Assembly (NCBI RefSeq): GCF_000150275.1
Contig: NW_002060976.1
Coordinates: 378,854-442,853, forward strand
Direction: 5' to 3'
Length of the DNA: 64,000 nt
Source of the DNA: Trichoplax adhaerens
Taxonomy: Eukaryota > Animalia > Placozoa
Under the pieces are notes generated by a model that was not told the DNA's origin, did not search any database, and saw only the letters and a program-made list of their open reading frames with translations. The translations under genes were made by a program, and so were the position numbers. Shown here piece after piece: positions 1 through 64,000 of the stretch (positions are counted from its first letter, which is position 1; each line of letters opens with the position of its first letter).

Positions 1-276
1 ATTCATCACCTGAGTAGTGTTAACAAAAGTACTTTGAAATAGTCCGCAAAGGCAACTTAGTCTTGCTCTCCTATATTGCAGTTAGTTACGTATGTACAGA
101 CAGATTCTCGAATCTAGTGGATATTATACTCCGTTACTCATATTTAACCATCTTTAATCTACTACTTCACATACCAGTTACATAATATAGTAAGGATAGA
201 ATACTACAACCATGAATTGGAGAAATCGCCCTATCCTAAGTTAGATTTCATTATCGGTTGAATACCTTGAACTTAG

Positions 277-1338
277 CTAAATTTTGTTTTCTGATAAAGA
301 TAAATTGATCATATCGGGCTGATCGCTTTTCCGTTTGATATATGAACAGGTAAAAATAGATCGCAACGATTGCTTACACTCTGGAAAAAAGTGAGCATAG
401 ATAACGGGATTTGCGATGCATTTACTAACAGTAATAAGCTGACAAATCAAGTAGGTAATCTGGTAACGGCGATAATAGCCTAAGCGATATCGAAGGTATC
501 CAAAATTATAGACAAAATAGAAAATGTATTCCGGAGTCCAAAAGAGTAGCAATGTAATCATTAGAATTAATGTCATTTTTGCCCATTTTTTGTGTATCGT
601 TATATCACCATAGGTAACTGTTATTGCAGAATTTGTAGCTGTATCGTCAATCTTGATATTTCTTTTAATTTGATAATAAAGTATTACTACGATGATCAAA
701 GGGATAACATAAAGTGTTACGTAGAGAGAGATACAATAAATATGGTATGGATCTTGAAAATTACTATAATGGCGACCGATATAGACGAAGCAAACACGAA
801 CAGCATCATCATAATACGCTACTGGCCCGATAAATAAGCCATAGGCATATGTATAAGCTGTGAAAAGGAGGTCGGGAAAAGTGGCAGCTAGTGCTGTAAA
901 AAAGATGGCTGCTAAAATAATTCTTTTACATGTTGTAGAAGGACTTGGATTAGCTGATTTGACAATAACTCGATATTGATGGATAGCCATAGCAACAACA
1001 GTTAGAGATGGACCGGCATTGCATAGGACAGGTAAGAGATTGAAAAAATAGCAAAGAAACGATCCAAACGGCCACGGAATCGATTTTCGGACTAATGCTA
1101 ACGGCCAGTAGAGTACAAGTAATACGATATCATAAATGACCAAACTAGTAACCAAGTAAAAAAAGAGATCTCGGACGTTATGTAATCCTTTCTTGATTAA
1201 CGAAACTAAGATAGTGATATTTGTTATAATACCCAAAGATAAAATGATTGCTGATGGAATATAAGCCACAAGCTGCATGGCTAAAGGTGAAATATCTTTA
1301 AAATCATCTGTAATGGGATTTCGCTCGCTGTTGTTCAT
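277..1338 (-). CDS. Class A (rhodopsin-like) GPCR, single exon, paralog 1 (~353 aa)
   Basis: Seven hydrophobic segments, ECL1 WPFGSFLC, TM3 end AMAIHQY (DRY position), TM6 FWTP, TM7 NPVIY. The ORF track starts at TTG 1380; the first ATG is at 1338 (MNNSERNP). Confidence 0.9.
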   Translation of the reverse strand: MNNSERNPITDDFKDISPLAMQLVAYIPSAIILSLGIITNITILVSLIKKGLHNVRDLFFYLVTSLVIYDIVLLVLYWPLALVRKSIPWPFGSFLCYFFNLLPVLCNAGPSLTVVAMAIHQYRVIVKSANPSPSTTCKRIILAAIFFTALAATFPDLLFTAYTYAYGLFIGPVAYYDDAVRVCFVYIGRHYSNFQDPYHIYCISLYVTLYVIPLIIVVILYYQIKRNIKIDDTATNSAITVTYGDITIHKKWAKMTLILMITLLLFWTPEYIFYFVYNFGYLRYRLGYYRRYQITYLICQLITVSKCIANPVIYAHFFPECKQSLRSIFTCSYIKRKSDQPDMINLSLSENKI

Positions 1339-2228
1339 ATTTTGATTAGTCTTTGCAATATCCAAACGTGGAAATATCAATTATGCAATAACTTATTTAA
1401 AACACCAATCAAATATGCTAATGGCAGGATGAAGGACGTAAGAAACAATTATTTTACGAGTGTGAGTAAGTAACTTGGATATTTGTTAAGCTTTCCTCAG
1501 ATATTTTCGTATGTTCGCAGTCCAGCAAAAGCAAATTCAATTTTCTGTCCCTTAGAGAAGATAAAATTCTACTTTCAAGAATATCAACATCGTAGTTGTA
1601 ACGATTGCATCAAGAGGTGTTTTAAACCCAGATAAGAGTTAATTAAATATTAGCCCTAATCTAGACAACCAATTTTATATTGATGATTTCCAACAAAGAA
1701 TACGATTTAGGCCTCGGATAAATATTGTAGATCATCGTACCTTAATTATACCTGAAACGAAATAAAAGCAATGCGGAAGTAATAAAGGATTCGACGCCAA
1801 GAAATTAGCATGACAATCTTTTTCAGCGACAACAAAGGCTCGGATTTTTTCAGGATTTATGTCAATAAATAGTACTTATTACCATTAAGTTCTTTGCATA
1901 TGAGAAAAAATCAGCTAGATATAAATTAGAAGGCAATTTACAAAATTATTTTTACAAAGATACCGGTTTAATTTGGTAGTTTAGCGACTTAGTCCTTAAC
2001 GTTGTATTGCAGAATCTTGAATTTTAAGAAAACACGATCATCACAATATTTTATAATTGTTTGGATTCTCACACGGCTAGAGATTTTTTCCTTACAAGAA
2101 TAAGCAGGATCGTTTATATAGAATCTGTTAAACAAAATAGGTCATACTAGCATGAGGGATAAGACTTAGTGCTTAATAGTCTAATAATTCGTGATCGTAA
2201 CCAACGAAAAAATCGAACCAAATTAACC

Positions 2229-2530
2229 AAATTCGGCCTAAAAAACTTATGAGATCCTAATCGTATTTCGATATTTTAGCGATAGTAGTAAAAGTATGTT
2301 ATACATATGAAGATGTCCCCATAATTATCTATTACTTTTTGTAGCAGCACTACAGAAAACTCGGATTTAAATAGCTAAACTATTTTTCAAAATTCGGTCT
2401 AAAAATTGTGGAATCCTACATTTCCATCTTTTATCGATATTGTTACAAGTCCATAAGCACAGGAAGATATAGTGAGAATCCGCTATTTTTTATAACAATA
2501 CTACAGAAAACGTGGATTTAGATAGCTAAA
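2229..2530. repeat. Diverged direct duplication, ~160-bp period, 2 copies
   Basis: aaattcgg(c/t)ctaaaaa... and ...ctacagaaaac..ggattta.atagctaaa each occur twice about 160 bp apart. Confidence 0.55.
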
Positions 2531-4525
2531 TTATCTATAGAATAAAAGCAATGCTTACCGAAAGTTATTGCACAACCCGTAATTTCTTTAATTATTCTCT
2601 GACTTTAGCTTACTCTAGTTTTCATAACAGTTCACCATTTCTCAAACAGAAAATAGACTATTCTTAAAGGATCCATTCAGCGATAATTACTCTTTATTGT
2701 GAATGAAGTTCGTAATTCGCCAACACAAAACTTGAGTTATTACGATAGTGCAAATCACTATGGCGATACATCATAACCTACACCTTAATTACCTTTGAAA
2801 ACACTCGAACAGCAGTTCTATACAACTTTTCTAAAACACAATCAAATACTCCTCTACAATATTCTATTCAGCAGTTTGAAATCAGGGTAGGAAACTACTC
2901 ACAAATACAATTTTATATTGTCACCAGCTACTGACTTTTCCGTACTTAGTATAAACAGAACAGGTGCACCATTTAATTACGCCAGCCATAGTCTACAAAT
3001 TAATTTATCAAGCACAAACGACTATTCTTTCTCATATAGAGCTTTACTTATATTACTGTCATGCACTTTAAAAAAATATTATTTTACGAATTTAGTTAAA
3101 ATTACTACTCTCTTTGAGATAGATTCAATCTCTGCCGGATATTTTAATATTTCTGAAGCTTTTAGTTTGTATATGTTGCCGTATTACTTTTAAGAACATC
3201 TATATAAATCAGTCAATTAATTTCTGCCTCATTAAGGAATGGACATAAGTTAAAAGAAGTAAATGGATACTGAGTTTGTAAATGTTATAATAAATGTAAT
3301 AAGATATCTATACAGGAAGGTAAGCTTGATATGATCACTAGAGTATAATACTTAAAAATAACAATATTAGCTTCTCAAATGAATGATTCACGGGAATGGA
3401 GTTACATAGGTGACATTTGGAGGCCATTTTATTAATTTTTGGCACTATTTATGTACAAAAATATCATTATATTAATTACTGATTAACATATCACAACTTT
3501 ATCTTATGTTCTTTTAAGACTTTTTTCTTTTAATCTATTTTATATTCATAGAAAGAGAAAATTTGAGACATAAGACTACTAAATTCGTCTTGAAGATGTA
3601 ATTTGGATTTAATTTTTATTTCTAATTTCAGTTTTTTTTCGAACAATCCAGTTTCTGCTTTTAAGATACTCGAACTAGAGCTCTAACTCTACCACAATAA
3701 ATGCTAGCAATACGATATTATACTCATCAAGATGGTCTTAGTCCTAATATATTTTCATGATCGTAAAATTTCACAAATAAATAAACTTAACAATATAATA
3801 ACTAGATGCTTATTTTGGTCTAGTTTTCAGCATATTCCATCGTTATACCATATCGTATTTTTCTAATTTTTCAAATAAATATAATCGATGCGACTAGCAT
3901 CAATAACGTTGTTGTTAATTAAACGTTCTAAACCTAACAATAAATCATAATTGCTCTCGTTCACCTCAATTTCTATTGAATTTTGCATTATGCCATTTAG
4001 CATGTTCTAGCCTATCCGTAAAATCGAACTATTTTCAGAAGCAATTACATAATTTCTAGTCCGAGTAGAACACCTTAAAGCTAACTACACAATAAAATTG
4101 CGATAATATTAGCTTTATTACCTACTATTTTAATATCCTACACTTCTATTTTACTAATCTACTGAGTGAAAAATACCAATCGTTCCTAAGAACATCCAGC
4201 CATAAATGTGTTATTTCCAGCTCTAATGAAATATTTTAAAGTTAGCAATACCATACTATGGTGATTATGATGTTAGCCTTGACTGCAGAGTACCATCTGA
4301 TCATTTTTAGTAATAAATGCGTTAACACGCCTATCATAGGTAAGCTAAAATAGATTGGAATTTTGATATACAGGCACTAAAGCACTAAAATAGCTTACTA
4401 AAGGAATATGTAAGCTGATATACTCGATTGTTGCTAAGGAGAACTAGTCAAAGTTAATGACAAGTACTTACCACTGATCCTATTAGGGTCAATATGCGGT
4501 ATTGACATCTTCAGTCCCTTCCTAT

Positions 4526-5596
4526 CTACTCCTTATTATCTTTTTCAACAGCAGATAATAAAGGAGCAACTTCATTTGGTCGCAATGGCTGAACTACCAA
4601 ATCTGATGAGGGCGATCCAAAACATTGCTTTAACAAATAAATTAATGGATGCTTAATGTAGGGGCAAAAATATGCATAAATGACAGGATTAATAGCACAC
4701 TTGCTAATGCCCATTAACTTTGAAATTAGTCGAAGGAGATAGAATACATAGTGCTGATTAACAGTCATTCCTGCGCCATAGACATCTCTAAAATTACAAA
4801 TAAATAATGGAGTCCATACGATTACATGCGTTATCATCAAGACTAAAACCATTTGAATCATTTTCTTGTGTGAATCTATCATTTCTTTCTCATCCACTGA
4901 TTCTGGCTGAGAGAAATGATGCTTGGTTTTTGCGAATATTATGATCACTATAATCAATGGCAGTATGTAAAGTAAGACATATCCACAGGTATAATAGATT
5001 TGCTCCGAACGCCTTAATATAATAGTGTTATTATGGAACTGAAACTGTGGTAAAGCTAAATGACAGCTTAAACCGAGTATTGCAGTACTCGTGGATCCAC
5101 TATACAGTGAAAATGGAACATAATTAAAATCTACATCTGTAAATATAATCGATGGTAATGAGAAAGCCAAAGCAATTATGGCTATAATGATGACGGTTGC
5201 CAATTTCCATTCACTTTTAACATTAGAAATGGTAACTTTTACTGCGATTTGATAACGATCAATAGCCATGGCAACAATGGTTAATGCTGAAGCTGCATTA
5301 AAATAAACCGTAAAGCCATTGCAGATATGACACAAGATTTCGCCGAAATACCAATGGTTGAAGATTTGATTGAGCTCATAGGGCCAATATAGTAAGAGAG
5401 TTAAGATGTCATAGAGTGCTAAACTAGCAAGTAAGCAGTGAAATTTATCCAAGGTTTTATATTTTCTGTTCCTGAATATAATAATCAGGACATATATATT
5501 GGCAATCCACCCTGAGGATAGAATGATAACCGAAGATATGGCTGCGGTTAATTGCATCGCTAAAAGCGATATTATAGATTGCCCCAATGAAGGCAT
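4526..5596 (-). CDS. Class A GPCR, single exon, paralog 2 (356 aa)
   Basis: WYFGEILC, AMAIDRY, VWTP, NPVIY. The N-terminal AMQLTA motif is shared with the other three paralogs. Confidence 0.92.
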   Translation of the reverse strand: MPSLGQSIISLLAMQLTAAISSVIILSSGWIANIYVLIIIFRNRKYKTLDKFHCLLASLALYDILTLLLYWPYELNQIFNHWYFGEILCHICNGFTVYFNAASALTIVAMAIDRYQIAVKVTISNVKSEWKLATVIIIAIIALAFSLPSIIFTDVDFNYVPFSLYSGSTSTAILGLSCHLALPQFQFHNNTIILRRSEQIYYTCGYVLLYILPLIIVIIIFAKTKHHFSQPESVDEKEMIDSHKKMIQMVLVLMITHVIVWTPLFICNFRDVYGAGMTVNQHYVFYLLRLISKLMGISKCAINPVIYAYFCPYIKHPLIYLLKQCFGSPSSDLVVQPLRPNEVAPLLSAVEKDNKE

Positions 5597-8500
5597 GATG
5601 GCAACATAGGCTAAAAATAGGTCCTACTTCTGCTACTAAACTGAATAAAGTGAAGGTATGTGCGCAGTTTATATAGTAATGGTTGCAAACCTTTGAACTG
5701 TATTTTAGAACCAGTTCGCTATATTGTATCTTGTTCACACAAGCAAACTACCAGTACTAACGTATTTTCAATCTTTTATATATGTAGTATCCTGGTTCTG
5801 CTACATCAGAATTATCTAAAATTGGAATATCAACGATTATTTCTCATCTGAATTTATATTCTGGCTGACTCAGAACAATGAAGTATTTACATGCAGCACA
5901 ATACTTTACGGTATTCAAAGGAACATCTTTTTAAGTCTAAGACATTAAAAATTAATAGTGGTGCGGTAAAATAAGAAATAATATAATTGATAATTAGTCA
6001 TGAACACTAAATAATTAATTTCAAACTAGGTAAACATGAAACCGATTGGCAATTGGTTAGTATTGACGAATACATAAGAACAATATTCGTATGTAATATA
6101 CACTGGCCTGAATGCTTTTAGTTTCATAACAACGAATCGTTTCTGTTGAAATTCTAGCAAATAAAAAGTAAGAAATTTTTAAATTAAAGTATTACAAATA
6201 CATTTTGCAATTGCATAAAATTGATTAAAACAAATCAATTAATTTCCAAACCTATCGTGTAAGGTATTAATAATTAAGCATATTTTCAAACTGAAATATA
6301 GATCACTGCAATAGGAAAAATCCTAAGCCTGATCCATTTATACTGAGAAATATTTATTTAAACAGAAAAAGTAAAAAAATCTCGCATTGAAATAGTAGAA
6401 AGTATTAGATTTATTTGTCACTTTAATAACCAACACTTGATTAACAAATACCCATAAAAGTTGGTTTATTGTATTGATAAAAATAGAGGCTTAGACGATA
6501 CAAATTGAATAATCTTAATTTTTGATATATTTTTAATTCATGGTTTTACCCTCCAGATTACATATCGTATCAAAAGGAAATTATCAATTAGAATATTAAA
6601 TAATTGTACTAGTGTTTCTATGGAATCAATATCGTATTGTTCTCTAGCATGCTGGCACGTAGCATGAGGTATTTAAAAATTTTCTCTATCTTTAGTTAAT
6701 TCACTCTATTTTTACGATGTTGTGTAGCTCTTTGCAAACTCATCATAAGGTATTTTAGTCATCATTCGATTAAAAAGATTGCAGAATTAATAATATCTCA
6801 GATTCAGTAAACTCATAATAGCTAACTGTCATTAGCTGCATAAAGCCATCAATATAACAAAGTGTAAGCTATTAGTTAAATAAATTTTTCTTTTTTTCGT
6901 ATCTTATTCTCACTCAATTAATGCTATATATTTAAATACTACGATTTGCTATTCATTATTTAATGTTGTCCTATAGAGTTATATTGCATACTATAAATGG
7001 TATAATACGATAAGTAGTGTAGGCCAGTAAATGCAGGAAGTTGATCAATTAATATTGTAGTTATATATGCCATCACCTGTTCTGTTAAGATGCTGCTGCT
7101 CACATACATACGTGTGAACACATGATGGTTCCTCTTGAACTGTTTAAATAATATCATCTAATTTCCGTAGCTTGAATACGTGTGTCAAATCAGAAGCAAA
7201 ACGGAAGCAGATAAGATATACAAGCGGCCAATTTTCTCGAGTATTTATTGCATATAACATTAGATTTAGCGTTCATAGCACGATTAGGACATTACAGCAG
7301 CTTATATTATAAACTCTGCTTGTATGCCGCTTTCAATATCATATCCAGGGCTGAACAAAAACTCTCAAAAGTTAATCATTGAGCTGAAAAGATACCTATT
7401 TATTTATTACAGCAGACATCATTAGTAATGGATGATTAATTCAGTAAAGCGTTTAATTACAAGTAAATCACAGTTAAAAATGTATAGAAATTTTATCCAA
7501 AGTATCAATGCACAAATGCATATTGTATCTAATTCATTCAGAAGTATAATTGATTATAAAATATTATCCTATTCATAACAAAATTAGAAATCATTAGTCT
7601 TATCTCTAATTTATTACATTTCACATATCATACACTGTAAGTCTACAGCCATAAATGACGATACTACAGTATTCGATTTATATGCAAGGCTAATTAGGAA
7701 AGTATACAATTTACTTGTGTACGTTTATATCATAGACTACACTTCTAATACCCAACTAAAGACTGGTGAAATTGTAATAATATATAAATATGAATTCTAA
7801 ATTTTGGAAATTTGGGTAGGAAATCACAATGATCAGATTTGTATTATGATTACAGTATTAACTGATTGATTCTGCTTTGATAAATTATCATGATGTGACT
7901 CACTAATACGATATTTTGGAATAATACCTGACTTTACCATCCAGTAATTATGGTCTACTGCTTTAATTTTCATAATTTTCATAAGTACACAATATTTTGC
8001 CTTTATATCCGGAACAAAGCTGCATTAGCTGGCATTTTTAAAATGTCAAAAACGTCTATATTTATTCGATAGTTGCATTAGCGGTTCATAAAATGCAAAT
8101 GTTCTAAAAATATTTCTTTATTAATAATATTGATTTTAAATTTTAGGTGTTATTTTCGTCTCCAGATGATGTCACAACTCACAACAATGTAATATTGTTC
8201 AAAGATTCTAAAAACGTGAAAATTTTACGTTCTACCGATCGCATTATTTATAACATATCGTAAGGCTAGTTATAGAAGTAGAAAATTTTCATAAAGCTTG
8301 GAGGCCATGTTGGGAAGAAGTTGTATCGGGATTGTTATGTTTTTATGCAATTAGTTCTCCTCCGTGAGTAAGATTTGTAACTGACTTTATTATTAAAATT
8401 TCTGAGTATTTATAGATATTCCAGCTTACACCTTTTGCCTTTTGCGTCGTTGCCTTTTACACATACATCTAATTACTAACTATTATAGCTACCGTTTACT

Positions 8501-9170
8501 TTACAACATATGCATATCTATAATAAATTATCAGTCCGCCTTGTACAATATAATCATGTACGGTAATACAAGCCTACATACAGGTCATCAGATTATTAGT
8601 GCTTATATAGATGATATTCTAATCATATACTTAACAATCTATGTAATAGCTTACGTAACATATATGGTAATTTCTAACACTATGTAGTAAAGGACTAAAA
8701 TAGAGTCCTTTATAGCTTTTAGTATGTAACTAGTATTATTTTACTATAGAAAATACCTATGAAGTGATAGTGTCTTTAAGTTTTACCCTGCCAAATCATC
8801 ATGTCGCCATCTTTTCTTCTTCATTATTTTACAAGGTATTATAGAGATTACTATAGAAATAGCCCTAGAGCAATTGCCTAATCTAAAGAAAGGGCGTTTG
8901 ATAGTCTATTCAAATTATAAACGAATTTGACTTGGTAACAAAACCCTATCCATAGAGAAAGGGGATTTATAACGTGACAGTAAAGTACTGTAATGTAGTC
9001 TATAATCGTAGAATTACCGTACTGCTTGAAGCTAAAATATCAACTGTCAATACTAAGCGATACTAATGTCAGAAAAGTAGTCGTAATAGTCTTATAAAAT
9101 TTCATGATAAGCGATTACTGTGATCTTTATAAAATCCGGAATTTTGGGATTCGGATTCCAGAACCGGTCG

Positions 9171-9247
9171 AATTTATCTGTTATAATTTATCTGTTTTAA
9201 TTTATCTGTTTTAATTTATCTGTTATAATTTTTCTGTTTTAATTTTT
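9171..9247. repeat. 14-bp tandem repeat (aatttatctgtt[a/t]t), ~5.5 copies
   Basis: Units start at 9171, 9185, 9199, 9213, 9227, with a partial unit at 9241. Confidence 0.9.
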
Positions 9248-12200
9248 GGATTTTAGTTTATGGAAAATATCGTAAGAGTTGATTTTTGAAATTTGAACTT
9301 TTTGTTATGAATTTCAAACTTTGGAATTTTATTACGTGACATTAGGAAAGTTTAGTTAGGAAAATAGAAAATAAGATGGAAATTGGCAGAGGTTGTGTTC
9401 ATTGTTAAGTAGTTGGACTTATTTGTATGACTAAATCTTGATATTTAAAGGTTAATTTTTAGACTTTTATAATGTATTAACGATAGAAATTATGTTAGAA
9501 GTGAAGTTTGATGTATTTTATAGTTAACTTGTTGGTTTTATAGTGTTTTGTAAAGGAATCATAGGGCAAATTGTGTCTGAACTTTGAATGATTTTTGTTT
9601 TCTTAAATGGTGCAATGTAGTTTTGTAAAATGGATCTTAAGAGCGATTGGTTAATAAATGTTTAGTTTTAAATACTTCTGACGGCTCCATGAAGCCTATA
9701 AATGATAGTGTAATTACAAAATTTTAGAGGGAGAGTAGAAGAAGAATTTATTTGAAGAACTTGTAGAATTTAAAAGGCCTTCGGGGTCGAATTGTCGTAA
9801 GTTAAAACGTTCTTCTTTTTGAAAAGTTGTTTGGTTGTTGACAGTTTTTAAGTCTGTCACTTATTTTATTAATACTTAAAGCTAAGTATTTTTAAGGTTG
9901 TTCGGTTTATACTTATCTCTATTCTTTTTTTGTAATAAATTGTTGTTCGATAGTTTCCCCAAATTTTATTTGGTGTCAAATTTTCGTTAAGTCGACCGGA
10001 GTGCAACGAAAGTAGAATCAAAGTTTGTTAAAGTTTTGTAGCTTGATCTCTACACTTTTCATTTCATTACAACTATTTACAACAGGGATCAGATTCTGTA
10101 TCTTTAACTAAATACAGATATTTGACTCCATTGCAGATATTTTCGCCTGATCTCTATTTTAAGCTCAGCAACAATCTCTAGCAACTTTCTTTTACAGTCA
10201 TATACGCCGCTTCCTGATATCAGCGGTTGGCTCGTATAATTAATTGATTAGATATGCAGCTTTTTTAAAATTAACTTAATGATAGAGGATTTTAAATGCT
10301 GAAGTTTATTCCAACTTTACGTATTAAAAGGAAACACTTACAATCGTGAAAGAACTTTAAAACTTAATTTATATTGCAATAGTAGCTACTTTTCCGAAAA
10401 AACTACCGAGAATTTTTTACAGGATCATTTATTTACACAATTGCAAAAAGACCCATTTATCGATAGGAACTTTGAATATTGAGTTAGAATTTTAATCGCA
10501 ATACAAATAAAATCTGTCACTGTTTTAGATCTGTTTGACGAATTTTCAGAAAGTTGCCATTATGCTCTGATAGACTACATTTTTTTACTATAGTTCTAAA
10601 ATAGGAATTCGTACGATAACGACTGAATTTTATTTGAAAAAGAAATAAAGTTAATATTACGATCAGCTATTTAGGAGAAAGTGTTGTGAAGGCACGAAAA
10701 TTAAGAAAAGATTGTGTCATACAGTAGGGATATTATACTATATGCAATTACGTATTAGATTCATAAGCTGAATAATACGAAAGGCTACATAATATGTGAT
10801 ATCAAAATTAAATTCATACTCGAAATAAAGAGATCTAGTCACTATAAAGGGGTATAATTTAGTTAAGTTGATGGAGATGCTAGTAAGGCCTGGCCCAATA
10901 AAATTGCAATAGAAAGGATATAAAAATTGGAAAAAAGAGAAAAACTTTCTCTGTATGATCGAATTACGGGACAGAAATACACATGGAGAATATTGTTCAC
11001 TGTTTATAATTATAATCAATTCATCATGACTACAAAATAAAAGTAAGCGGAATATATGCAAAATTTCAATACAAATCGTAAGAACCTATTATCTAATTAT
11101 ACTACGAATACAGCTCTACATTCCATATCGAGGCTATTTGTTTGTTGAAATATAGTCGTACAGTACAAACTGTGGCCAGTAAATGACATGACAAGATCGA
11201 ATCTCTATAGAAGAGGAAAATTTACCAATACCGTTAGAATTTTATGCTACCATTTATCGGTACCAGACTGCGCTATCAAGATGCTAAGCGACTTAATCTC
11301 TTGCATTACTTGGTTACTGAAAATGTTACACAAGTTACATAATATGTTAAAGTAGCTATAAAATTGCTCTTCAAAAAACTGGAAATTGTCCATAGCAACA
11401 TTAATACAAAAAGATTTATTATAATTTCAAATATGATAATACTTTTATTGTAAATTAGCTGACTATACGCGTTCATAATGAACGGGAGAAACTACTCCTT
11501 TCTGACATATAATTAGTAAATCGACCTCGTGTGAACATCGCTACCCTGTAAATTAACGAAGACATTAATTCGAAATAAAAGGTTAGTATATCTAGCAAAT
11601 TACTCATTTAGAAAATTACGGAGATGCCCTTGTGTCATGTAACCTAGTATTTACCTTAAGAGGTATTTCGGAGCTTATAGCCATATACTGTAGCAGAAGA
11701 TTCTATTCTAGGGTGGAGACAACGATATACAGGACAGTAGGATGTCAAGTTACGGTTACAGTCACGGTCAGAAGTAAAACTAGAGCTATAATTCATATAT
11801 TAGGATATAGTTAGTTCATTGTACCAGGGACTACTAGAGTTGTCCATGATCGTACAGTACTCCAACTAGTAGAAATATCGTCTGCGTAAAATACTGTAGT
11901 CATTTCCATATTGGATTAATGATGGTCCATTATAAAATGTTGTTACTACTAATAATAATAATCTGAATATGTGTAAAGTATGGTTGAATGTTACCATGCT
12001 GATTCTAGCTGCTAATACTACAAAAATTACATAAACTGGCAACTTAGATTATTCTAGCATTTCTTTCTGCAAATCTATGGTAGTCGTATTCGGCTAGAGT
12101 AGGGCTGTGCGATGTGCATATATTATTTTTGTAAAAGATCTTTAATAAAGTTCGAATCTCCTATAAATTTTAGAATTTGGATAAGATCGGTTATATCACA

Positions 12201-12669
12201 CCTTGTATAACTTCAAATTTAATGTCCTACTAATGCAGATTGTACATCGTCCTACGGCTATATCTTACATGAACGAATCCTTCATTTCGATGTCATTACT
12301 ATTAATAGAGCATGAAAATTGCAGCTCTACTTGGTCACTATTTATTAATTATTAGTACATCTATAGTTACATAATTCAATCAACGAAATATTCTTAGCAA
12401 AAGATTTCAAGAAGAATATCCGCTAAAGAATATCACATAAATGCAGATCTAATGTAGCATAACACCATACAAAATAATTTTTTTTATTATTTCATAAACG
12501 TTTTCTATTTGTCAGTTGCAATAGTTTAATTCTAAATGCATGATTATATTTGCAACCGCAGTGTAAAGCTAATCTTTTATATCAGATAATGTACTACCGA
12601 TTATTCTGATGCCAAAAGTACTTTTCGTTGGACGATGTAATTCATAATATGAACACAACTATCTTCAAT

Positions 12670-13225
12670 ATATAATTGCACTGAAACTATCATCAGTAAA
12701 CGTAATATTTCTGTATATCCTTACAGCTGTGTGTGGAAACTTCAAAGTGGATTAATCTATTCTTGATTACATTTTGTTGACATTGTATATTTTGCATGCA
12801 ACCCATTTATAGCTAAAAGACTAGAAAGAGAGATATTATTCGATCAGCATTCAACGACTAACAAATATCACAATAACGTTTCAAACTAAAATAGAAATTA
12901 TCTTATTCATTACCACTCATAAAGCAATTATTTTGAACTGCATATTATGTTCTATATGCGCATATAATCTCTATGCAACTATTACTAGTAAACGTAATTT
13001 TTCTGTATGAACGTAGCATTAAGTACAGGAATCTAGAAGTACATTAATCTATTCTTAATCACAATATCTTGACAAGGTATTTTTGCATAGCACATATCAG
13101 CTGCCATCATTCGATTGCAGTTAAAAGACCAGAAAGCGAGACATAAGTTTAGCACCCTACAGTTAGCATAAATATCCAAATATAGTTCCATACGAAAATA
13201 GAAATCTTATTTGCTGTCACTCATA
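12670..13225. repeat. Diverged tandem duplication, ~295-bp period, 2 copies
   Basis: agtaaacgtaat.tttctgtat, attaatctattctt.at.ac, aaaagac.agaaag.gaga.a and aaaatagaaat each recur about 295-305 bp apart. Confidence 0.6.
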
Positions 13226-14959
13226 GAGTGCTAATTTATCTTAAAGGGTAGAATTTATTACACCTGCATTGTAATAAGGAATAAGATAAATTCTGTGAGT
13301 TAATAAAGTTTCAGGTTTGGCAACACTTGATATGTTAGTGCGAGATCATTAGAGAGAAAATAAATGCGGTATAATAAGTCATCTGATTGATTTCCATACA
13401 AGATATTTGTAGTGTATTTAGAATATCCTGTAACTATAGTCTACTCTTAAATATAGACATGTTGTATTGCTCTTATATTTAGACATATCTACAGTCCGCT
13501 TACTTCACATTCATATATAGGCTACTGTATTTAGTTATTATAGCACTCGCTGTTTGCTACGATCATCAGTTATGTTGTAACCTGTTATAGTATATGTTGT
13601 ATCTAATTCTACAATCCTATTCTCTGCATGTGCTCTATCTTTAAACTATAAATACCGCCGTTTTCCACTTCAGAAATTGTTCTTTTCTTGGTTATTCTTC
13701 ACACGTTACTCACGACAGCTTGCACGCTGGTCTACCGTAACTACCTCACTGTACTTACTTTACTACTTAAAATAAAGTATAACTTTTATACAACTTTTGG
13801 TGTACTAATTGTAAATGGCAACTAAATCTCAATCCTCCGATATATCGAACCCTCCATCACTATATTAAAAGTCTTTTCATACGTGGCAATTGTTGACATA
13901 CAGTATGAGTTAAAGGAGAGTTCTCGTATTAATTTCAGTATATATTATCGTACTTCTGTTTAGAAATTGCTCAAGATTGCAACATCAGAAGGCATAGCTT
14001 ATCTATAGTTTTTATTATCTCCTGGTATGCTGATAAAACAGATCCAAATGAGTTCATAATAAATAACTTTTGTAAAAATGTCCGTCCATCAGATAATTGT
14101 TAATTTGGTCCAAATACAGGTAGTACAAATATTCATACACACAGGAGAATAGCGAGATGCGAACAATAACTTTATGAAATTAGTTTCACAAAGGGCTAAC
14201 AGTGGCGGGCTCTTAGTTTAGTTTCCAAATGCTGGCTGTGTTATTTCATATTCTAAAAAACAAATTCTGGAACGCAATAAGGTTTCTTCGTATTTTCAAA
14301 TTGGCATCACTATGTGTCACACACCACTAGTGACAAAGTAGTCTACACACGCCAATCCTTGCGTAGAATGCCACTTACTAACTTAAAGAGGCGAGATTAG
14401 CTATATCACCAAATAATTCAGTTCCAACAACCGAATACTATGGTATAATTATAGCGTCACAGATGATGTAGACGAGATAGTCAGAGATTTACTATCATTT
14501 ATTACTGAAGGAATCTTGGCACCCAAGATTATAGTCTTTACAATTAAATATCAATTGAAAAACTAGTTGACTATCTAACCGACTAACGAACTAAAAAGGC
14601 ATCTTCATTAAACAAATTATATGAAGAAATGACAATTAATAAAACGTCAATCCACACAAGCAATATTTAATATTACTCAATAATTAGGACGAGCTTACGC
14701 ATCGTAACACTATGATACAATGCTTCGTAATGTAGAATGATAAATAGGAAATGCTGATATTGAATAACAGAGAAAAGGCGATAGAGTATCAGACAGCAAA
14801 AGAAACAAGAAATTAATACGTAAACAAAATACATGGGCGAGTATGTCCATTCTCGTCATAGTTTTCCGTTCTTATAAACTATTAACGTAAGTAAATTCAT
14901 ACTAACAATCTTCTTTAATCTACTATACAGGAAAGTTTTTAAGAGTTTGTTACAACAAA

Positions 14960-15904
14960 TTACTTATGTACCTTTCGTTTCCTAAGGCTAACACAGTAGA
15001 TATGGGACAAAATTTGTTTTCCTTCTGGTACAAAGCAAGCATAGATCCAAGAATTTATCACACTCTTGCTAATTGAAATTAATTGCAAAATAAGTTGAAT
15101 CAATTTTTCGCTATTACTAATAAAGTTGTTAGAATGATGAGAATAATATATCCAATAGTAAATAAATTCCGGTGTTGACAGTAACAAAAATATCACTACT
15201 AAAATTAAAAATAATCGAATCATTTCTTTTTGCTGGCGGACATGAAGTTGATTGGCTGTATCATTAATGTCTCTTGATTGTTGAGATAACTTGTACAAGA
15301 CTCGAGAGTACAACCCTATTATTATTGCCGTAGGAAATGCATATACCGCAGCGTAAATGGTCGAGTAGTAAATTAGCCAAGACTTTGGTATTGTTAAATC
15401 ATTACTAGAACTAGGGGGAGAAATATAGCATAAAGATTTGCCATAAGAAGACGACAAGTATTTTGTAAATATAATTGAAGGAGAAGAAAGACCAATAGCG
15501 ATCAAAAAGATAGTTGTTGACAAGAATAGTTTTCGACTGGTAGATGGATTAGGGTTTGGTTCTCTTAAAATAACGCAATAGTTACTAATCGCTATAAAAA
15601 CCATGGTGACACCAAAACCTGCATTAAATAGTATTGGAAAGCTATTGCAAATATAGCACCAAAAAGATCCGAAAGGCCAAAAAATGAACATTTTAATTAA
15701 TTGAATAGGCCAATAAAGTGTTAATACGAAGATATCATATAATATTAAATTCGCAATGAAAGAGTACACCAGAGCCTTCGTGTTTTTACTCCTGTTTTTG
15801 ATAATTGTCACTAAAATAACGATATTATTGATCAATCCCAAAACGAGAATGATTGCTGACGGTATAAACGCTACTAGTTGCATGGTTGCCGCTGAGACTC
15901 CCAT
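14960..15904 (-). CDS. Class A GPCR, single exon, paralog 3 (314 aa, divergent motifs)
   Basis: WPFGSFWC; FIAISNY at the DRY position; LSTP instead of WTP; NSWIY instead of NPxxY; shared TMQLVAFIPS N-terminus. Confidence 0.88.
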   Translation of the reverse strand: MGVSAATMQLVAFIPSAIILVLGLINNIVILVTIIKNRSKNTKALVYSFIANLILYDIFVLTLYWPIQLIKMFIFWPFGSFWCYICNSFPILFNAGFGVTMVFIAISNYCVILREPNPNPSTSRKLFLSTTIFLIAIGLSSPSIIFTKYLSSSYGKSLCYISPPSSSNDLTIPKSWLIYYSTIYAAVYAFPTAIIIGLYSRVLYKLSQQSRDINDTANQLHVRQQKEMIRLFLILVVIFLLLSTPEFIYYWIYYSHHSNNFISNSEKLIQLILQLISISKSVINSWIYACFVPEGKQILSHIYCVSLRKRKVHK

Positions 15905-16659
15905 GATGTACAGTAGACGTCTTCAATAGCTTCTAGAGATATGCAATTGCCAAAATCAAGTAATTTCAGGGATTGATAAATTGATAAAACGTTGATTCAC
16001 ATTAAACACCGTAACAACCGATTGGTATGGTCATTGATGACCACCAGAACGAAGTCAATGATGGCTTAGCGTTAACAGCAAAGATTTCAAAAAGTGTTGT
16101 ACGGATAACACTACTGGATGTTGATGTTATCGTTAGAATAATTTCGTTTATGGCGGTCTAGGATATCGTATAAACTGTCTAAATTCGGTCAATACATATT
16201 TAAAATGATGCTTATTATAAAGTGATGCGCCAATAGCACTTCGAGAGTTCCATTTACAGAATACAATCATCGATTATCTTATACTGCCAACTACGATAGT
16301 AGACTAGATAATAATTTAAAGACGACAAACGGGCATTGAATGTCATGGAAACCGCCAAGGAATGAATAGATTAGCATACTTTCGATGAAAATAACCGACG
16401 TGCTGATTAATAGACAATTGTCGATGTTGGCATTAAATTTGCAAGTTATTTATGTCGTGGCGGTTGCAAAACAATAGATGCCAATTAACTATAGATTATT
16501 ATTGACTGTTGTAATTCATAAATTTTCATGAGCTGCAAAGAAAGTGATGAATAGTTACGTTGTGTTGGAGTATATCAACAGCGATTGCAATGAATCGAAA
16601 ATCATTGGTAATTTATTTTGATCGTTCATATTATTCGATGACAATCACTATCTAGTAAG

Positions 16660-17190
16660 TTAAGCTAAGGTATGCTGTAGCATTCTCTCTACACCAACAC
16701 CAAATAACTTTATACAATTACCTATTTAGAAAGATAATTAATTAGTCAGTTTGAACAGGAAAAATGTTGCGCAGTAGAGTGTTAACGACTTACACTAATT
16801 CTTTGTGTAGTATAGACGTATTCACGCTTAAGAATTTTCACCCTGTTTGAATATTTTTCACAGCATCTATTTATTCTGCACCCTTAAGCTAAGGTATGCC
16901 GTATCATTCTATCTACATCAACATCAAATAACTTTATACAATTACCTATTTAGAAAGATAACTAGTTAGTCTGCACTGGCAAAAAATGTTGCACAGTAGA
17001 GTGTTAACCACTTACACTAATTCTTTATGTATTATACTTATAGACGTATTCACGCTCGAGAATTTTCACCCTGTTTGATTATTTTTCACAGCATCTATTT
17101 ATTCTACACCCTTAAACTAAAGATATGCCGTATCATTCTCTCTACACCAGCATCAAATAACTCTACATAATTACCTATTTATAATTAGTC
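16660..17190. repeat. Tandem repeat, ~225-bp unit, ~2.3 copies
   Basis: ttaagctaaggtatgc.gta.cattct.tctaca... starts at ~16660, ~16884 and ~17112. Confidence 0.85.
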
Positions 17191-17849
17191 AGTCTGCACA
17201 GTCGAATCTGTTTCGATCTACTTTACCTTTTAAAATTATAATTGAATAGGATAAAATCTGCAAACGATAAATATCTGTCAATAAGTGTCACGGGGTCACT
17301 TTACTAATGAATACTTATCTAACTTTTGTTCGATGATATACGTCGGTATTTTTTGAATATACTGTTATTTAGGATCATTATCTATAAGCTTACGCATTCT
17401 TTTATAAATGAATGCTCAATTTTAGAATACAATCTATCAGCTGATCATTAATTTTTTATATACATTTACTTTGAATTGATTGATTTTTGAATATAGTTTG
17501 GGATCAGCTTTGTGTAAAAGAGTCTCGTGATGTTACCGTTTGTCCTGATGACATGATAGGAGATATAGTTGTACTGAGATAAGTATCGGAAAGGATAAAC
17601 CTGACATTAGGTTCGTAGCGTTGCATTTTCTGTAGTAGTTTTAATTTTTTGTCGTTACAAATTTAAGTAAGTAATAATGAGTATGAAATATATGTAATAA
17701 TCTTCATTTTAGAAATAAAATGGAAAGCACCTACCTACAATCTAGGCTAATTACTTTATAGAATTAATTATGATAGCAGCAAATGAACAAATTATGTTTA
17801 TACCTTAAATGACAACATGTTAGTGATATATCGATGACATCATTTTGTG

Positions 17850-18231
17850 GTTGATGGCAGTAAATATCCATCTAATGCAATAATGACTTGTACAAAATAG
17901 GTTAATATATACTGCCCAAAGCATAGAGATGCACAAGCCGCACGAACATATTTTTACATCCGTTACTATATGATGTTTCGTAGGGTGCTGTTCATTTTTC
18001 CATATAATTTCAACACAGTTCAGTTTTTCAGAGTATACATGTTATTAATGATAGAACCACCACATTTATGATGGTGTCCATTATTATGATAATTCCTCTG
18101 CAAAGAAACGTGATAGGGATGAGCTCCACGGTGATTGTTATGTCCACCAACAATTTTGTTATATGGATGTCTTATTCTTTTCTGAGCAGATATTCTAGCA
18201 GGAACTGTTAACAATCGAGGATAGATGTCAA
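17850..18231 (-). pseudogene. Trypsin-like (S1A) serine protease gene fragment
   Basis: Exon 18231-18039 (acceptor TTACAG, donor GTATAC) encodes ...PYNK-IVGG...HPYHVSLQ...HKCGGSIINN. It splices in frame (phase 2) to 17871 WIFTA, but this continues as INHK...stop rather than AHC. I saw no GDSGGP downstream. Confidence 0.65.
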
Positions 18232-20998
18232 CTGTAATTTTAGCGTCAAAGAGTTAGTGGTAAAATTAGTCATTTTTCACTATTTCTTAATTTCATAGAA
18301 ATCTACATTTTAATAAATGTTATTTGTTGGTATTTAGTAGGCATGAAATAGGAAATCTGCAATTCTTTGCAGCCTTCACAGCAATAGCAGAAGGTGGTAG
18401 TAATTTTATATTATGCTGATCCGAATTAGTAATATTTGTAAAACGATATGTCCAGAGTTATTTTTGGGAATTACTAAATAAAATTCATACCGTAAAGCAT
18501 TACGTTACAATAGATTGTAAAATACACGTATAATGTCCATACTTTTGCTCTTTCTGCAGAAAATTTGTAGGCACAAACTGCCGTTGTTTCCTGTAATTAT
18601 TATTCTCTGATTCTGGAAATTGTTGGTAATCAAACTGCTAGCGCACAGAGACGTGGGCAACATGATTCAAGTAAATATTTTGTGTGATCTTATATCAACA
18701 TTACAATAACCTATAGAAATTTAATCGCTTTTACTAATAAATTTTAAAGTCAAGACTAGCACTAGCTAAAGCGTATCTTAATTCACTAGCTAATAGATGC
18801 TATAATTATTGAAGTCTTATTAGTAACACACTGACCTTTTCCGAACCTATTAACGGATTCAACTGGAAGTGGACCATCCGTCGTTTTGGAAATATTTATA
18901 ATAACATTAATTCTTATATGAAAAAATTTATACGACTCTTCTGCTGTAGATATATCAATAAAAATTCAAATCAAATCCATGATACAAAATCACAGAAATA
19001 GCCATACTAAAATATGCTGCTACATTACAGTCTATTTCAATATTATTCCATCTATGAATATAACCGAAGTGATTAAAGTTATTTTGTATATGATATTTAG
19101 TAATAGAACGGTATTATGTTGTAGTTAATACGAAATATCTACTCGATTACTAAGCTGAGTCTTTAAAATTAGTTTTGGAATGCGGCAACGGGACGGCTAA
19201 TATAATGTTCAAAGTATCATCACATTAATTTAGGTCACACCTTGATCAATCTGCACTTCTATTTTTATTAATTAAACATAATTTTGTAAAATCTTAGTAC
19301 AGGTAGTAGATATGTATTCTTATTTTTGAGACACTAACGGTATTGTAAATTGTCGACTACATGTAAAACAGGAGTTATAGAAGATTTATTTCTAAGACAT
19401 ATTCTCCTGTACAATAATACCAATCTGGTAAATAGTCTGTAACATTTATAAGGCCATTTAAGCTTTCGTCAGTGTTTGCACTTTAATTTAATTTTGAGTT
19501 ATTTTTCATCACTCCTATACTACCAATGTTTGCCTGCTACAAGAGTTAAAGCCAGCAAAAACGGTAAAATGATGGACATTTTCATTCTGTAGTATATGAT
19601 ATTAGAATAGTAAGGTAAGCTATAAGCAATTAAAAATTATCTTTACTTCAAATCCGTATTTTTAGTTTTAAATCCTTTAGAATAGATGCAGAAATAGCGT
19701 GATTAACCTATTCGCACGGTTACATTAAAAGACGAGTATTCCTGCTATAAAATAAAAATTAAAGGTCTATGTTTTTCAAATAAGAAATATACTGTGTTTA
19801 AATAAATCAGATACAAAATAATAGGTCACAGTCTATTGAAATAAGATAGGTTTGTAAATTTGCAGAGCTTACCTGAACGATGTATTCTTGAAAGCTACTA
19901 GTCCGAAATTAGAAAATCTTGTGCAATTTATACTATGATGATAACAATCATCAGAGTAATTATCTTATATTAAACACAAATTATAATTATAGTCTCTGAA
20001 ATCGTTAGTGTTTGTCCATTTATCATGCATGTAAACTGAGTCAATATTTGATATTTCACTGTAGTTTGCTGTTTCGAAAATAATTTTAGATTTTAGTGAT
20101 TCTATTCTTGAATACTCAAAGACAGCACGGCGTTTACAAGGAGTTACTGCATTAGAGATAATAATTTATAAAACAAAGCTGCTCCGAAAATTTACGTCTC
20201 ATTGTAGTCAACGGATAGATTTAAAACCTTAAAGGCATTTATTGATAGTGTTCAAACATTTATTGACTTTATCCCGGTAGTATCATGAAGTATTATAATC
20301 TTTGACCTTTTGCACAATATTTATAACATTTCGTACGCATATAATATTTCAATGTGCTAATACATACGCAACAATTTTTTAACTAGCAGAATTTTCCCCA
20401 TATCACTTTAATATTGAATTAATAAAACACTAGATTAAGAACTTTTTCCCTAGCCTGAAGTACACATCATAAGTTCTTGTATATTATATATATACATTAC
20501 TATCAGTAGTCGAGCTTCTTTACAATTAGCAAATAGTATATCCTAGAGATTCTTCATAGAAAAAAGTGCAATCGATACCGATATTAGATGATAAACTGAG
20601 ACACAATTTATTAGGTATTGCAACAATTTGACAAATTTTCCTTGTAATAAATAGTCATATCTCAATTTTCAAGCCTGCTTTCAGCAATTTCTGTCTACGT
20701 ATTGCACTGGATAAGATAACATCTTTATTATAGATTTATACTAATCATATAGATGCTACATCGATACTCGAAAAGAAACGGAAAATTTCACTTTTCTATT
20801 TTAACAATTATAATTATGGGTAGAAGTCCATCGATGTGAAGTATTGTACCATAGAAATTATTTCTACTTTTCTGGCGAGGGTTAATAGCAGAACTTAATC
20901 AAAGTTGCCATATTTTTTAATTGGGAATTTAAGGTAACAATTTTACCAATAAATTAAATTTACAATCTACCACGATAGTGTGACAAATTGTAACCTAT

Positions 20999-22047
20999 TC
21001 AGATTACAGATGATTTGCTCACTGTTGTGGTTAAATTAATCATATCGGTGGATGGACTACGATTACGATAGCACTTTAGCCTTATACTGCAGAAACCAAA
21101 AACAAAGAAAAAGCTTTCCTGAATTCTGGAATAAAATAAGAAGGGACTAATCGCAGATTTACGCACTGCAAATAACTGGCAAATTAGATATATATATAAA
21201 TGTTTTCGATACAGCGCTGCATTCTGACCAAGATACTGAGAATACCATAAAACATAAAAGATATATTCCGGAGTCCAGCAAATTACTTGGATAATCAATA
21301 AATAAAAAATCATGTTCAAGAATTTCTTTTGCCTTTGGACATCAATTTCAATGGTTAAATTACTTGAAGTAGAATGATGCTGAAGATAAAAGTAAATACT
21401 GTAGTACAGGTAGGTACCGATGAAAAGTGGTAAAATGTACAAGATGGCGTAAAGGGTTAAGAAATAAATTTGCCAAGGTTGTAATTTAGAAAGCGCTTGA
21501 TGAGGTAAATACACAAAACATGCTTTAATTGGCTTAGCTGTAAACGTCGAAGATCCCATCAATTGATTATGTACAGTTGTATAAGTGGTAAATATTATGT
21601 CTCGACAAGCAATACAAAGGCTTAACATAAAAATGGTGGTGTAAATAAGGATTTTTCGAAATTTGCTTTGGTTTGCATTGCTCGCTTTTACTTTGACTCT
21701 GTAACGATCCCCGAACATCAAAATCAAGGTTAAAGCAGCGCCGGCATTGCAAAGTATTGGAAAGGTATTGAAAAAGTAGCAGAAAAATGAACCAAAGGAC
21801 CAAGGCGTCGATTTTTTATTAAATCAATTGGCCAAACCAAAATCAATATTAAAATATCGTAGACTGCATAAGCAGCTATCAAGGACCAGATAAAATTCTT
21901 CATTTTCCTGTGACGATACCTAATTATGGTAGATAGAATTACTGCATTGCCCGTCAAGCCTATGATTAAAATAACTGTTGTAGGAATAAATGCAGTTAAT
22001 TGCATTACAAGCGGCGATATATCAGTAAAATTGTAGTTTATCTCCAT
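20999..22047 (-). pseudogene. Class A GPCR paralog 4, frameshifted
   Basis: ORFs 21730-22047 and 20999-21727 join if one A is restored in the A6 run at 21812-21817, giving IKKSTPWSFGSFFCYFFN...FGDRY, which matches paralog 1. A second apparent lesion near 21140 removes NPxxY (the alternative frame SYFIPEFRKAF matches AHFFPECKQSL of paralog 1). Confidence 0.8.
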
Positions 22048-25000
22048 TTGATTTGGTTACTCTTTGATAAAAAGAAGCATTACAGGACTTATACCGAAAA
22101 GTTAATAGGATGTAAATGAGTTTTTTAATTTTGACGAAACTTTAAAAGATATTTCAGAATTTCACCATTTATCCAATAAGTTATTATATAGAGCGGTGAG
22201 ATATATCCGTGTGAATAAGTGAAGCTATTTTATCTTATAATAAAAATTAAGTTCTTTTTTACCAATATATAGCCAGAAATTCTTTATTTATCAAATTAAT
22301 AAGGAAATGAACTATAAATATCGCCATTTAAAATGGAAATTATTTGATAAATTTCACGGAAAAGGCTATTATTCTCCAGGACTAAAGGATCGACTTTAGA
22401 AACCGATAGGAACGATATGCTACGTAACGTATATAAGCAAGCATCACTGAGTTGTGAGCAATTGCTCTTAATTATTACCGGTATTACAGTTTAGGTTTTT
22501 ACTGTATTATCGGCTAAATATTTTAATGTCAAAAATATATTTGAAATAATATCCAGCACAATTATGAACGACAAGCCGGTATATTAAACTATCAGAAGTA
22601 TTCCAATAGATATTAAGCTTTCCTTATGGTTGATATTTGTAATTTAGCTCGATTTTAAGGGAAACACATCTTGTTTAGTGATTTCGCAGATCTAAAATAC
22701 AAAATTCGATAAATTCCTTATGAATATTTACCGTTAATAATACGCCATTTATGCAGCGTACTTAATGGAAAAATTTTTAGAATATAAACTTCAGTAAATT
22801 TCTCTCCAACATTAATAACTTTCATTTACTATAAAGCTTAATCCCATTGTTTCAATCTATTTATAAAAATTGCTAAATAACACACCGTATAGTCTAATCA
22901 AAAGTAAATGATTTTGGGAAGCTAATAGATTCATTGTTGTTGAGTCTGTTACGCCAGTTTTACTACAACTTATACTCGTATAATCCTTCCACTTAGGTAA
23001 AATAGCTCTAGCATGCCTTCGATTCTGTCAGACTATTGATAAAGGATGTTAATTTAGTCACTTCGCTAAGTTATAATCATTTCCATAGATACTTTGTATT
23101 GAATCTTATTAACACTTCCTAGAAATAGCAAGATTAGAAAGTTTATAAGATGAAGTTGCCGTAATTTTATGCCTGTGATAATAATCGTTCTGTATTGCAC
23201 AAAGCTGGCAGAGTTGAGTAAAAAATCAAAGCTAGCTAAATTTTTGATCATCTTATTCACACCCTGAAATTCATTGGCTGATAAAACAAAACAGAACATA
23301 CAAATAAGTTGTCTGTTGTCATTTTGATCAATACTTAGCCAATAAGCCATATATGTTATTTAGCCACACTTATTATTATTAGTTTATTTGTCAACATATT
23401 TTAGATTATTGTTACGATACACTTGAATTATTTACCAATCAAACATCTATAGCACCATAAACTCATAATAAAGTATTCTATAGTTGAGCATCGAGGATAT
23501 AAGGTAGATTAACCTTACACAGCGACTTAAATAGCAAGCAAGAAATTTATTCAACAAGAACGTTGTAATAGATGTCGGTAGACGATATAAGTAATCATTT
23601 AAAGTAAAACTTCGGAAATTTATTTCCATATTGAAATATATACTAGCATTGGGAGAGTTTTTGAACAAATAGACATTAAAATATAGATAAAGCAACACTT
23701 CATGATAAGCAGGTGCAATCTAATCATAGGCTAATAATAATTTATTCATGATGTTGAACTTTCTGTTTATCCAACGGGCTGTATCTCAAAAATATACACT
23801 GAGTTAATCAATAAGAGCCATAATAATAAATACTCGTTATCAGATAATTTTAGTTATTATGGGACTGACCCTTATTATATATTGCAGGAATATAGATATA
23901 TTGATTCCTTAATACGATAACTACCGCGCCACAATAACAAGAACTGTTACAACAGATACGTTTTGATGAGGCAGTTCTATGCTGCAGTCATTATTATATT
24001 CTTTCACATATAAAAGATAATTGAATATTTCTATATTTGCAACCTTACTTTTAAAAGAGCGTAATTAGTAATCCTATGATTTAATTATCTTCTACAAAAA
24101 GCGACAGCCATATTCTTCCAACATCCTAGTAATAGCTTTAATCATTCCATAATTTTATTCGAAAGAATGTGATAAAAACAGATCATCTATTTCTTCTTAC
24201 TTATGCCTTTGACACCTTCATTGAGTAGAACTTAATTGCTTTGAAATATTACTTTTATTTAAAAATAGATCTAGTATTGTGCTGTTTCAAAAGTTAGAAG
24301 TACTAAAACTCAATTGAAAATGTAGCACGTACAATTTTTTCAATATGTTATGACGTTCTAAATTTAAACTTGTAGTGTAATTTCTCTTATAATTGATATC
24401 TAAAAAATATCTCCTATTTATAGAATGAATTTTAATTAACGTTTATTTTCGAAACTATTTCTAGAATCTAAGGACAACGGAAGGACTAGTATATGGTGAA
24501 TACGTCGTAAACAATTTCATTTACTCGTGGACATAAATCTCAGCTAGGAATATCAGAGTATCAAGGAAAAATTTCTACTACTATTTCCTCACATTAATGG
24601 CTACTAGTATTTACATAGAAATTTCTAACACTTGATGAAGCGTATAGTGATAGAAATAAAAATTCGTCATTTAGAAATCATATATGATCAGAATTGAATT
24701 CTGATCAGGCCCGTAGGTATACAGGTACCGCAACACATCATTTCGGAAGAATATTTATTAGACAAAAACTTTACAAAATTAAATCAGGATTACCAGATTA
24801 TTCCAATTGCTTTCATTATTACAGTTAATCTTCATATTAATACTTAATCAGATCATTGAAGTTATTATAGCAGGTATTACGGTAAAAATATAAAGTTAGA
24901 ATCTAGAAAATGAAAGCGAAATATTTAAGAAAGATTGTCACAGAAAAAGGCTTCAATTGTAAATGGCTTTTACAGCATAGTGCGTGGTTAGATAGATGGA

Positions 25001-25440
25001 GAATTTAGAATTATATCAAAACAATAAATATATAATCTCATATAAGAGGATAAAGATCAGTGATATATGATGAGGTAAAGTATAATGTATATTAAGGAAG
25101 TGAACATACTACATCCAATAATTAGAATAGAAAGTAACTCATTCCATCGGCTTTTATCGGTGCTGTTGCTTTTAATTATCTTTTAGCAACGTTATTCACC
25201 GATTCAAGAAGAATTAATAAATAAGCTAAGAATAATTTTAATTAAACTAGGAATTGTTAGAGTTAGAATAAAACTCATAACCTAGCCATAAATCATATAT
25301 AAAAGGCCTTGTAGGTAACTTTTTGCATCACTTGACGAAATATAACGTAAAAATTCAAGAATTATCGTTACTTGTGTTGACCTGAAGAGAGTCCTCTCCA
25401 ATTACTGTAGAAATTTTTCAATACAAGATCGTTCATCAAG

Positions 25441-28400
25441 ATGAAATTAATCTTACTGCTATGTACATATACTTTTTTAGCCCATATTCATTCAGTGGAT
25501 ATGAGTTATCTTAATGCCTCGGAACATGATCGCCTGGTGAGATTAGGCTATCAAGATCTTGGTAGATCTTGGTACGAAAAAAGAAACGCTGAATTTCATA
25601 AGGGTAGAAATGAACGGTTCCGTTTTGGCTTAGATTCAGAATCCTATTCAAACAACGGCTTTCTATTACATACATTAGGTAACAAAAAATCTACGCAGTA
25701 TTTATGCATTGGGTAATAAACTAACTTCTTAATAACTCCACTAATCGACTGATTATCATTTAGCTGTTTATCTGAAATTAAAATTTATTCTATATGACTT
25801 TGTGAAAAATTTTTAACCAAAACGACACCTCAAAATTAATAGACATAACTGTAGAATAGCATGCTTTCTTTTAATGATAGCTTCAATAATAAGGCTTCTT
25901 GATTATACTTGCTTATTTATTGCTACCGAAAATGAAGCTATTAATGCTCCATTGTTAAGTACTAAAAGTGAGGAAGACTTTCTGAGCTATGATTTTCATA
26001 TACGATCATTTCGCGCTACTGTATTTTCCCCTGCTTGCATAGTGTCCATACTTTCTATCATATGATATCCGCGTATCTGCGGCTATAGACTCCGTCAAAA
26101 GAAGTCATGATTGATGTAGAAATTCTGCTAGTTCGGAATCACCGTTTCACCTTTCTCGAATTTGCATTTGAAAATATGTTTTGGTTTCCAAGTAATACTA
26201 TTCGATCAGATATCTTCGTTTCTTAATCATACGCGCACAAAGCAGTTATTTGGGTTTTGTGAAAGTATCAATCTAGCTAGACAAAATATAATTTTATGTG
26301 AACATTAATTGCTCTTTTAAAACGAATTATATTTCAGACTCCAGATATAATGGCAAAGTACGAAAAAGAACTTCTCATATCATAAGCAAGGAAAAACTGT
26401 TAGGAGAAACTCACAACGATGTTGCAAACCGAATACATAATAGGAATGCAGTTGCTTCAACATCATGGCAAAAATGGCCATTACCAATTCCGTACAGTTT
26501 TAATGGCATATGTAAGTGGGCCAAGGCTTTACATCTTTACTTGCATTCTGTTGTATTTTAAGTTCACGTTAGGCCCTATTTATTGTAAGAAAGCATTACT
26601 TTTTCATGTTCATGTCAGATTAGTCAATATATAATCTTTGATTTAGCAAATTAGTATTGCATAGTCAAGTTATTCCATGAATGCACAAATTAAATTTTAC
26701 TCCTGTAATTTACCGCGAAAAAATTCTTACCTTACAGTGATATAAAGTTACTAAATGTAAGTGAAATTGATAAGGTTATAGAAATGTTATGCAGCAGCCT
26801 ATTTTCATATGTATGCCGATACTAAGGCTACGGCTGATATATTACTCAAGTTGTTGATCTGTTGTTAGAATTGAACAGTACGAGCGAAATTTTCAAAGTT
26901 GATCTTGCAAACTACTGTAAACTAACTGATTGATTAGAATTTTTATTCTGAAATTAATCAATGCAATAAGACATAAGTATTCATTTATATCTATCAATAG
27001 TATTCTATGTAACCTGATTGATCAAAATTATACTTATATATAACATATATATAAGTTAATTTTGCCATTAAATACAGTTAAGTACCGTAGTGTTTGGCGC
27101 AGCCGTTGAACTTTACCACTGCAATGCGCTAAAATATAGCAATGATGTTATATATTTTACAGCTGCAAATGCTCAATTGTTAGTAACTCAAGCTATAGCA
27201 GATTTGGAAGCGAATACTTGCTTAAATTTTTCCCAAAGAACTAGCCAAGTCGACTATATTTCTTTTGAGATCGGATTTGGGTGAGTTGCTAATGATGCAA
27301 ATTTACTTACGAGAAAGAAGATGAAAACAGAACGTAAATTTGATTCTATCTGTCGATCTATGACTCATTAATGCTTTAAAATTGCAAAAGTCATTTTGAA
27401 ATATTAATGGCAACTGATAACCACACCAAGGCTTCAAAGTACATTAGTAATTCTAGTTAAGAGAGTTAAGAGTATGGAATAGTCTGGGTAAATCAATGAA
27501 GCAACCCTAAAATTCTCCGTGCATAATTATAGTTCGTTCAGGAAAAATTTAGGTATAAAAGATGTTTTTGGAAATAAGGTCAATTAAGTTACTAGTTAAA
27601 AAATATAGCATTGATTAATTTTTGTACCTTTGCTATTATTGGAGGTAGGTAGAAAGTCAATAAAATTTTCAATGGAATTATTCCGTTATTAAAAATTGAT
27701 AATTCTGTAACCTAAATGTTTTATTACTTTTCCGTCTCGAGATATACTGCTTACAATTCTTTCTAATTCATTGCTTAATTTTGTATTAGAATTAATATTT
27801 ATGAAATCGCATCTTAATTTTTCAGTTTAATATAAGTTAATGCATTATGTTGCTATTTGACTTCTAATGGCCATTTTTTTATTGGCAGTTGTTCTTCGGT
27901 AGTTGGGAGAATAGGTGGTAGGCAAGCTGTATCTCTTGACTCTAATTGTGAGAATATCGCAACTGTTAAGCATGAAATAGGCCATGCGATTGGCTTATAT
28001 CACACCCATTCACGCCTGGACAGGAATAAATATATATCTATTAACGCGGATAATATTGATTCCAGTAAGTGGATAACGAGTTATGAAAATAGTATTCAAT
28101 TTTCGAATATTACTTGTCAGTAGTAGGTAGAGAGTAAATTGATAATTTCCATCATCATCTGTATTATAATGACTAAAAATAAAACGTCTAAGATTATAAA
28201 AGTTTATACTCATGGCCATAAGGTATGATAATTAGGCTAGGATAAGCAAGATATTTGAAAATCTCTGAAAAATCGAGCTACTACTTGCAACAATTTGCTG
28301 ACACACCATACTGCATGCAATGCAAGTTCAACCTTTAATGTACAGTTTAAATCTTTAGGCAATGTGAAGAATTTTCAGCCAGAGCTAACTGCAGTTACCT

Positions 28401-31258
28401 ACAATTTGGAATACGACTATAATTCGGTCTTTCATTATGGAACCCATGACTACAGCTCGGATGGCACTGCTGTTATTACGCCTATTGCAAATGGAGCAAG
28501 CATAGGAAGTGCAACAGATTACTCATATTTAGATTATGTAGCCATTAACCTCTATTACGAATGCTATGGTAAAATAATAGCTAAATGTTGATTGTGTAAT
28601 TGAACTTGTCTTATGAAGTAAGTGTCGATTAATGTAACTTTGCAGACAAAACTCCGTTATATTGGCCTATGGATGAAATCGTCGATAGCGAATTACTAGG
28701 CACGTTCAACGCTAAGAAAGTACTATCGTCACTGCCAGCTTCTAAATCGTCTAATTCAATTATTATTGGCTTAGAACCTGGCGCAACGTCTAGTTCGTTG
28801 AATTCCTTGAGGTTAAATATGCCGAAAGATGATTATTATATCGATTTAGGATCGTATCCCGATAAATGTGTTCAAGATCCAGCGAAATGTACAAGCGGTT
28901 TCTCTATGGCAATGTGGTTAAAAAATAACATAGGTGGTGATGAAACATCTTGTATCTTTACTACTTTAAGTCATTCTCCTGGATTAACAAGAGGCTACAG
29001 TATTGATACTGTAGGCGGTGGATACATGTCCTTTCGCTATGTAAATTCCTCCATAGACACGAGTATCTATTTTCCATTTCCTGCGAAAACATGGACCCAT
29101 TTAGCTGTAACAATAAGCAGTACAGGATGTAAGTTGTTCAATTCTAATCAGAATCGATATACTAGTATCATCATATTAATCTCGAGCTCTAGATATGGAT
29201 TCGATGTGATACTGCTAAAATCATGCGTTAAGAGTAGATCATTTCTGTTAGAAATAAATAACTAGACCAAAATGATGCATAAGTAGTCTGCAGTGTTGAA
29301 TTCAATAGAGTAATATCATGAGTGTTGCATTGTAGAATTTATAACTATTTTAAAGATTGACATCATAGAAGCAAGTACTGAGTCAAAGTAAACATTCCAT
29401 TATTCGTGCGTTTAAATTATAACTAAGTACGACACTTTTCTTAACGATTTAGAGCAAATTTGGATTTAACTTTATTCCTGTTGCCATCAAGCGTTAGAGT
29501 TTTAGATTACTTTAAATGCTAATATGACATAGCGATAATCTTGCTGGTTCCATCGTTCAATTTTTTATTTTGGGGTTTATCTTGTTTTATACGCTATCTA
29601 TTCATTTGGTATATTTAGGATAATGCAATATTTAAAGCATCTAATGAAGGAAGACTTTGCTTGTTTAATTAATGTTAAATCAGTCGACAATGTACTCGAT
29701 CACTTTAACAAAAGAATCTCATATATTTGTTTGCAAATTGGAAGTTATTCGACTTTAATTATATTAGTCCATCAAGTATTCGTTGCACTGTATAATGATA
29801 TGACATGATGGTTGGAGAAAATATAGTCTGAGAAGTCAGTCAGAGACAATTTGTGATCATTCAATAGGTCTTTCCTGCTTTATGCGTCTATCGTAATTAG
29901 ATTGGTTGAACATATGAGAAAATAATGTAGTCGACGAAGGTTCTATTTAATCGATTTACAGCTTCGATGTGGCATAATGTACATATACGATAAATTATGT
30001 TAGTTTATAGGTTATCACTATGTAGCTCTACTAGATTGAATGATACGAGTGGGTAAGAGAAATCTCGTAGACGTAGCTTAATTTTTTGTAGTTTCTTAAT
30101 CAAAGCTCAAATAGTCCGAGTTTTCACAAGGCATAGCTGAAGTGTTTATTATACAGAAAGAACGATTCTGCTAGTCATTTCGTCGTTTAATCAAAGCTCA
30201 AATAGTCCGAGTTTTCACAAGGCATAACTGAAGTGTTTATTATACAGAAAGAACATTTTAAATAGTTCGACTTTTCACAAGGCTTAAGTGTTTACTTTTA
30301 TTAAGAATGATTCAATTAGTCACTTGACAGAACAAAGAGATGGCAATATAATTTGACTGACTATGACAAGGGAGAAATAAAATAATAACAATGTAGAATT
30401 TTACGATATCAAACCTTAACAATTCTATGGCTACTGATGGCCCAAAGGCGAAATATCAGTCGCCATCTCTGACCCTCTTATAACTTTAAATATTGAATAA
30501 TCATTAATTATTACGCCGCAGAAATATAAGCGAATCACGATACGCGAAAAGGGCTACCGTTATATTTCTCTATAGTGCTATAAGCCTAAACCTTTTTTTT
30601 GCCAATAACTAAGACTTGATTTGAACGGACCCTTATGAAAGTGATACTGCAAGATGTTGTGATATCTTTCTATCATGCCTTTCATTTCTCTCTTCTCGTG
30701 CATGGATCTGAAAGCTTATGATTAAGAATATTCATATGATGTCTATGTCTCATTTTTAATTTTTTTTTCCATTATTTTAGCGCTAAAATTATACTTAAAT
30801 GGTAAAGACGTTACAAGTGACTCTTTGGTGTTTTTATCAGAGCAGCCTGGTGGCCCTTATGAGAATAAATTGGTAAATATCATTTTGGGTGCTCAATACA
30901 CTGATGGAAACGGCTTCACAAACGAAATTTTGGACGTTAGCATCGGTAATTGTATTTTCAATGGAAACTAATCGTATCAATGAATTTGGCCAAAGTGCTG
31001 GCAAAAAATAAGTTTCTATATTGAATTCCAATAGTTTATAATGTTAGTGATATCGATTGCATCCATGATACTTACTGCGATATCGTCCTTGATGTAGATG
31101 ATTTGGCTCTATATGAAACTGAGTTGACCGCGGACCAAGTTACAAACATCAAGAGTAACGGACCATATTATCAACAATCAGCAGCATCCGGTAGTTTGGG
31201 TTTAAAAGAAGCATTAACGACTCTTGCTGCCGATAATAACGATTTTCTTGCCTGGTAA
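25441..31258 (+). CDS. Secreted astacin (M12A) metalloprotease with C-terminal LamG/pentraxin-like (concanavalin-fold) domain, ~574 aa, 8 exons
   Basis: Exons 25441-25678, 26338-26511, 27163-27280, 27889-28064, 28359-28568, 28646-29128, 30781-30945, 31098-31258. All introns are GT-AG and frame-compatible (total 1725 nt). Signal peptide; RNA...KWPLPIPY mature start; GCSSVVGRIGG; HEIGHAIGLYHTHSRLDR; YDYNSVFHY; LamG motifs YWPMDE, WTHLAVT, LKLYLNG, IDDLALYETELTADQV. Confidence 0.88.
30096..30295. repeat. ~91-bp tandem repeat, ~2.3 copies, in astacin intron 6
   Basis: ttaatcaaagctcaaatagtccgagttttcacaaggcata... at 30096 and 30187, with a partial copy at ~30260. Confidence 0.85.
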
Positions 31259-32714
31259 TTCTGATAGTCATTATAAACGATGGAAAATATCATAATTTGT
31301 GGGTGGGATCTACGCATAGTTATTAGCCTGTATCTCATATTTCTTCTTGTTGAAGGCTATCGAATAAGTAATAGCATCTACCATTCATGCTGAATCATGC
31401 GCTAAATTAAGTTTACTAAATAGTTTGTAATTTAGTAGTTGATTTGATTTAGCATTTATTCATGTTGAATTCCTACTCTATTGTATTATCCAATCTAAAG
31501 TGATCGTTATAAGCTTTGTATAGATATTTACACTTTAAAGTTATTTATGTAATTGAAGGTGAAATAGCTCAGTTGATAGGATAAAGGCATACGATTATTC
31601 TCTAGAGTAGAATGAACAATCCATGCTGGCCGGTTATTATTGATCTGATATTACTACTACTTGCTTTATCATTGATCTATGTAGTTTTTAATGATGCCTT
31701 AAGGTGTATTGCTATCCTTGCTGAGCATGACACATATTGACTTATTGATGTAGAAAAGCGCAATAAACTATAGATTGATCAATTAGCCTCATTCGTAAGA
31801 GTTTCAACAATCTTATTAATTTGGTATTTTAACCAGTTACAAGTGCAAATTGATCTTGCACTTCAATATAAGAATAGGAATGACAAATTCTATTTCGCCA
31901 TCGTTCTTTGGAGTTGTAGTCCATAGTTACCCATTTTATCGACGGCTACAGTCATCGATTTGCGTCGCTATTGAGGGTTTGACTGCCCTGCTACTATGGC
32001 TGAATTCATCACGTCGCTCTTGGAGGGATGATTGCATGTAACATTTTGAGTGAGTTACTAATCTAAATCGGCTATTGCTCTTTCAAGTCTTTTGAAAGAA
32101 AGGCGATAGTGAAGTCAAATAATACACGATCTACAGTATTGGAGGAATTATGTTTCAGGTCGCTTCCGCAAAATACCTATTTCTTTTTTGACTATACAGT
32201 ACAGTAACTAGCATCAATGGGCATGATGCAAATAGTGCTAGCAACATGCCTCTACTTTCTACTCGTCGCCATCTATCCTACGTTATTGGACTGACTGGAA
32301 TTTTGTCAAGGCATGTTGGTAAATGAGTACGATAGTCGATTGAAGAAAATGTCCAATACTCCTGCTCAATGCTCATATCAAATTGCGGTATCTCTTTCAA
32401 CGATCACTGCATTTTTTGTGGTAACATATTCGATGTTGGCCAATTTTGTACAATAGTAATCTACTGTATATTGTGTATAATTAATCCATTGCACCGTAAA
32501 CACTAAGACAGAATTAGTGTAAGCACGACGAAATGCATGTGTTTTATCTTTTGAAAATTCATTTTTCTAGGTGTTTACTTTTCTACCTGCGTTTGTGATT
32601 ACTGCACCAGTTGTAGTTAGGTAAAGCATGTCCTTTCACCGTCATGGAATCATAGTCCAGTACTGTGCTGTACTTTACTTTAGTAGGACTACGGTTTTCT
32701 TCAAGCCTTCATAA

Positions 32715-33375
32715 CGGTACTCTGCCATGACTATGCATTTGGTCCACTCATGTAATCTGTTTTCTTCGATATGGTTGCATAGTCAAAACTACAAGTAAAA
32801 CGGGATCCATTCGATGAGACGGATCTACTCTAGCTTTATTAATTAATTTATTATTGTTGCGAGAGATTCAAGACCCCAGCAGTACAGTATGTACTTTGAC
32901 TGCCACAATGCTCTGCCATGACCATGCATTTGGTCCACTCATGTAATCTGTTTTCTTGCATGTGATTAAATAGTCAAAACTACAAGTAAAACGAGATCGC
33001 CTCCATTGGACGGATCTACTCTAGCTTTATTAAGTAATTAATTAATTTATTATTGTTGCGAGAGATTCAAGACCCCAGCAGTATGTACTTTGACTGTCAT
33101 AGTGCTCCGCCATGACCATGCATTTGATCCACTCATGTAATCTGTTTTCTTGCATGTGATTAAATAGTCAAAACTATAAGGAAAACGAGATCGCCTCCAT
33201 TGGAAGGATCTACTCTTGCTTTATTGATTTATTGTGTGAGCATGGTTGCGAGAGTTTCGAGATCCCAGCAGTACGTACTTTGACTGCCCTAGTACTCTGC
33301 CTTGACTATGCATTGGGCCCACTCATGGAATCTGTTTCTTGGATATGCTTGTATAGTCAAAAGGGCAAGTACAAC
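32715..33375. repeat. ~192-bp tandem repeat, ~3.5 copies
   Basis: ctc.gcc.tgac.atgcatt.g..ccactcatg.aatctgttt recurs at ~32720, 32911, 33105 and 33295. Confidence 0.88.
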
Positions 33376-33603
33376 GCTGCAAAAGACCAATGGTGATGAA
33401 CCTTTCGACCAACAACGACGGCCTGTTGTGTTTTAAAAGCATGCATTTGCAATCAATCTAGTACAACTTGATGCAAAAATTGCAATATCGAAGGTGTGTC
33501 TGGGCAGGAAACTGGTCGACGATACACCAATTGGAATAGACATAGGAATGACGTAGTACAGTACAGTACGCCCCCAAGCTCAAGTAAAGAGTAAATACTG
33601 TAC

Positions 33604-34245
33604 GTGATACTCGTCCATTGTCTCAACTGCACCGTGTCAAGTCTGTACAGTACGTAGGTGACGTCGCGAAAAGTGACTCGTCCATTCTCTCAACTGTACC
33701 GCGTTAAGTACAGTACATTGTACAGTACAGTACAGTACTGTACATGTGTACTGTAGGACAGTGTACTGTACAGTACTGTAGGTGACGTCGCGAAAAGTGA
33801 CTCGTCCATTCTCTCAACTGTACCGCGTCGAGTACAGTACGTACACTGTACAGTACATGTGTAGGCGACGTCCCGAAAAGTGACTCGTCCATTCTCTCAA
33901 CTGCTCCGTGTCAAGTATGTGCAGTAGGCCTGATCATTTTGCATAAATTACTTTGTACACTTCGTTGAATTTGAAGCTGTCCTACTAATACATTCGATCA
34001 GGGCTAACGTATGTACACTTAATTGTACAGTACAGTACATGTGTACACTGTACACACGTCCCGAAAAGTGACCGGTCCAATTCTCTCAACTGTACCGTGT
34101 CAAGTACAATACAGGACATGTGTAGCTGACGTCCCGATAAGTGACTCGTCCATACTACTGTACTGTACAGTACAGTATAGTCTCTCAACTGTACCGTGTC
34201 AAGTACTGTACTTGTGGAGGTGACGTCCCCCAAAGTGACTCTCCC
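33604..34245. repeat. Minisatellite with conserved ~55-bp CpG-rich core and variable GTAC/TACAG spacers, ~7 copies
   Basis: Core gacgtc(g/c)cgaaaagtgactcgtccattctctcaactgtaccg(c/t)gtcaagtac at ~33604 (partial), 33657, 33781, 33864, 34055, 34125 and 34219 (partial). Confidence 0.85.
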
Positions 34246-34289
34246 TACCAAGTTCAGCGACGAGACAAATCAACAATCGCGCCTAGTGG

Positions 34290-34670
34290 AACTCACCAAT
34301 GGCATTCTTGCCCATAGTAACTCGCCTTGGCCACTCTGGTGATTCAGCGCTAGGATAACCGTTATGATTCTTCTTTATTGATGAGGATGATGGTGGGCAT
34401 GTCATTCATCTTGCGTGACGTCATTTGGACTAGCACGTACATGCGTCGCTGGTGACAGTACACAGTATCAGCGACAAGAGCAAGCGACGTGCAAAGGTGT
34501 CAAGGTTATTGGACGTCATTTGCATGACAGGCGTCACGTCATCCAGCGATTGACTGACTCTGTTGACGTCGTAGGGGAATGAGTTGTTGTTGTTGTTGGC
34601 GAGAGTTGGATCGATTCTTCCTCTACTTTCTCTCCTCTCCATCCTCCATGTAGTCATCGTTGTTAGTAAG
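34290..34670 (+). promoter_or_regulatory. Probable SMSr promoter / 5' region, CpG-enriched, with CRE/ATF-type sites
   Basis: Locally GC/CpG-rich. Perfect TGACGTCA at 34416-34423, TCACGTCA at 34534-34541, further GACGTC hexamers, CCAAT at ~34296. Lies directly upstream of the SMSr ATG. Confidence 0.45.
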
Positions 34671-34799
34671 TATTTGCTTTTCAAGCTTGGCTTGGGTTAT
34701 CGAGTGCTTGTTGTACAAGGCTAAATTAAAGAGGCAACATCCTACGAGGACTTGGTGGACTACTGCATCAAGAGGAAAAAGTGCTTTACAACGGTTACA

Positions 34800-37700
34800 A
34801 TGACTGCACAGGAGAAAATGGCCAGCCATGACAATGTCCTCAGTTGGACACCACATGAAGTAGCAGATTGGTTACAAGATCGTGGACACTGCGAGTATAT
34901 TGATACATTTAAGAAGAATAAAATGGATGGCCGTGCTTTACTTGCCTTAAAGGAGAAAGATTTACGATTGCTAGATGGTTTAGCCACATGTTTAGGCGAT
35001 TTAAAAAGGATCTGGTTGGATATCCAAGAGTTGAAAGGACACGTTCAACCTACCAATGGCCACCCATTCATTTCCAATCGGTTTGCTGCCAATGGCCATT
35101 GCAAATCCACTCCGACACAAGGAACGATTACAGTCAATGCTTTCCATCATGATTGCCAAGATGGTGCTTCCATGTCATGCTCTCAGTGTGGTACAACACT
35201 GTGGAATGACAGTGATGGCTATCGATCAGCACAAGCAAGTCCTTTCCATATTATTTCCGATCGTTGGAAAGCGTTGATTGCCGTAGCTTATGCTTTAGGA
35301 TCCTTTCTCATCTCCGCCATTGTCATGACAATTGTTCATGAACGTGTACCCGACAAGAAACTTTACCCTCCTTTGCCGGATATTGTCTTGGATAATATCC
35401 CAGTCATCCCTTACTCTTTTGAATTGTGCGAGATCACCGGTAAGGCATTGATTGATTGAACATTGTTCCAACTTGATCCTTTCTCTCGTCTTGCTCATCT
35501 CATCAAACATTAATTAAAACACCTATTCTGCTGTATAAAATATCTTGTTTTATCCATCATACACGCCGCTCGAGACTCGACGATGAAAACCTTCTAAAAA
35601 ATAATAATTACTTAAACTATTGAATCGCTGTCATCAGCATGCTTGAAAAAGTAACAAGTAAAATAGGATTGTTATTACAGCCCAATCAAGTTATGGGAGA
35701 ATCATTGGACGATCATTCACTATTCACCATCAACAACAACGACTGTAGCTTAGCAGTTTCCCCCCCCCCCCACGGCTTTCAGCTCCATCTTGATTGCAGA
35801 CTGTTTACTGTGCTATCCAATATGGAACGTTCATGATCTGTAATAGATACCCGTAGAAATGAAAAAATTAACCCTTACATACACGACATATTTCCCAAAG
35901 TAATGACTCTTTCCGAAATGCTTACCCGTGCCCCCTCCTCCCTGACCCAAATAACAACAACAAAGAAAATGCCAGTAAATACTCCAATTACTTCGTCTAT
36001 CCAGTACATTCATGATGTTTTGTTCATTTCTGCCATTTCAAGTTTGTATAAGATGTCAGCCAAACTTGTTCCTACTTTTGATCGCTCTACCGACCAATTA
36101 TAACGTCTGTAGGGTAGATTGGTTACTGTAGTTTTTTTTATTTGTACAACCAGCGAACTCCATCACTCAGATACATCAAGCATTCATGAACAGTAGTATC
36201 ATTTATTCTAACCACATTATTCCGTTGGTTAATATTGTTTGCACTGATCGTGACATGAATGATTGAATTCAAAATTGCTTGATTTTATACAACACGATGG
36301 ATTGATGAGATCGTTCATGAAGTTGAAATAGAGTGATAGAGCAGTCTACACTCAATCACTTAAACTTTACCAGTAATAGATTGGATCCATTTTACATCAA
36401 CATTAATTGCCAGCATCACCTTAGGGTAGCACTATTGTGGACGCGCATTTCTTCCTTTATTGAGCAACTCTTTGTTCCTCAAGGTTAACATTTGAAACGT
36501 TGCTCTTTCGTTAATTCATTTTACTACAACGACCATGCTCCCTCCATTCTCACAAATAAATCGATTATCGATACTGTCAGTAAACGGTATACTGTAGAAA
36601 CTATCGGTAGAAGATGTTGATTCAATTGTTCATGAATGGCCTTTTATTAACGACAATCGTTGATTCTTGTTCACGCTCAAATAATAAACATCTCCAGTGT
36701 GGATCTTTTTCTTTTTTAATCATGCTGACATGCACTGCCATGGTATACGGCTTGATTCGCTAAAATGCAACAGCCCAAATCCAATCAGACAGTTTCATGC
36801 ATCGTATGTTATCTAGATCTTCGTGTCATGACAAGATTTAGATTCAAAGTATTCGTATATTGTAGTGTCAAAAATTGGTAACTTGCTTATAATTCTACCT
36901 TAGTTTAATCTGATTATTCATCACTTTATAAACTCAATGGATAATGTTTCAGCAGTAGCCTGATAGGTGCTTTCTATGTTCTTACTGTTGTCAATCGATA
37001 GCAATTTTGGCTATGCATGAGTTATTACCTATTGAAGGTTCCATAGATGATTTGCACGTACCTATAGTATGTTACAGTAGACGATTTCCGCTCCATCGCC
37101 ATTCTTTCTTTATATTTCACAAGTTCTAGCTTTACTTCACTTCATTGTCACTTACCTTATCCCAAGATTTAAATCCTATACTATATTCGTATTTTGTCAA
37201 TTTTATTTTATTGATGCTACTGTTACTAATCCACAGTACTACTCAAACATCCATCCTATTCACGACCATCATCAAGATGGAAAGATGGATCTCTGATCAT
37301 AAACGCTATACAGTACCCTCACTCGTATACGCGAAGAATTACAGAATTGATTGCTGTCTATAATATAATACCGACTGGTTCTGTATCAAGTGCACAGTTT
37401 AGGATTAAACAGCTTTCCTGCTAATGACATGATCTTCTTTCTTTCCATTTTCTAGCTTTAAGCCTCTTCATCTTACTGGGAATCATTATCGTATTTCATA
37501 AACATCGCTTTGTTATTATACGAAGACTATGCGCCATTGCTGGCACTGTCTTTTTACTCCGTTGTGCCACTATGTTTGTTACCTCTTTATCCATACCTGG
37601 TCGCCATTTAGAATGCGATTCGAAGACAAATGGTGATTTCGCTTCCATTATGAATCGTGCTATACAAATATGGTCCGGTTTTGGCATGACTATTGCCGGA

Positions 37701-38102
37701 GTTCGAACTTGTGGCGATTACCTATTTAGTGGGCATACTGTCGCCGTTACTTTAAGTAACTTCTTTATCACAGAATATACACCTGATAGCTGGCATTTAC
37801 TCCATTTTCTTACGTGGACTCTCAATCTATCTGGCATTTTCTTTATTTTAGCTGCACACGAACATTACTCTATAGACGTTTTAATTGGATATTATATTAC
37901 TACACGTCTCTTTATCTATTATCATGCTTTAGCTAATTCACGTATTGCTCGCCAACGTCAACGAGGTAGAACATTTAGTTACTTACCCATGTTTGTAGTT
38001 TTTGAATACAATGTTGAGCCTGTCGCAAACGAATTTGAATGGCCAATTTCTTGGCCATCAAAGTGGAGGTTTGGCCTGAAATCCGATAATGAAAGCAAGT
38101 AA
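34800..38102 (+). CDS. SAMD8: Sphingomyelin synthase-related protein (SAM domain + SMS/PAP2-like catalytic domain; CPE synthase type), ~428 aa
   Basis: Exons 34800-35439 and 37456-38102 (phase-1 intron, GTAAGG...TTCTAG). N-terminal SAM ([10 protein letters not shown]...MDGRALLAL), [32 protein letters not shown]. Confidence 0.93.
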
Positions 38103-39074
38103 AATAAAACCCTGGAGTTTGCTAGCGTTATGCCTATTAAATTCCTATCTAAATGATGAAGAAATGAGCTTTATTATGACAACATGAACCACTTATTCTC
38201 GGTCAATGATAATTAGTAATTGGAAGTAGAACTTTTGAGCGTAAGAAAATGAACTTGAATTATTCCTTATAGACATCAAAAAGACGTTTTATTACAAGTA
38301 TTTACATATGTTAAGCCCAAATTTGCTGTTTTGATAACATACATTTTTGTACAAGAAGATAGTAACAAGATATTTTTCGAAAATAACTCTGAAATAGGAT
38401 AATTTCCACTTATTAAATAATTTAGATTACAAATCTAGTATCACTGTGCTATTGCTATCTTGTAAGCTTGATCCGAAGATATATTGACAAAAAGCCTTTA
38501 TTACTTCCATGATAAATTATAATTTATGCACATCAGATTTAGTACGTATCGTAATCACTTTGTACTTAAAATTGGAATCGAATTATATTCAGCTATTAAA
38601 TCATGAAGTTTATACGATGATGCTAAATTTGGGCTTTTAAATTCCGTCATTTCAACTAAGTTAACAATTATGCAATGAAAATGTTGCCCACAGATAATTT
38701 CATGAAGTAGAAATGTTTGGCATTATTGGTAGCAATTATCTCTCAGCTTGTACCGTTCTGGTATTTGCTTGACTAAAAATAAGCTAACGCATAGTTTTCG
38801 GTTTAATATTGAAATCATATGCAATCACAGTTTATGACTGTTGCAATAGTGAAAGATCTGCAATCTGTAAGTACCATAGATATATCGGATGTACAAATGC
38901 AGAAGCGAGGTGTCATAAATACCTATTTTCACTTCGATTATCAAGAAACATTAAGCAAAGATAAACTTATAGCGTTAACCTTTAAGAAATTGGCGTGTTA
39001 GACGTAATATGGAAAGAGGAGTAATCATTCAAATTTGCATGAAATATGATGGTACAGCGGGTGACGTAATCGGT

Positions 39075-42000
39075 TTAGCTACAGAAAACTGGATAGGCAG
39101 TTTGCCTCCAGCATTCTTCCCATCTCTTACGCTGAAAAGTTTTTAAATTTTTTCTGAATAGGTCTATTTTACGCTGCTGATCAGGAAATCCCTTTAACAA
39201 TTCCTATAGTAATGTGTTGAAATTGCATTAAATTGATGACACGGTGAATACAAATTAAATCATTGAAACAGACCTGCATCTGCAGGCATAATTCTTGCTC
39301 GTTTTGAAATATCATTCCATTTTCTTCATGTTTGACGAGTTCATGCAAGCTGCAATTGTTGGTAAATATATTCTATAAGCATATAAATCAACTTATCCGT
39401 TCCCCTTAAAAAATTAGCATTGCCAATGAACTCGAGGTAGCTAAAAAAAAAGCACCCTCAGGCAATTACAACTCATCCGGGTATAACTAACCAATCAAAA
39501 CTGATAGCACAAACTGGCAATCCGCAGCCAAACATATCGACAACCTACAGTAGACAAGAAGAAGGAATTAAGTTAACGTTGACAGACTACCAGTTGGAAA
39601 TACGATAACTCTAGCATAAGAAAGTCACAGAAATGATCACCTTCATAGGCAGATCCAAACCGGAAGAAGATTTATGCAGACATACACCTAAATCGGCAGC
39701 ACCTGTGTGTAGATAGCAACAATACTATCTAAGCATAACAGACCACGACAGTACACGAGTAACTGAAATGATTGTGATTATTATTGAGTATTCTCCAATT
39801 TGCATGTCTACTGTATGCCACATAAAATAGTATCTATTGCCATAACCATCCGAACTAACAGCGTAAATATGGAGTCTCATAATCAGCCAAATTAATTATA
39901 TCAGCAAGGGTAAATCAAACCTAAGATCTTAGGATAGTCTTCTGCTTTCAACCAAGGGGTACATATGGATATGCATTTAAAAGATTTCTTTTGAATCAAT
40001 TCTTGGTAATATTCTTTCAGTGGGCCTTTACCTATTCATTAAATTGTAGCTATTAGAACCAAAGCGAAATTGATTAAGTCAAAATTAATAACTGTTGTTT
40101 ATGTACAGTAGTTTAGACCTGTTATTACGCAAATTAAGCGCGGGTACTTTTTGCTATTACGCAAATTGTTAACCAAATTTTCGTATCCTAATTCGCAAAC
40201 GAAATAAAGTTTATTTTATCATGCGCCAATAACGTAGACTTTCCAAGTATAGGTTACTAGCAGAAAATTTTTGATGTACTAAGGTAGAAATGATACGATA
40301 CAAGCACTACTACTTGTAAATAGTCTACCAAGTACCTTCTAGTGCATTCAATAGTATAGAAAAGTCTTCATCCTCTGAAATAGTTGAATATTTTATGAAT
40401 TCGATATTGTCATATGTGCAAAATGATCCTAGTGATTACTTGGCTATTGATTTCTTACCCGTCCAGCTAGTACTACTGATAAGAAGAGCTGGTCTATCTG
40501 CCTTATATTTGATCGTTTCTCCATCTTTGTAAGTAAATGCTGTATCTTGTGAATTGCTACGTCATCAAGAAATTTAAAGGCGGTTACTTAGCGTCAACAT
40601 GGGTTTTTCAAATAAAAAAATTAGAATAATGTTGTTTCATCCATTGAGAAAATATCCTAAATCCAACCTAGAATCGCCTCGAAATATTTCATATTCGTTG
40701 GCCAAGACTGAAATTATCTAGTCAATTCATAATTATTATAATGTAGAGTAGTTTTAGTCCCATCATCAGTCAATGTCCTTGTAATATTTTACATCATTTC
40801 TATCATAGCAACATTTACTGTTTGGCATACCTTATGCTTACTTTCTAAATCCAATGATTTGAACATAGCCGGAGGTCGATCGTACAGTGTAAATGCTCTA
40901 CTCAATTTAGTACAAAATGAATATTTTTAATCATACTTGGTTACAAATATGGAAAAACATTTAACTTCATTATAATAATCTTCGATGATCCAAACAGGAC
41001 TCATACATGTATTGCAATATGCAGCAATTAGATCAACAGATTTAACGGCTATACGAATGCCTTACTTGATCGACCAATTTTTTTGCAAGTCATCGCGCAT
41101 AGCATTGGTAACGCAAAAATTGGCATCTGATAATCTCCCAAAGAACCTTTCATACCTATCATTGATGTTATGTTTGGATAAGAGCATTGAAGTAGATTTG
41201 AATCTGATCAAATATTGCACCGACGCGTTTATATTAGGTTTAACTATTACTTACCACTTTGATAGTCGTACAAGTATATGTTGTTTCCCTAACGTCAAGC
41301 CTAGAATTGTGTATCCGTAGTTATGCCAATCAATAACCAACTTACTACCTCTTAGTCTACAAACAAACCAAGCAACAGCTATCGTTGGGAAAGCAGGTGG
41401 GTTCTAATATTGAAATACAAAAGTCATCAAGATATTACTTCTCTTTCAATTATGATTATTGTTCTTGTGTCATCATCCTAGTATTACAGTACAAATAGAA
41501 AATTAGTATAAAAGGGAAACACTTGGCTTAACCTGAAGTAATAGAAAATCAGGCTTTGATATTCTAAACATAAGGTATATGGACAGTTGTAGTACAAGGT
41601 AAATGGCTTTCATCAAGTAGCGCAAAAGTCCTGGAAGGCCTAAATTAAATAGATGGATCATGTTACTATAGCATTATTTGATGTACTGATGAAGGATTGA
41701 TAGCTATATTTAGCGGATTTATGGAGGATAAGTGCATGGCTTGTTTATTGTCTGATCTCTTGATCCGATGACGTTATTGACTATTCATGTCCTATACAAA
41801 ACTAAAGCCAAATCACTAATAGCAATCAACTTTATGGTTTCCTAACCGTTTAGACTTGTTGGAGGCTGCATGGCATGAATCTTGATGTTGGTTTGATCGA
41901 TTAGAGCATCATGAGGTTTAGTTCCTATAACACACATTGTATTTGTATCATATTGAAGGAAAAATTCGGATATACCTTTCAATGTTAAAAGACTAGTAAG

Positions 42001-42811
42001 CAATAGCCGAGAACATCCCTTTGCTCAACTCTATCGACAGTCTAATGGCAAGTCTGCACCTTTATTTAGTGCTCTACTAGTCTCGTATCGGTTGCAATGC
42101 TCTACAAGAGGCAAACAGTGTCAATGATCGTACGTTCTTCAGCATCGCTGCACTCATTATAGTAACAAGACATGACAAACGATTAGAAAATTACATGGAA
42201 TAGCCGAGAACATCTCTTTGCTCAACTCTATCGACAGTCTAATGGCAAGTCTGCACCTTTATTTAGTGCTCTACTAGTCTCGTATCGGTTGCAATGCTCT
42301 ACAAGAGGCAAATAGTGTCAATGATCGTACGTTCTTCAGCATCGCTGCACTCATTATAGTAACAAGACATGACAAACGATTAGAAAATTACATGGAATAG
42401 CCGAGAACATCTCTTTGCTTAACTCTATTGACAGTCTAATGCCAAGTCTGCACCTTTATTTAGTGCTCTACTAGTCTCCTAGGAGTCCTATCGGTTTCAT
42501 TGCTCTACAAGAGGCAAATAGTGTCAATGATCGTACGTTCTTCAGCATCGCTGCACTCATTATAGTAACAAGACATGACAAACGATTTGAATATTGCATA
42601 TCATTTGTCATATGGATTAGATGCTATCCTGAATTCCTAATGATCGATTTATGACTTGAATCATTCAATCAATCACTGTATTATTGTAACCACCTGCATA
42701 TCCAACCAGGTCGACTTTCAATCCAGCCTTGGCTAACGATATGCTATGATACTGCATACGAGGGCTCCTACCAATATCGCCAAGTACAAGAACACAAATG
42801 TTCCTATCCAT
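39075..42811 (-). CDS. ALG1: Chitobiosyldiphosphodolichol beta-1,4-mannosyltransferase (GT33), ~431 aa, 15 coding exons
   Basis: Exons (minus strand) 42811-42694, 41924-41847, 41639-41533, 41403-41255, 41155-41066, 40897-40831, 40717-40668, 40556-40459, 40374-40336, 40187-40119, 40031-39921, 39702-39641, 39544-39492, 39349-39274, 39203-39075; total 1296 nt in frame. Hallmark motifs [65 protein letters not shown]. Confidence 0.95.
42002..42590. repeat. 197-bp near-perfect tandem repeat, 3 copies, in ALG1 first coding intron
   Basis: aatagccgagaacatc.ctttgct.aactctat... at 42002, 42199 and 42396; the third copy has a ~10-bp insertion. Confidence 0.95.
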
Positions 42812-43337
42812 CTCTCTTTCTTCTACAAGCAGATGTATGAATTGCGGGATATTCTATGGCCTCTAGCTTTTAATGCAGAATTGGCAACCAAGTATAAAAG
42901 TAGTTTAGCAACCAGCAGCAGCAACTGTCCAAGCTAAAGGAAATCCTTCGACTACCAGGCTCTACTTTTGTAGTCCATGGTAACCCATACCATCCCTAGC
43001 ATGACTGCTGGAACTCCATACTGTATCTGTTCAGAAGAACACTGTTTGCAACAGTATTCTCGATGATTGAGGGTAGCCATACTGTTAGCTATCCTCTATC
43101 GGCACTGTATTGGACAGTAAAATTTTCTACTCATGTAGATTGAGAATTTGTTGCCATTCCGTTGGCTAAAACTTGATTCTATCCAGTATTTCTTCTACTG
43201 TAGTGAGCTACAAATACTTTCTGCCAGTCTTGGCTAACCTTGTCTTGATGGAAAGGATAGAATGCGGTGAAATTGGCCTGAAAACCGGACTGAATGATCA
43301 ACTACACCAGTTGCAATAGATGCCAATACCATGTCAA

Positions 43338-43800
43338 TACTGCAATTTTCCAAGCTATGGCCGTGTTGGTTATCAAGTTGGATCAATCTTTTAACCATAG
43401 AGGTATTTTTCATTTACTGTAATTTTCCAAGCTATGGCCATGTTGGTTATCAAGTTGGATCAATCTTTTAACCATAGAGGTATTTTTCATTTACTGTAAT
43501 TTTCCAAGCTATGGCCATGTTGGTTATCAAGTCGGATCTATGTTGTTGATCCATGTTGGTTGTCAAGTTGGATCAATCTTTTACCCATAGAGGTATTTTT
43601 CATTTACTGTAATTTTCCAAGCTATGGCCATGTTGGTTATCAAGTTGGATCAATCTTTTAACCATAGAGGTATTTTTCATTTACTGTAATTTTCCAAGCT
43701 ATGGCCATGTTGGTTATCAAGTTGGATCTATGTTGTTGATCCATGTTGGTTATCAAGTCGGATCTATGTTATTGATCCATGTTGATTATCAAGTTGGATA
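43338..43800. repeat. Compound minisatellite: 77-bp units interleaved with 36-bp sub-units
   Basis: tactgtaattttccaagctatggccatgttggttatcaagttggatcaatcttttaaccatagaggtatttttcatt (period 77: 43415, 43492) and ccatgttggttatcaagt.ggatctatgttgttgat (period 36: 43515, 43551) share a core. Confidence 0.92.
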
Positions 43801-45129
43801 CTACGTTAGTCAACAGTGCCTTTATTCATCGACTATAACGATTAGATTGCCGAACGATGCTTACTAACTACTCAACAGAAATCCGATTCAACTTAATGAA
43901 GAGAGAGAGAGATCTTGACTAACCATGATCGGTCCAATGAAACTTCACGCTTTCTTCCTTCCTTCCTTTTTGAAGCCATGTGGTGAAAATCCATTGACTT
44001 GCTGAATTGTAAGTCAATTACTTTATTGAATGAATACGAATCAGAAGCAAGACTCACTGAGTTGATATCTCGATCAATTTGTCTTACAGATTCTTGGATT
44101 TAATTCGCCCAAAGATTCTTTTGAAAATACTAACTAACATCGTCGTAAATGTTGGCATAACAAGCCTGGAGGAGGAAGATTATGCCGACATGTTAGTAAT
44201 GATGCTTTAGGGCTAAACTACCACTCACTAAAGGAACTTCTGAAAGGCAAAGTATCCTTTTTCAATAGGTAAGTGTTTATTTAAATATCACAGCAGTAGC
44301 TAGCAGTGTGGAGAGAGTAGACATTTCTATTAATACGGTACTATCATCATCATTGATACAGTAGAAAATTCCCTCATGAAATGATTGACACAGGTCCATT
44401 CGTTCAAAGTAAGTGAGACAAGCTTGAACTCGATAGTCAATCTACTGTCTTGGCATCATCTTGCAGTGTAATGCAAGATGATTTTCGACATCATTCACAG
44501 TACAGTACATCTGTCTACAGTTAACTAAGACCTCATTAAGCCATCAATCGATCATAATTCGTCTCCATATTGACCAATAGCAACATGATCAATGACAAGC
44601 AATGATTGCTTTCATGTATCATGCCGATGCGATTTCACTTTTAAGTTAATTCCGTTGGTAACTTTGTTTCACGGTTCAACTGGAAAATGAATTTACCTAC
44701 CTTCAAGTATGTTATAAGCCAGCTAATGAATGGCCAAGATTTGCACCAAGCATGATTTACAGGCTTAATTGGGTTATATATACAGTATACCCATCATAAG
44801 GTAAATGCAAGTTAACAAATGGACGTACAATTTCAAATTGATCAACTATGCAATTGACAAGTGTACATATAAAACGTTTGTTATGCAATGTCTAATGGTT
44901 GAAATATTACCTACGAGCTCGTGCGATCCTTCAGCCCATGAACGATGATAATATAATAAATTATCGACATAGACGAATAGCTTTAACTGATGATAAGAAC
45001 TTTGGTAACAATTTTGTAAGCTACTCTAAGTTACTGTTGATTGAAATGGCATTGGCGGCTTCGTGCTTGGAATGTGGATACACGATTTTTATGTTTTCAA
45101 TAGTCATATATTTTTAACTGTCATCAATC

Positions 45130-46100
45130 ACAGACATTGCATTGAGTTATAATAACAATAATAACATGCAGGTTTCATTATTCTACTGTAGTAAACTGGA
45201 ATAATGTGGCAAGATGGCTGTAAACTATTTTAAAAGTTTAATTTACTACAATACAATTAACAATTAGAACATGTTTGCTGTGCAATGACTCATTTCTGGA
45301 AAATAAAACTGACAGGATATACAATCCTTTAGCTGATGAATCACATTGGCAGAACAGTACGAAGACATATGGATATTTTTTACGCATTAAAAGAGACTTC
45401 TCCACAAACTAGTAAGCCTTTAAGTAACTATTTTCTGCATGATTACTGGCTGCCTGATGCTCGTATTCCAATTTTATGTTTTATTAGTTATGGATTTCAA
45501 GTGTTTTATCTCATAGACATTGCATTGTACGTGTTACTATTCCTTACAGATTTCGTTTATCCTACTGTGCTAACTCTGAATAATGTTGCCAAAAAAGTTA
45601 AAAGTTTAATTTATTAACAATACAATTTGCAAGTAGAACAACCTTGGCTGTGCAATGGCCAACTTAAAAAAATAAGTAATACTTACAAGATCCACGTACG
45701 AACCTTTAGCGGATAAATCAAGCATGCCTGACACAGATGGATAGTTTTAACTACTGCAATCGAATGAGACTTCTTCAACAAACTTGTAAGCCAACAAGTT
45801 ATTGCTGTTTGTAAGCTCGTTAGCTGCCTTATGCTCGAAACGCTGACGTATGATTCTATGTAGATAGTTTTTATGTATGAGTAGTCCATTTGTTATAATT
45901 TATTGATATTTGCTTAGACGTATTATAATGAGAGACAGGTTTCGTTATCCTACTATGCCAAAGTAGAATAAAGTTGCAAGTAATTAAAGTTTAATTTATT
46001 CTGATCCTTTAGCTGATGAATCACATTTGCAAAATATGACTGACACTAATGGGTAGTGTTAACGACCCAAAAGAGATTCCTACAACAAACTTGTAAGCTA
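45130..46100. repeat. Diverged tandem repeat, ~300-400-bp unit, 3 copies
   Basis: cag(g/a)tttc.tt...ctact.t, aaagtttaattta, cctttagc.gat.aatca and gaga.t.c...acaaact.gtaagc each recur three times. Confidence 0.7.
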
Positions 46101-47517
46101 CTAGCAGAGAATTTCTGGTAAAAATCCCTGCTGCTAAGTTTTTACTTTTTGTGAGGCCGTTGGCTGCTCGTACTTGGAATATCAATTTATGATATTCAAT
46201 TTTAAAAGGTGGGTATTTTACTTGCAATAAGTGGTGGATATTACGAATACTGTACATAATAGCATACTGGTTTCAATATATTACTGTACTAAATTCGAAG
46301 AATGTGAGATGGCTGGAAAATACTTGAAAATTCAAATTTAATTATTAATTTATTATTATTCGTAAACGCTTGCAAAACTGCTTTGTAATAACTAATGCGG
46401 AAAAATATGACTTATCGATGTGCTATTATGAATTTACTACACTGCTCAATCTTTTTACTACTAAGCTTATATTGCTGTTAGGTTTGATTAACTGCATTAT
46501 GATGTTTATAAACACTAATTAATACTTGTATAATATGTTATAACGCTACTTTGCGAGTTAGTGCACTATATGTAATCTCTACTTAAGTCTATCATCATCT
46601 GACTGATCCTCGTATATTGTAGCCATTATGAATACAAGCACAGAAAATATGTTATTACCGATTCCTTTGTGCAATGTAGGAATTTCCGACAGTCTGCATG
46701 GGTGTAAGATAGATCTGATTTGCAACAGATTAATACTTATTTCATTATTAAAGTAATATTAGTAAGGTAAGACAACGTAACTGCAGCAAAACTATGAAAC
46801 AGAAATTGTGGATCACTTTATAAGCTAATAAATCTAGAGAGTGAGATTATATGATAGCATGTATATACATTTTTAATACTATTGGACAATGTATAACGCT
46901 GTGTAAACTGACGACAGTTTCTAAAATCAAGAATTTTAGTTCAAATCAGTATTAACTAGAAATGATGGTCTAGTATCCACTTGCAAAATTATCATAGGTC
47001 GATAGGCAACAAAGCCTTTATTCCTTGTTTAGAGCTATTAGCTAGGACACGCGTAAAGTAATCTGCTGCACCAGTACAAATTGATCTATGCTGAAGTTAT
47101 ATATACAGTATATAAAATATGTTGCACGATGCAAAGTTAAAACTACTAAAGTTAAGCAATGTAAATTCGGACGATAAATTGCTTGAGATCAATTAGACGT
47201 ATTATCCAAATGCGGCTTAAAGCAGCTGCTGTACTAGTTACTTCAAAACTACATTCCACAATAGCGATAAAGTTTAAAATATCGATGCCACTTCATTACC
47301 AAAAGTAATCTTATTCGTTAATATTAGAGTCATGCAAAATTTATTTTACTGTATATTAAAATATTAGACGATTTATTTATCAGGAGCTAAGATGTACAAT
47401 GTTGTACGTGAACTATAACGAGCGAGAGATCTACTAGTATCTTAGTATAACATGTCTCCACAAAAAAATTGAAGAAGAAATGCCCATTATTAATTATGCT
47501 TGGATCACTTATAGCCA

Positions 47518-50500
47518 TCATATGCTTCTCTTCCATCCGGCTATTTTTTCTTCCAGTTGGTCCACTATAGAAATCTTTTTCATCTTACGTAAAGCTGCAA
47601 CCACAACATAAATATCAGCATTTTGCCCGGCATTATTTTCCCACAATTTTAGAACTTTGTACACTTTATCGTAGCGGCTCTGTTCTCTTAATTTAATTTC
47701 GTCAATTTCTGTCTCTGACAAATGCAACAAGATTCCCAAACGTAATAAATCGTCTATATGGAGTTTCTCTGCTATTATATCGAAGAACCCTGTATCCATT
47801 TCTATATTAAAAATAAAATGGAGAACATGAACTATTGTTCAAGTCGCCAAGGTTGTATCTGATCTAGAATGCATGATTAGCAATGATATAGCAAATGCTT
47901 TTTCATAATAACTGTAATTTTAAAACTGATGATATTTTATAAAATGCAACCTGCTGTTAATACTACGATTTAGGATTTTTAATTGTCGCTTTAGGTTTGA
48001 TTCAATTTTATTACTATGAACTCTTCTAAAAGCTTACTGGATAAACAATCTGAACAAATTTTAAATCGGAAAATTAACTCATAAAATGATTATCTACTAT
48101 TCGGATGTTTCACTGGTGGTTAGCTAATCTTATAAAGCTTACTAGACAAACAATGTAGAAAAAAATTAAGATTGAATATTTTTTAATTTATAAATCATTA
48201 TTTATTGTGTCAAGTAGCTTACTAGTAGCTAGAATATTCTAATTACGATCTTAAAAATTCGTTGGCGATATCATTATCTAGTAAAACTGGATGCGATCAT
48301 ATCATCAGTGGCAAACGTAGCTGAAAGTATTACATCAATTGACGAGGTAAAGTATTCCTATGTTAGAATTTATACGGAGTAATGGCTCTTAATCATATTT
48401 GAATCAATCTAAAATTGAATTACTAAATGCAATTGAGAATGATTGATAGATATCAATTCAATAGAGGTTTACCTTCATCTTTGGTATCTTTCCATCGGTC
48501 TAAAGTAGTGGAATAAAAATAGCAATAATCGATTAATAGTTCTATCGTTCAAGTAATCAGTACAGTAAATTAGTGCCCATAATTCTTGATAATAATCAAC
48601 TATTGTTTACGCTATTACAAAATCACCTTATATTAAATAGTAAAATAGCTATGATAGAGTACATTTATGCCTCTTTGCTTGCTCTAGCGTATGACTATAG
48701 TTTATTATATCATGAAAAGTGATAATATAAGAATGAAGCTGCTGTTTATTCTTACATGCTTACCTATCCAGAAATTTTCATTATAAATCATCCAATCGTT
48801 CAAAGATCGACTCTCAAAGTACATATTACAATGCTTACATTGAATGCAATTTTGATCTCCTTCCTTGTATTCTTCGGTTATACTTGTTTGTGTATTACAT
48901 TCACTACATTTGACGAAATATCGACAATCAGCCCCTTTAAACTTGACCATCCTTTCATTGACAGTGGAGATGAGTTTATTCTTGACAATTTCGTGTGGCC
49001 GTTTGACAAATATAGAATTTTTAACTTTATCCTTAATCAATTGACTTGTCTTGGGCTCATTTATTTTCTGATAGCAATATTGTAAACCGATGTGAGATTC
49101 CTCTTTCTTGACTACAAGGTAATGATCGTCATTTTCTAAATAATATCTGGAACATTGATAGCATAATTTTACGTCCTTATTATTCCATTCCTTTAAACAA
49201 GAAGATAATAAGCAATAATAAATTCCATCTGGAAGATATGGAATATCTGTACGCTCGTATCCGATGTAGAGCCAATCTGATTGATGACATTTTGGTAAAT
49301 CAAATGGCTTAACATCATCTCGTAACAAGTATGGAACAAAGTATTGACATTCTTCTCCGTTGTCGTTCTTCTCATTTGTAATTGAACATAGAATATCATA
49401 AGCATCCATGAGTGCCAATATAGTTTGCTTACTATCGTCGTCTAAATTAAATTTATAAATAGCATGATCAATGTAGGATCTTGATAATTTTCCTGTTGTG
49501 CTGGCTTTCTCATAGTCGCGTTGTATCTGTGCACCTCCTTGTACAAAATCTTGTAATTGAATAATGGAACGAAATATATTTAATAACCAATCGACATTAG
49601 TTATAATAATTCCGTCGTCGCCTACTTTATCACAGTAGATGACTTCTCCTAAATCGTGTAGATACATTAGCATAGCGATTAATTCATCATGGTTTTCATA
49701 TAATCCGTATTGTTGAGACAAGGTTACTATTTGTTGCATTGTCATAATATTATGGACTTGAGAATGTCTAATTTCATTGATAATTGAAGATGCGGATTGA
49801 TTGTTACTGTTAGTAGGGAGCGATTTATTTAATATTGTAGCCATGATATACCATCGAATAGGTATAGGATTCGTAATAAATGGCAGCGATTGTACAAATG
49901 CCTTAATGATACCATGTAAACGAAGACAACATTGTCGACGCTGCTGCAGTGTCGACGGAGTACTATCAAGAGGATTGCAATCAAAAATAATACCAGAAGA
50001 ATAGATATGACTGGCATAAGAAGGCATGCGAGACGTCAATGTAGACACAAATTGATTGAATCGAGTACGTCCATCTTCTTCATTGGTAATATAATCGCCA
50101 TGAGAAGCTACTAAAATAATAATAGGTAATGAATGCTGTGAAGGTGGTAAATGCTGTCCATCTTCACTTTGAATGTTGACATTGATGGTACTTTGGCTTG
50201 TATGGCCAGCTATGATTGATGTAAGCCATTCTTGCATAGCTTGTAAATACGTCGTTTTGAGTGATTGGTTGTTCCTTGTTGTTACCTTGTCGTTAATGTC
50301 TTGATTAATATTAAATACTAAAATATAAATACTATTGACGGAGATAAAGGGATAATGAGTAACATGATAGACGGCATGACCTGCGAAATCCCATATTTTA
50401 ACATACTGATTTTTATCGTCTTTGTCTGTATTTTGATCGACGATCGACGAACAGTAATATTGATGTAAGCCTCGTTTAGACTGTGATTGAATTGGAATCT

Positions 50501-52273
50501 CTTTCCTTGCTATCGCTCCATCTTGCGTAATGACATCAGTTGCAGAAGAATCGACACTGTGTTGTTGCCCATTTGACACAGGTGGATTATTGGTTATAAC
50601 GGGTTGATGTATTGGATCCATGTCGGTTACTGGCTGACTGAGGTTATGTTGACGATCGATACTTGTTTGGGCTAAGTCTTGTATGACTGTCTTGACTTTA
50701 TCGTCTAGTATTTCAGTCCAATCACAACCCTCTAAGTTCATAACATTATAATATGCAGTCTCTACCGTAATATCCAAATTCTCAGCCACTTGTGTCGGAG
50801 ATGGATTGTTGAGTCGTTGGTTGGTAAATATTTTTCGAACAGAAGTTTTCCCCACATTGCGAGCGCCAATGAACATGCCTCGTATTAAATGATTAAAGCA
50901 ATGACCATGTTTTAAGCTTTTGCGATATGCATTGTAATATTTCTTTTCTTGCAAAGCTGTAGAACAACAAAATACAGAATAGGGTTACGGTTATCCATCG
51001 CTCTCTTGTCTACTACTGTATTACAACTCCACTTACCTTTCTCTTGTACGTCTTGATTGTTGTGACTGCCGTCGATAGTATTTGCTGGCGCTGTGACGTT
51101 GTTGGTTTGATTCGGTTGAAATAGTTCAACGATACTTTTGATCCAATTTCTCGCTATTGATGTCGACGATTTCTGCTTCTGGAGAGTGATTTCGATATTC
51201 TTTCCTATCCTTGTAACTAGGCCATCATTTCCGCTTGAGGCTGCGATCTGGAGTGACTTGTTAAAGTTATCCACAGCCTGATCGTACTTGCCTTGGTGAT
51301 GATAGACAAGTCCTATGTTGTGATATAAGTTGGCAACATGGGGATGATTGTGACCAAGGACTGACAATCCAATTTGCAGTGACTTGTTATACATATCCAC
51401 AGCCTGATCGTACTTGCCTTGGTGATGATAGACAACTCCTATGTTGTTATATGAACTGGCAACATGGGGATGATTGTGACCAAGGACTGACAATCGAATT
51501 TGCAGTGACTTGTCAAACATATCCACAGCCTGATCTGACTTGCCTTGGTGATCATAGACAACTCCTATGTTGTGATATGACCACGCAACATGGGGATGAT
51601 TGTGACCAAGGACTGACAATCGAATTTGCAGTGACTTGTTATGCATCTCCATAGCCTGATCTGACTTGCCTTGGTGATCATAGACAACTCCTATGCTGTT
51701 ATATGACCGCGCAACATCAGGATGATTGTGACCAAGGACTGACAATCGAATTTGCAGTGACTTGTCAAACATATCCATAGCCTGATCGTACTTGCACAAG
51801 TCCCAGTAGACGCACCCAATTTGATGATAACTATCGGCAAGACGAGCATCCTTTTCGTCTAACCATTTTAATTTCATTTCCAACGATTTCTTACCGTCTT
51901 CCAATGCTCCGTTGAAATCTTCTTGGCATCTCTTAATCTCGCTTTCTCTTTGTAAACATTGAGCCATGCTCACTTCATCTTGCAGTTTAGTAGCCACAGT
52001 TTGTCCCTTTTCACTCCATTCAACAGCTTCCTTGAATTGATATTGTAAAGTGTAAATGTCACAAAGACCAAGATAAATATCGCATGCAAGTCGATCAATA
52101 TCCGCACTAGGATTCGACAGCGAAGCAATCGCATCGACAGCTTGTGTATAACAAGATAGTCCGTCCACCAAGTGGAAGGCAGTCTTGCATGAGTTGCCCT
52201 TGTCGTACAGTGATTGTATACGGGTATGGTGAGGAAGCCCACTCGTGGAAGAGACAGATTCATCATCAGCCAT
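47518..52273 (-). CDS. ROCO protein copy 1: TPR repeats - Roc GTPase - COR - Death domain, ~1246 aa, 4 coding exons
   Basis: Exons 52273-51037, 50956-48764, 48499-48473 (27 nt) and 47801-47518. All three introns are GT-AG and phase 1, total 3741 nt in frame. Roc motifs GARNVGKTS, WDFAGH, YILVFN, LVASHGD; COR motifs IPIRW, YLHDLGEVIY, YFVPYLL; Death domain (LLRLGILLHLSETEIDEI...VLKLW...VVAALRKMKKISIVDQL). A 5'UTR intron is likely at 52280-52859. Confidence 0.9.
48473..48499 (-). CDS. 27-nt phase-1/phase-1 linker microexon of ROCO copy 1 (DRWKDTKDE)
   Basis: TTTATTCCACTACTTTAG|ACCGATGGAAAGATACCAAAGATGAAG|GTAAAC; homologous to the 27-nt exon in copy 3. Confidence 0.8.
51260..51845 (-). repeat. 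126-bp (42-aa) TPR tandem repeats in ROCO copy 1
   Basis: The anchor ggactgacaatc occurs at 51358, 51484, 51610 and 51736 (exact 126-bp period). Confidence 0.95.
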
Positions 52274-53270
52274 CTTTTCCTGCACTCAATTCAATAGTAT
52301 GTGAGTTAAAGACTTGAACGACAGGTTAGAGACAAATAAGATTCAAATCAAGCTTCGTTGCAACCATTAATGACTAATCATCGGATCGATATTATCTCCA
52401 TGTATTAATGAGATTATGTCGAAATGGTTGTACTTGCGTGTTAGTCGTAGTTCAACAGAACAACATCAATTATTCCATTATAGACAATTTTCAAGCATCA
52501 ATAAATCAACTTCTACAATGTCGTCTATTAATTCCGCATGGAAGATTATCCGAAAATCAATCTCTGTAGATAATTACTGAAGGCAACGCTATCGAACAAT
52601 CGTGTGCTTACGTGTACATTAACAAAATGCATTCCAGCTTACAAATAGATTATACTCATAATCATAATAACCATCAAATAACAATCTTTTTATTCTAATA
52701 GACAACAGCAAATAAATGCTAGCTACATCAATGATAGTGTAAAATAAGAGAGGATGCTTGCAATATAGTTTCGTTGGCGTCGTTTACCTATCTTTAATTT
52801 CTATTTTTACTTGAAATACAATGTATAATGATGGATACCTAACGAAATAGGTTACTTACCAATGGATGTTTTAAAAATCGGCTAATAACAACTTGATGAT
52901 TTTGCTGTAACGTAGATTTAATCCTACCAATCCGACTGCGCGCTGCTTTTTGCAACAGGGGCTAATGGATAAAAAGAGAAGGACAGGTGACATAAAACTC
53001 TACTCGGCTAAACAGCTCTATCCAACTACATATACGCTAAATACACGCACTGATCAGCACATCTAAATACTACAGTGTATCAGCGATTACAGACTACTAA
53101 CTCATTGGTTATTTCCTAACTATAAAAACTCCTTGCAAAGTCCTGCACGAGGAAGGGCTCTATTGATAACCATGAAGCTTGCTTGCTAGAAATCCCAGTT
53201 AAACCTGCGGCTATGACACGCTTTTATTCGTAAGTAGTCCCTATGTGGATGATGCGATAGCCGACGGATA

Positions 53271-53333
53271 AAGGTAAATAAATAAAATGAAGGTAAGGTA
53301 AATAAATAAAATGAAGGTAAGGTAAATAAATAA
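53271..53333. repeat. 24-bp tandem repeat (aaggtaaataaataaaatgaaggt), 2.6 copies
   Basis: Units start at 53271, 53295 and 53319 (partial). Confidence 0.85.
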
Positions 53334-56300
53334 ATTAGGTTTCTTTGCAATGATTTGTGCATAGTCATAAGACCTTATGAAATTAGAACAGCTCTAATTT
53401 GTATTAGTTTATTAAATACGAGTTTAAGATTAACCTACGAGTATCTTCCCTACCGAATTTCTTATATCTTGTTAGCTTAGTAAGCCGTCAATCATGTTAT
53501 TTGCAAAAGTTTGATGCCAATGAACTATTGCATGGGTAGATACAAGTTACCAACAAAATATCGTTCTCTCTAAATAAGGATAGTTGACATATTATCCTTA
53601 TCCATTTTCTTCTATTACAGTCTATCAATAAAACTATCATTTTATCAACAATTTAATTGCAGTCTACCATACGCTATTTATTGTCGTGGCTCCGCAGTCT
53701 GTGTTCATTGCAATTCAATTTGATAATGAGCTTGTTACTGCCATATAAAACTCTCAAATTATCAACTATGAAATTCATCAAGTAATAACTTAAAGGGGCG
53801 ACTGTTCAGGATAGGTTACTGATAGTAAACTGCGAGAAAGAATAGCGATGAATATTATATAACATAGAGACATAGAGAAATGATAGCAGTCTATTTCAAT
53901 ATACATCATTGACATTATCCGATCCATTGAATCTACTGTAGCTCAACAAAGAATACCATAAATTTAATAAAAGATATTGCTTGTAACAAATATTATCATT
54001 TTGTATACAACGTTCGTAGTCCGATGATGAATTAATGATAAACATTTGCATGGTCAAATTGTAAGCCATACTAATAAAGATTGTACAATCGCAATCATGA
54101 ATTTTTTAGACTAACCAGATACATCAACAACGGATTACAACATTGGATATGCAATAAAACGGATTAATCACTTGACTGATCAGCAGTAGCATATTCTACT
54201 TTAATTGGCAACAGGCATCCAATACAGGCATTGCAGTACAACAAGGCACCATCCTCTCAGCACTTACGCTCGCTGCATTCTCGCGCCAAAGAAGCTTCTT
54301 AGTCAACAAGTTCAGCTTCAATCCATGCTCACAGAACTCATTCTCAAGGATAGGTAATCATTTCTACGAGCATAACTCAACAGTTTTCAACAAACAAGAA
54401 GTATTTTATGATCGGAATAGAGTAAAGTAAGATCAAATTAAAATCTTCTGACAGAATTGGCGTGAGTACTGTTTGGCCTGATTGCAAATTGCATGCTATC
54501 GATACAAGATGTAACCCTTCATACATACTGGAAGTACTGCAATCCATAGCAATTCCATATGATTACTACCTTAATTTTATTCAATAATTAACAATCAATA
54601 AATTGTTAATATACACCATTTAAAGAAAATTTTTAGTATACTTTTATAAACTGTTTGACAAATGACAGTAAAAAATCAACGGAATACAGTAGCGCATGAT
54701 GAAGATGATATCAAGCGATTCAGCAAGATGGCTTAGTTATTGGACTCATCATCGATGATGATCGCCAATAAAACAGTGGCCAACAGTAATTTCTGCCATC
54801 GGAAGAACAATCTTCATATTAATTCAAGGAGGCTAAAAGATGCAACATTAAAAGAAACGAATCATCTACGCTTATTTCTCGTATGCACTAATTTACGCTA
54901 CTTTAACATTGATGCCCAAGGCACGCTAATGTTGGCTTCAGACAATAGAGCTAAAATGGACATGGTTGGTACTTTCATCAACTACATGGAGGAGAATTAC
55001 CAAGTCTATGCTATACGTGCATGCTCACAAATTATTCCTAGTCAAAATAATATACCAATCTCAGCTCTAAAAATGCTGCACAGTGCAAAATGGAACAGAG
55101 AATTTGGACAGTCTCCACGCTGTACTACGTTATTTTAAGTAAACTTACTTCTTAAAGCTTCCTAAACTGTTTCTACATGAAGTTGATACCAATGCAATAA
55201 GTTCAAAACCAATATTGAGCGGTTAACTGGTAACATCAGGGTAATTTGCTCAACTCTGGTTAAAACAGGTCATGACATTTTACAGGTGCACTAGCTGTAC
55301 TACCATCTTATACCAAGTACTAACTCGTCTAAAATAATCAAGACAGGAGCATTCTCGTGGAAGCTGATATGCTATCGAAACTGCGATTTGATGCAGTACA
55401 CTAATGTATTCTAGCTTATAAACTGTCCGTTTACTGTACAAGACTAATCAATTTCTCCATGAGGAGTACTAGAGTAGCTTCTCAAACTTGGGTAATAGCA
55501 ACAAAGGTTGTACCCGCTCCATGAGCAGTGGCGCTCGACGATTACAGGAAAGGTACCGATGGTGCAATTTTAAACGAACCATAGACGGATTCTACTTGAT
55601 TTTATTCATTTGATCTTCCATTGACTCCAATTATTCAAGAGTCTTTTACTCGTTTTAGCTCATACTGTCTTGATGAAATGTCGTACAAATTGGCAGGACA
55701 AGCCTGGAGCGAGATGGAAAGATCAAATACAGTAAAGCAATTTCGTCTTAATTTCGTACTTCGTAGCAATCATGACTAGAAGCTATTCACACTCGATAAC
55801 TGGCAATTAACTAGCTCTTCTTACAATTCATTATAGCAAACGATTTCTTTTTTCTCAGAATCTTTATAACTTTCATAAAGTAGGTTAATTTTACCGTCTG
55901 AAACAACGTCACTTTGCATAAAATAGTACAGCATTAACAAGTTTAACTCACGATTAGTACAAGCAAAAATGAATAGAAACCGTAATTAACAAACGCTTTA
56001 GAATACTTTACAATTATAAATGTTTTATCTTTCACCAGCAATTTATAAGTGCTCCATAAGTATTTAAAGTAAATTTATGATGCTTATCATATTGTCATTT
56101 CGTTGTGTACAGGAATAAAATGTTAAAAACTTAATTTTTACATCAGCAGACTCTTACACAAAACGTGATTGTGATGGCGAAGCTAAAAGATTGAAATCAA
56201 TCACATTGAGCATTGCTAATATTGTCCATTAAATTGTTGGTTTATTTCAACCAAGGCAAAATAAAACATTATTTTCTTATAATGCTATTTATTTTGATCA

Positions 56301-57510
56301 TGAAAAAAAGCAAATAAGCACAAATAGACCATCAATAAATTAGAAGCAAGATATGTATGACGTAAGTATGTAAGTATGACGTTGTTTTAGTTACTTGCCA
56401 ACCGGATAGAAAAGGTTATTTTTATCATTTTACACCATCCAGTATTTATATTTTCTAGCTTGACTACTCGAGCATTTGATAAAGAGTTTACTACATTTTT
56501 AATCTCAATAGAGTACAGTATTGAGTTATAAGAGCTCAATTAAGCAATTATAGGCTCAGAAATTAAGTCTCTTGATTTATGATAATTGCTTATGATTTTA
56601 TTTATTTAAGTAATTTTATTATGTTGCTATTGATGACAATACAGTATGACAGAATACGAGAAGTATTTTTTTCAGTAGAAAAAGTAAGTCATGGATATTG
56701 CAACCAAACTTAGCTAACTAATGCTATTGGTAATAAACAATGAAATTTTTATATTGCTTTTATCAAAGTTAGGAGTAGCAGTAGCATAATTAATACGTGT
56801 GTTACAATTCAGAATAGTTAATATCACTAGAAGTAAAATAGAGTAGATAAGATTTTATAAATTTACGGTACGTTTATACTTCAAAATGAGCGATCTTGTA
56901 GGCACAACTTAACGCTATCAATAACAACATAAATATCTTCCAACTACCCTATTGAAAAATCAAAAATCATATTTCAATGTAATAAAGATAAATTAATCAC
57001 AAAAATTCTAAGCTTGATCAGTTAATTCAATACGTACTGCTTAATGTCAAATTTAATTCAGTATTTATATACATGTTAAATGTTATTTATATACATGTTA
57101 AATGTTCGATCTTTAAATGAGCTCTATTTTTAAGTGCACGCAAATACAGGAGCTGTAAAGTTGGGATTACTTTGATCGATGCAACAGATTCTATCAATTG
57201 ACTAGCGATAGAGCAATTTTAGCTATCACAGGCCCTTTACAGCTAAAGTTTCGGAAAAAGCTGTACTTTCTAAATTACGAAAAAGCTATATTATTAATTA
57301 CCGGTACTCGTTCTGTGCGTAATAAGCTGAAATACCAACTATTGATTTAGTTGAGTACAGTATAACAAAACTGTAAATTGAAAATCTAATTTCATTATAT
57401 AGTTGATGTACTATTCTCTACTCTGATCGTTTTATTGTTATTTCTACTCGAAAGTGGGATAATCATGTATCACATCGTTAAGTTTTAATCGTTAGGTCTA
57501 TTCGTAAACT

Positions 57511-57950
57511 TTAATGCTTACCACTATGGACGTTTTCCACTGTTATTTTCCAATATGTTAAAGCATTGCAAAACTCATCAAAGGCTCTATCGTCACGCTC
57601 AGGCAGAATATCCAATAAAGTCCAAACTTTTCTGTAAAACAGAATTAAATAATTACGATAACTGCTCTCCGACTACAAAATTTATTCTTGCAGTAAATAA
57701 ACAAACTATTAATTTAGCCTGCCATTGCATATTAGATAGAATACTGTTTAACAGTTACTGAACATGTACTATATAAAAATTCCTTACTCAAAAGCCGTCA
57801 ATTTAGATTCGATTGTTTGTTTGTGGAATGATGTTAATATACTCGCTCCAAGTAAATATTCACATATCGGTGAGATTTGATCCTGACATTTTTCAGCAAG
57901 TAACATTCGATTGGCTGTTAGGATTTCACGATGTTCTTGAGTCATTGATC
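57511..57950 (-). CDS. CARD domain, two exons (57950-57788, 57631-57511), not in ORF track
   Basis: Spliced translation GSMTQEHREILTANRMLLAEKCQDQISPICEYLLGASILTSFHKQTIESKLTAFE|KVWTLLDILPERDDRAFDEFCNALTYW matches the CARD consensus (H..L..NR..L; YL....ILT; LLDILP.RG..AF..F..AL). Phase-1 acceptor CCTCAG; phase-2 intron GTAAGG...TTTACAG. Confidence 0.87.
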
Positions 57951-59431
57951 CTGAGGACGTTTTGGGTAATTGAGGTAATTGGGTTTTTAGTAATTGCTCT
58001 TAATCATATTTGAATCAATCTAAAATTGAATTACTAAATGCAATTGAGAATGATTGATAGATATCAATTCAATAGAGGTTACCTTTATCTTGNNNNNNNN
58101 NNNNNNNNNNNNNNNNNNNNNNNNNNNNNNNNNNNNNNNNNNGCGAGGGCCAATAAACATGCCTCGTATTAAACGATTAAAGCAATGGCCATGTTTTAAT
58201 GCTTTGCTATATGCATTGTAATATTTCTTTTCTTGCAAAGCTGTAGAACAACAAAATGCAGAATAGGGTTACGGTTATCCATCGCTCTCTCGTCTACTAC
58301 TGTATTAAAACTCTACTTACGTTTCTCTTGTACGTGTTGGTTGTTATGGCTGCCGTCGATCGTATTTGCTGGCGCTATATCGTTGTTGGTTTGATTCAGT
58401 TGAAACCGTTCAAGGATACTTTTGATCCAATTTCTCGCTATTGATGTCGGCGATTTCTGCTGCCGGAGAACGATTTCGATATTCTTTTTGGTCATTGTAA
58501 CTAGGCCATCATTTCCGCTTAAGGTTGCGATATACAGTGACTTCTTAAAGTTATCCAGAGCCTGATCGATCTTGCCTTGGTGACTATAGACAACTCCTAT
58601 GTTGTTATATGAGTTGGCAACATCAGGGTGATTGTGACCAAGGACTGACAATCGAATTTGCAGTGACTTGTCATGCATATCCATAGCCTGATCGATCTTG
58701 GCTTGGTCAAGATAGACACATCCTATGCTGTGATATGACCACGCAACATCAGGATGATTGTGACCAAGGACTGACAATCGAATTTGCAGTGACTTGTTAT
58801 ACATCTCCACAGCCTGATCGTACTTGCCTTGGTCATGATAGACAACTCCTATGTTGTGATATGACTGCGCAACATCGGGATGATTGTGACCAAGGACTGA
58901 CAATCGAATTTGCAGTGACTTGTCATGCATCTCCATAGCCTGATCGTACTGGCACAAGTTCCAGTAGACGCGCCCAATTTGATGATAACTATCGGCAAGA
59001 CGAGTATCCTTTTCGTCTAACCATTTTAATTTCATTTTCAACGATTTCTTACCGTCTTGCAGTGCTCCGTTGTAATCCCCCTGGCGTCTCTTAATCTCGC
59101 TTTTTCTTAGTAAACATTGAGCCATGCGCACTTTATCTTGCAGTTTAGTAGCCACAGTTTGTCCCTTTTCACTCCAATCAACAGCTTCCTTGAATTGATA
59201 TTGTAAAGTGTAAATGTCACAAAGACCAAGATAAATATCGCATGCAAGTCGATCAATATCCGCACTAGGATTCGACAACGAAGCAATCGCATCGACAGCT
59301 TGTGTATAACAAGATAGTCCGTCCACCAACTGGAAGGCAGCCTTGTACGAGTTGCCCTTTTCGTACAGTGATTGTATACGGGTATGGTGAGGAAGCCCAC
59401 TCGTGGAAGAGACAGATTCATCATCAGCCAT
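57511..59431 (-). CDS. ROCO protein copy 2: TPR - [Roc-COR mostly inside assembly gap] - CARD
   Basis: TPR exon 59431-58321; 80-bp phase-1 intron 58320-58241; Roc start (LIRGMFIGPR) running into the N-gap. After the gap comes the 3' end of the linker microexon (CAAGATAAAG|GTAACC, ending 58083), then CARD exons 57950-57788 and 57631-57511. The exact C-terminus is uncertain (alternative phase-1 donor at 57521). Confidence 0.75.
58093..58142. other. Assembly gap (50 N) hiding most of the Roc-COR exon of copy 2
   Basis: The flanks align to copy 1 at ~50859 and ~48483, implying about 2.4 kb of missing sequence. Confidence 0.9.
58545..59000 (-). repeat. 126-bp TPR tandem repeats in ROCO copy 2
   Basis: The anchor ggactgacaatc occurs at 58642, 58768 and 58894. 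The TPR exon is 1111 nt versus 1237 nt in copy 1, exactly 126 nt shorter. Confidence 0.95.
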
Positions 59432-59565
59432 CTTTTCCTGCACTCAATTCAATAGTATGTTAGTTAAAGACTTGAACGACAGGTTAGAGACAAATAAGAT
59501 TGAAATCAAGCTTCGTTGCAACCATTCATGACTAATCATCGGATCGATATTATCTCTCTGCATTA

Positions 59566-60083
59566 ATGAGGTCATGTCGGAATGGTTGTACTTGCGTGCT
59601 AGTCGTAGTTCAACACAACAACATCAATTATTCCATTATAGACAATTTTCAAGCATCAACAAATCAACTTCTACAATATCGTCTATCAATTTCGCATGGA
59701 AGATTATCCGAAAATCATTCAATCAATCTCTGTAGCTGATTACTGAAGACAACGCTATCGAACAATCGTGTGCTGGCATCAATCAATACCAAACTAAATC
59801 CAAGGAGTAGACTAATTTACGTGATGAGGTTATGTCGGAATGGTTGTATGTGCGTGCCAGTCGTAGTTTAAACACAACAACATCAATTATTCCATTATAG
59901 ACAATTTTCAAGCATCAATAAATCAACTTTTACAATGTCGCTATCCATTCCGCATGGAAGATTATCCGAAAATTATTCAATCAATCTCTGTGGGTGATTA
60001 CTGAAGATAACGCTATCGAACAATCGTGTGCTGGCATCAAAATCAATACCAAACTAAATCCAAGGAGTAGACTAATTTACGTG
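59566..60083. repeat. ~258-bp tandem duplication in the 5'UTR intron of ROCO copy 2
   Basis: atgaggt.atgtcggaatggttgta... at 59566 and 59824; single copy in copy 1 (~52408). Confidence 0.88.
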
Positions 60084-61795
60084 TACATTAACAAAATTCT
60101 CTCCAGCTTACAAATACATTATACTCATAATCATAATGACCATCAAACAACGATCGTTTTACTCTAATAGATAATGGCAAAATGCATGCTAGCCACATCA
60201 ATGATAGTGCAAAATAAGAAAGGATGCTTATAATATAGTTTCGTTGGCGTCGTTTACCTATCTTTCATTTCTATTTTTACTTGAAATACAATGTATAAGG
60301 ATGGATACCCAAACGGAATAGGTCACTTACCAATAGATGTTTTAAAAATCGGCTAATAACAACTTGATGATTTTGCTGTGACGTCGATTTAATTCTATCA
60401 ATCCGACTGCGCGCTGCTTATTGCAAATAGGAGCAAGTGGATAAAAAGAGAATCGACAGGTGACATAAAACTCTACTCGGCTAAACAGCTCTATCCCACT
60501 GCATATACACTAAATACACGCTTTGATTACAGCGATTACAGACTACTAACTCATTGGTTATTTCGTACCTATAAGTAGTCCTTGCAAAGTCCTGCATGAG
60601 GAAGGGCACTATTGATAACCATGAAGCTTGCTTGGCTAGAAATCCCAGTTGAACCTGCGGCCATGCCGCGCTTTTACTCTTTAGTCTCATGTGGATGATG
60701 TAATAGCCGACGGATAAAGGTTGCTATAGTAACTGCGCCATTAAGTTAGGGTTTTATTAATTAACTTATGCTTTGCTAGGTCTTCTATATTATATTGCTG
60801 TACCGCGTACAGGTAGTCCTTTCTTTAGTATATAGTTTATATCGCTATATTATGATCTTATGGTGACGCCTAAATTAAACTACTTAATTCAATCTATTGA
60901 CGAAAAATTGAATGTATACTCAAAGCTCTCGAGGCTGACCATTGACTGAACTACTGACCTTTAAATTTCTACATTATCCATGATGGACACTTGTTGATTA
61001 CTTAAGTATGTGGGCTCTCTCTGCATAAGGTAGATGCACCGTAAGTGTCCACCAAAATGGGTAATAGCCTTAAATATCCTTTAATTGTAACTCTGAATTA
61101 TTAATATATACGTTAAAATACCTATACAGAACAGAAAAAAGATACTAAAGTTCATATACAATCATCTTAGCAGGATTCTATAAAATGCCTTTAGAAGGTG
61201 TATTTGCATAAACCTTGTTATGAGCTGCGGTTCTCGTTTGCAAAAATTAATTTAAGGACATATTTCTACTATCGTATTTTTGTTGATAAGAAATATTCTT
61301 CATTCTGTTCTATTCAGTCTTGGTAACCCTAAAATCCTAATCAAAAACTAAATATCCGTGCCAATCAATTATTGTAATACCGCTACTTTATGTAGCATAT
61401 GAATATAATGCACTTTATTCCTATACGATTTTTTAGTGGGTTACTTCTCATTCTACCTTCGACTCGAATCATGTCCCAAACCGTAAAGTGAGACAACTAA
61501 ATATTGGTAAAGGGCTACAATTAGAGGTAAATTTATGTTATTTTTAAATAAAATTAGGTTTCTTTGCAATGACTTATACATAGTCATAAGACCTTATGAA
61601 ATTAAAACAGCTCTAATTTGTATTAGTTTATTAAACACGAGTTTAAGATTAACCTACGAGTATCTTCCCTACCGAATTTCTATGTCTTGTTAGCTTAGTA
61701 AGCCGTCAATCATGCTTATAATGTTGTCATTTCGTTGTGGACAGGAATAAAATGTTAAAAACTTAATAATTTTCACATCAGCAGATTCTACACAA

Positions 61796-61845
61796 NNNNN
61801 NNNNNNNNNNNNNNNNNNNNNNNNNNNNNNNNNNNNNNNNNNNNN
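61796..61845. other. Assembly gap (50 N)
   Basis: N run; the flanks match paralogous sequence around 56160 and 56250, so about 90 bp is probably missing. Confidence 0.9.
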
Positions 61846-61975
61846 ATCAAGGCAAAACAAAACATTATTTTCTTATAACGCTAATTATTTTGATCTTAAA
61901 AAAATGCAAATGAGCACAAATAGACCATCAATAAATTAGTATCTACACTATAGTAAACAAAAGAAGATTAGTCCT

Positions 61976-64000
61976 CTAGGAATTTTGTTCGTTTGGGATA
62001 ATAATATCATTTCTGTCAATCGTTTCCAAAGCGTTCCGCAATAGATTAAGAGTAGCATTTGGGTATTTCCTTCTGTACCACTGATTAAGCGATTGGATGG
62101 CACTGTTATAGGCATGACCACGATGTTTTGCTTCGATAACCTCAGTATCAATTGTTGGATCTAGGACTGTAGCTAATTTTGTCCAGTCTACACCAACACA
62201 ACTAGCGATCAAGTGAAAATAGTTTCTAGGATCTATAAGGCACGAATGAATATATTACCACATACGTCATCTTAAAATTACAAATTGAAATTATCTTATC
62301 ATGGACTAGCCGAACCCGCATACTCAGCTGTGTGCTATCAATGTGACTCAATAATTTAAGGAAGTACCACATGATTTAAATGTGGATACATTTGTATTAA
62401 TTTAACCTAATTCATTTTACTTATTGTTGGATACTCGCAAGTAAAGTAGTGGAGTAGTAGCTTATATGTTCTAATTATAATCTGAAATATTCGTTGCTAT
62501 TCTAATTAGCTAGCAGAGCTTTGTGAGATAATATCACACATAATAATTACTTCTAGTTACTATTATAATTAAATGGGCAAATTAATTACTATAATTATGA
62601 ATAGAAAACGATTTCATTGACACTTACCGTCATCTCTCACATCTATCCATCGCTCTAAAGGAATGAAATAAAGAAGAGGAATAATAAATTGGCAGTTCTA
62701 TGGTAGTTGAATTGAAGCAAATAGTAAAAGTTATGCACAGTAAAATGAAAAGTACACCTAGAAACGGTTTACAAAGAATGCTCTCTTCCTCTTTCTCTAT
62801 TTATGTGCTCTATAACCTCTATATATGCGTGTCCTATAAAGCTATGGAACTGATTAGCTACGATGTAAAATTAAGAACATTCTCGTACTTCTGATGGTTA
62901 TGAATACTTTTGATGTTACAAAGCAATTGCGGAAAAAATTCAACGAGTTCTATATTGCCAAATAAACAGACTATAATAGATGAACTGGCTATACCGAAAG
63001 ATTGCTATCTATTTATTATTAATAAGAAATATATGTAAATTATAATTAGTAAATACTACCACTTCATCAACTATTGTAGATTGTACAATAATTATTGCAA
63101 CTTGAGAACTAAATTAAGATGGAGATCATTGCCACTCTACTTAATCTCGGATGTGATTTAGCTCGATTGCATTAGTATTTTGCTACAGATTAAGCAAAGG
63201 TGATGTTGTAATAATCTTATTGTAGTGTGTGGAAACGTTTTAACCATCGAACACTTGATATTACGAATAACTTAGGCTAGCGCTCTTGTCAGATACATGA
63301 CGGTAAAAAAAGACGTGGCAATAACAAAGCTACTGGCTGATTTTATATCCTTACCTATCGATAACTCTTTATTATAAATCATCCAATCGTGGAGAGATTG
63401 ACTAGCAAATTGCTGAGTACAATACTCGCATCGAATCCAATTGCTGTCTTCTTCTCTATATTCTTCGGTTATACTTATTTCTTCATTACACTCGTTACAT
63501 TTAACGTAAAATCGGCAACGAGCCCCTTGAAAATTTATCATCCTTTTATCCACAATGGAGATAAGCTTATTCTTGACAATATCGTGCGGCCGCTTGTTAA
63601 ATATAGAATTCTTAACTTTGTCGATCACCAATTTACCAATGTCCAGCTGATTGATTTTCTGATAGCAATATTGTAAACCAATGTAAGGTCCTTCTTTCTT
63701 AATTATCAGGTAATGATCATCATTTGCTAAATAATATTTAGCGCATCGATAATATAATTCTACAACCTTATTATTCCATTGTATTAAACAAGATGATAGC
63801 AGGCTGTGAAAAATTCCATATGGAATATCTCCTTTCTCGTATCCGATGTAAAGCCAATCTGAGGCATGATATTTACGCAAATCAAAGGGCTTAACATTAC
63901 GTGGTAACAAGTATGGAACAAAATATTGCCACTCTTCTGTAGTATCATCCAGTTCATTTCTAATACAAAATAGGATATCATAAGATTCCATGAGTGCAAT
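61976..64000 (-). CDS. ROCO protein copy 3 (3' part): COR C-terminus - linker microexon - Death domain
   Basis: COR exon from beyond 64000 to 63355 (donor ATAG|GTAAGG, phase 1); 27-nt microexon 62654-62628 (ERWIDVRDD); terminal exon 62232-61976 DPRNYFHLIASCVGVDWTKLATVL...SLNQWYRRKYPNATLNLLRNALETIDRNDII (Death domain consensus). Confidence 0.85.

What the first reader, a model, noticed from the sequence alone, without database searches (positions are those of the whole stretch)
47518..64000. Tandem TPR-Roc-COR receptor array with exchangeable death-fold effectors (Death / CARD / different Death): an NLR-analogous system
Seen in sequence: three head-to-tail paralogs share homologous parts (TPR and Roc start in copies 1 and 2, COR end in copies 1 and 3, the linker microexon in all three), yet end in three dissimilar death-fold modules: Death (47801-47518), CARD (57950-57511) and a second Death (62232-61976). 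The ORF track breaks these into unlinked pieces and misses the CARD. Established knowledge: NLR/STAND receptors combine sensor repeats, a nucleotide switch and a death-fold effector; Roc-COR is a dimerising GTPase switch; Death and CARD domains recruit adaptors and caspases homotypically. Inference: these are intracellular surveillance receptors in reversed order (N-terminal sensor, C-terminal effector) that use a GTPase instead of NACHT/NB-ARC, and each paralog is wired to a different downstream partner. I recall that ROCO expansions with TPR and death-fold domains have been noted in placozoan genomes, so the domain inventory may be known. The side-by-side effector swap is the part I have not seen described.
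Basis: partly seen in the sequence, partly recalled or inferred. Interest (0 to 1): 0.92.

Follow-up and report, generated by a model that had tools for sequence, protein, structure and literature searches.

The report
Tandem placozoan ROCO genes, swapped death-fold tails
Three neighbouring Trichoplax genes encode TPR–Roc–COR GTPases that end in a Death, a CARD and a second kind of Death domain; the family was already published, and what is new is clear evidence that the tail exons and the gene body have separate histories.

Summary
The genome matches Trichoplax adhaerens in size and contig number. Window 47518-64000 (minus strand) carries three transcribed ROCO paralogs. Each has a TPR exon, a Roc-COR exon, a 27-nt phase 1-1 microexon and a death-fold exon.

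- **Tails:** FADD-like Death-A (copy 1), RAIDD-like CARD (copy 2), ankyrin-like Death-B (copy 3).
- **Splicing:** RNA contigs show the COR-microexon-Death splices of copy 3 and the intron inside the CARD. They also show the CARD exon preceded by the linker microexon. A public Trichoplax sp. H2 model of 1246 aa joins all four exons of copy 1.
- **Gaps:** gap 58093-58142 is not continuous and hides about 2.4 kb of copy 2. Gap 61796-61845 lies outside coding sequence.
- **Paralog:** on scaffold C1372, COR tail, microexon and CARD lie in one gap-free, in-frame stretch.
- **Swapping:** COR tails 98-99% identical carry different tails. Breakpoints lie in the introns beside the microexon, and AU tests reject tails tracking COR.

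The NLR-like function remains inference, and the idea is not new: Civiero 2014 lists Trichoplax ROCOs with CARD, Death and TPR, and Kaur 2021 describes bacterial Roc-COR conflict systems. The scan also noted a TPR-COR-CARD gene on another piece of this genome (s1-735024). Verdict: new member of a known kind, moderate interest.

The parts
51037..52273 (-). Copy 1, exon with start codon and TPR array (4.3 units of 126 nt)
   Evidence: Pfam TPR_12 5e-77; H2 model P0001 aa 1-413; tandem repeat 51252-51795
48764..50956 (-). Copy 1, Roc-COR exon (P-loop GARNVGKT, DFAG, SHGD; COR-A; COR-B by fold)
   Evidence: Pfam Roc and COR-A above cut-off; motifs; family profile hits C. tepidum Roco and LRRK2 at 1e-23 to 1e-21; model pTM 0.80 matches LRRK1, C. 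tepidum Roco and LRRK2 over about 740 columns
48473..48499 (-). Copy 1, 27-nt linker microexon, phase 1-1
   Evidence: AG/GT flanks in the sequence; accounts for P0001 aa 1146-1153
47518..47801 (-). Copy 1, Death-A exon with stop (FADD-like)
   Evidence: Pfam Death 5.6e-12; FADD death domain is the best solved relative, 6e-5; 99% identical to the tail of P0001
58321..59431 (-). Copy 2, TPR coding exon (3.1 units; one unit fewer than copy 1)
   Evidence: intron 58241-58320 appears as a joint in one contig each of X13, X6 and X12, letters between the sides given as 'not known'
60330..60527 (-). Copy 2, 5' untranslated exon
   Evidence: RNA joints 59436/60330 (X13, X6) and 59598/60331 (X6); contig lying on 60330-60527
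58143..58240 (-). Copy 2, first 32-33 codons of Roc, cut by the assembly gap
   Evidence: 87.5% identical to copy 1 and 100% to the C1404 paralog
58093..58142 (.). Assembly gap that hides the rest of Roc-COR, one intron and 17 nt of the microexon of copy 2 (about 2.4 kb)
58083..58092 (-). Copy 2, last 10 nt of the linker microexon with GT donor
   Evidence: 9 of 10 nt equal the RNA overhang and L009
57788..57950 (-). Copy 2, CARD exon a (phase 1 acceptor, internal ATG at 57945)
   Evidence: RNA joint 57631/57788 and the overhang at 57952
57509..57631 (-). Copy 2, CARD exon b with stop (RAIDD-like CARD)
   Evidence: P0171 scores CARD 6.3e-12; RAIDD CARD 1e-7; contigs run unspliced through 57511
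63355..64000 (-). Copy 3, end of the COR exon (runs off the window)
   Evidence: 62% identical to copy 1 COR; RNA joint 62654/63355
62628..62654 (-). Copy 3, 27-nt linker microexon
   Evidence: RNA joints on both sides in X13, X6 and X12
61976..62232 (-). Copy 3, Death-B exon with stop (ankyrin-type death domain)
   Evidence: Pfam Death 2.7e-7, 31.1 bits; ankyrin death domain 2e-4; 60% identical to the tail of H2 protein P0003, a 1247-aa protein with TPR, Roc and Death hits on record that aligns over the whole Roc-COR exon
61796..61845 (.). Assembly gap downstream of copy 3, outside coding sequence
   Evidence: One contig of run X6 (RNA only guessed, may be DNA) lies on both sides, joint 61789/61854; letters between the sides not known

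Best explanation
**Shown.** The stretch is part of a tandem array of transcribed ROCO genes in a genome that matches Trichoplax adhaerens. The family has at least 46 COR loci genome-wide. Each gene encodes:
- an N-terminal array of near-identical 42-aa TPR units with a few hypervariable positions;
- a Roc GTPase with intact G1, G3 and G4 motifs, followed by COR-A and COR-B;
- a 9-residue linker from a 27-nt phase 1-1 microexon;
- one death-fold domain: FADD-like Death-A, ankyrin-like Death-B or RAIDD-like CARD.

The tail module and the TPR-Roc-COR body have separate histories. Recombination breakpoints lie in the two introns that flank the microexon, so bodies 98-99% identical carry different tails.

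**Inferred.**
- Copy 2 is a complete TPR-Roc-COR-CARD gene whose middle is lost in the assembly gap.
- The proteins work as GTP-switched, COR-dimerising scaffolds. A ligand or a disturbed cell state read by the TPR array changes the Roc-COR state and exposes or clusters the death-fold tail.
- The tail then recruits Death- or CARD-bearing adaptors and CARD-caspases by homotypic contact, leading to cell death or a related response.
- This makes them functional analogues of NLR or Apaf-1-type receptors, built on a GTPase and with the domain order reversed.
For: **Architecture**
- Domains and fold.
- One transcript per gene: RNA joints for copy 3 and for the intron inside the CARD; the H2 model P0001 of identical length for copy 1.

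**CARD belongs to a ROCO gene**
- An in-frame 27-nt microexon overhang lies on the CARD exon in three runs.
- L009 (scaffold C1372) carries COR tail, GT..AG intron, microexon, a 132-nt intron and the CARD exons without a gap and in frame.
- The same type of CARD ends the Roc-COR models TRIADDRAFT_62397 and P0046 (E 7e-16).

**Exchange of tails**
- COR tail of copy 1 against L009: 98% aa, Death-A versus CARD.
- L024 against L025: 99% over 404 aa, Death-B versus Death-A.
- L030 and L031 are sisters (support 99/99) with Death-A versus Death-B. Death-A and Death-B share only about 25% identity.
- DNA breakpoints: 132 nt after the COR exon; 95 nt after the microexon, which is 39 nt before the CARD acceptor; and 335 nt after the microexon.
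- The AU test rejects a single clade for Death-A bodies (p 1e-165) and for Death-B bodies (p 7e-5). The tree needs 6 label changes against a minimum of 2.

**Receptor-like traits**
- 22 of 46 COR loci have a Death exon and 3 have a CARD exon within 4 kb downstream.
- The TPR exon is 86% identical between the window's copy and its Trichoplax sp. H2 ortholog, against 96% for Roc-COR. The differences fall at recurrent positions in the repeat unit.
- Distant Roc-COR relatives in bivalves, echinoderms, corals and a hemichordate end in Death, DED, CARD, TIR, caspase or HEPN domains.
Against: - No contig or model spans COR to CARD in copy 2. The RNA overhang stops after 27 nt, and its two extra letters (AG) fit both the end of the COR exon and the end of the intron.
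- The H2 annotation calls the CARD a lone 92-aa gene, and it has its own ATG.
- Other copies of the CARD cassette (L012-L015) show no COR within several kb upstream.
- The join of the TPR side and the CARD side of copy 2 rests on scaffolding across a gap at which the H2 assembly also breaks.
- The mosaic could come from gene conversion of the body rather than movement of tails.
- Nothing here tests GTP binding, dimerisation, ligand sensing, partner recruitment or any immune role.
- The placozoan immunity survey PMC6321704 does not mention these genes.
- The tree uses only 10 of about 46 loci. The labels were set after the identity table had been seen.
Confidence: 0.6

Rival explanations
1. The CARD cassette at 57509-57950 is a separate small CARD-only gene, as annotated in Trichoplax sp. 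H2 ('CRADD', 92 aa). Copy 2 would then be a truncated or differently ending ROCO gene, or its two halves would be wrongly joined by the scaffold.
For: - The cassette has its own ATG at 57945.
- H2 calls it as a lone gene at the start of a contig.
- At least 7 paralogous cassettes exist, several with no COR upstream.
- Both assemblies break at 58091/58092.
- RNA contigs end 27 nt upstream of the exon.
Against: - Those 27 nt are the ROCO linker microexon, in frame and spliced at the phase-1 acceptor, in three runs.
- The window keeps the microexon tail, the GT donor and intron sequence 97% identical to copy 1 up to 39 nt before the CARD exon.
- L009 shows COR tail, microexon and CARD in one gap-free stretch.
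- Roc-COR-CARD gene models with this type of CARD exist.
Confidence: 0.12
2. No tails were moved, at least between Death-A and Death-B genes. Death-A, Death-B and CARD genes are old separate lineages that sit next to each other. Repeated gene conversion has homogenised only their TPR-Roc-COR bodies, and the conversion tracts end in the introns around the microexon.
For: - Death-A and Death-B both occur in distant clades (L030, L031) and are about as diverged as the bodies between clades.
- The most similar bodies are those of neighbours: L024 and L025 are 99% identical on one scaffold.
- dS of the TPR exon is 15 times that of Roc-COR between the window's copy and its H2 ortholog, as conversion would produce.
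- The breakpoints differ between pairs.
Against: - For the CARD, homology to other cassettes begins only 17-18 nt before the acceptor, and a roughly 20-nt junction segment separates it from copy-1-like intron. This looks like insertion of a cassette.
- In either case body and tail are recombined, so the resulting proteins are the same.
Confidence: 0.35
3. The genes are real, but they are not sensors of microbes. They could be DAPK1-like regulators of cell death, the cytoskeleton or trafficking, or a self/non-self (allorecognition) system. The death-fold tails would then serve as general assembly modules.
For: - DAPK1 pairs Roc-COR with a death domain without being a pathogen receptor.
- Civiero 2014 relates the Trichoplax ROCO expansion to chemotaxis and phagocytosis.
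- TPR-bearing NLRs are described as apparently not involved in recognising microbial patterns (PMC6321704).
Against: - Tandem expansion, hypervariable repeat positions and interchangeable death-fold tails are the usual marks of conflict-type receptors.
- Bacterial Roc-COR proteins with variable effectors are predicted defence systems.
- dN/dS of 3.5 in Roc-COR between the window's copy and its H2 ortholog is only marginal (28 non-synonymous to 2 synonymous changes, p about 0.04).
Confidence: 0.3

Closest known systems
Published Trichoplax adhaerens ROCO repertoire (Civiero et al. 2014, Chem Biol, PMC4104024)
   Same: Same organism and family. That paper lists at least 17 ROCO genes whose Roc-COR is flanked by CARD, Death, TPR, LRR, AAA and TIR domains.
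   Different: - That paper gives domain cartoons only.
- Here the count is at least 46 COR loci, with 25 having a death-fold exon downstream.
- New here: the exon plan with a phase 1-1 microexon, the tandem layout, and mosaic body/tail histories with mapped breakpoints.
- Copy 2 is not a complete model in the H2 assembly, where the CARD is called alone. The gene models of the window's own assembly were not examined.
DAPK1 (death-associated protein kinase 1)
   Same: Roc-COR followed by a C-terminal death domain in an animal cell-death protein.
   Different: The window genes have no kinase and no ankyrin repeats. They have an N-terminal TPR array instead. They form a multi-copy, fast-evolving family with alternative tails.
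Prokaryotic AP-GTPase (Roc)-COR conflict systems (Kaur et al. 2021, eLife, PMC8195603)
   Same: N-terminal fast-evolving repeats, a Roc-COR switch, and a C-terminal position filled by many alternative effector domains. That paper explicitly compares them with NLRs.
   Different: - Those systems are bacterial, with LRR rather than TPR repeats.
- Their effectors are mostly enzymes such as TIR or GT4.
- Here the tails are adaptor-type death-fold domains, exchanged by intron recombination in an animal.
NLR and Apaf-1-like STAND receptors, including placozoan NB-ARC-TPR/WD40 proteins with CARD or Death-like domains (Kamm et al. 2019, PMC6321704)
   Same: The same three-part logic of repeat sensor, nucleotide switch and death-fold effector. 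Both show lineage-specific expansion in clusters.
   Different: - The switch is a Ras-like GTPase with COR, not a NACHT or NB-ARC ATPase.
- The domain order is reversed.
- Roc-COR dimerises in solved relatives, whereas STAND proteins form rings. This last point rests on my own knowledge of published C. tepidum Roco and LRRK2 structures.
Brown-alga LRR-ROCO candidate immune receptors (Teng et al. 2024, PMC11378527)
   Same: An expanded ROCO family proposed as immune receptors and diversified by exon shuffling.
   Different: In brown algae the shuffled exons are single LRR sensor units and no death-fold tail is present. Here the TPR array is one exon and the shuffled unit is the effector.

Membership tests
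ROCO (Roc-COR tandem GTPases) | Roc: a Ras-like G domain with G1, G3 and G4 motifs | tested here: met
   Pfam Roc 40.2 bits against a cut-off of 27. GARNVGKT, WDFAGH and SHGD are present. Switch II aligns to LRRK2 and M. barkeri Roco. A disordered insert of about 60 aa lies between G1 and G3.
ROCO (Roc-COR tandem GTPases) | COR-A directly after Roc | tested here: met
   PF16095 42.3 bits against a cut-off of 35.3. The family profile hits C. tepidum Roco COR at 9.5e-24.
ROCO (Roc-COR tandem GTPases) | COR-B completing the tandem | tested here: met
   Pfam COR-B was not detected. The model (pTM 0.80) aligns over 740-780 columns to Roc-COR of LRRK1, C. tepidum Roco and LRRK2, with Foldseek E down to 1e-15.
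ROCO (Roc-COR tandem GTPases) | GTP binding and hydrolysis, and COR-mediated dimerisation | not testable with these tools
   This needs biochemistry.
Death-fold superfamily (Death, CARD) | Death domain above the Pfam gathering score | tested here: met
   46.1 bits (copy 1) and 31.1 bits (copy 3) against a cut-off of 22.6.
Death-fold superfamily (Death, CARD) | CARD above the Pfam gathering score | tested here: met
Exon a alone scores 15.5 bits, below the cut-off of 23.9. The spliced public H2 ortholog P0171 (98% identical) scores 45.8 bits, and the RAIDD CARD matches at 1e-7.
Death-fold superfamily (Death, CARD) | Homotypic binding to Death or CARD partners | not tested
   No complex prediction or experiment was done.
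NLR / STAND receptors | NACHT or NB-ARC STAND ATPase as the central switch | tested here: not met
   No STAND family matched any exon. The switch is Roc-COR. The genes are therefore not members, only analogous in layout.
DAPK1-type ROCO | Ser/Thr kinase plus ankyrin repeats upstream of Roc-COR-Death | tested here: not met
   No kinase or ankyrin hit. Only the Roc-COR-Death part is shared.
AP-GTPase conflict-system architecture (repeat sensor, Roc-COR, variable C-terminal effector) | Variable repeats at the N-terminus and alternative effectors at the C-terminus of closely related Roc-COR bodies | tested here: met
   A role in conflict or defence was not tested.

The most novel reading that the evidence does not exclude
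Neighbouring ROCO genes keep their TPR-Roc-COR bodies nearly identical by gene conversion because they pair through COR. Such heterodimers would bring two different death-fold tails together (Death-A with Death-B or CARD). They would act as a GTPase-based counterpart of paired NLRs, with the hypervariable TPR positions giving strain-specific recognition of microbes or of non-self placozoans.
Probability: 0.1. Interest if true: 0.75.

Novelty: new member of a known kind. Interest (0 to 1): 0.42.

Why it matters
ROCO proteins (LRRK2, DAPK1) matter medically, yet their signalling logic is poorly understood. How early animals sense trouble inside their cells is also an open question.

This array offers natural pairs of proteins with almost the same sensor and switch but different death-fold outputs. 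Such pairs suit tests of what a Roc-COR switch does to its output domain. They also suit a test of whether placozoans use a GTPase-based receptor class alongside their NB-ARC proteins.

The result also shows that public placozoan gene models systematically break these genes at assembly gaps. Repertoire counts and immunity surveys therefore miss them.

Tried and rejected
- **Closing gap 58093-58142 with the H2 assembly.** Contig NOWV01000207 begins exactly at window 58091. Contig NOWV01000293 ends inside the COR of P0002. P0002 is not the copy 2 ortholog, because its upstream region matches the copy-1-type upstream at 94%.
- **RNA overhang at 58143 as proof of copy 2's own Roc.** It is identical to copy 1 or to other paralogs, so it cannot be assigned.
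- **Searching the genome for the RNA microexon.** The exact copies lie before Death-B exons on C1098 and C1404. The microexon is therefore shared and does not mark copy 2.
- **Full census tree of all 46 COR loci.** The tree uses 10 loci, and L003 and L004 were left out as too short.
- **AU test for the two CARD bodies.** Not significant (p 0.32), because L021 is a long outgroup-like branch.
- **Rest of copy 3.** Six-frame searches found no Roc or COR-A hit on the scaffold beyond the window end. It is probably in another gap, but I did not read that stretch.
- **Copy 1 splice junctions.** They rest on the H2 model.
- **Joined spliced proteins of the window.** Exons were searched separately and public models served as proxies.
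- **Complex prediction.** None was run, since binding is not claimed as shown.


Full report
**Organism and setting.** The window is scaffold C1381:378854-442853 of a 105.6-Mb genome in 1414 contigs. The Roc-COR exon of copy 1 is 96% identical to a Trichoplax sp. H2 protein, and more distant hits are TRIADDRAFT models. I therefore take the genome to be Trichoplax adhaerens or something very close to it. The stretch is AT-rich (GC 0.29-0.40). All features of the finding lie on the minus strand.

**Check of the observation: paralogs and domains.** A tblastn of the large ORFs against the window shows three paralogs.
- TPR exon of copy 1 (52273-51037) against copy 2 (59431-58321): 76% aa, with one 42-aa unit fewer in copy 2.
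- The first 32 Roc residues of copy 2 (58238-58143) are 87.5% identical to copy 1 and end at the gap.
- The COR tail of copy 3 (64000-63299) is 62% identical to copy 1.

Pfam gives TPR_12 (5e-77), Roc (40.2 bits, cut-off 27), COR-A (42.3 bits, cut-off 35.3), Death for 47521-47799 (46.1 bits) and Death for 61979-62212 (31.1 bits, cut-off 22.6). CARD exon a alone is sub-threshold at 15.5 bits. Read by eye, the two exons continue each other across a GT..AG intron. The public 92-aa H2 protein P0171, 98% identical, scores CARD 45.8 bits, E 6.3e-12.

The nearest solved relatives differ for each tail: RAIDD CARD (1e-7), FADD death domain (6e-5) and ankyrin death domain (2e-4). The two Death exons share only about 24-28% identity.

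**The gaps, tested first.**
- Gap 58093-58142 is not a continuous join. Roc residue 33 lies on one side and the last 10 nt of the linker microexon with its GT donor on the other. By comparison with copy 1, about 2.4 kb is missing.
- The H2 assembly breaks at the same base. Contig NOWV01000207 aligns from its first base to window 58091-43338 at 98.1%. This is what one expects if the hidden part is nearly identical to other paralogs.
- Gap 61796-61845 lies 130 nt downstream of the stop of copy 3. One contig of run X6, a run only guessed to be RNA and possibly DNA, lies on both its sides (joint 61789/61854). Whether further letters lie between the two sides is not known. The gap does not touch coding sequence.

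**Are the pieces one gene each?**
The H2 model P0001 has 1246 aa and aligns exon by exon at 86%, 96% and 99%. Canonical splice sites are visible.
- *Copy 3.* Contigs of run X13 (a stranded-unknown but declared RNA-Seq run) and of X6 and X12 carry the joints 63355/62654 and 62628/62232. Both have CT..AC ends, which is GT..AG on the minus strand. COR, microexon and Death-B are therefore spliced together.
- *Copy 2.* The 156-nt intron inside the CARD appears as a joint in contigs of X13, X6 and X12. The 80-nt TPR/Roc intron appears in one contig each of X13 (58240/58321) and of X6 and X12 (58241/58322), each with the letters between the sides given as 'not known'. A 5' untranslated exon at 60330-60527 is joined to 59436 in X13 and X6, with the same remark.
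- *CARD to microexon.* In the same three runs, the contigs that cover CARD exon a continue past its acceptor into 19-27 nt that read as a linker microexon in gene sense. This extension is in frame (..DQRKDTKDK-G-SMTQEH..), and its last 9 nt equal window 58091-58083.
- *CARD end.* Contigs run unspliced through 57511, so the frame ends at the stop 57509-57511.
- *Caveat.* The contigs stop at the microexon because it is shared among paralogs. No single contig links COR to CARD.

**Independent support for COR-microexon-CARD.** The CARD cassette has at least 7 paralogs in the genome. One lies on scaffold C1372 (locus L009). In one gap-free stretch it carries, in order:
- a COR tail 98% aa and 98.95% DNA identical to copy 1;
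- the same donor (TGGATAG|GTAAGC);
- the microexon;
- a 132-nt intron;
- CARD exon a (98% aa) and CARD exon b (85% aa).

All of this is in frame. Upstream, L009 has a Death-B exon 95% identical to that of copy 3, followed by a gap. It therefore repeats the order seen in the window. The same CARD type ends the Roc-COR models TRIADDRAFT_62397 (P0164) and P0046, with E 7e-16. I put the probability that copy 2 encodes TPR-Roc-COR-CARD at about 0.85.

**Membership in the ROCO family.**
- The Roc part has GARNVGKT (G1), WDFAGH (G3) and SHGD (G4).
- A profile of 26 family members hits C. tepidum Roco (9.5e-24), M. barkeri Roco and LRRK2.
- An AlphaFold model (pLDDT 78, pTM 0.80) matches Roc-COR of LRRK1, C. 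tepidum Roco and LRRK2 over about 740 columns. COR-B is therefore present although Pfam missed it.
- Residues 101-159 of the exon form a disordered insert inside the G domain.
- No kinase, ankyrin, NACHT or NB-ARC domain was found. These genes are therefore neither DAPK1 orthologs nor NLRs.

**Exchange of tails.**
- Six-frame scans find 46 COR-A loci. Of these, 22 have a Death exon and 3 a CARD exon within 4 kb downstream on the same strand. These counts are lower bounds.
- Among the loci I could fetch, the tails fall into three classes. Death-A: copy 1, L005, L025, L030. Death-B: copy 3, L003, L004, L024, L020, L031. CARD: copy 2, L009, L021.
- Bodies do not follow tails. Copy 1 and L009 are 98% identical (Death-A versus CARD). 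L024 and L025, neighbours on C1375, are 99% identical over 404 aa (Death-B versus Death-A). L005 and L004 are 97% identical over 70 aa (Death-A versus Death-B).
- On a maximum-likelihood tree of COR tails, L030 (Death-A) and L031 (Death-B) are sisters with 99/99 support. The labels need 6 changes where 2 would suffice. AU tests reject a single clade for Death-A bodies (p 1e-165) and Death-B bodies (p 7e-5). The test for the two CARD bodies is uninformative (p 0.32) because of a long branch.
- At DNA level the switches are sharp and lie in introns. Copy 1 and L009 or copy 2 stay 97-99% identical until 95 nt after the microexon, 39 nt before the CARD acceptor. L024 and L025 part 132 nt after the COR exon. 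Copy 1 and L024 part 335 nt after the microexon.
- Other CARD cassettes share homology with the window only from 17-18 nt before the acceptor. This fits a cassette inserted into a copy-1-like intron.
- All three tail exons begin in phase 1 after a symmetric 1-1 microexon, so any swap keeps the reading frame.

Whether tails moved or bodies were homogenised by gene conversion is open. I favour insertion for the CARD and leave conversion as likely for the Death-A/Death-B pairs.

**Sensor-like behaviour of the TPR array.**
- Between the window's copy 1 and its H2 ortholog, the flanks and the Roc-COR exon are 98-99% identical in DNA. The TPR exon is 93% identical in DNA and 86% in aa.
- The differences recur at the same positions of the 42-aa unit. 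Entropy peaks at unit positions 1, 21, 31 and 32 in 25 units.
- dS in the repeats is 0.08, against 0.005 in Roc-COR. This points to unit shuffling or conversion rather than point mutation alone. dN/dS there is 1.2.
- In Roc-COR, 28 of 30 differences are non-synonymous (dN/dS 3.5). My own binomial estimate is p about 0.04, which is suggestive only.

**Comparison with what is known.**
- Civiero et al. 2014 (PMC4104024) reported at least 17 T. adhaerens ROCO genes with CARD, Death, TPR, LRR, AAA and TIR domains.
- Kaur et al. 2021 (PMC8195603) describe Roc ('AP-GTPase') as an NTP switch alongside STAND ATPases. They also describe bacterial LRR-Roc-COR proteins with at least 24 alternative C-terminal effectors as conflict systems.
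- Teng et al. 2024 (PMC11378527) propose brown-alga ROCOs as immune receptors diversified by exon shuffling of LRR units.
- An Aplysia survey shows TIR/ROC-COR proteins and a figure of TIR- and COR-containing proteins whose domain key includes Death (PMC9334734).
- In my own search, 18 of 92 distant Roc-COR relatives end in Death. Others end in TIR, caspase, DED, CARD, HEPN or GT4. Ten of the sixteen relatives that my own iterated Death profile picked out were looked up; seven of the ten carry a species name: three scallops, a freshwater mussel, a brittle star, a sea urchin, a coral and an acorn worm.
- The placozoan immunity survey of Kamm et al. 2019 (PMC6321704) does not mention Roc or GTPases.

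The kind of system and its NLR analogy are therefore published. What this window adds is a well-resolved example of body/tail mosaicism, its exon mechanics, and the point that both public assemblies break these genes.

**Mechanism.** Shown: the architecture, transcription, splicing for copies 1 and 3 and in part for copy 2, intact GTPase motifs, and modular exchange of tails. Inferred from established knowledge of Roc-COR (nucleotide-dependent dimer switch in C. tepidum Roco and LRRK2) and of death-fold domains (homotypic assembly): the TPR array reads a ligand or cell state, Roc-COR converts this into a change of oligomeric state, and the tail nucleates Death or CARD complexes. At least 118 Death and 39 CARD exon hits in this genome offer a large pool of possible partners. 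No step of this chain was tested here.

**Verdict.** This is a new member of a known kind, with a useful new evolutionary detail. Interest 0.42.

Noticed in passing
window 50478-50654 (minus strand; residues 101-159 of the Roc-COR exon): A low-complexity insert of about 60 residues lies inside the Roc G domain between the P-loop/switch I region and G3. Its predicted pLDDT is below 40. Pfam Roc matches only the part of the domain after it.
   Followed up: partly
window 48764-50954 against L001 7115-9304: Between the window's copy 1 and its Trichoplax sp. H2 ortholog, the Roc-COR exon differs at 30 sites, of which 28 are non-synonymous (dN/dS 3.5, my binomial p about 0.04). This could be positive selection or conversion from paralogs.
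   Followed up: partly
window 51252-51795 and 58552-58946: The TPR units are 126-nt tandem repeats, 4.3 copies in copy 1 and 3.1 in copy 2. The scaffold is nearly invariant, with hot spots at unit positions 1, 21, 31 and 32. This matches earlier scan note s1-734999.
   Followed up: partly
window 59566-60083: A 258-nt tandem duplication lies in the 5' intron and intergenic region of copy 2. Contigs of X13 and X6 carry only one copy (joint 59780/60041). This is copy-number variation, not splicing.
   Followed up: no
window 57963: One X12 contig joins the microexon sequence to 57963, about 11 nt upstream of the normal CARD acceptor, with no AG there. This would shift the frame. It could be a rare isoform, a paralog or a contig artefact.
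   Followed up: no
window 61524-63274: One X6 contig shows a plus-strand GT..AG joint that skips 1749 nt across the copy 3 tail. This may be an antisense transcript.
   Followed up: no
G000 C1398:6434-13380 and 24668-25324 and 90008-90443; C1246:7538-7969; C1392:47668-48103: At least 7 copies of the two-exon CARD cassette are 70-98% identical. Most show no COR within several kb upstream, and some lie next to Death exons. Their homology to the window starts 17-18 nt before the acceptor, so the cassette behaves as a mobile exon pair.
   Followed up: partly
G000 C1375:187475-209354 (L024, L025) and C1404:924000-971000 (L004, L005): Further tandem ROCO arrays alternate Death-B and Death-A tails on bodies 93-99% identical. 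C1404 and C1375 are 97.7% identical segmental copies.
   Followed up: partly
window about 38700-43400 (minus strand; H2 gene at L001 14587-19227): The gene next to the array is a GT4-type glycosyltransferase (Glyco_transf_4 and Glycos_transf_1). GT4 'conflict' domains also end 3 of 92 distant Roc-COR relatives. The adjacency may be coincidence.
   Followed up: no
window 42002-43764: Tandem repeats of 197 nt (3 copies) and of 77, 113 and 190 nt. L001 aligns to this stretch in many overlapping pieces, so the copy number may differ between the window and Trichoplax sp. H2; no copies were counted there.
   Followed up: no
window 277-21727 (minus strand): Four single-exon rhodopsin-type GPCR ORFs lie in tandem (7tm_1, E 1e-14 to 1e-32). 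Also present are a Laminin_G_3 ORF at 28669-29265 and a SAM plus PAP2_C gene at 34752-38102 on the plus strand.
   Followed up: partly
protein P0169 (TRIADDRAFT_61609), not in the window: A 1697-aa T. adhaerens protein in the same 90% cluster as the Roc-COR relative P0053 is named 'CHAT domain-containing' by UniProt. This points to a caspase-like protease as a further partner domain in the family.
   Followed up: no

What the first reader, a model, noticed from the sequence alone, without database searches (positions are those of the whole stretch)
56344..58092. Hidden CARD cassette that appears to have replaced the Death exon in copy 2; breakpoints visible
After the microexon, the copy-2 intron is nearly identical to the copy-1 intron for ~90 bp (58082-57990 vs 48472-48380). 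It then switches to unrelated sequence containing two CARD exons. From ~56343 downward the sequence matches the 3' flank of copy 3 (56080-56343 vs 61712-61939), where the Death stop codon lies only ~35 bp from the homology edge. The ~1.65-kb CARD block therefore occupies the slot held by Death exons in its neighbours. This is a direct footprint of exon shuffling or ectopic recombination.
Basis: partly seen in the sequence, partly recalled or inferred. Interest (0 to 1): 0.8.

Follow-up and report, generated by a model that had tools for sequence, protein, structure and literature searches.

The report
CARD exons swapped into ROCO gene
In the placozoan Trichoplax adhaerens, one gene of a tandem array of TPR-Roc-COR receptors ends in a CARD domain copied from a CRADD-like adaptor gene instead of the usual Death domain, and the DNA joins are still readable; it is a clean but not unprecedented case of exon shuffling in an immune-type gene family.

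Summary
The window is Trichoplax adhaerens scaffold C1381.

- **Frame:** the cassette is entered and left in phase 1 (273 nt), so it reads in frame from the 27-nt microexon.
- **Independent copies of the join:** the upstream join recurs in a paralog on scaffold C1372. There COR exon, microexon and CARD are contiguous with no gap. It also recurs, base for base, in Trichoplax sp. H2.
- **Donor:** it is the second CARD of a CRADD-like CARD-CARD-Death gene family (C1392, C1398), which has the same phase-2 intron.

- The 1.65-kb block is composite: about 1.0 kb of donor DNA, then a 0.58-kb piece (X) native to ROCO arrays.
- Both joins are non-homologous and carry 21-27 bp of templated filler.
- The downstream join is a separate, later event.

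Still open: whether the CARD is spliced onto copy 2. The Roc-COR part lies in an assembly gap, no transcript was found, and CARD copies show dN/dS of about 1 or more. ROCO proteins with CARD or Death domains are already reported for this species, so this is a new member of a known kind.

The parts
58143..59431 (-). Copy 2, 5' part: start codon, TPR repeats, about 80-nt intron, and the first 32 codons of the Roc-COR exon, running into the gap
   Evidence: tblastn of the H2 copy-1 orthologue P0001: residues 1-412 at 72.6% and 413-445 at 87.9%, with no stops. Pfam TPR_12 4.9e-59.
58093..58142 (.). 50-N scaffold gap. It hides the rest of Roc-COR (about 2.4 kb in copy 1) and the start of the microexon
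   Evidence: In copy 1 the two gap edges correspond to 50859 and 48481. The H2 contig NOWV01000207.1 ends at the same base.
58083..58092 (-). Last 10 nt of the 27-nt phase 1-1 microexon (CAAGATAAAG), followed by a GT donor at 58082-58081
   Evidence: Alignment with the copy-1 microexon 48499-48473 and with C1372. The microexon is part of the H2 gene model P0001 (..DRWKDTKDKE..).
57989..58082 (-). First part of the last intron, shared with copy 1 and four other close paralogs
   Evidence: 97% to 48378-48481. 95-98% to C1372, C1098, C1404:929k and C1375:190k.
57968..57988 (-). Upstream junction filler (AAAAACCCAATTACCTCAATT). It matches neither parent and repeats the flanking CAATTAC motif
   Evidence: Multiple alignment of copy 1, copy 2, C1372, H2 and four donor copies.
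57951..57967 (-). First 17 nt of donor-derived DNA, ending in the AG (57952-57951) that must serve as acceptor
   Evidence: Homology to C1398, C1246 and C1392 cassettes starts here.
57788..57950 (-). CARD exon a (163 nt), entered in phase 1 and left in phase 2
   Evidence: Translation. Pfam CARD positions 2-42. 96% aa identity to C1372 and 70-81% to donor copies.
57632..57787 (-). Phase-2 intron inside the CARD, transferred together with the exons
   Evidence: 89-97% identical to the intron of donor copies. A distant ROCO-CARD paralog has an intron at the same position.
57511..57631 (-). CARD exon b. It is 110 nt to the GT donor at 57521-57520 (phase 1), or reads through to TAA at 57513-57511, adding GKH
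   Evidence: Pfam CARD positions 48-72. The H2 model P0032 ends ..HSGKH.
56956..57510 (-). Donor-derived sequence 3' of the CARD. It includes a 22-nt tandem duplication (57062-57105) and a 126-nt multi-copy piece (56956-57081)
   Evidence: Pieces q557-884 and q906-1033 lie collinear after the CARD in C1398, C1246 and C1392 copies.
56372..56948 (-). Element X: not in donor loci, but present in ROCO arrays, and truncated here at 56372
   Evidence: 92-99% to C1375:202962-203535, C1383, C1204, C1094, C1372 and H2 L036. All of these continue past the window's end point with shared sequence.
56345..56371 (-). Downstream junction filler (ACATACTTACGTCATACATATCTTGCT..). It re-copies ACGTCATAC and CATACTT from the left flank
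   Evidence: Identical in H2 and absent from C1372.
56077..56344 (-). Flank A: the 3' flank that follows Death3-type exons in copy 3, C1372 and C1375
   Evidence: 92.4% and 88.6% to 61848-61939 and 61709-61795. 94-97% to C1372 and C1375.
47518..48499 (-). Reference, copy 1: microexon 48499-48473, intron, and Death1 exon 47801-47518
   Evidence: Pfam Death 5.6e-12. H2 model P0001 at 98.9%.
61976..62654 (-). Reference, copy 3: microexon 62654-62628, intron, and Death3 exon 62232-61976
   Evidence: Pfam Death 2.7e-7. Sequence reading.

Best explanation
This is a real genomic chimera in a tandem array of TPR-Roc-COR-Death (ROCO) genes of Trichoplax adhaerens.

About 1.0 kb of genomic DNA was copied from a CRADD-like CARD-CARD-Death adaptor gene. 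The copied piece holds the second CARD (two exons with their phase-2 intron) plus about 0.55 kb downstream. It was joined by non-homologous repair, leaving 21 nt of templated filler, into the last phase-1 intron of a ROCO gene, 103 nt after the 27-nt microexon. There it took the place of the rest of the intron and the Death exon.

The cassette is symmetric (phase 1 in, phase 1 out, 273 nt). The predicted product therefore reads ...COR-microexon-CARD and stops 3 codons after exon b.

The chimera then duplicated with its array, giving the C1372 paralog. In the window's lineage a second non-homologous deletion later fused element X to flank A. That step removed whatever Death3 module lay downstream.

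Inferred, not shown: the gene is spliced as TPR-Roc-COR-CARD. The CARD would then let this receptor engage CARD partners such as CARD-caspases directly, without the Death-to-CARD adaptor step used by its Death-tailed neighbours.
For: Junctions:
- The upstream and downstream homology edges are confirmed.
- The same upstream join, filler included, is on C1372. There the COR exon (98% aa identity to copy 1), microexon and CARD are contiguous.
- Both joins are 100% identical in the independent H2 assembly.

CARD identity:
- The two exon halves hit Pfam CARD collinearly.
- P0032 scores CARD at 6.3e-12 and matches the RAIDD CARD structure 3crd at 1e-7.
- The AlphaFold2 model has pLDDT 88 and a kinked helix 1. 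All top Foldseek hits are CARDs, with TM 0.72-0.74.

Donor and polarity:
- Cassette copies are 84-94% identical in nucleotides from 17 nt before exon a onward, on C1398, C1246 and C1392.
- These copies share a further 0.8-1.1 kb of upstream sequence with each other, including a first CARD exon with an ATG (Pfam 1.1e-7; three full copies).
- A Death exon lies downstream on C1392 (8.7e-11).

Death as the ancestral tail:
- All other paralogs sharing the 103-nt intron start run on into Death exons.
- All full-length protein models in this clade carry PF00531 (Death) and none carries CARD.

Phases were read directly from the sequence. No other death-fold exon lies downstream of the CARD in copy 2. 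The block has no terminal inverted repeats.
Against: - Copy 2's own Roc-COR lies in the 50-N gap, so physical linkage of the TPR part to the CARD rests on scaffolding.
- No transcript or protein model joins COR to this CARD. H2 annotates a stand-alone 92-aa CARD gene.
- The donors' likely native acceptor (TTTTAG, 27 nt upstream) was not transferred. Copy 2 must therefore use an AG that is internal or alternative in the donors.
- CARD exons are no better conserved than their intron. Pairwise dN/dS is about 0.5-5 on small counts. This fits relaxed constraint as well as diversifying selection.
- H1 and H2 differ by only about 0.2% here, so conservation in H2 says little about function.
Confidence: 0.7

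Rival explanations
1. The genomic join is real, but the CARD exons are not part of the ROCO transcript. They form either a stand-alone CARD-only gene starting at the ATG at 57945, or a decaying relic beside a truncated copy 2.
For: - H2 annotates exactly this as a 92-aa protein named CRADD.
- dN/dS is about 1 or more, and the exons are not better conserved than the intron.
- The donors' native acceptor was not transferred.
- One sister cassette (C1398:25235) already carries stop codons.
Against: - The ATG is inherited from an internal position in the donor CARD.
- The H2 contig begins only 90 nt upstream, so its annotators could not have modelled an upstream exon.
- The microexon, its GT donor, a pyrimidine-rich AG acceptor and the phase-1 match are all retained in three copies: the window, C1372 and H2.
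- The reading frame is open in all three.
Confidence: 0.25
2. The history is insertion followed by loss, not a one-step replacement. The CARD cassette first landed upstream of a still-present Death exon. That gave TPR-Roc-COR-CARD-Death, which is possible because exon b leaves in phase 1 and Death exons are entered in phase 1. The Death3 module was deleted later, in the window's lineage only.
For: - C1372 shares the upstream join but not the downstream one. There X runs on as it does in C1375, C1383 and C1094.
- On C1375 and its H2 counterpart L036, X is followed about 2.2 kb later by a hybrid-intron plus Death3 exon plus flank A module.
- Phase compatibility was read from the sequence.
Against: - The part of C1372 downstream of X is lost in a 12.6-kb N gap, so no CARD-then-Death locus has actually been seen.
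- On C1375 the position before X is held by a Death1-like exon, not by a CARD.
Confidence: 0.3
3. The polarity is reversed. ROCO-CARD is the older state, and either the Death tails or the C1398/C1392 cassettes derive from it.
For: Distant ROCO paralogs (30-33% identity in Roc-COR) also end in a CARD with the same intron position. ROCO-CARD as an architecture is therefore old.
Against: - Those CARDs are only 31-38% identical to this one. The CRADD-like cassettes are 70-81% identical in protein and 84-94% in nucleotides.
- Copy 2 is the sequence that switches parents within 21 nt. Each parent family is internally collinear across the breakpoint.
Confidence: 0.05
4. The join is an assembly artefact: a chimeric contig made from repeats.
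For: The locus is repeat-rich and flanked by gaps. Both the T. adhaerens and the H2 assemblies break at the microexon.
Against: No N lies between 58092 and 56077. The upstream join was assembled three times independently from non-identical sequence: the window, C1372 at 97-99%, and H2.
Confidence: 0.03

Closest known systems
Trichoplax adhaerens ROCO repertoire (Civiero et al. 2014, PMC4104024)
   Same: At least 17 ROCO genes are reported whose Roc-COR core is surrounded by TPR, LRR, CARD and Death domains. Copies 1-3 here are TPR-Roc-COR plus a death-fold tail.
   Different: That survey lists domain architectures from protein models. It does not describe this locus, a donor, or nucleotide-level breakpoints. 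The copy-2 CARD is hidden behind an assembly gap and absent from the models I retrieved.
CRADD/RAIDD (CARD-Death adaptor of the PIDDosome)
   Same: The cassette's best solved relative by sequence is the RAIDD CARD (3crd, E 1e-7). H2 annotators named the product CRADD. The donor locus on C1392 has CARD and Death exons in one orientation within 3.5 kb.
   Different: The donor appears to carry two CARDs before the Death domain. Orthology to CRADD was not tested, and its status as a single gene rests on exon order only.
Effector-domain shuffling in invertebrate NLRs (Yuen et al. 2014, PMC3879445; Kamm et al. 2019, PMC6321704)
   Same: In both cases death-fold effector domains (CARD, Death, DED) are exchanged on a conserved NTPase-plus-repeat receptor chassis in expanded, clustered gene families.
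   Different: In NLRs the shuffling is inferred from tree incongruence, with stated caveats about assembly gaps. Here the chassis is a Roc-COR GTPase rather than NACHT or NB-ARC, and the joins and the donor are visible in the DNA.
Exon shuffling in brown-algal ROCO genes (PMC11378527)
   Same: A ROCO family of candidate immune receptors that diversifies by exon-level exchange.
   Different: In the algae the shuffled units are LRR repeat exons of the sensor part. Here it is the C-terminal effector module.
Classical phase 1-1 exon shuffling (Patthy's rule; from general knowledge)
   Same: A symmetric 1-1 module is placed in a phase-1 intron, with module borders at domain borders.
   Different: The module here is two exons with an internal phase-2 intron. 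The joins show filler typical of end joining or template switching, not intronic homologous recombination.

Membership tests
CARD (Pfam PF00619, death-fold superfamily) | Sequence match to the CARD profile above the curated cut-off | tested here: met
   The window's exons were searched separately. They hit positions 2-42 (15.5 bits) and 48-72 (17.9 bits), collinear. The natural H2 protein P0032, from the orthologous cassette, scores 45.8 bits against a cut-off of 23.9, E 6.3e-12.
CARD (Pfam PF00619, death-fold superfamily) | Six-helix bundle with helix 1 broken into H1a and H1b | tested here: met
   The AlphaFold2 model of P0032 has pLDDT 88. Its helices are 3-11, 13-20, 24-33, 39-45, 51-61 and 67-79. 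The top Foldseek PDB hits are all CARDs (Apaf-1, NLRC4, caspase-1, CED-3) with TM 0.67-0.74, though E-values are weak because the domain is small.
CARD (Pfam PF00619, death-fold superfamily) | Homotypic CARD-CARD binding | not tested
   No complex prediction or experiment was run.
ROCO protein (Roc GTPase plus COR tandem) | Roc and COR domains in the same polypeptide as the CARD | tested here: inconclusive
   Copy 1 has Roc 4.6e-10 and COR-A 9.2e-11. Copy 2 shows only the first 32 codons of that exon before the N gap. The C1372 paralog has the last 208 COR codons contiguous with microexon and CARD, but its Roc part is also behind a gap.
Exon shuffling (symmetric-module rule) | Module with equal entry and exit phase, placed in an intron of that phase, with borders at domain borders | tested here: met
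   The microexon-to-tail intron is phase 1 in copies 1, 2 and 3. The cassette is 163 + 110 = 273 nt, phase 1 in and phase 1 out (coordinates under parts).
Exon shuffling (symmetric-module rule) | An identifiable donor gene carrying the same exon(s) in another context | tested here: met
   The donor is the CARD-CARD-Death family on C1392 and C1398. Its cassettes are 84-94% identical in nucleotides, including the intron.
Non-allelic homologous (ectopic) recombination | Breakpoints lie inside sequence shared by both parents | tested here: not met
   The parents share no homology at either join. Instead there are 21-nt and about 27-nt fillers that re-copy flanking motifs.
Transposon-mediated gene capture | Terminal repeats, target-site duplication or transposase remnants at the block ends | tested here: not met
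   There are no terminal inverted or direct repeats at 57988 and 56344. No Pfam-bearing ORFs lie in the block or its flank. A 126-nt multi-copy piece inside the block remains unexplained.
CRADD/RAIDD-like adaptor (the donor) | CARD and Death domains in one protein | tested here: inconclusive
   On C1392, CARD1 (1.1e-7), CARD2 and Death (8.7e-11) exons lie on the same strand within 3.5 kb. No transcript or protein model was checked.

The most novel reading that the evidence does not exclude
The receptor captured the CARD of its own downstream adaptor. Death-tailed TPR-Roc-COR receptors would signal through a CRADD-like CARD-CARD-Death adaptor by Death-Death contact. Copy 2 and its C1372 paralog, having taken that adaptor's second CARD, would either recruit the CARD partner directly (a short circuit) or act as a decoy. 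Under this reading the phase-1 intron behind the conserved microexon is an evolved docking site where effector cassettes are repeatedly exchanged. At least four different breakpoints occur in it, at +103, +269 and +343 nt and at the native Death1 tail.
Probability: 0.2. Interest if true: 0.65.

Novelty: new member of a known kind. Interest (0 to 1): 0.45.

Why it matters
Effector-domain shuffling is widely invoked to explain the diversity of invertebrate intracellular receptors. It is almost always inferred from trees and is often confounded by poor assemblies. Here recipient, donor, both joins and the phase logic can all be read in the DNA of a very early-branching animal. This gives a concrete, datable example and a testable prediction: a Roc-COR receptor rewired from Death to CARD signalling. 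It also flags a gene that current annotations split or miss. It does not reveal a new kind of system.

Tried and rejected
**Transcript or protein evidence for the chimera.** Word searches with the Roc-COR ORF, the COR C-terminal part of the C1372 paralog and CARD exon a found no protein joining COR to this CARD. Only the 92-aa H2 model turned up. Length limits and 90% clustering mean this is weak negative evidence. The large representative search was not run. It is costly, and a ROCO-CARD protein would probably be clustered under a ROCO-Death representative.

**H2 orthologue of copy 2's TPR/Roc part.** None of P0028, P0005, P0003, P0023 or P0027 matches copy 2 closely.

**Other features in the region.**
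- A second death-fold exon downstream of the CARD in copy 2: none by tblastn or Pfam.
- Transposon signatures and RNA families in 53000-62500: none.

**Limits on what I could fetch or build.**
Those loci are known only from search tables.
Exons were handled separately by reference, and the natural database protein P0032 stood in for the joined CARD.

**Other.** Earlier notes of this scan on the window were first-reader notes only. The sequence is placozoan, not human.
Full report
**Organism and setting.** The window is G000:C1381:378854-442853, from a 105.6-Mb, 1414-contig, roughly 32% GC genome. Protein hits carry TRIADDRAFT names and Trichoplax sp. H2 names at up to 96% identity. It is therefore Trichoplax adhaerens, not human. 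All features discussed lie on the minus strand.

**The three ROCO genes.** Three tandem genes encode TPR repeats, a Roc-COR GTPase module and a 27-nt microexon, followed by a terminal death-fold exon.
- Copy 1: TPR_12 5.4e-77, Roc 4.6e-10, COR-A 9.2e-11, Death 5.6e-12.
- Copy 3: Death 2.7e-7.
- The H2 gene model P0001 (1246 aa) matches copy 1 exon by exon, including the microexon (..DRWKDTKDKE..).

**Check of the observation.**
- Self-BLAST reproduces both homology edges. The stretch 57989-58091 matches 48378-48481 at 97.1% (E 7.6e-44). The stretches 56252-56343 and 56077-56161 match 61848-61939 and 61709-61795 at 92.4% and 88.6% (E 5e-33 and 2e-25). Copy 3's own N gap splits the second pair.
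- The 1645 nt in between match neither neighbour.
- The copy-3 stop codon lies 36 nt from the edge.
- The upstream side of the 50-N gap matches copy 1 at 50859. The downstream side matches it at 48481. The gap therefore hides about 2.4 kb of Roc-COR.

**The CARD.**
- Exon a (57950-57788) and exon b (57631-57522) hit Pfam CARD positions 2-42 and 48-72.
Instead I used the natural H2 protein P0032, a 92-aa product named CRADD and annotated on the orthologous cassette. It scores CARD at 6.3e-12. Its best solved relative is the RAIDD CARD (1e-7).
- P0032 folds with pLDDT 88 into a helical bundle with the kinked first helix typical of CARDs. All of its top structural matches are CARDs.

**Frame logic, read from the sequence.**
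- The microexon is 27 nt, phase 1-1, in copies 1 and 3. Its last 10 nt survive in copy 2.
- Death exons are entered in phase 1.
- CARD exon a is entered in phase 1 (G|GA TCA ATG) and left in phase 2. Exon b is left in phase 1 at a GT donor, or reads through to TAA after three codons.
- The cassette is thus a symmetric 1-1 module of 273 nt sitting in a phase-1 intron.

**Is the CARD downstream of a COR exon?**
- In the window the microexon tail, the intron start and the CARD are contiguous.
- On scaffold C1372 a 97-99% identical copy has the last 208 COR codons (98% aa identity to copy 1), the whole end of the microexon, the same 103-nt intron start, the same filler and the CARD. There is no N in that stretch.
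- C1372 is a paralogous array, not an allele. It reads Death3 gene, flank A, long intergenic, copy-2-like 5' region, then the CARD gene, at 93-99% identity, and it differs structurally downstream.
- In Trichoplax sp. H2 the end of contig NOWV01000207.1 is collinear with window 58091-43338. Both joins are identical base for base.
- That contig ends inside the microexon, at exactly the window's gap. This shows the COR 3' end is a repeat that assemblers cannot cross.

**Donor.**
- A search of the whole genome with the block finds the CARD part (from 17 nt before exon a, window 57967) at 84-94% nucleotide identity on C1398 (several copies), C1246 and C1392. Collinear pieces reach 56956.
- These loci share with each other another 0.8-1.1 kb upstream that copy 2 lacks.
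- On C1392 that upstream part is a first exon starting with ATG and encoding a complete CARD (1.1e-7). A Death exon follows 1.5 kb after the cassette (8.7e-11).
- Two more full first-CARD exons lie on C1398.
- The source is therefore the second CARD of a CRADD-like CARD-CARD-Death family, intron included.
- Copy 2 is the sequence that switches parents, which fixes the direction of transfer.

**Death is the ancestral tail.**
- Five other paralogs share the 103-nt intron start at 95-98%. All continue into Death exons, but at different switch points.
- Copy 1 runs into Death1. C1098 switches after a further 166 nt to a Death3 module. C1404:929k and C1375:190k switch after about 240 nt to a more distant Death.
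- All full-length protein models of the clade carry Death and none carries CARD.
- This intron is a recurrent exchange point.
- Distant ROCO paralogs (30-33% identity) have their own CARD tails with the same intron position. The ROCO-CARD architecture, already reported by Civiero et al. 2014 (PMC4104024), has therefore arisen or been kept independently.

**Anatomy of the joins.**
- Upstream: copy-1 homology ends at ..CAATTACT (57989). Then come 21 nt, AAAAACCCAATTACCTCAATT, that repeat CAATTAC. Donor homology follows.
- The donor part ends near 56956.
- From 56948 to 56372 lies element X. X is absent from donor loci. It is present on C1375 and its H2 counterpart, 1 kb downstream of a Death1-like ROCO tail, and also on C1383, C1204, C1094 and C1372.
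- In all of those copies X continues past the point where the window breaks off.
- In the window about 27 nt of filler that re-copies ACGTCATAC links X to flank A.
- C1372 has the upstream join but not this one, so the downstream join is a later deletion.
- Neither join lies in shared homology, and there are no terminal repeats. The mechanism looks like end joining or template switching, not homologous ectopic recombination or transposition.

**Functional status.**
- The frame is open in the window, C1372 and H2. One sister cassette is broken.
- Exons are not better conserved than the intron (88-95% against 95-97%). Pairwise dN/dS is 0.5-5 on few changes.
- H1 and H2 differ at 13 sites in 5.6 kb. 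Five of those fall in CARD exon a plus its intron, and the alternative states are seen in paralogs. That suggests gene conversion or selection.
- The donors' probable native acceptor was not transferred.
- No transcript evidence was found.
- I put the genomic event at about 0.9 and a spliced TPR-Roc-COR-CARD product at about 0.5-0.6.

**Comparison with what is known.** The closest known cases are the T. adhaerens ROCO repertoire (PMC4104024), placozoan death-fold receptor expansions (PMC6321704), NLR effector-domain shuffling inferred from trees (PMC3879445) and LRR exon shuffling in algal ROCOs (PMC11378527). This finding adds a breakpoint-resolved instance with an identified donor. It is a new member of a known kind.

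Noticed in passing
window 57632-57950 vs L037: Differences between T. adhaerens and Trichoplax sp. H2 cluster in CARD exon a and its intron: 5 of 13 mismatches in 5.6 kb. Both nonsynonymous states also occur in paralogous cassettes. This suggests gene conversion or selection.
   Followed up: partly
window 56956-57081: A 126-nt piece is present in at least 7 places in the genome at 83-93% identity, usually a few hundred nt downstream of CARD cassettes. It may be a small repeat that travels with them.
   Followed up: no
L021 (C1375:199752-200706) and L036:4647-5603: An orphan module (a copy-1-type intron fragment fused to the copy-3-type intron, Death3 exon and flank A) lies about 3 kb downstream of a Death1-like-tailed ROCO gene, in both T. 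adhaerens and H2. It is either the remnant of a deleted neighbour gene or an alternative terminal exon.
   Followed up: partly
window 58093-58142; L037 position 1: The T. adhaerens scaffold gap and the end of H2 contig NOWV01000207.1 fall at the same base inside the microexon. The COR 3' end is 98-99% identical between paralogs and defeats both assemblies.
   Followed up: yes
C1372:7263-10390 (L023/L024): A distant ROCO paralog (28-32% identity in Roc-COR) carries its own two-exon CARD, with the intron at the same phase-2 position, after a 66-nt linker exon.
   Followed up: partly
window 48632-48546 vs C1375:205899-205517: Identity between copy 1 and the C1375 paralog drops from 94% in Roc-COR to 67% from the end of the COR exon onward. 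Gene bodies appear to be homogenised while tails stay distinct.
   Followed up: no
window 53327-53542 and 61545-61719; 56077-53542: The copy 2 to copy 1 spacer carries a 2.5-kb insert between flank A and flank B. The insert is absent from the copy 3 to copy 2 spacer, but it is present at 94-95% identity on C1372 and C1375. No Pfam domain was found in its ORFs.
   Followed up: partly
window 51246-51795 and 58535-58953: The 126-nt (42-aa) TPR units are tandemly repeated at 85-92% identity, and their number differs between copies 1 and 2.
   Followed up: no
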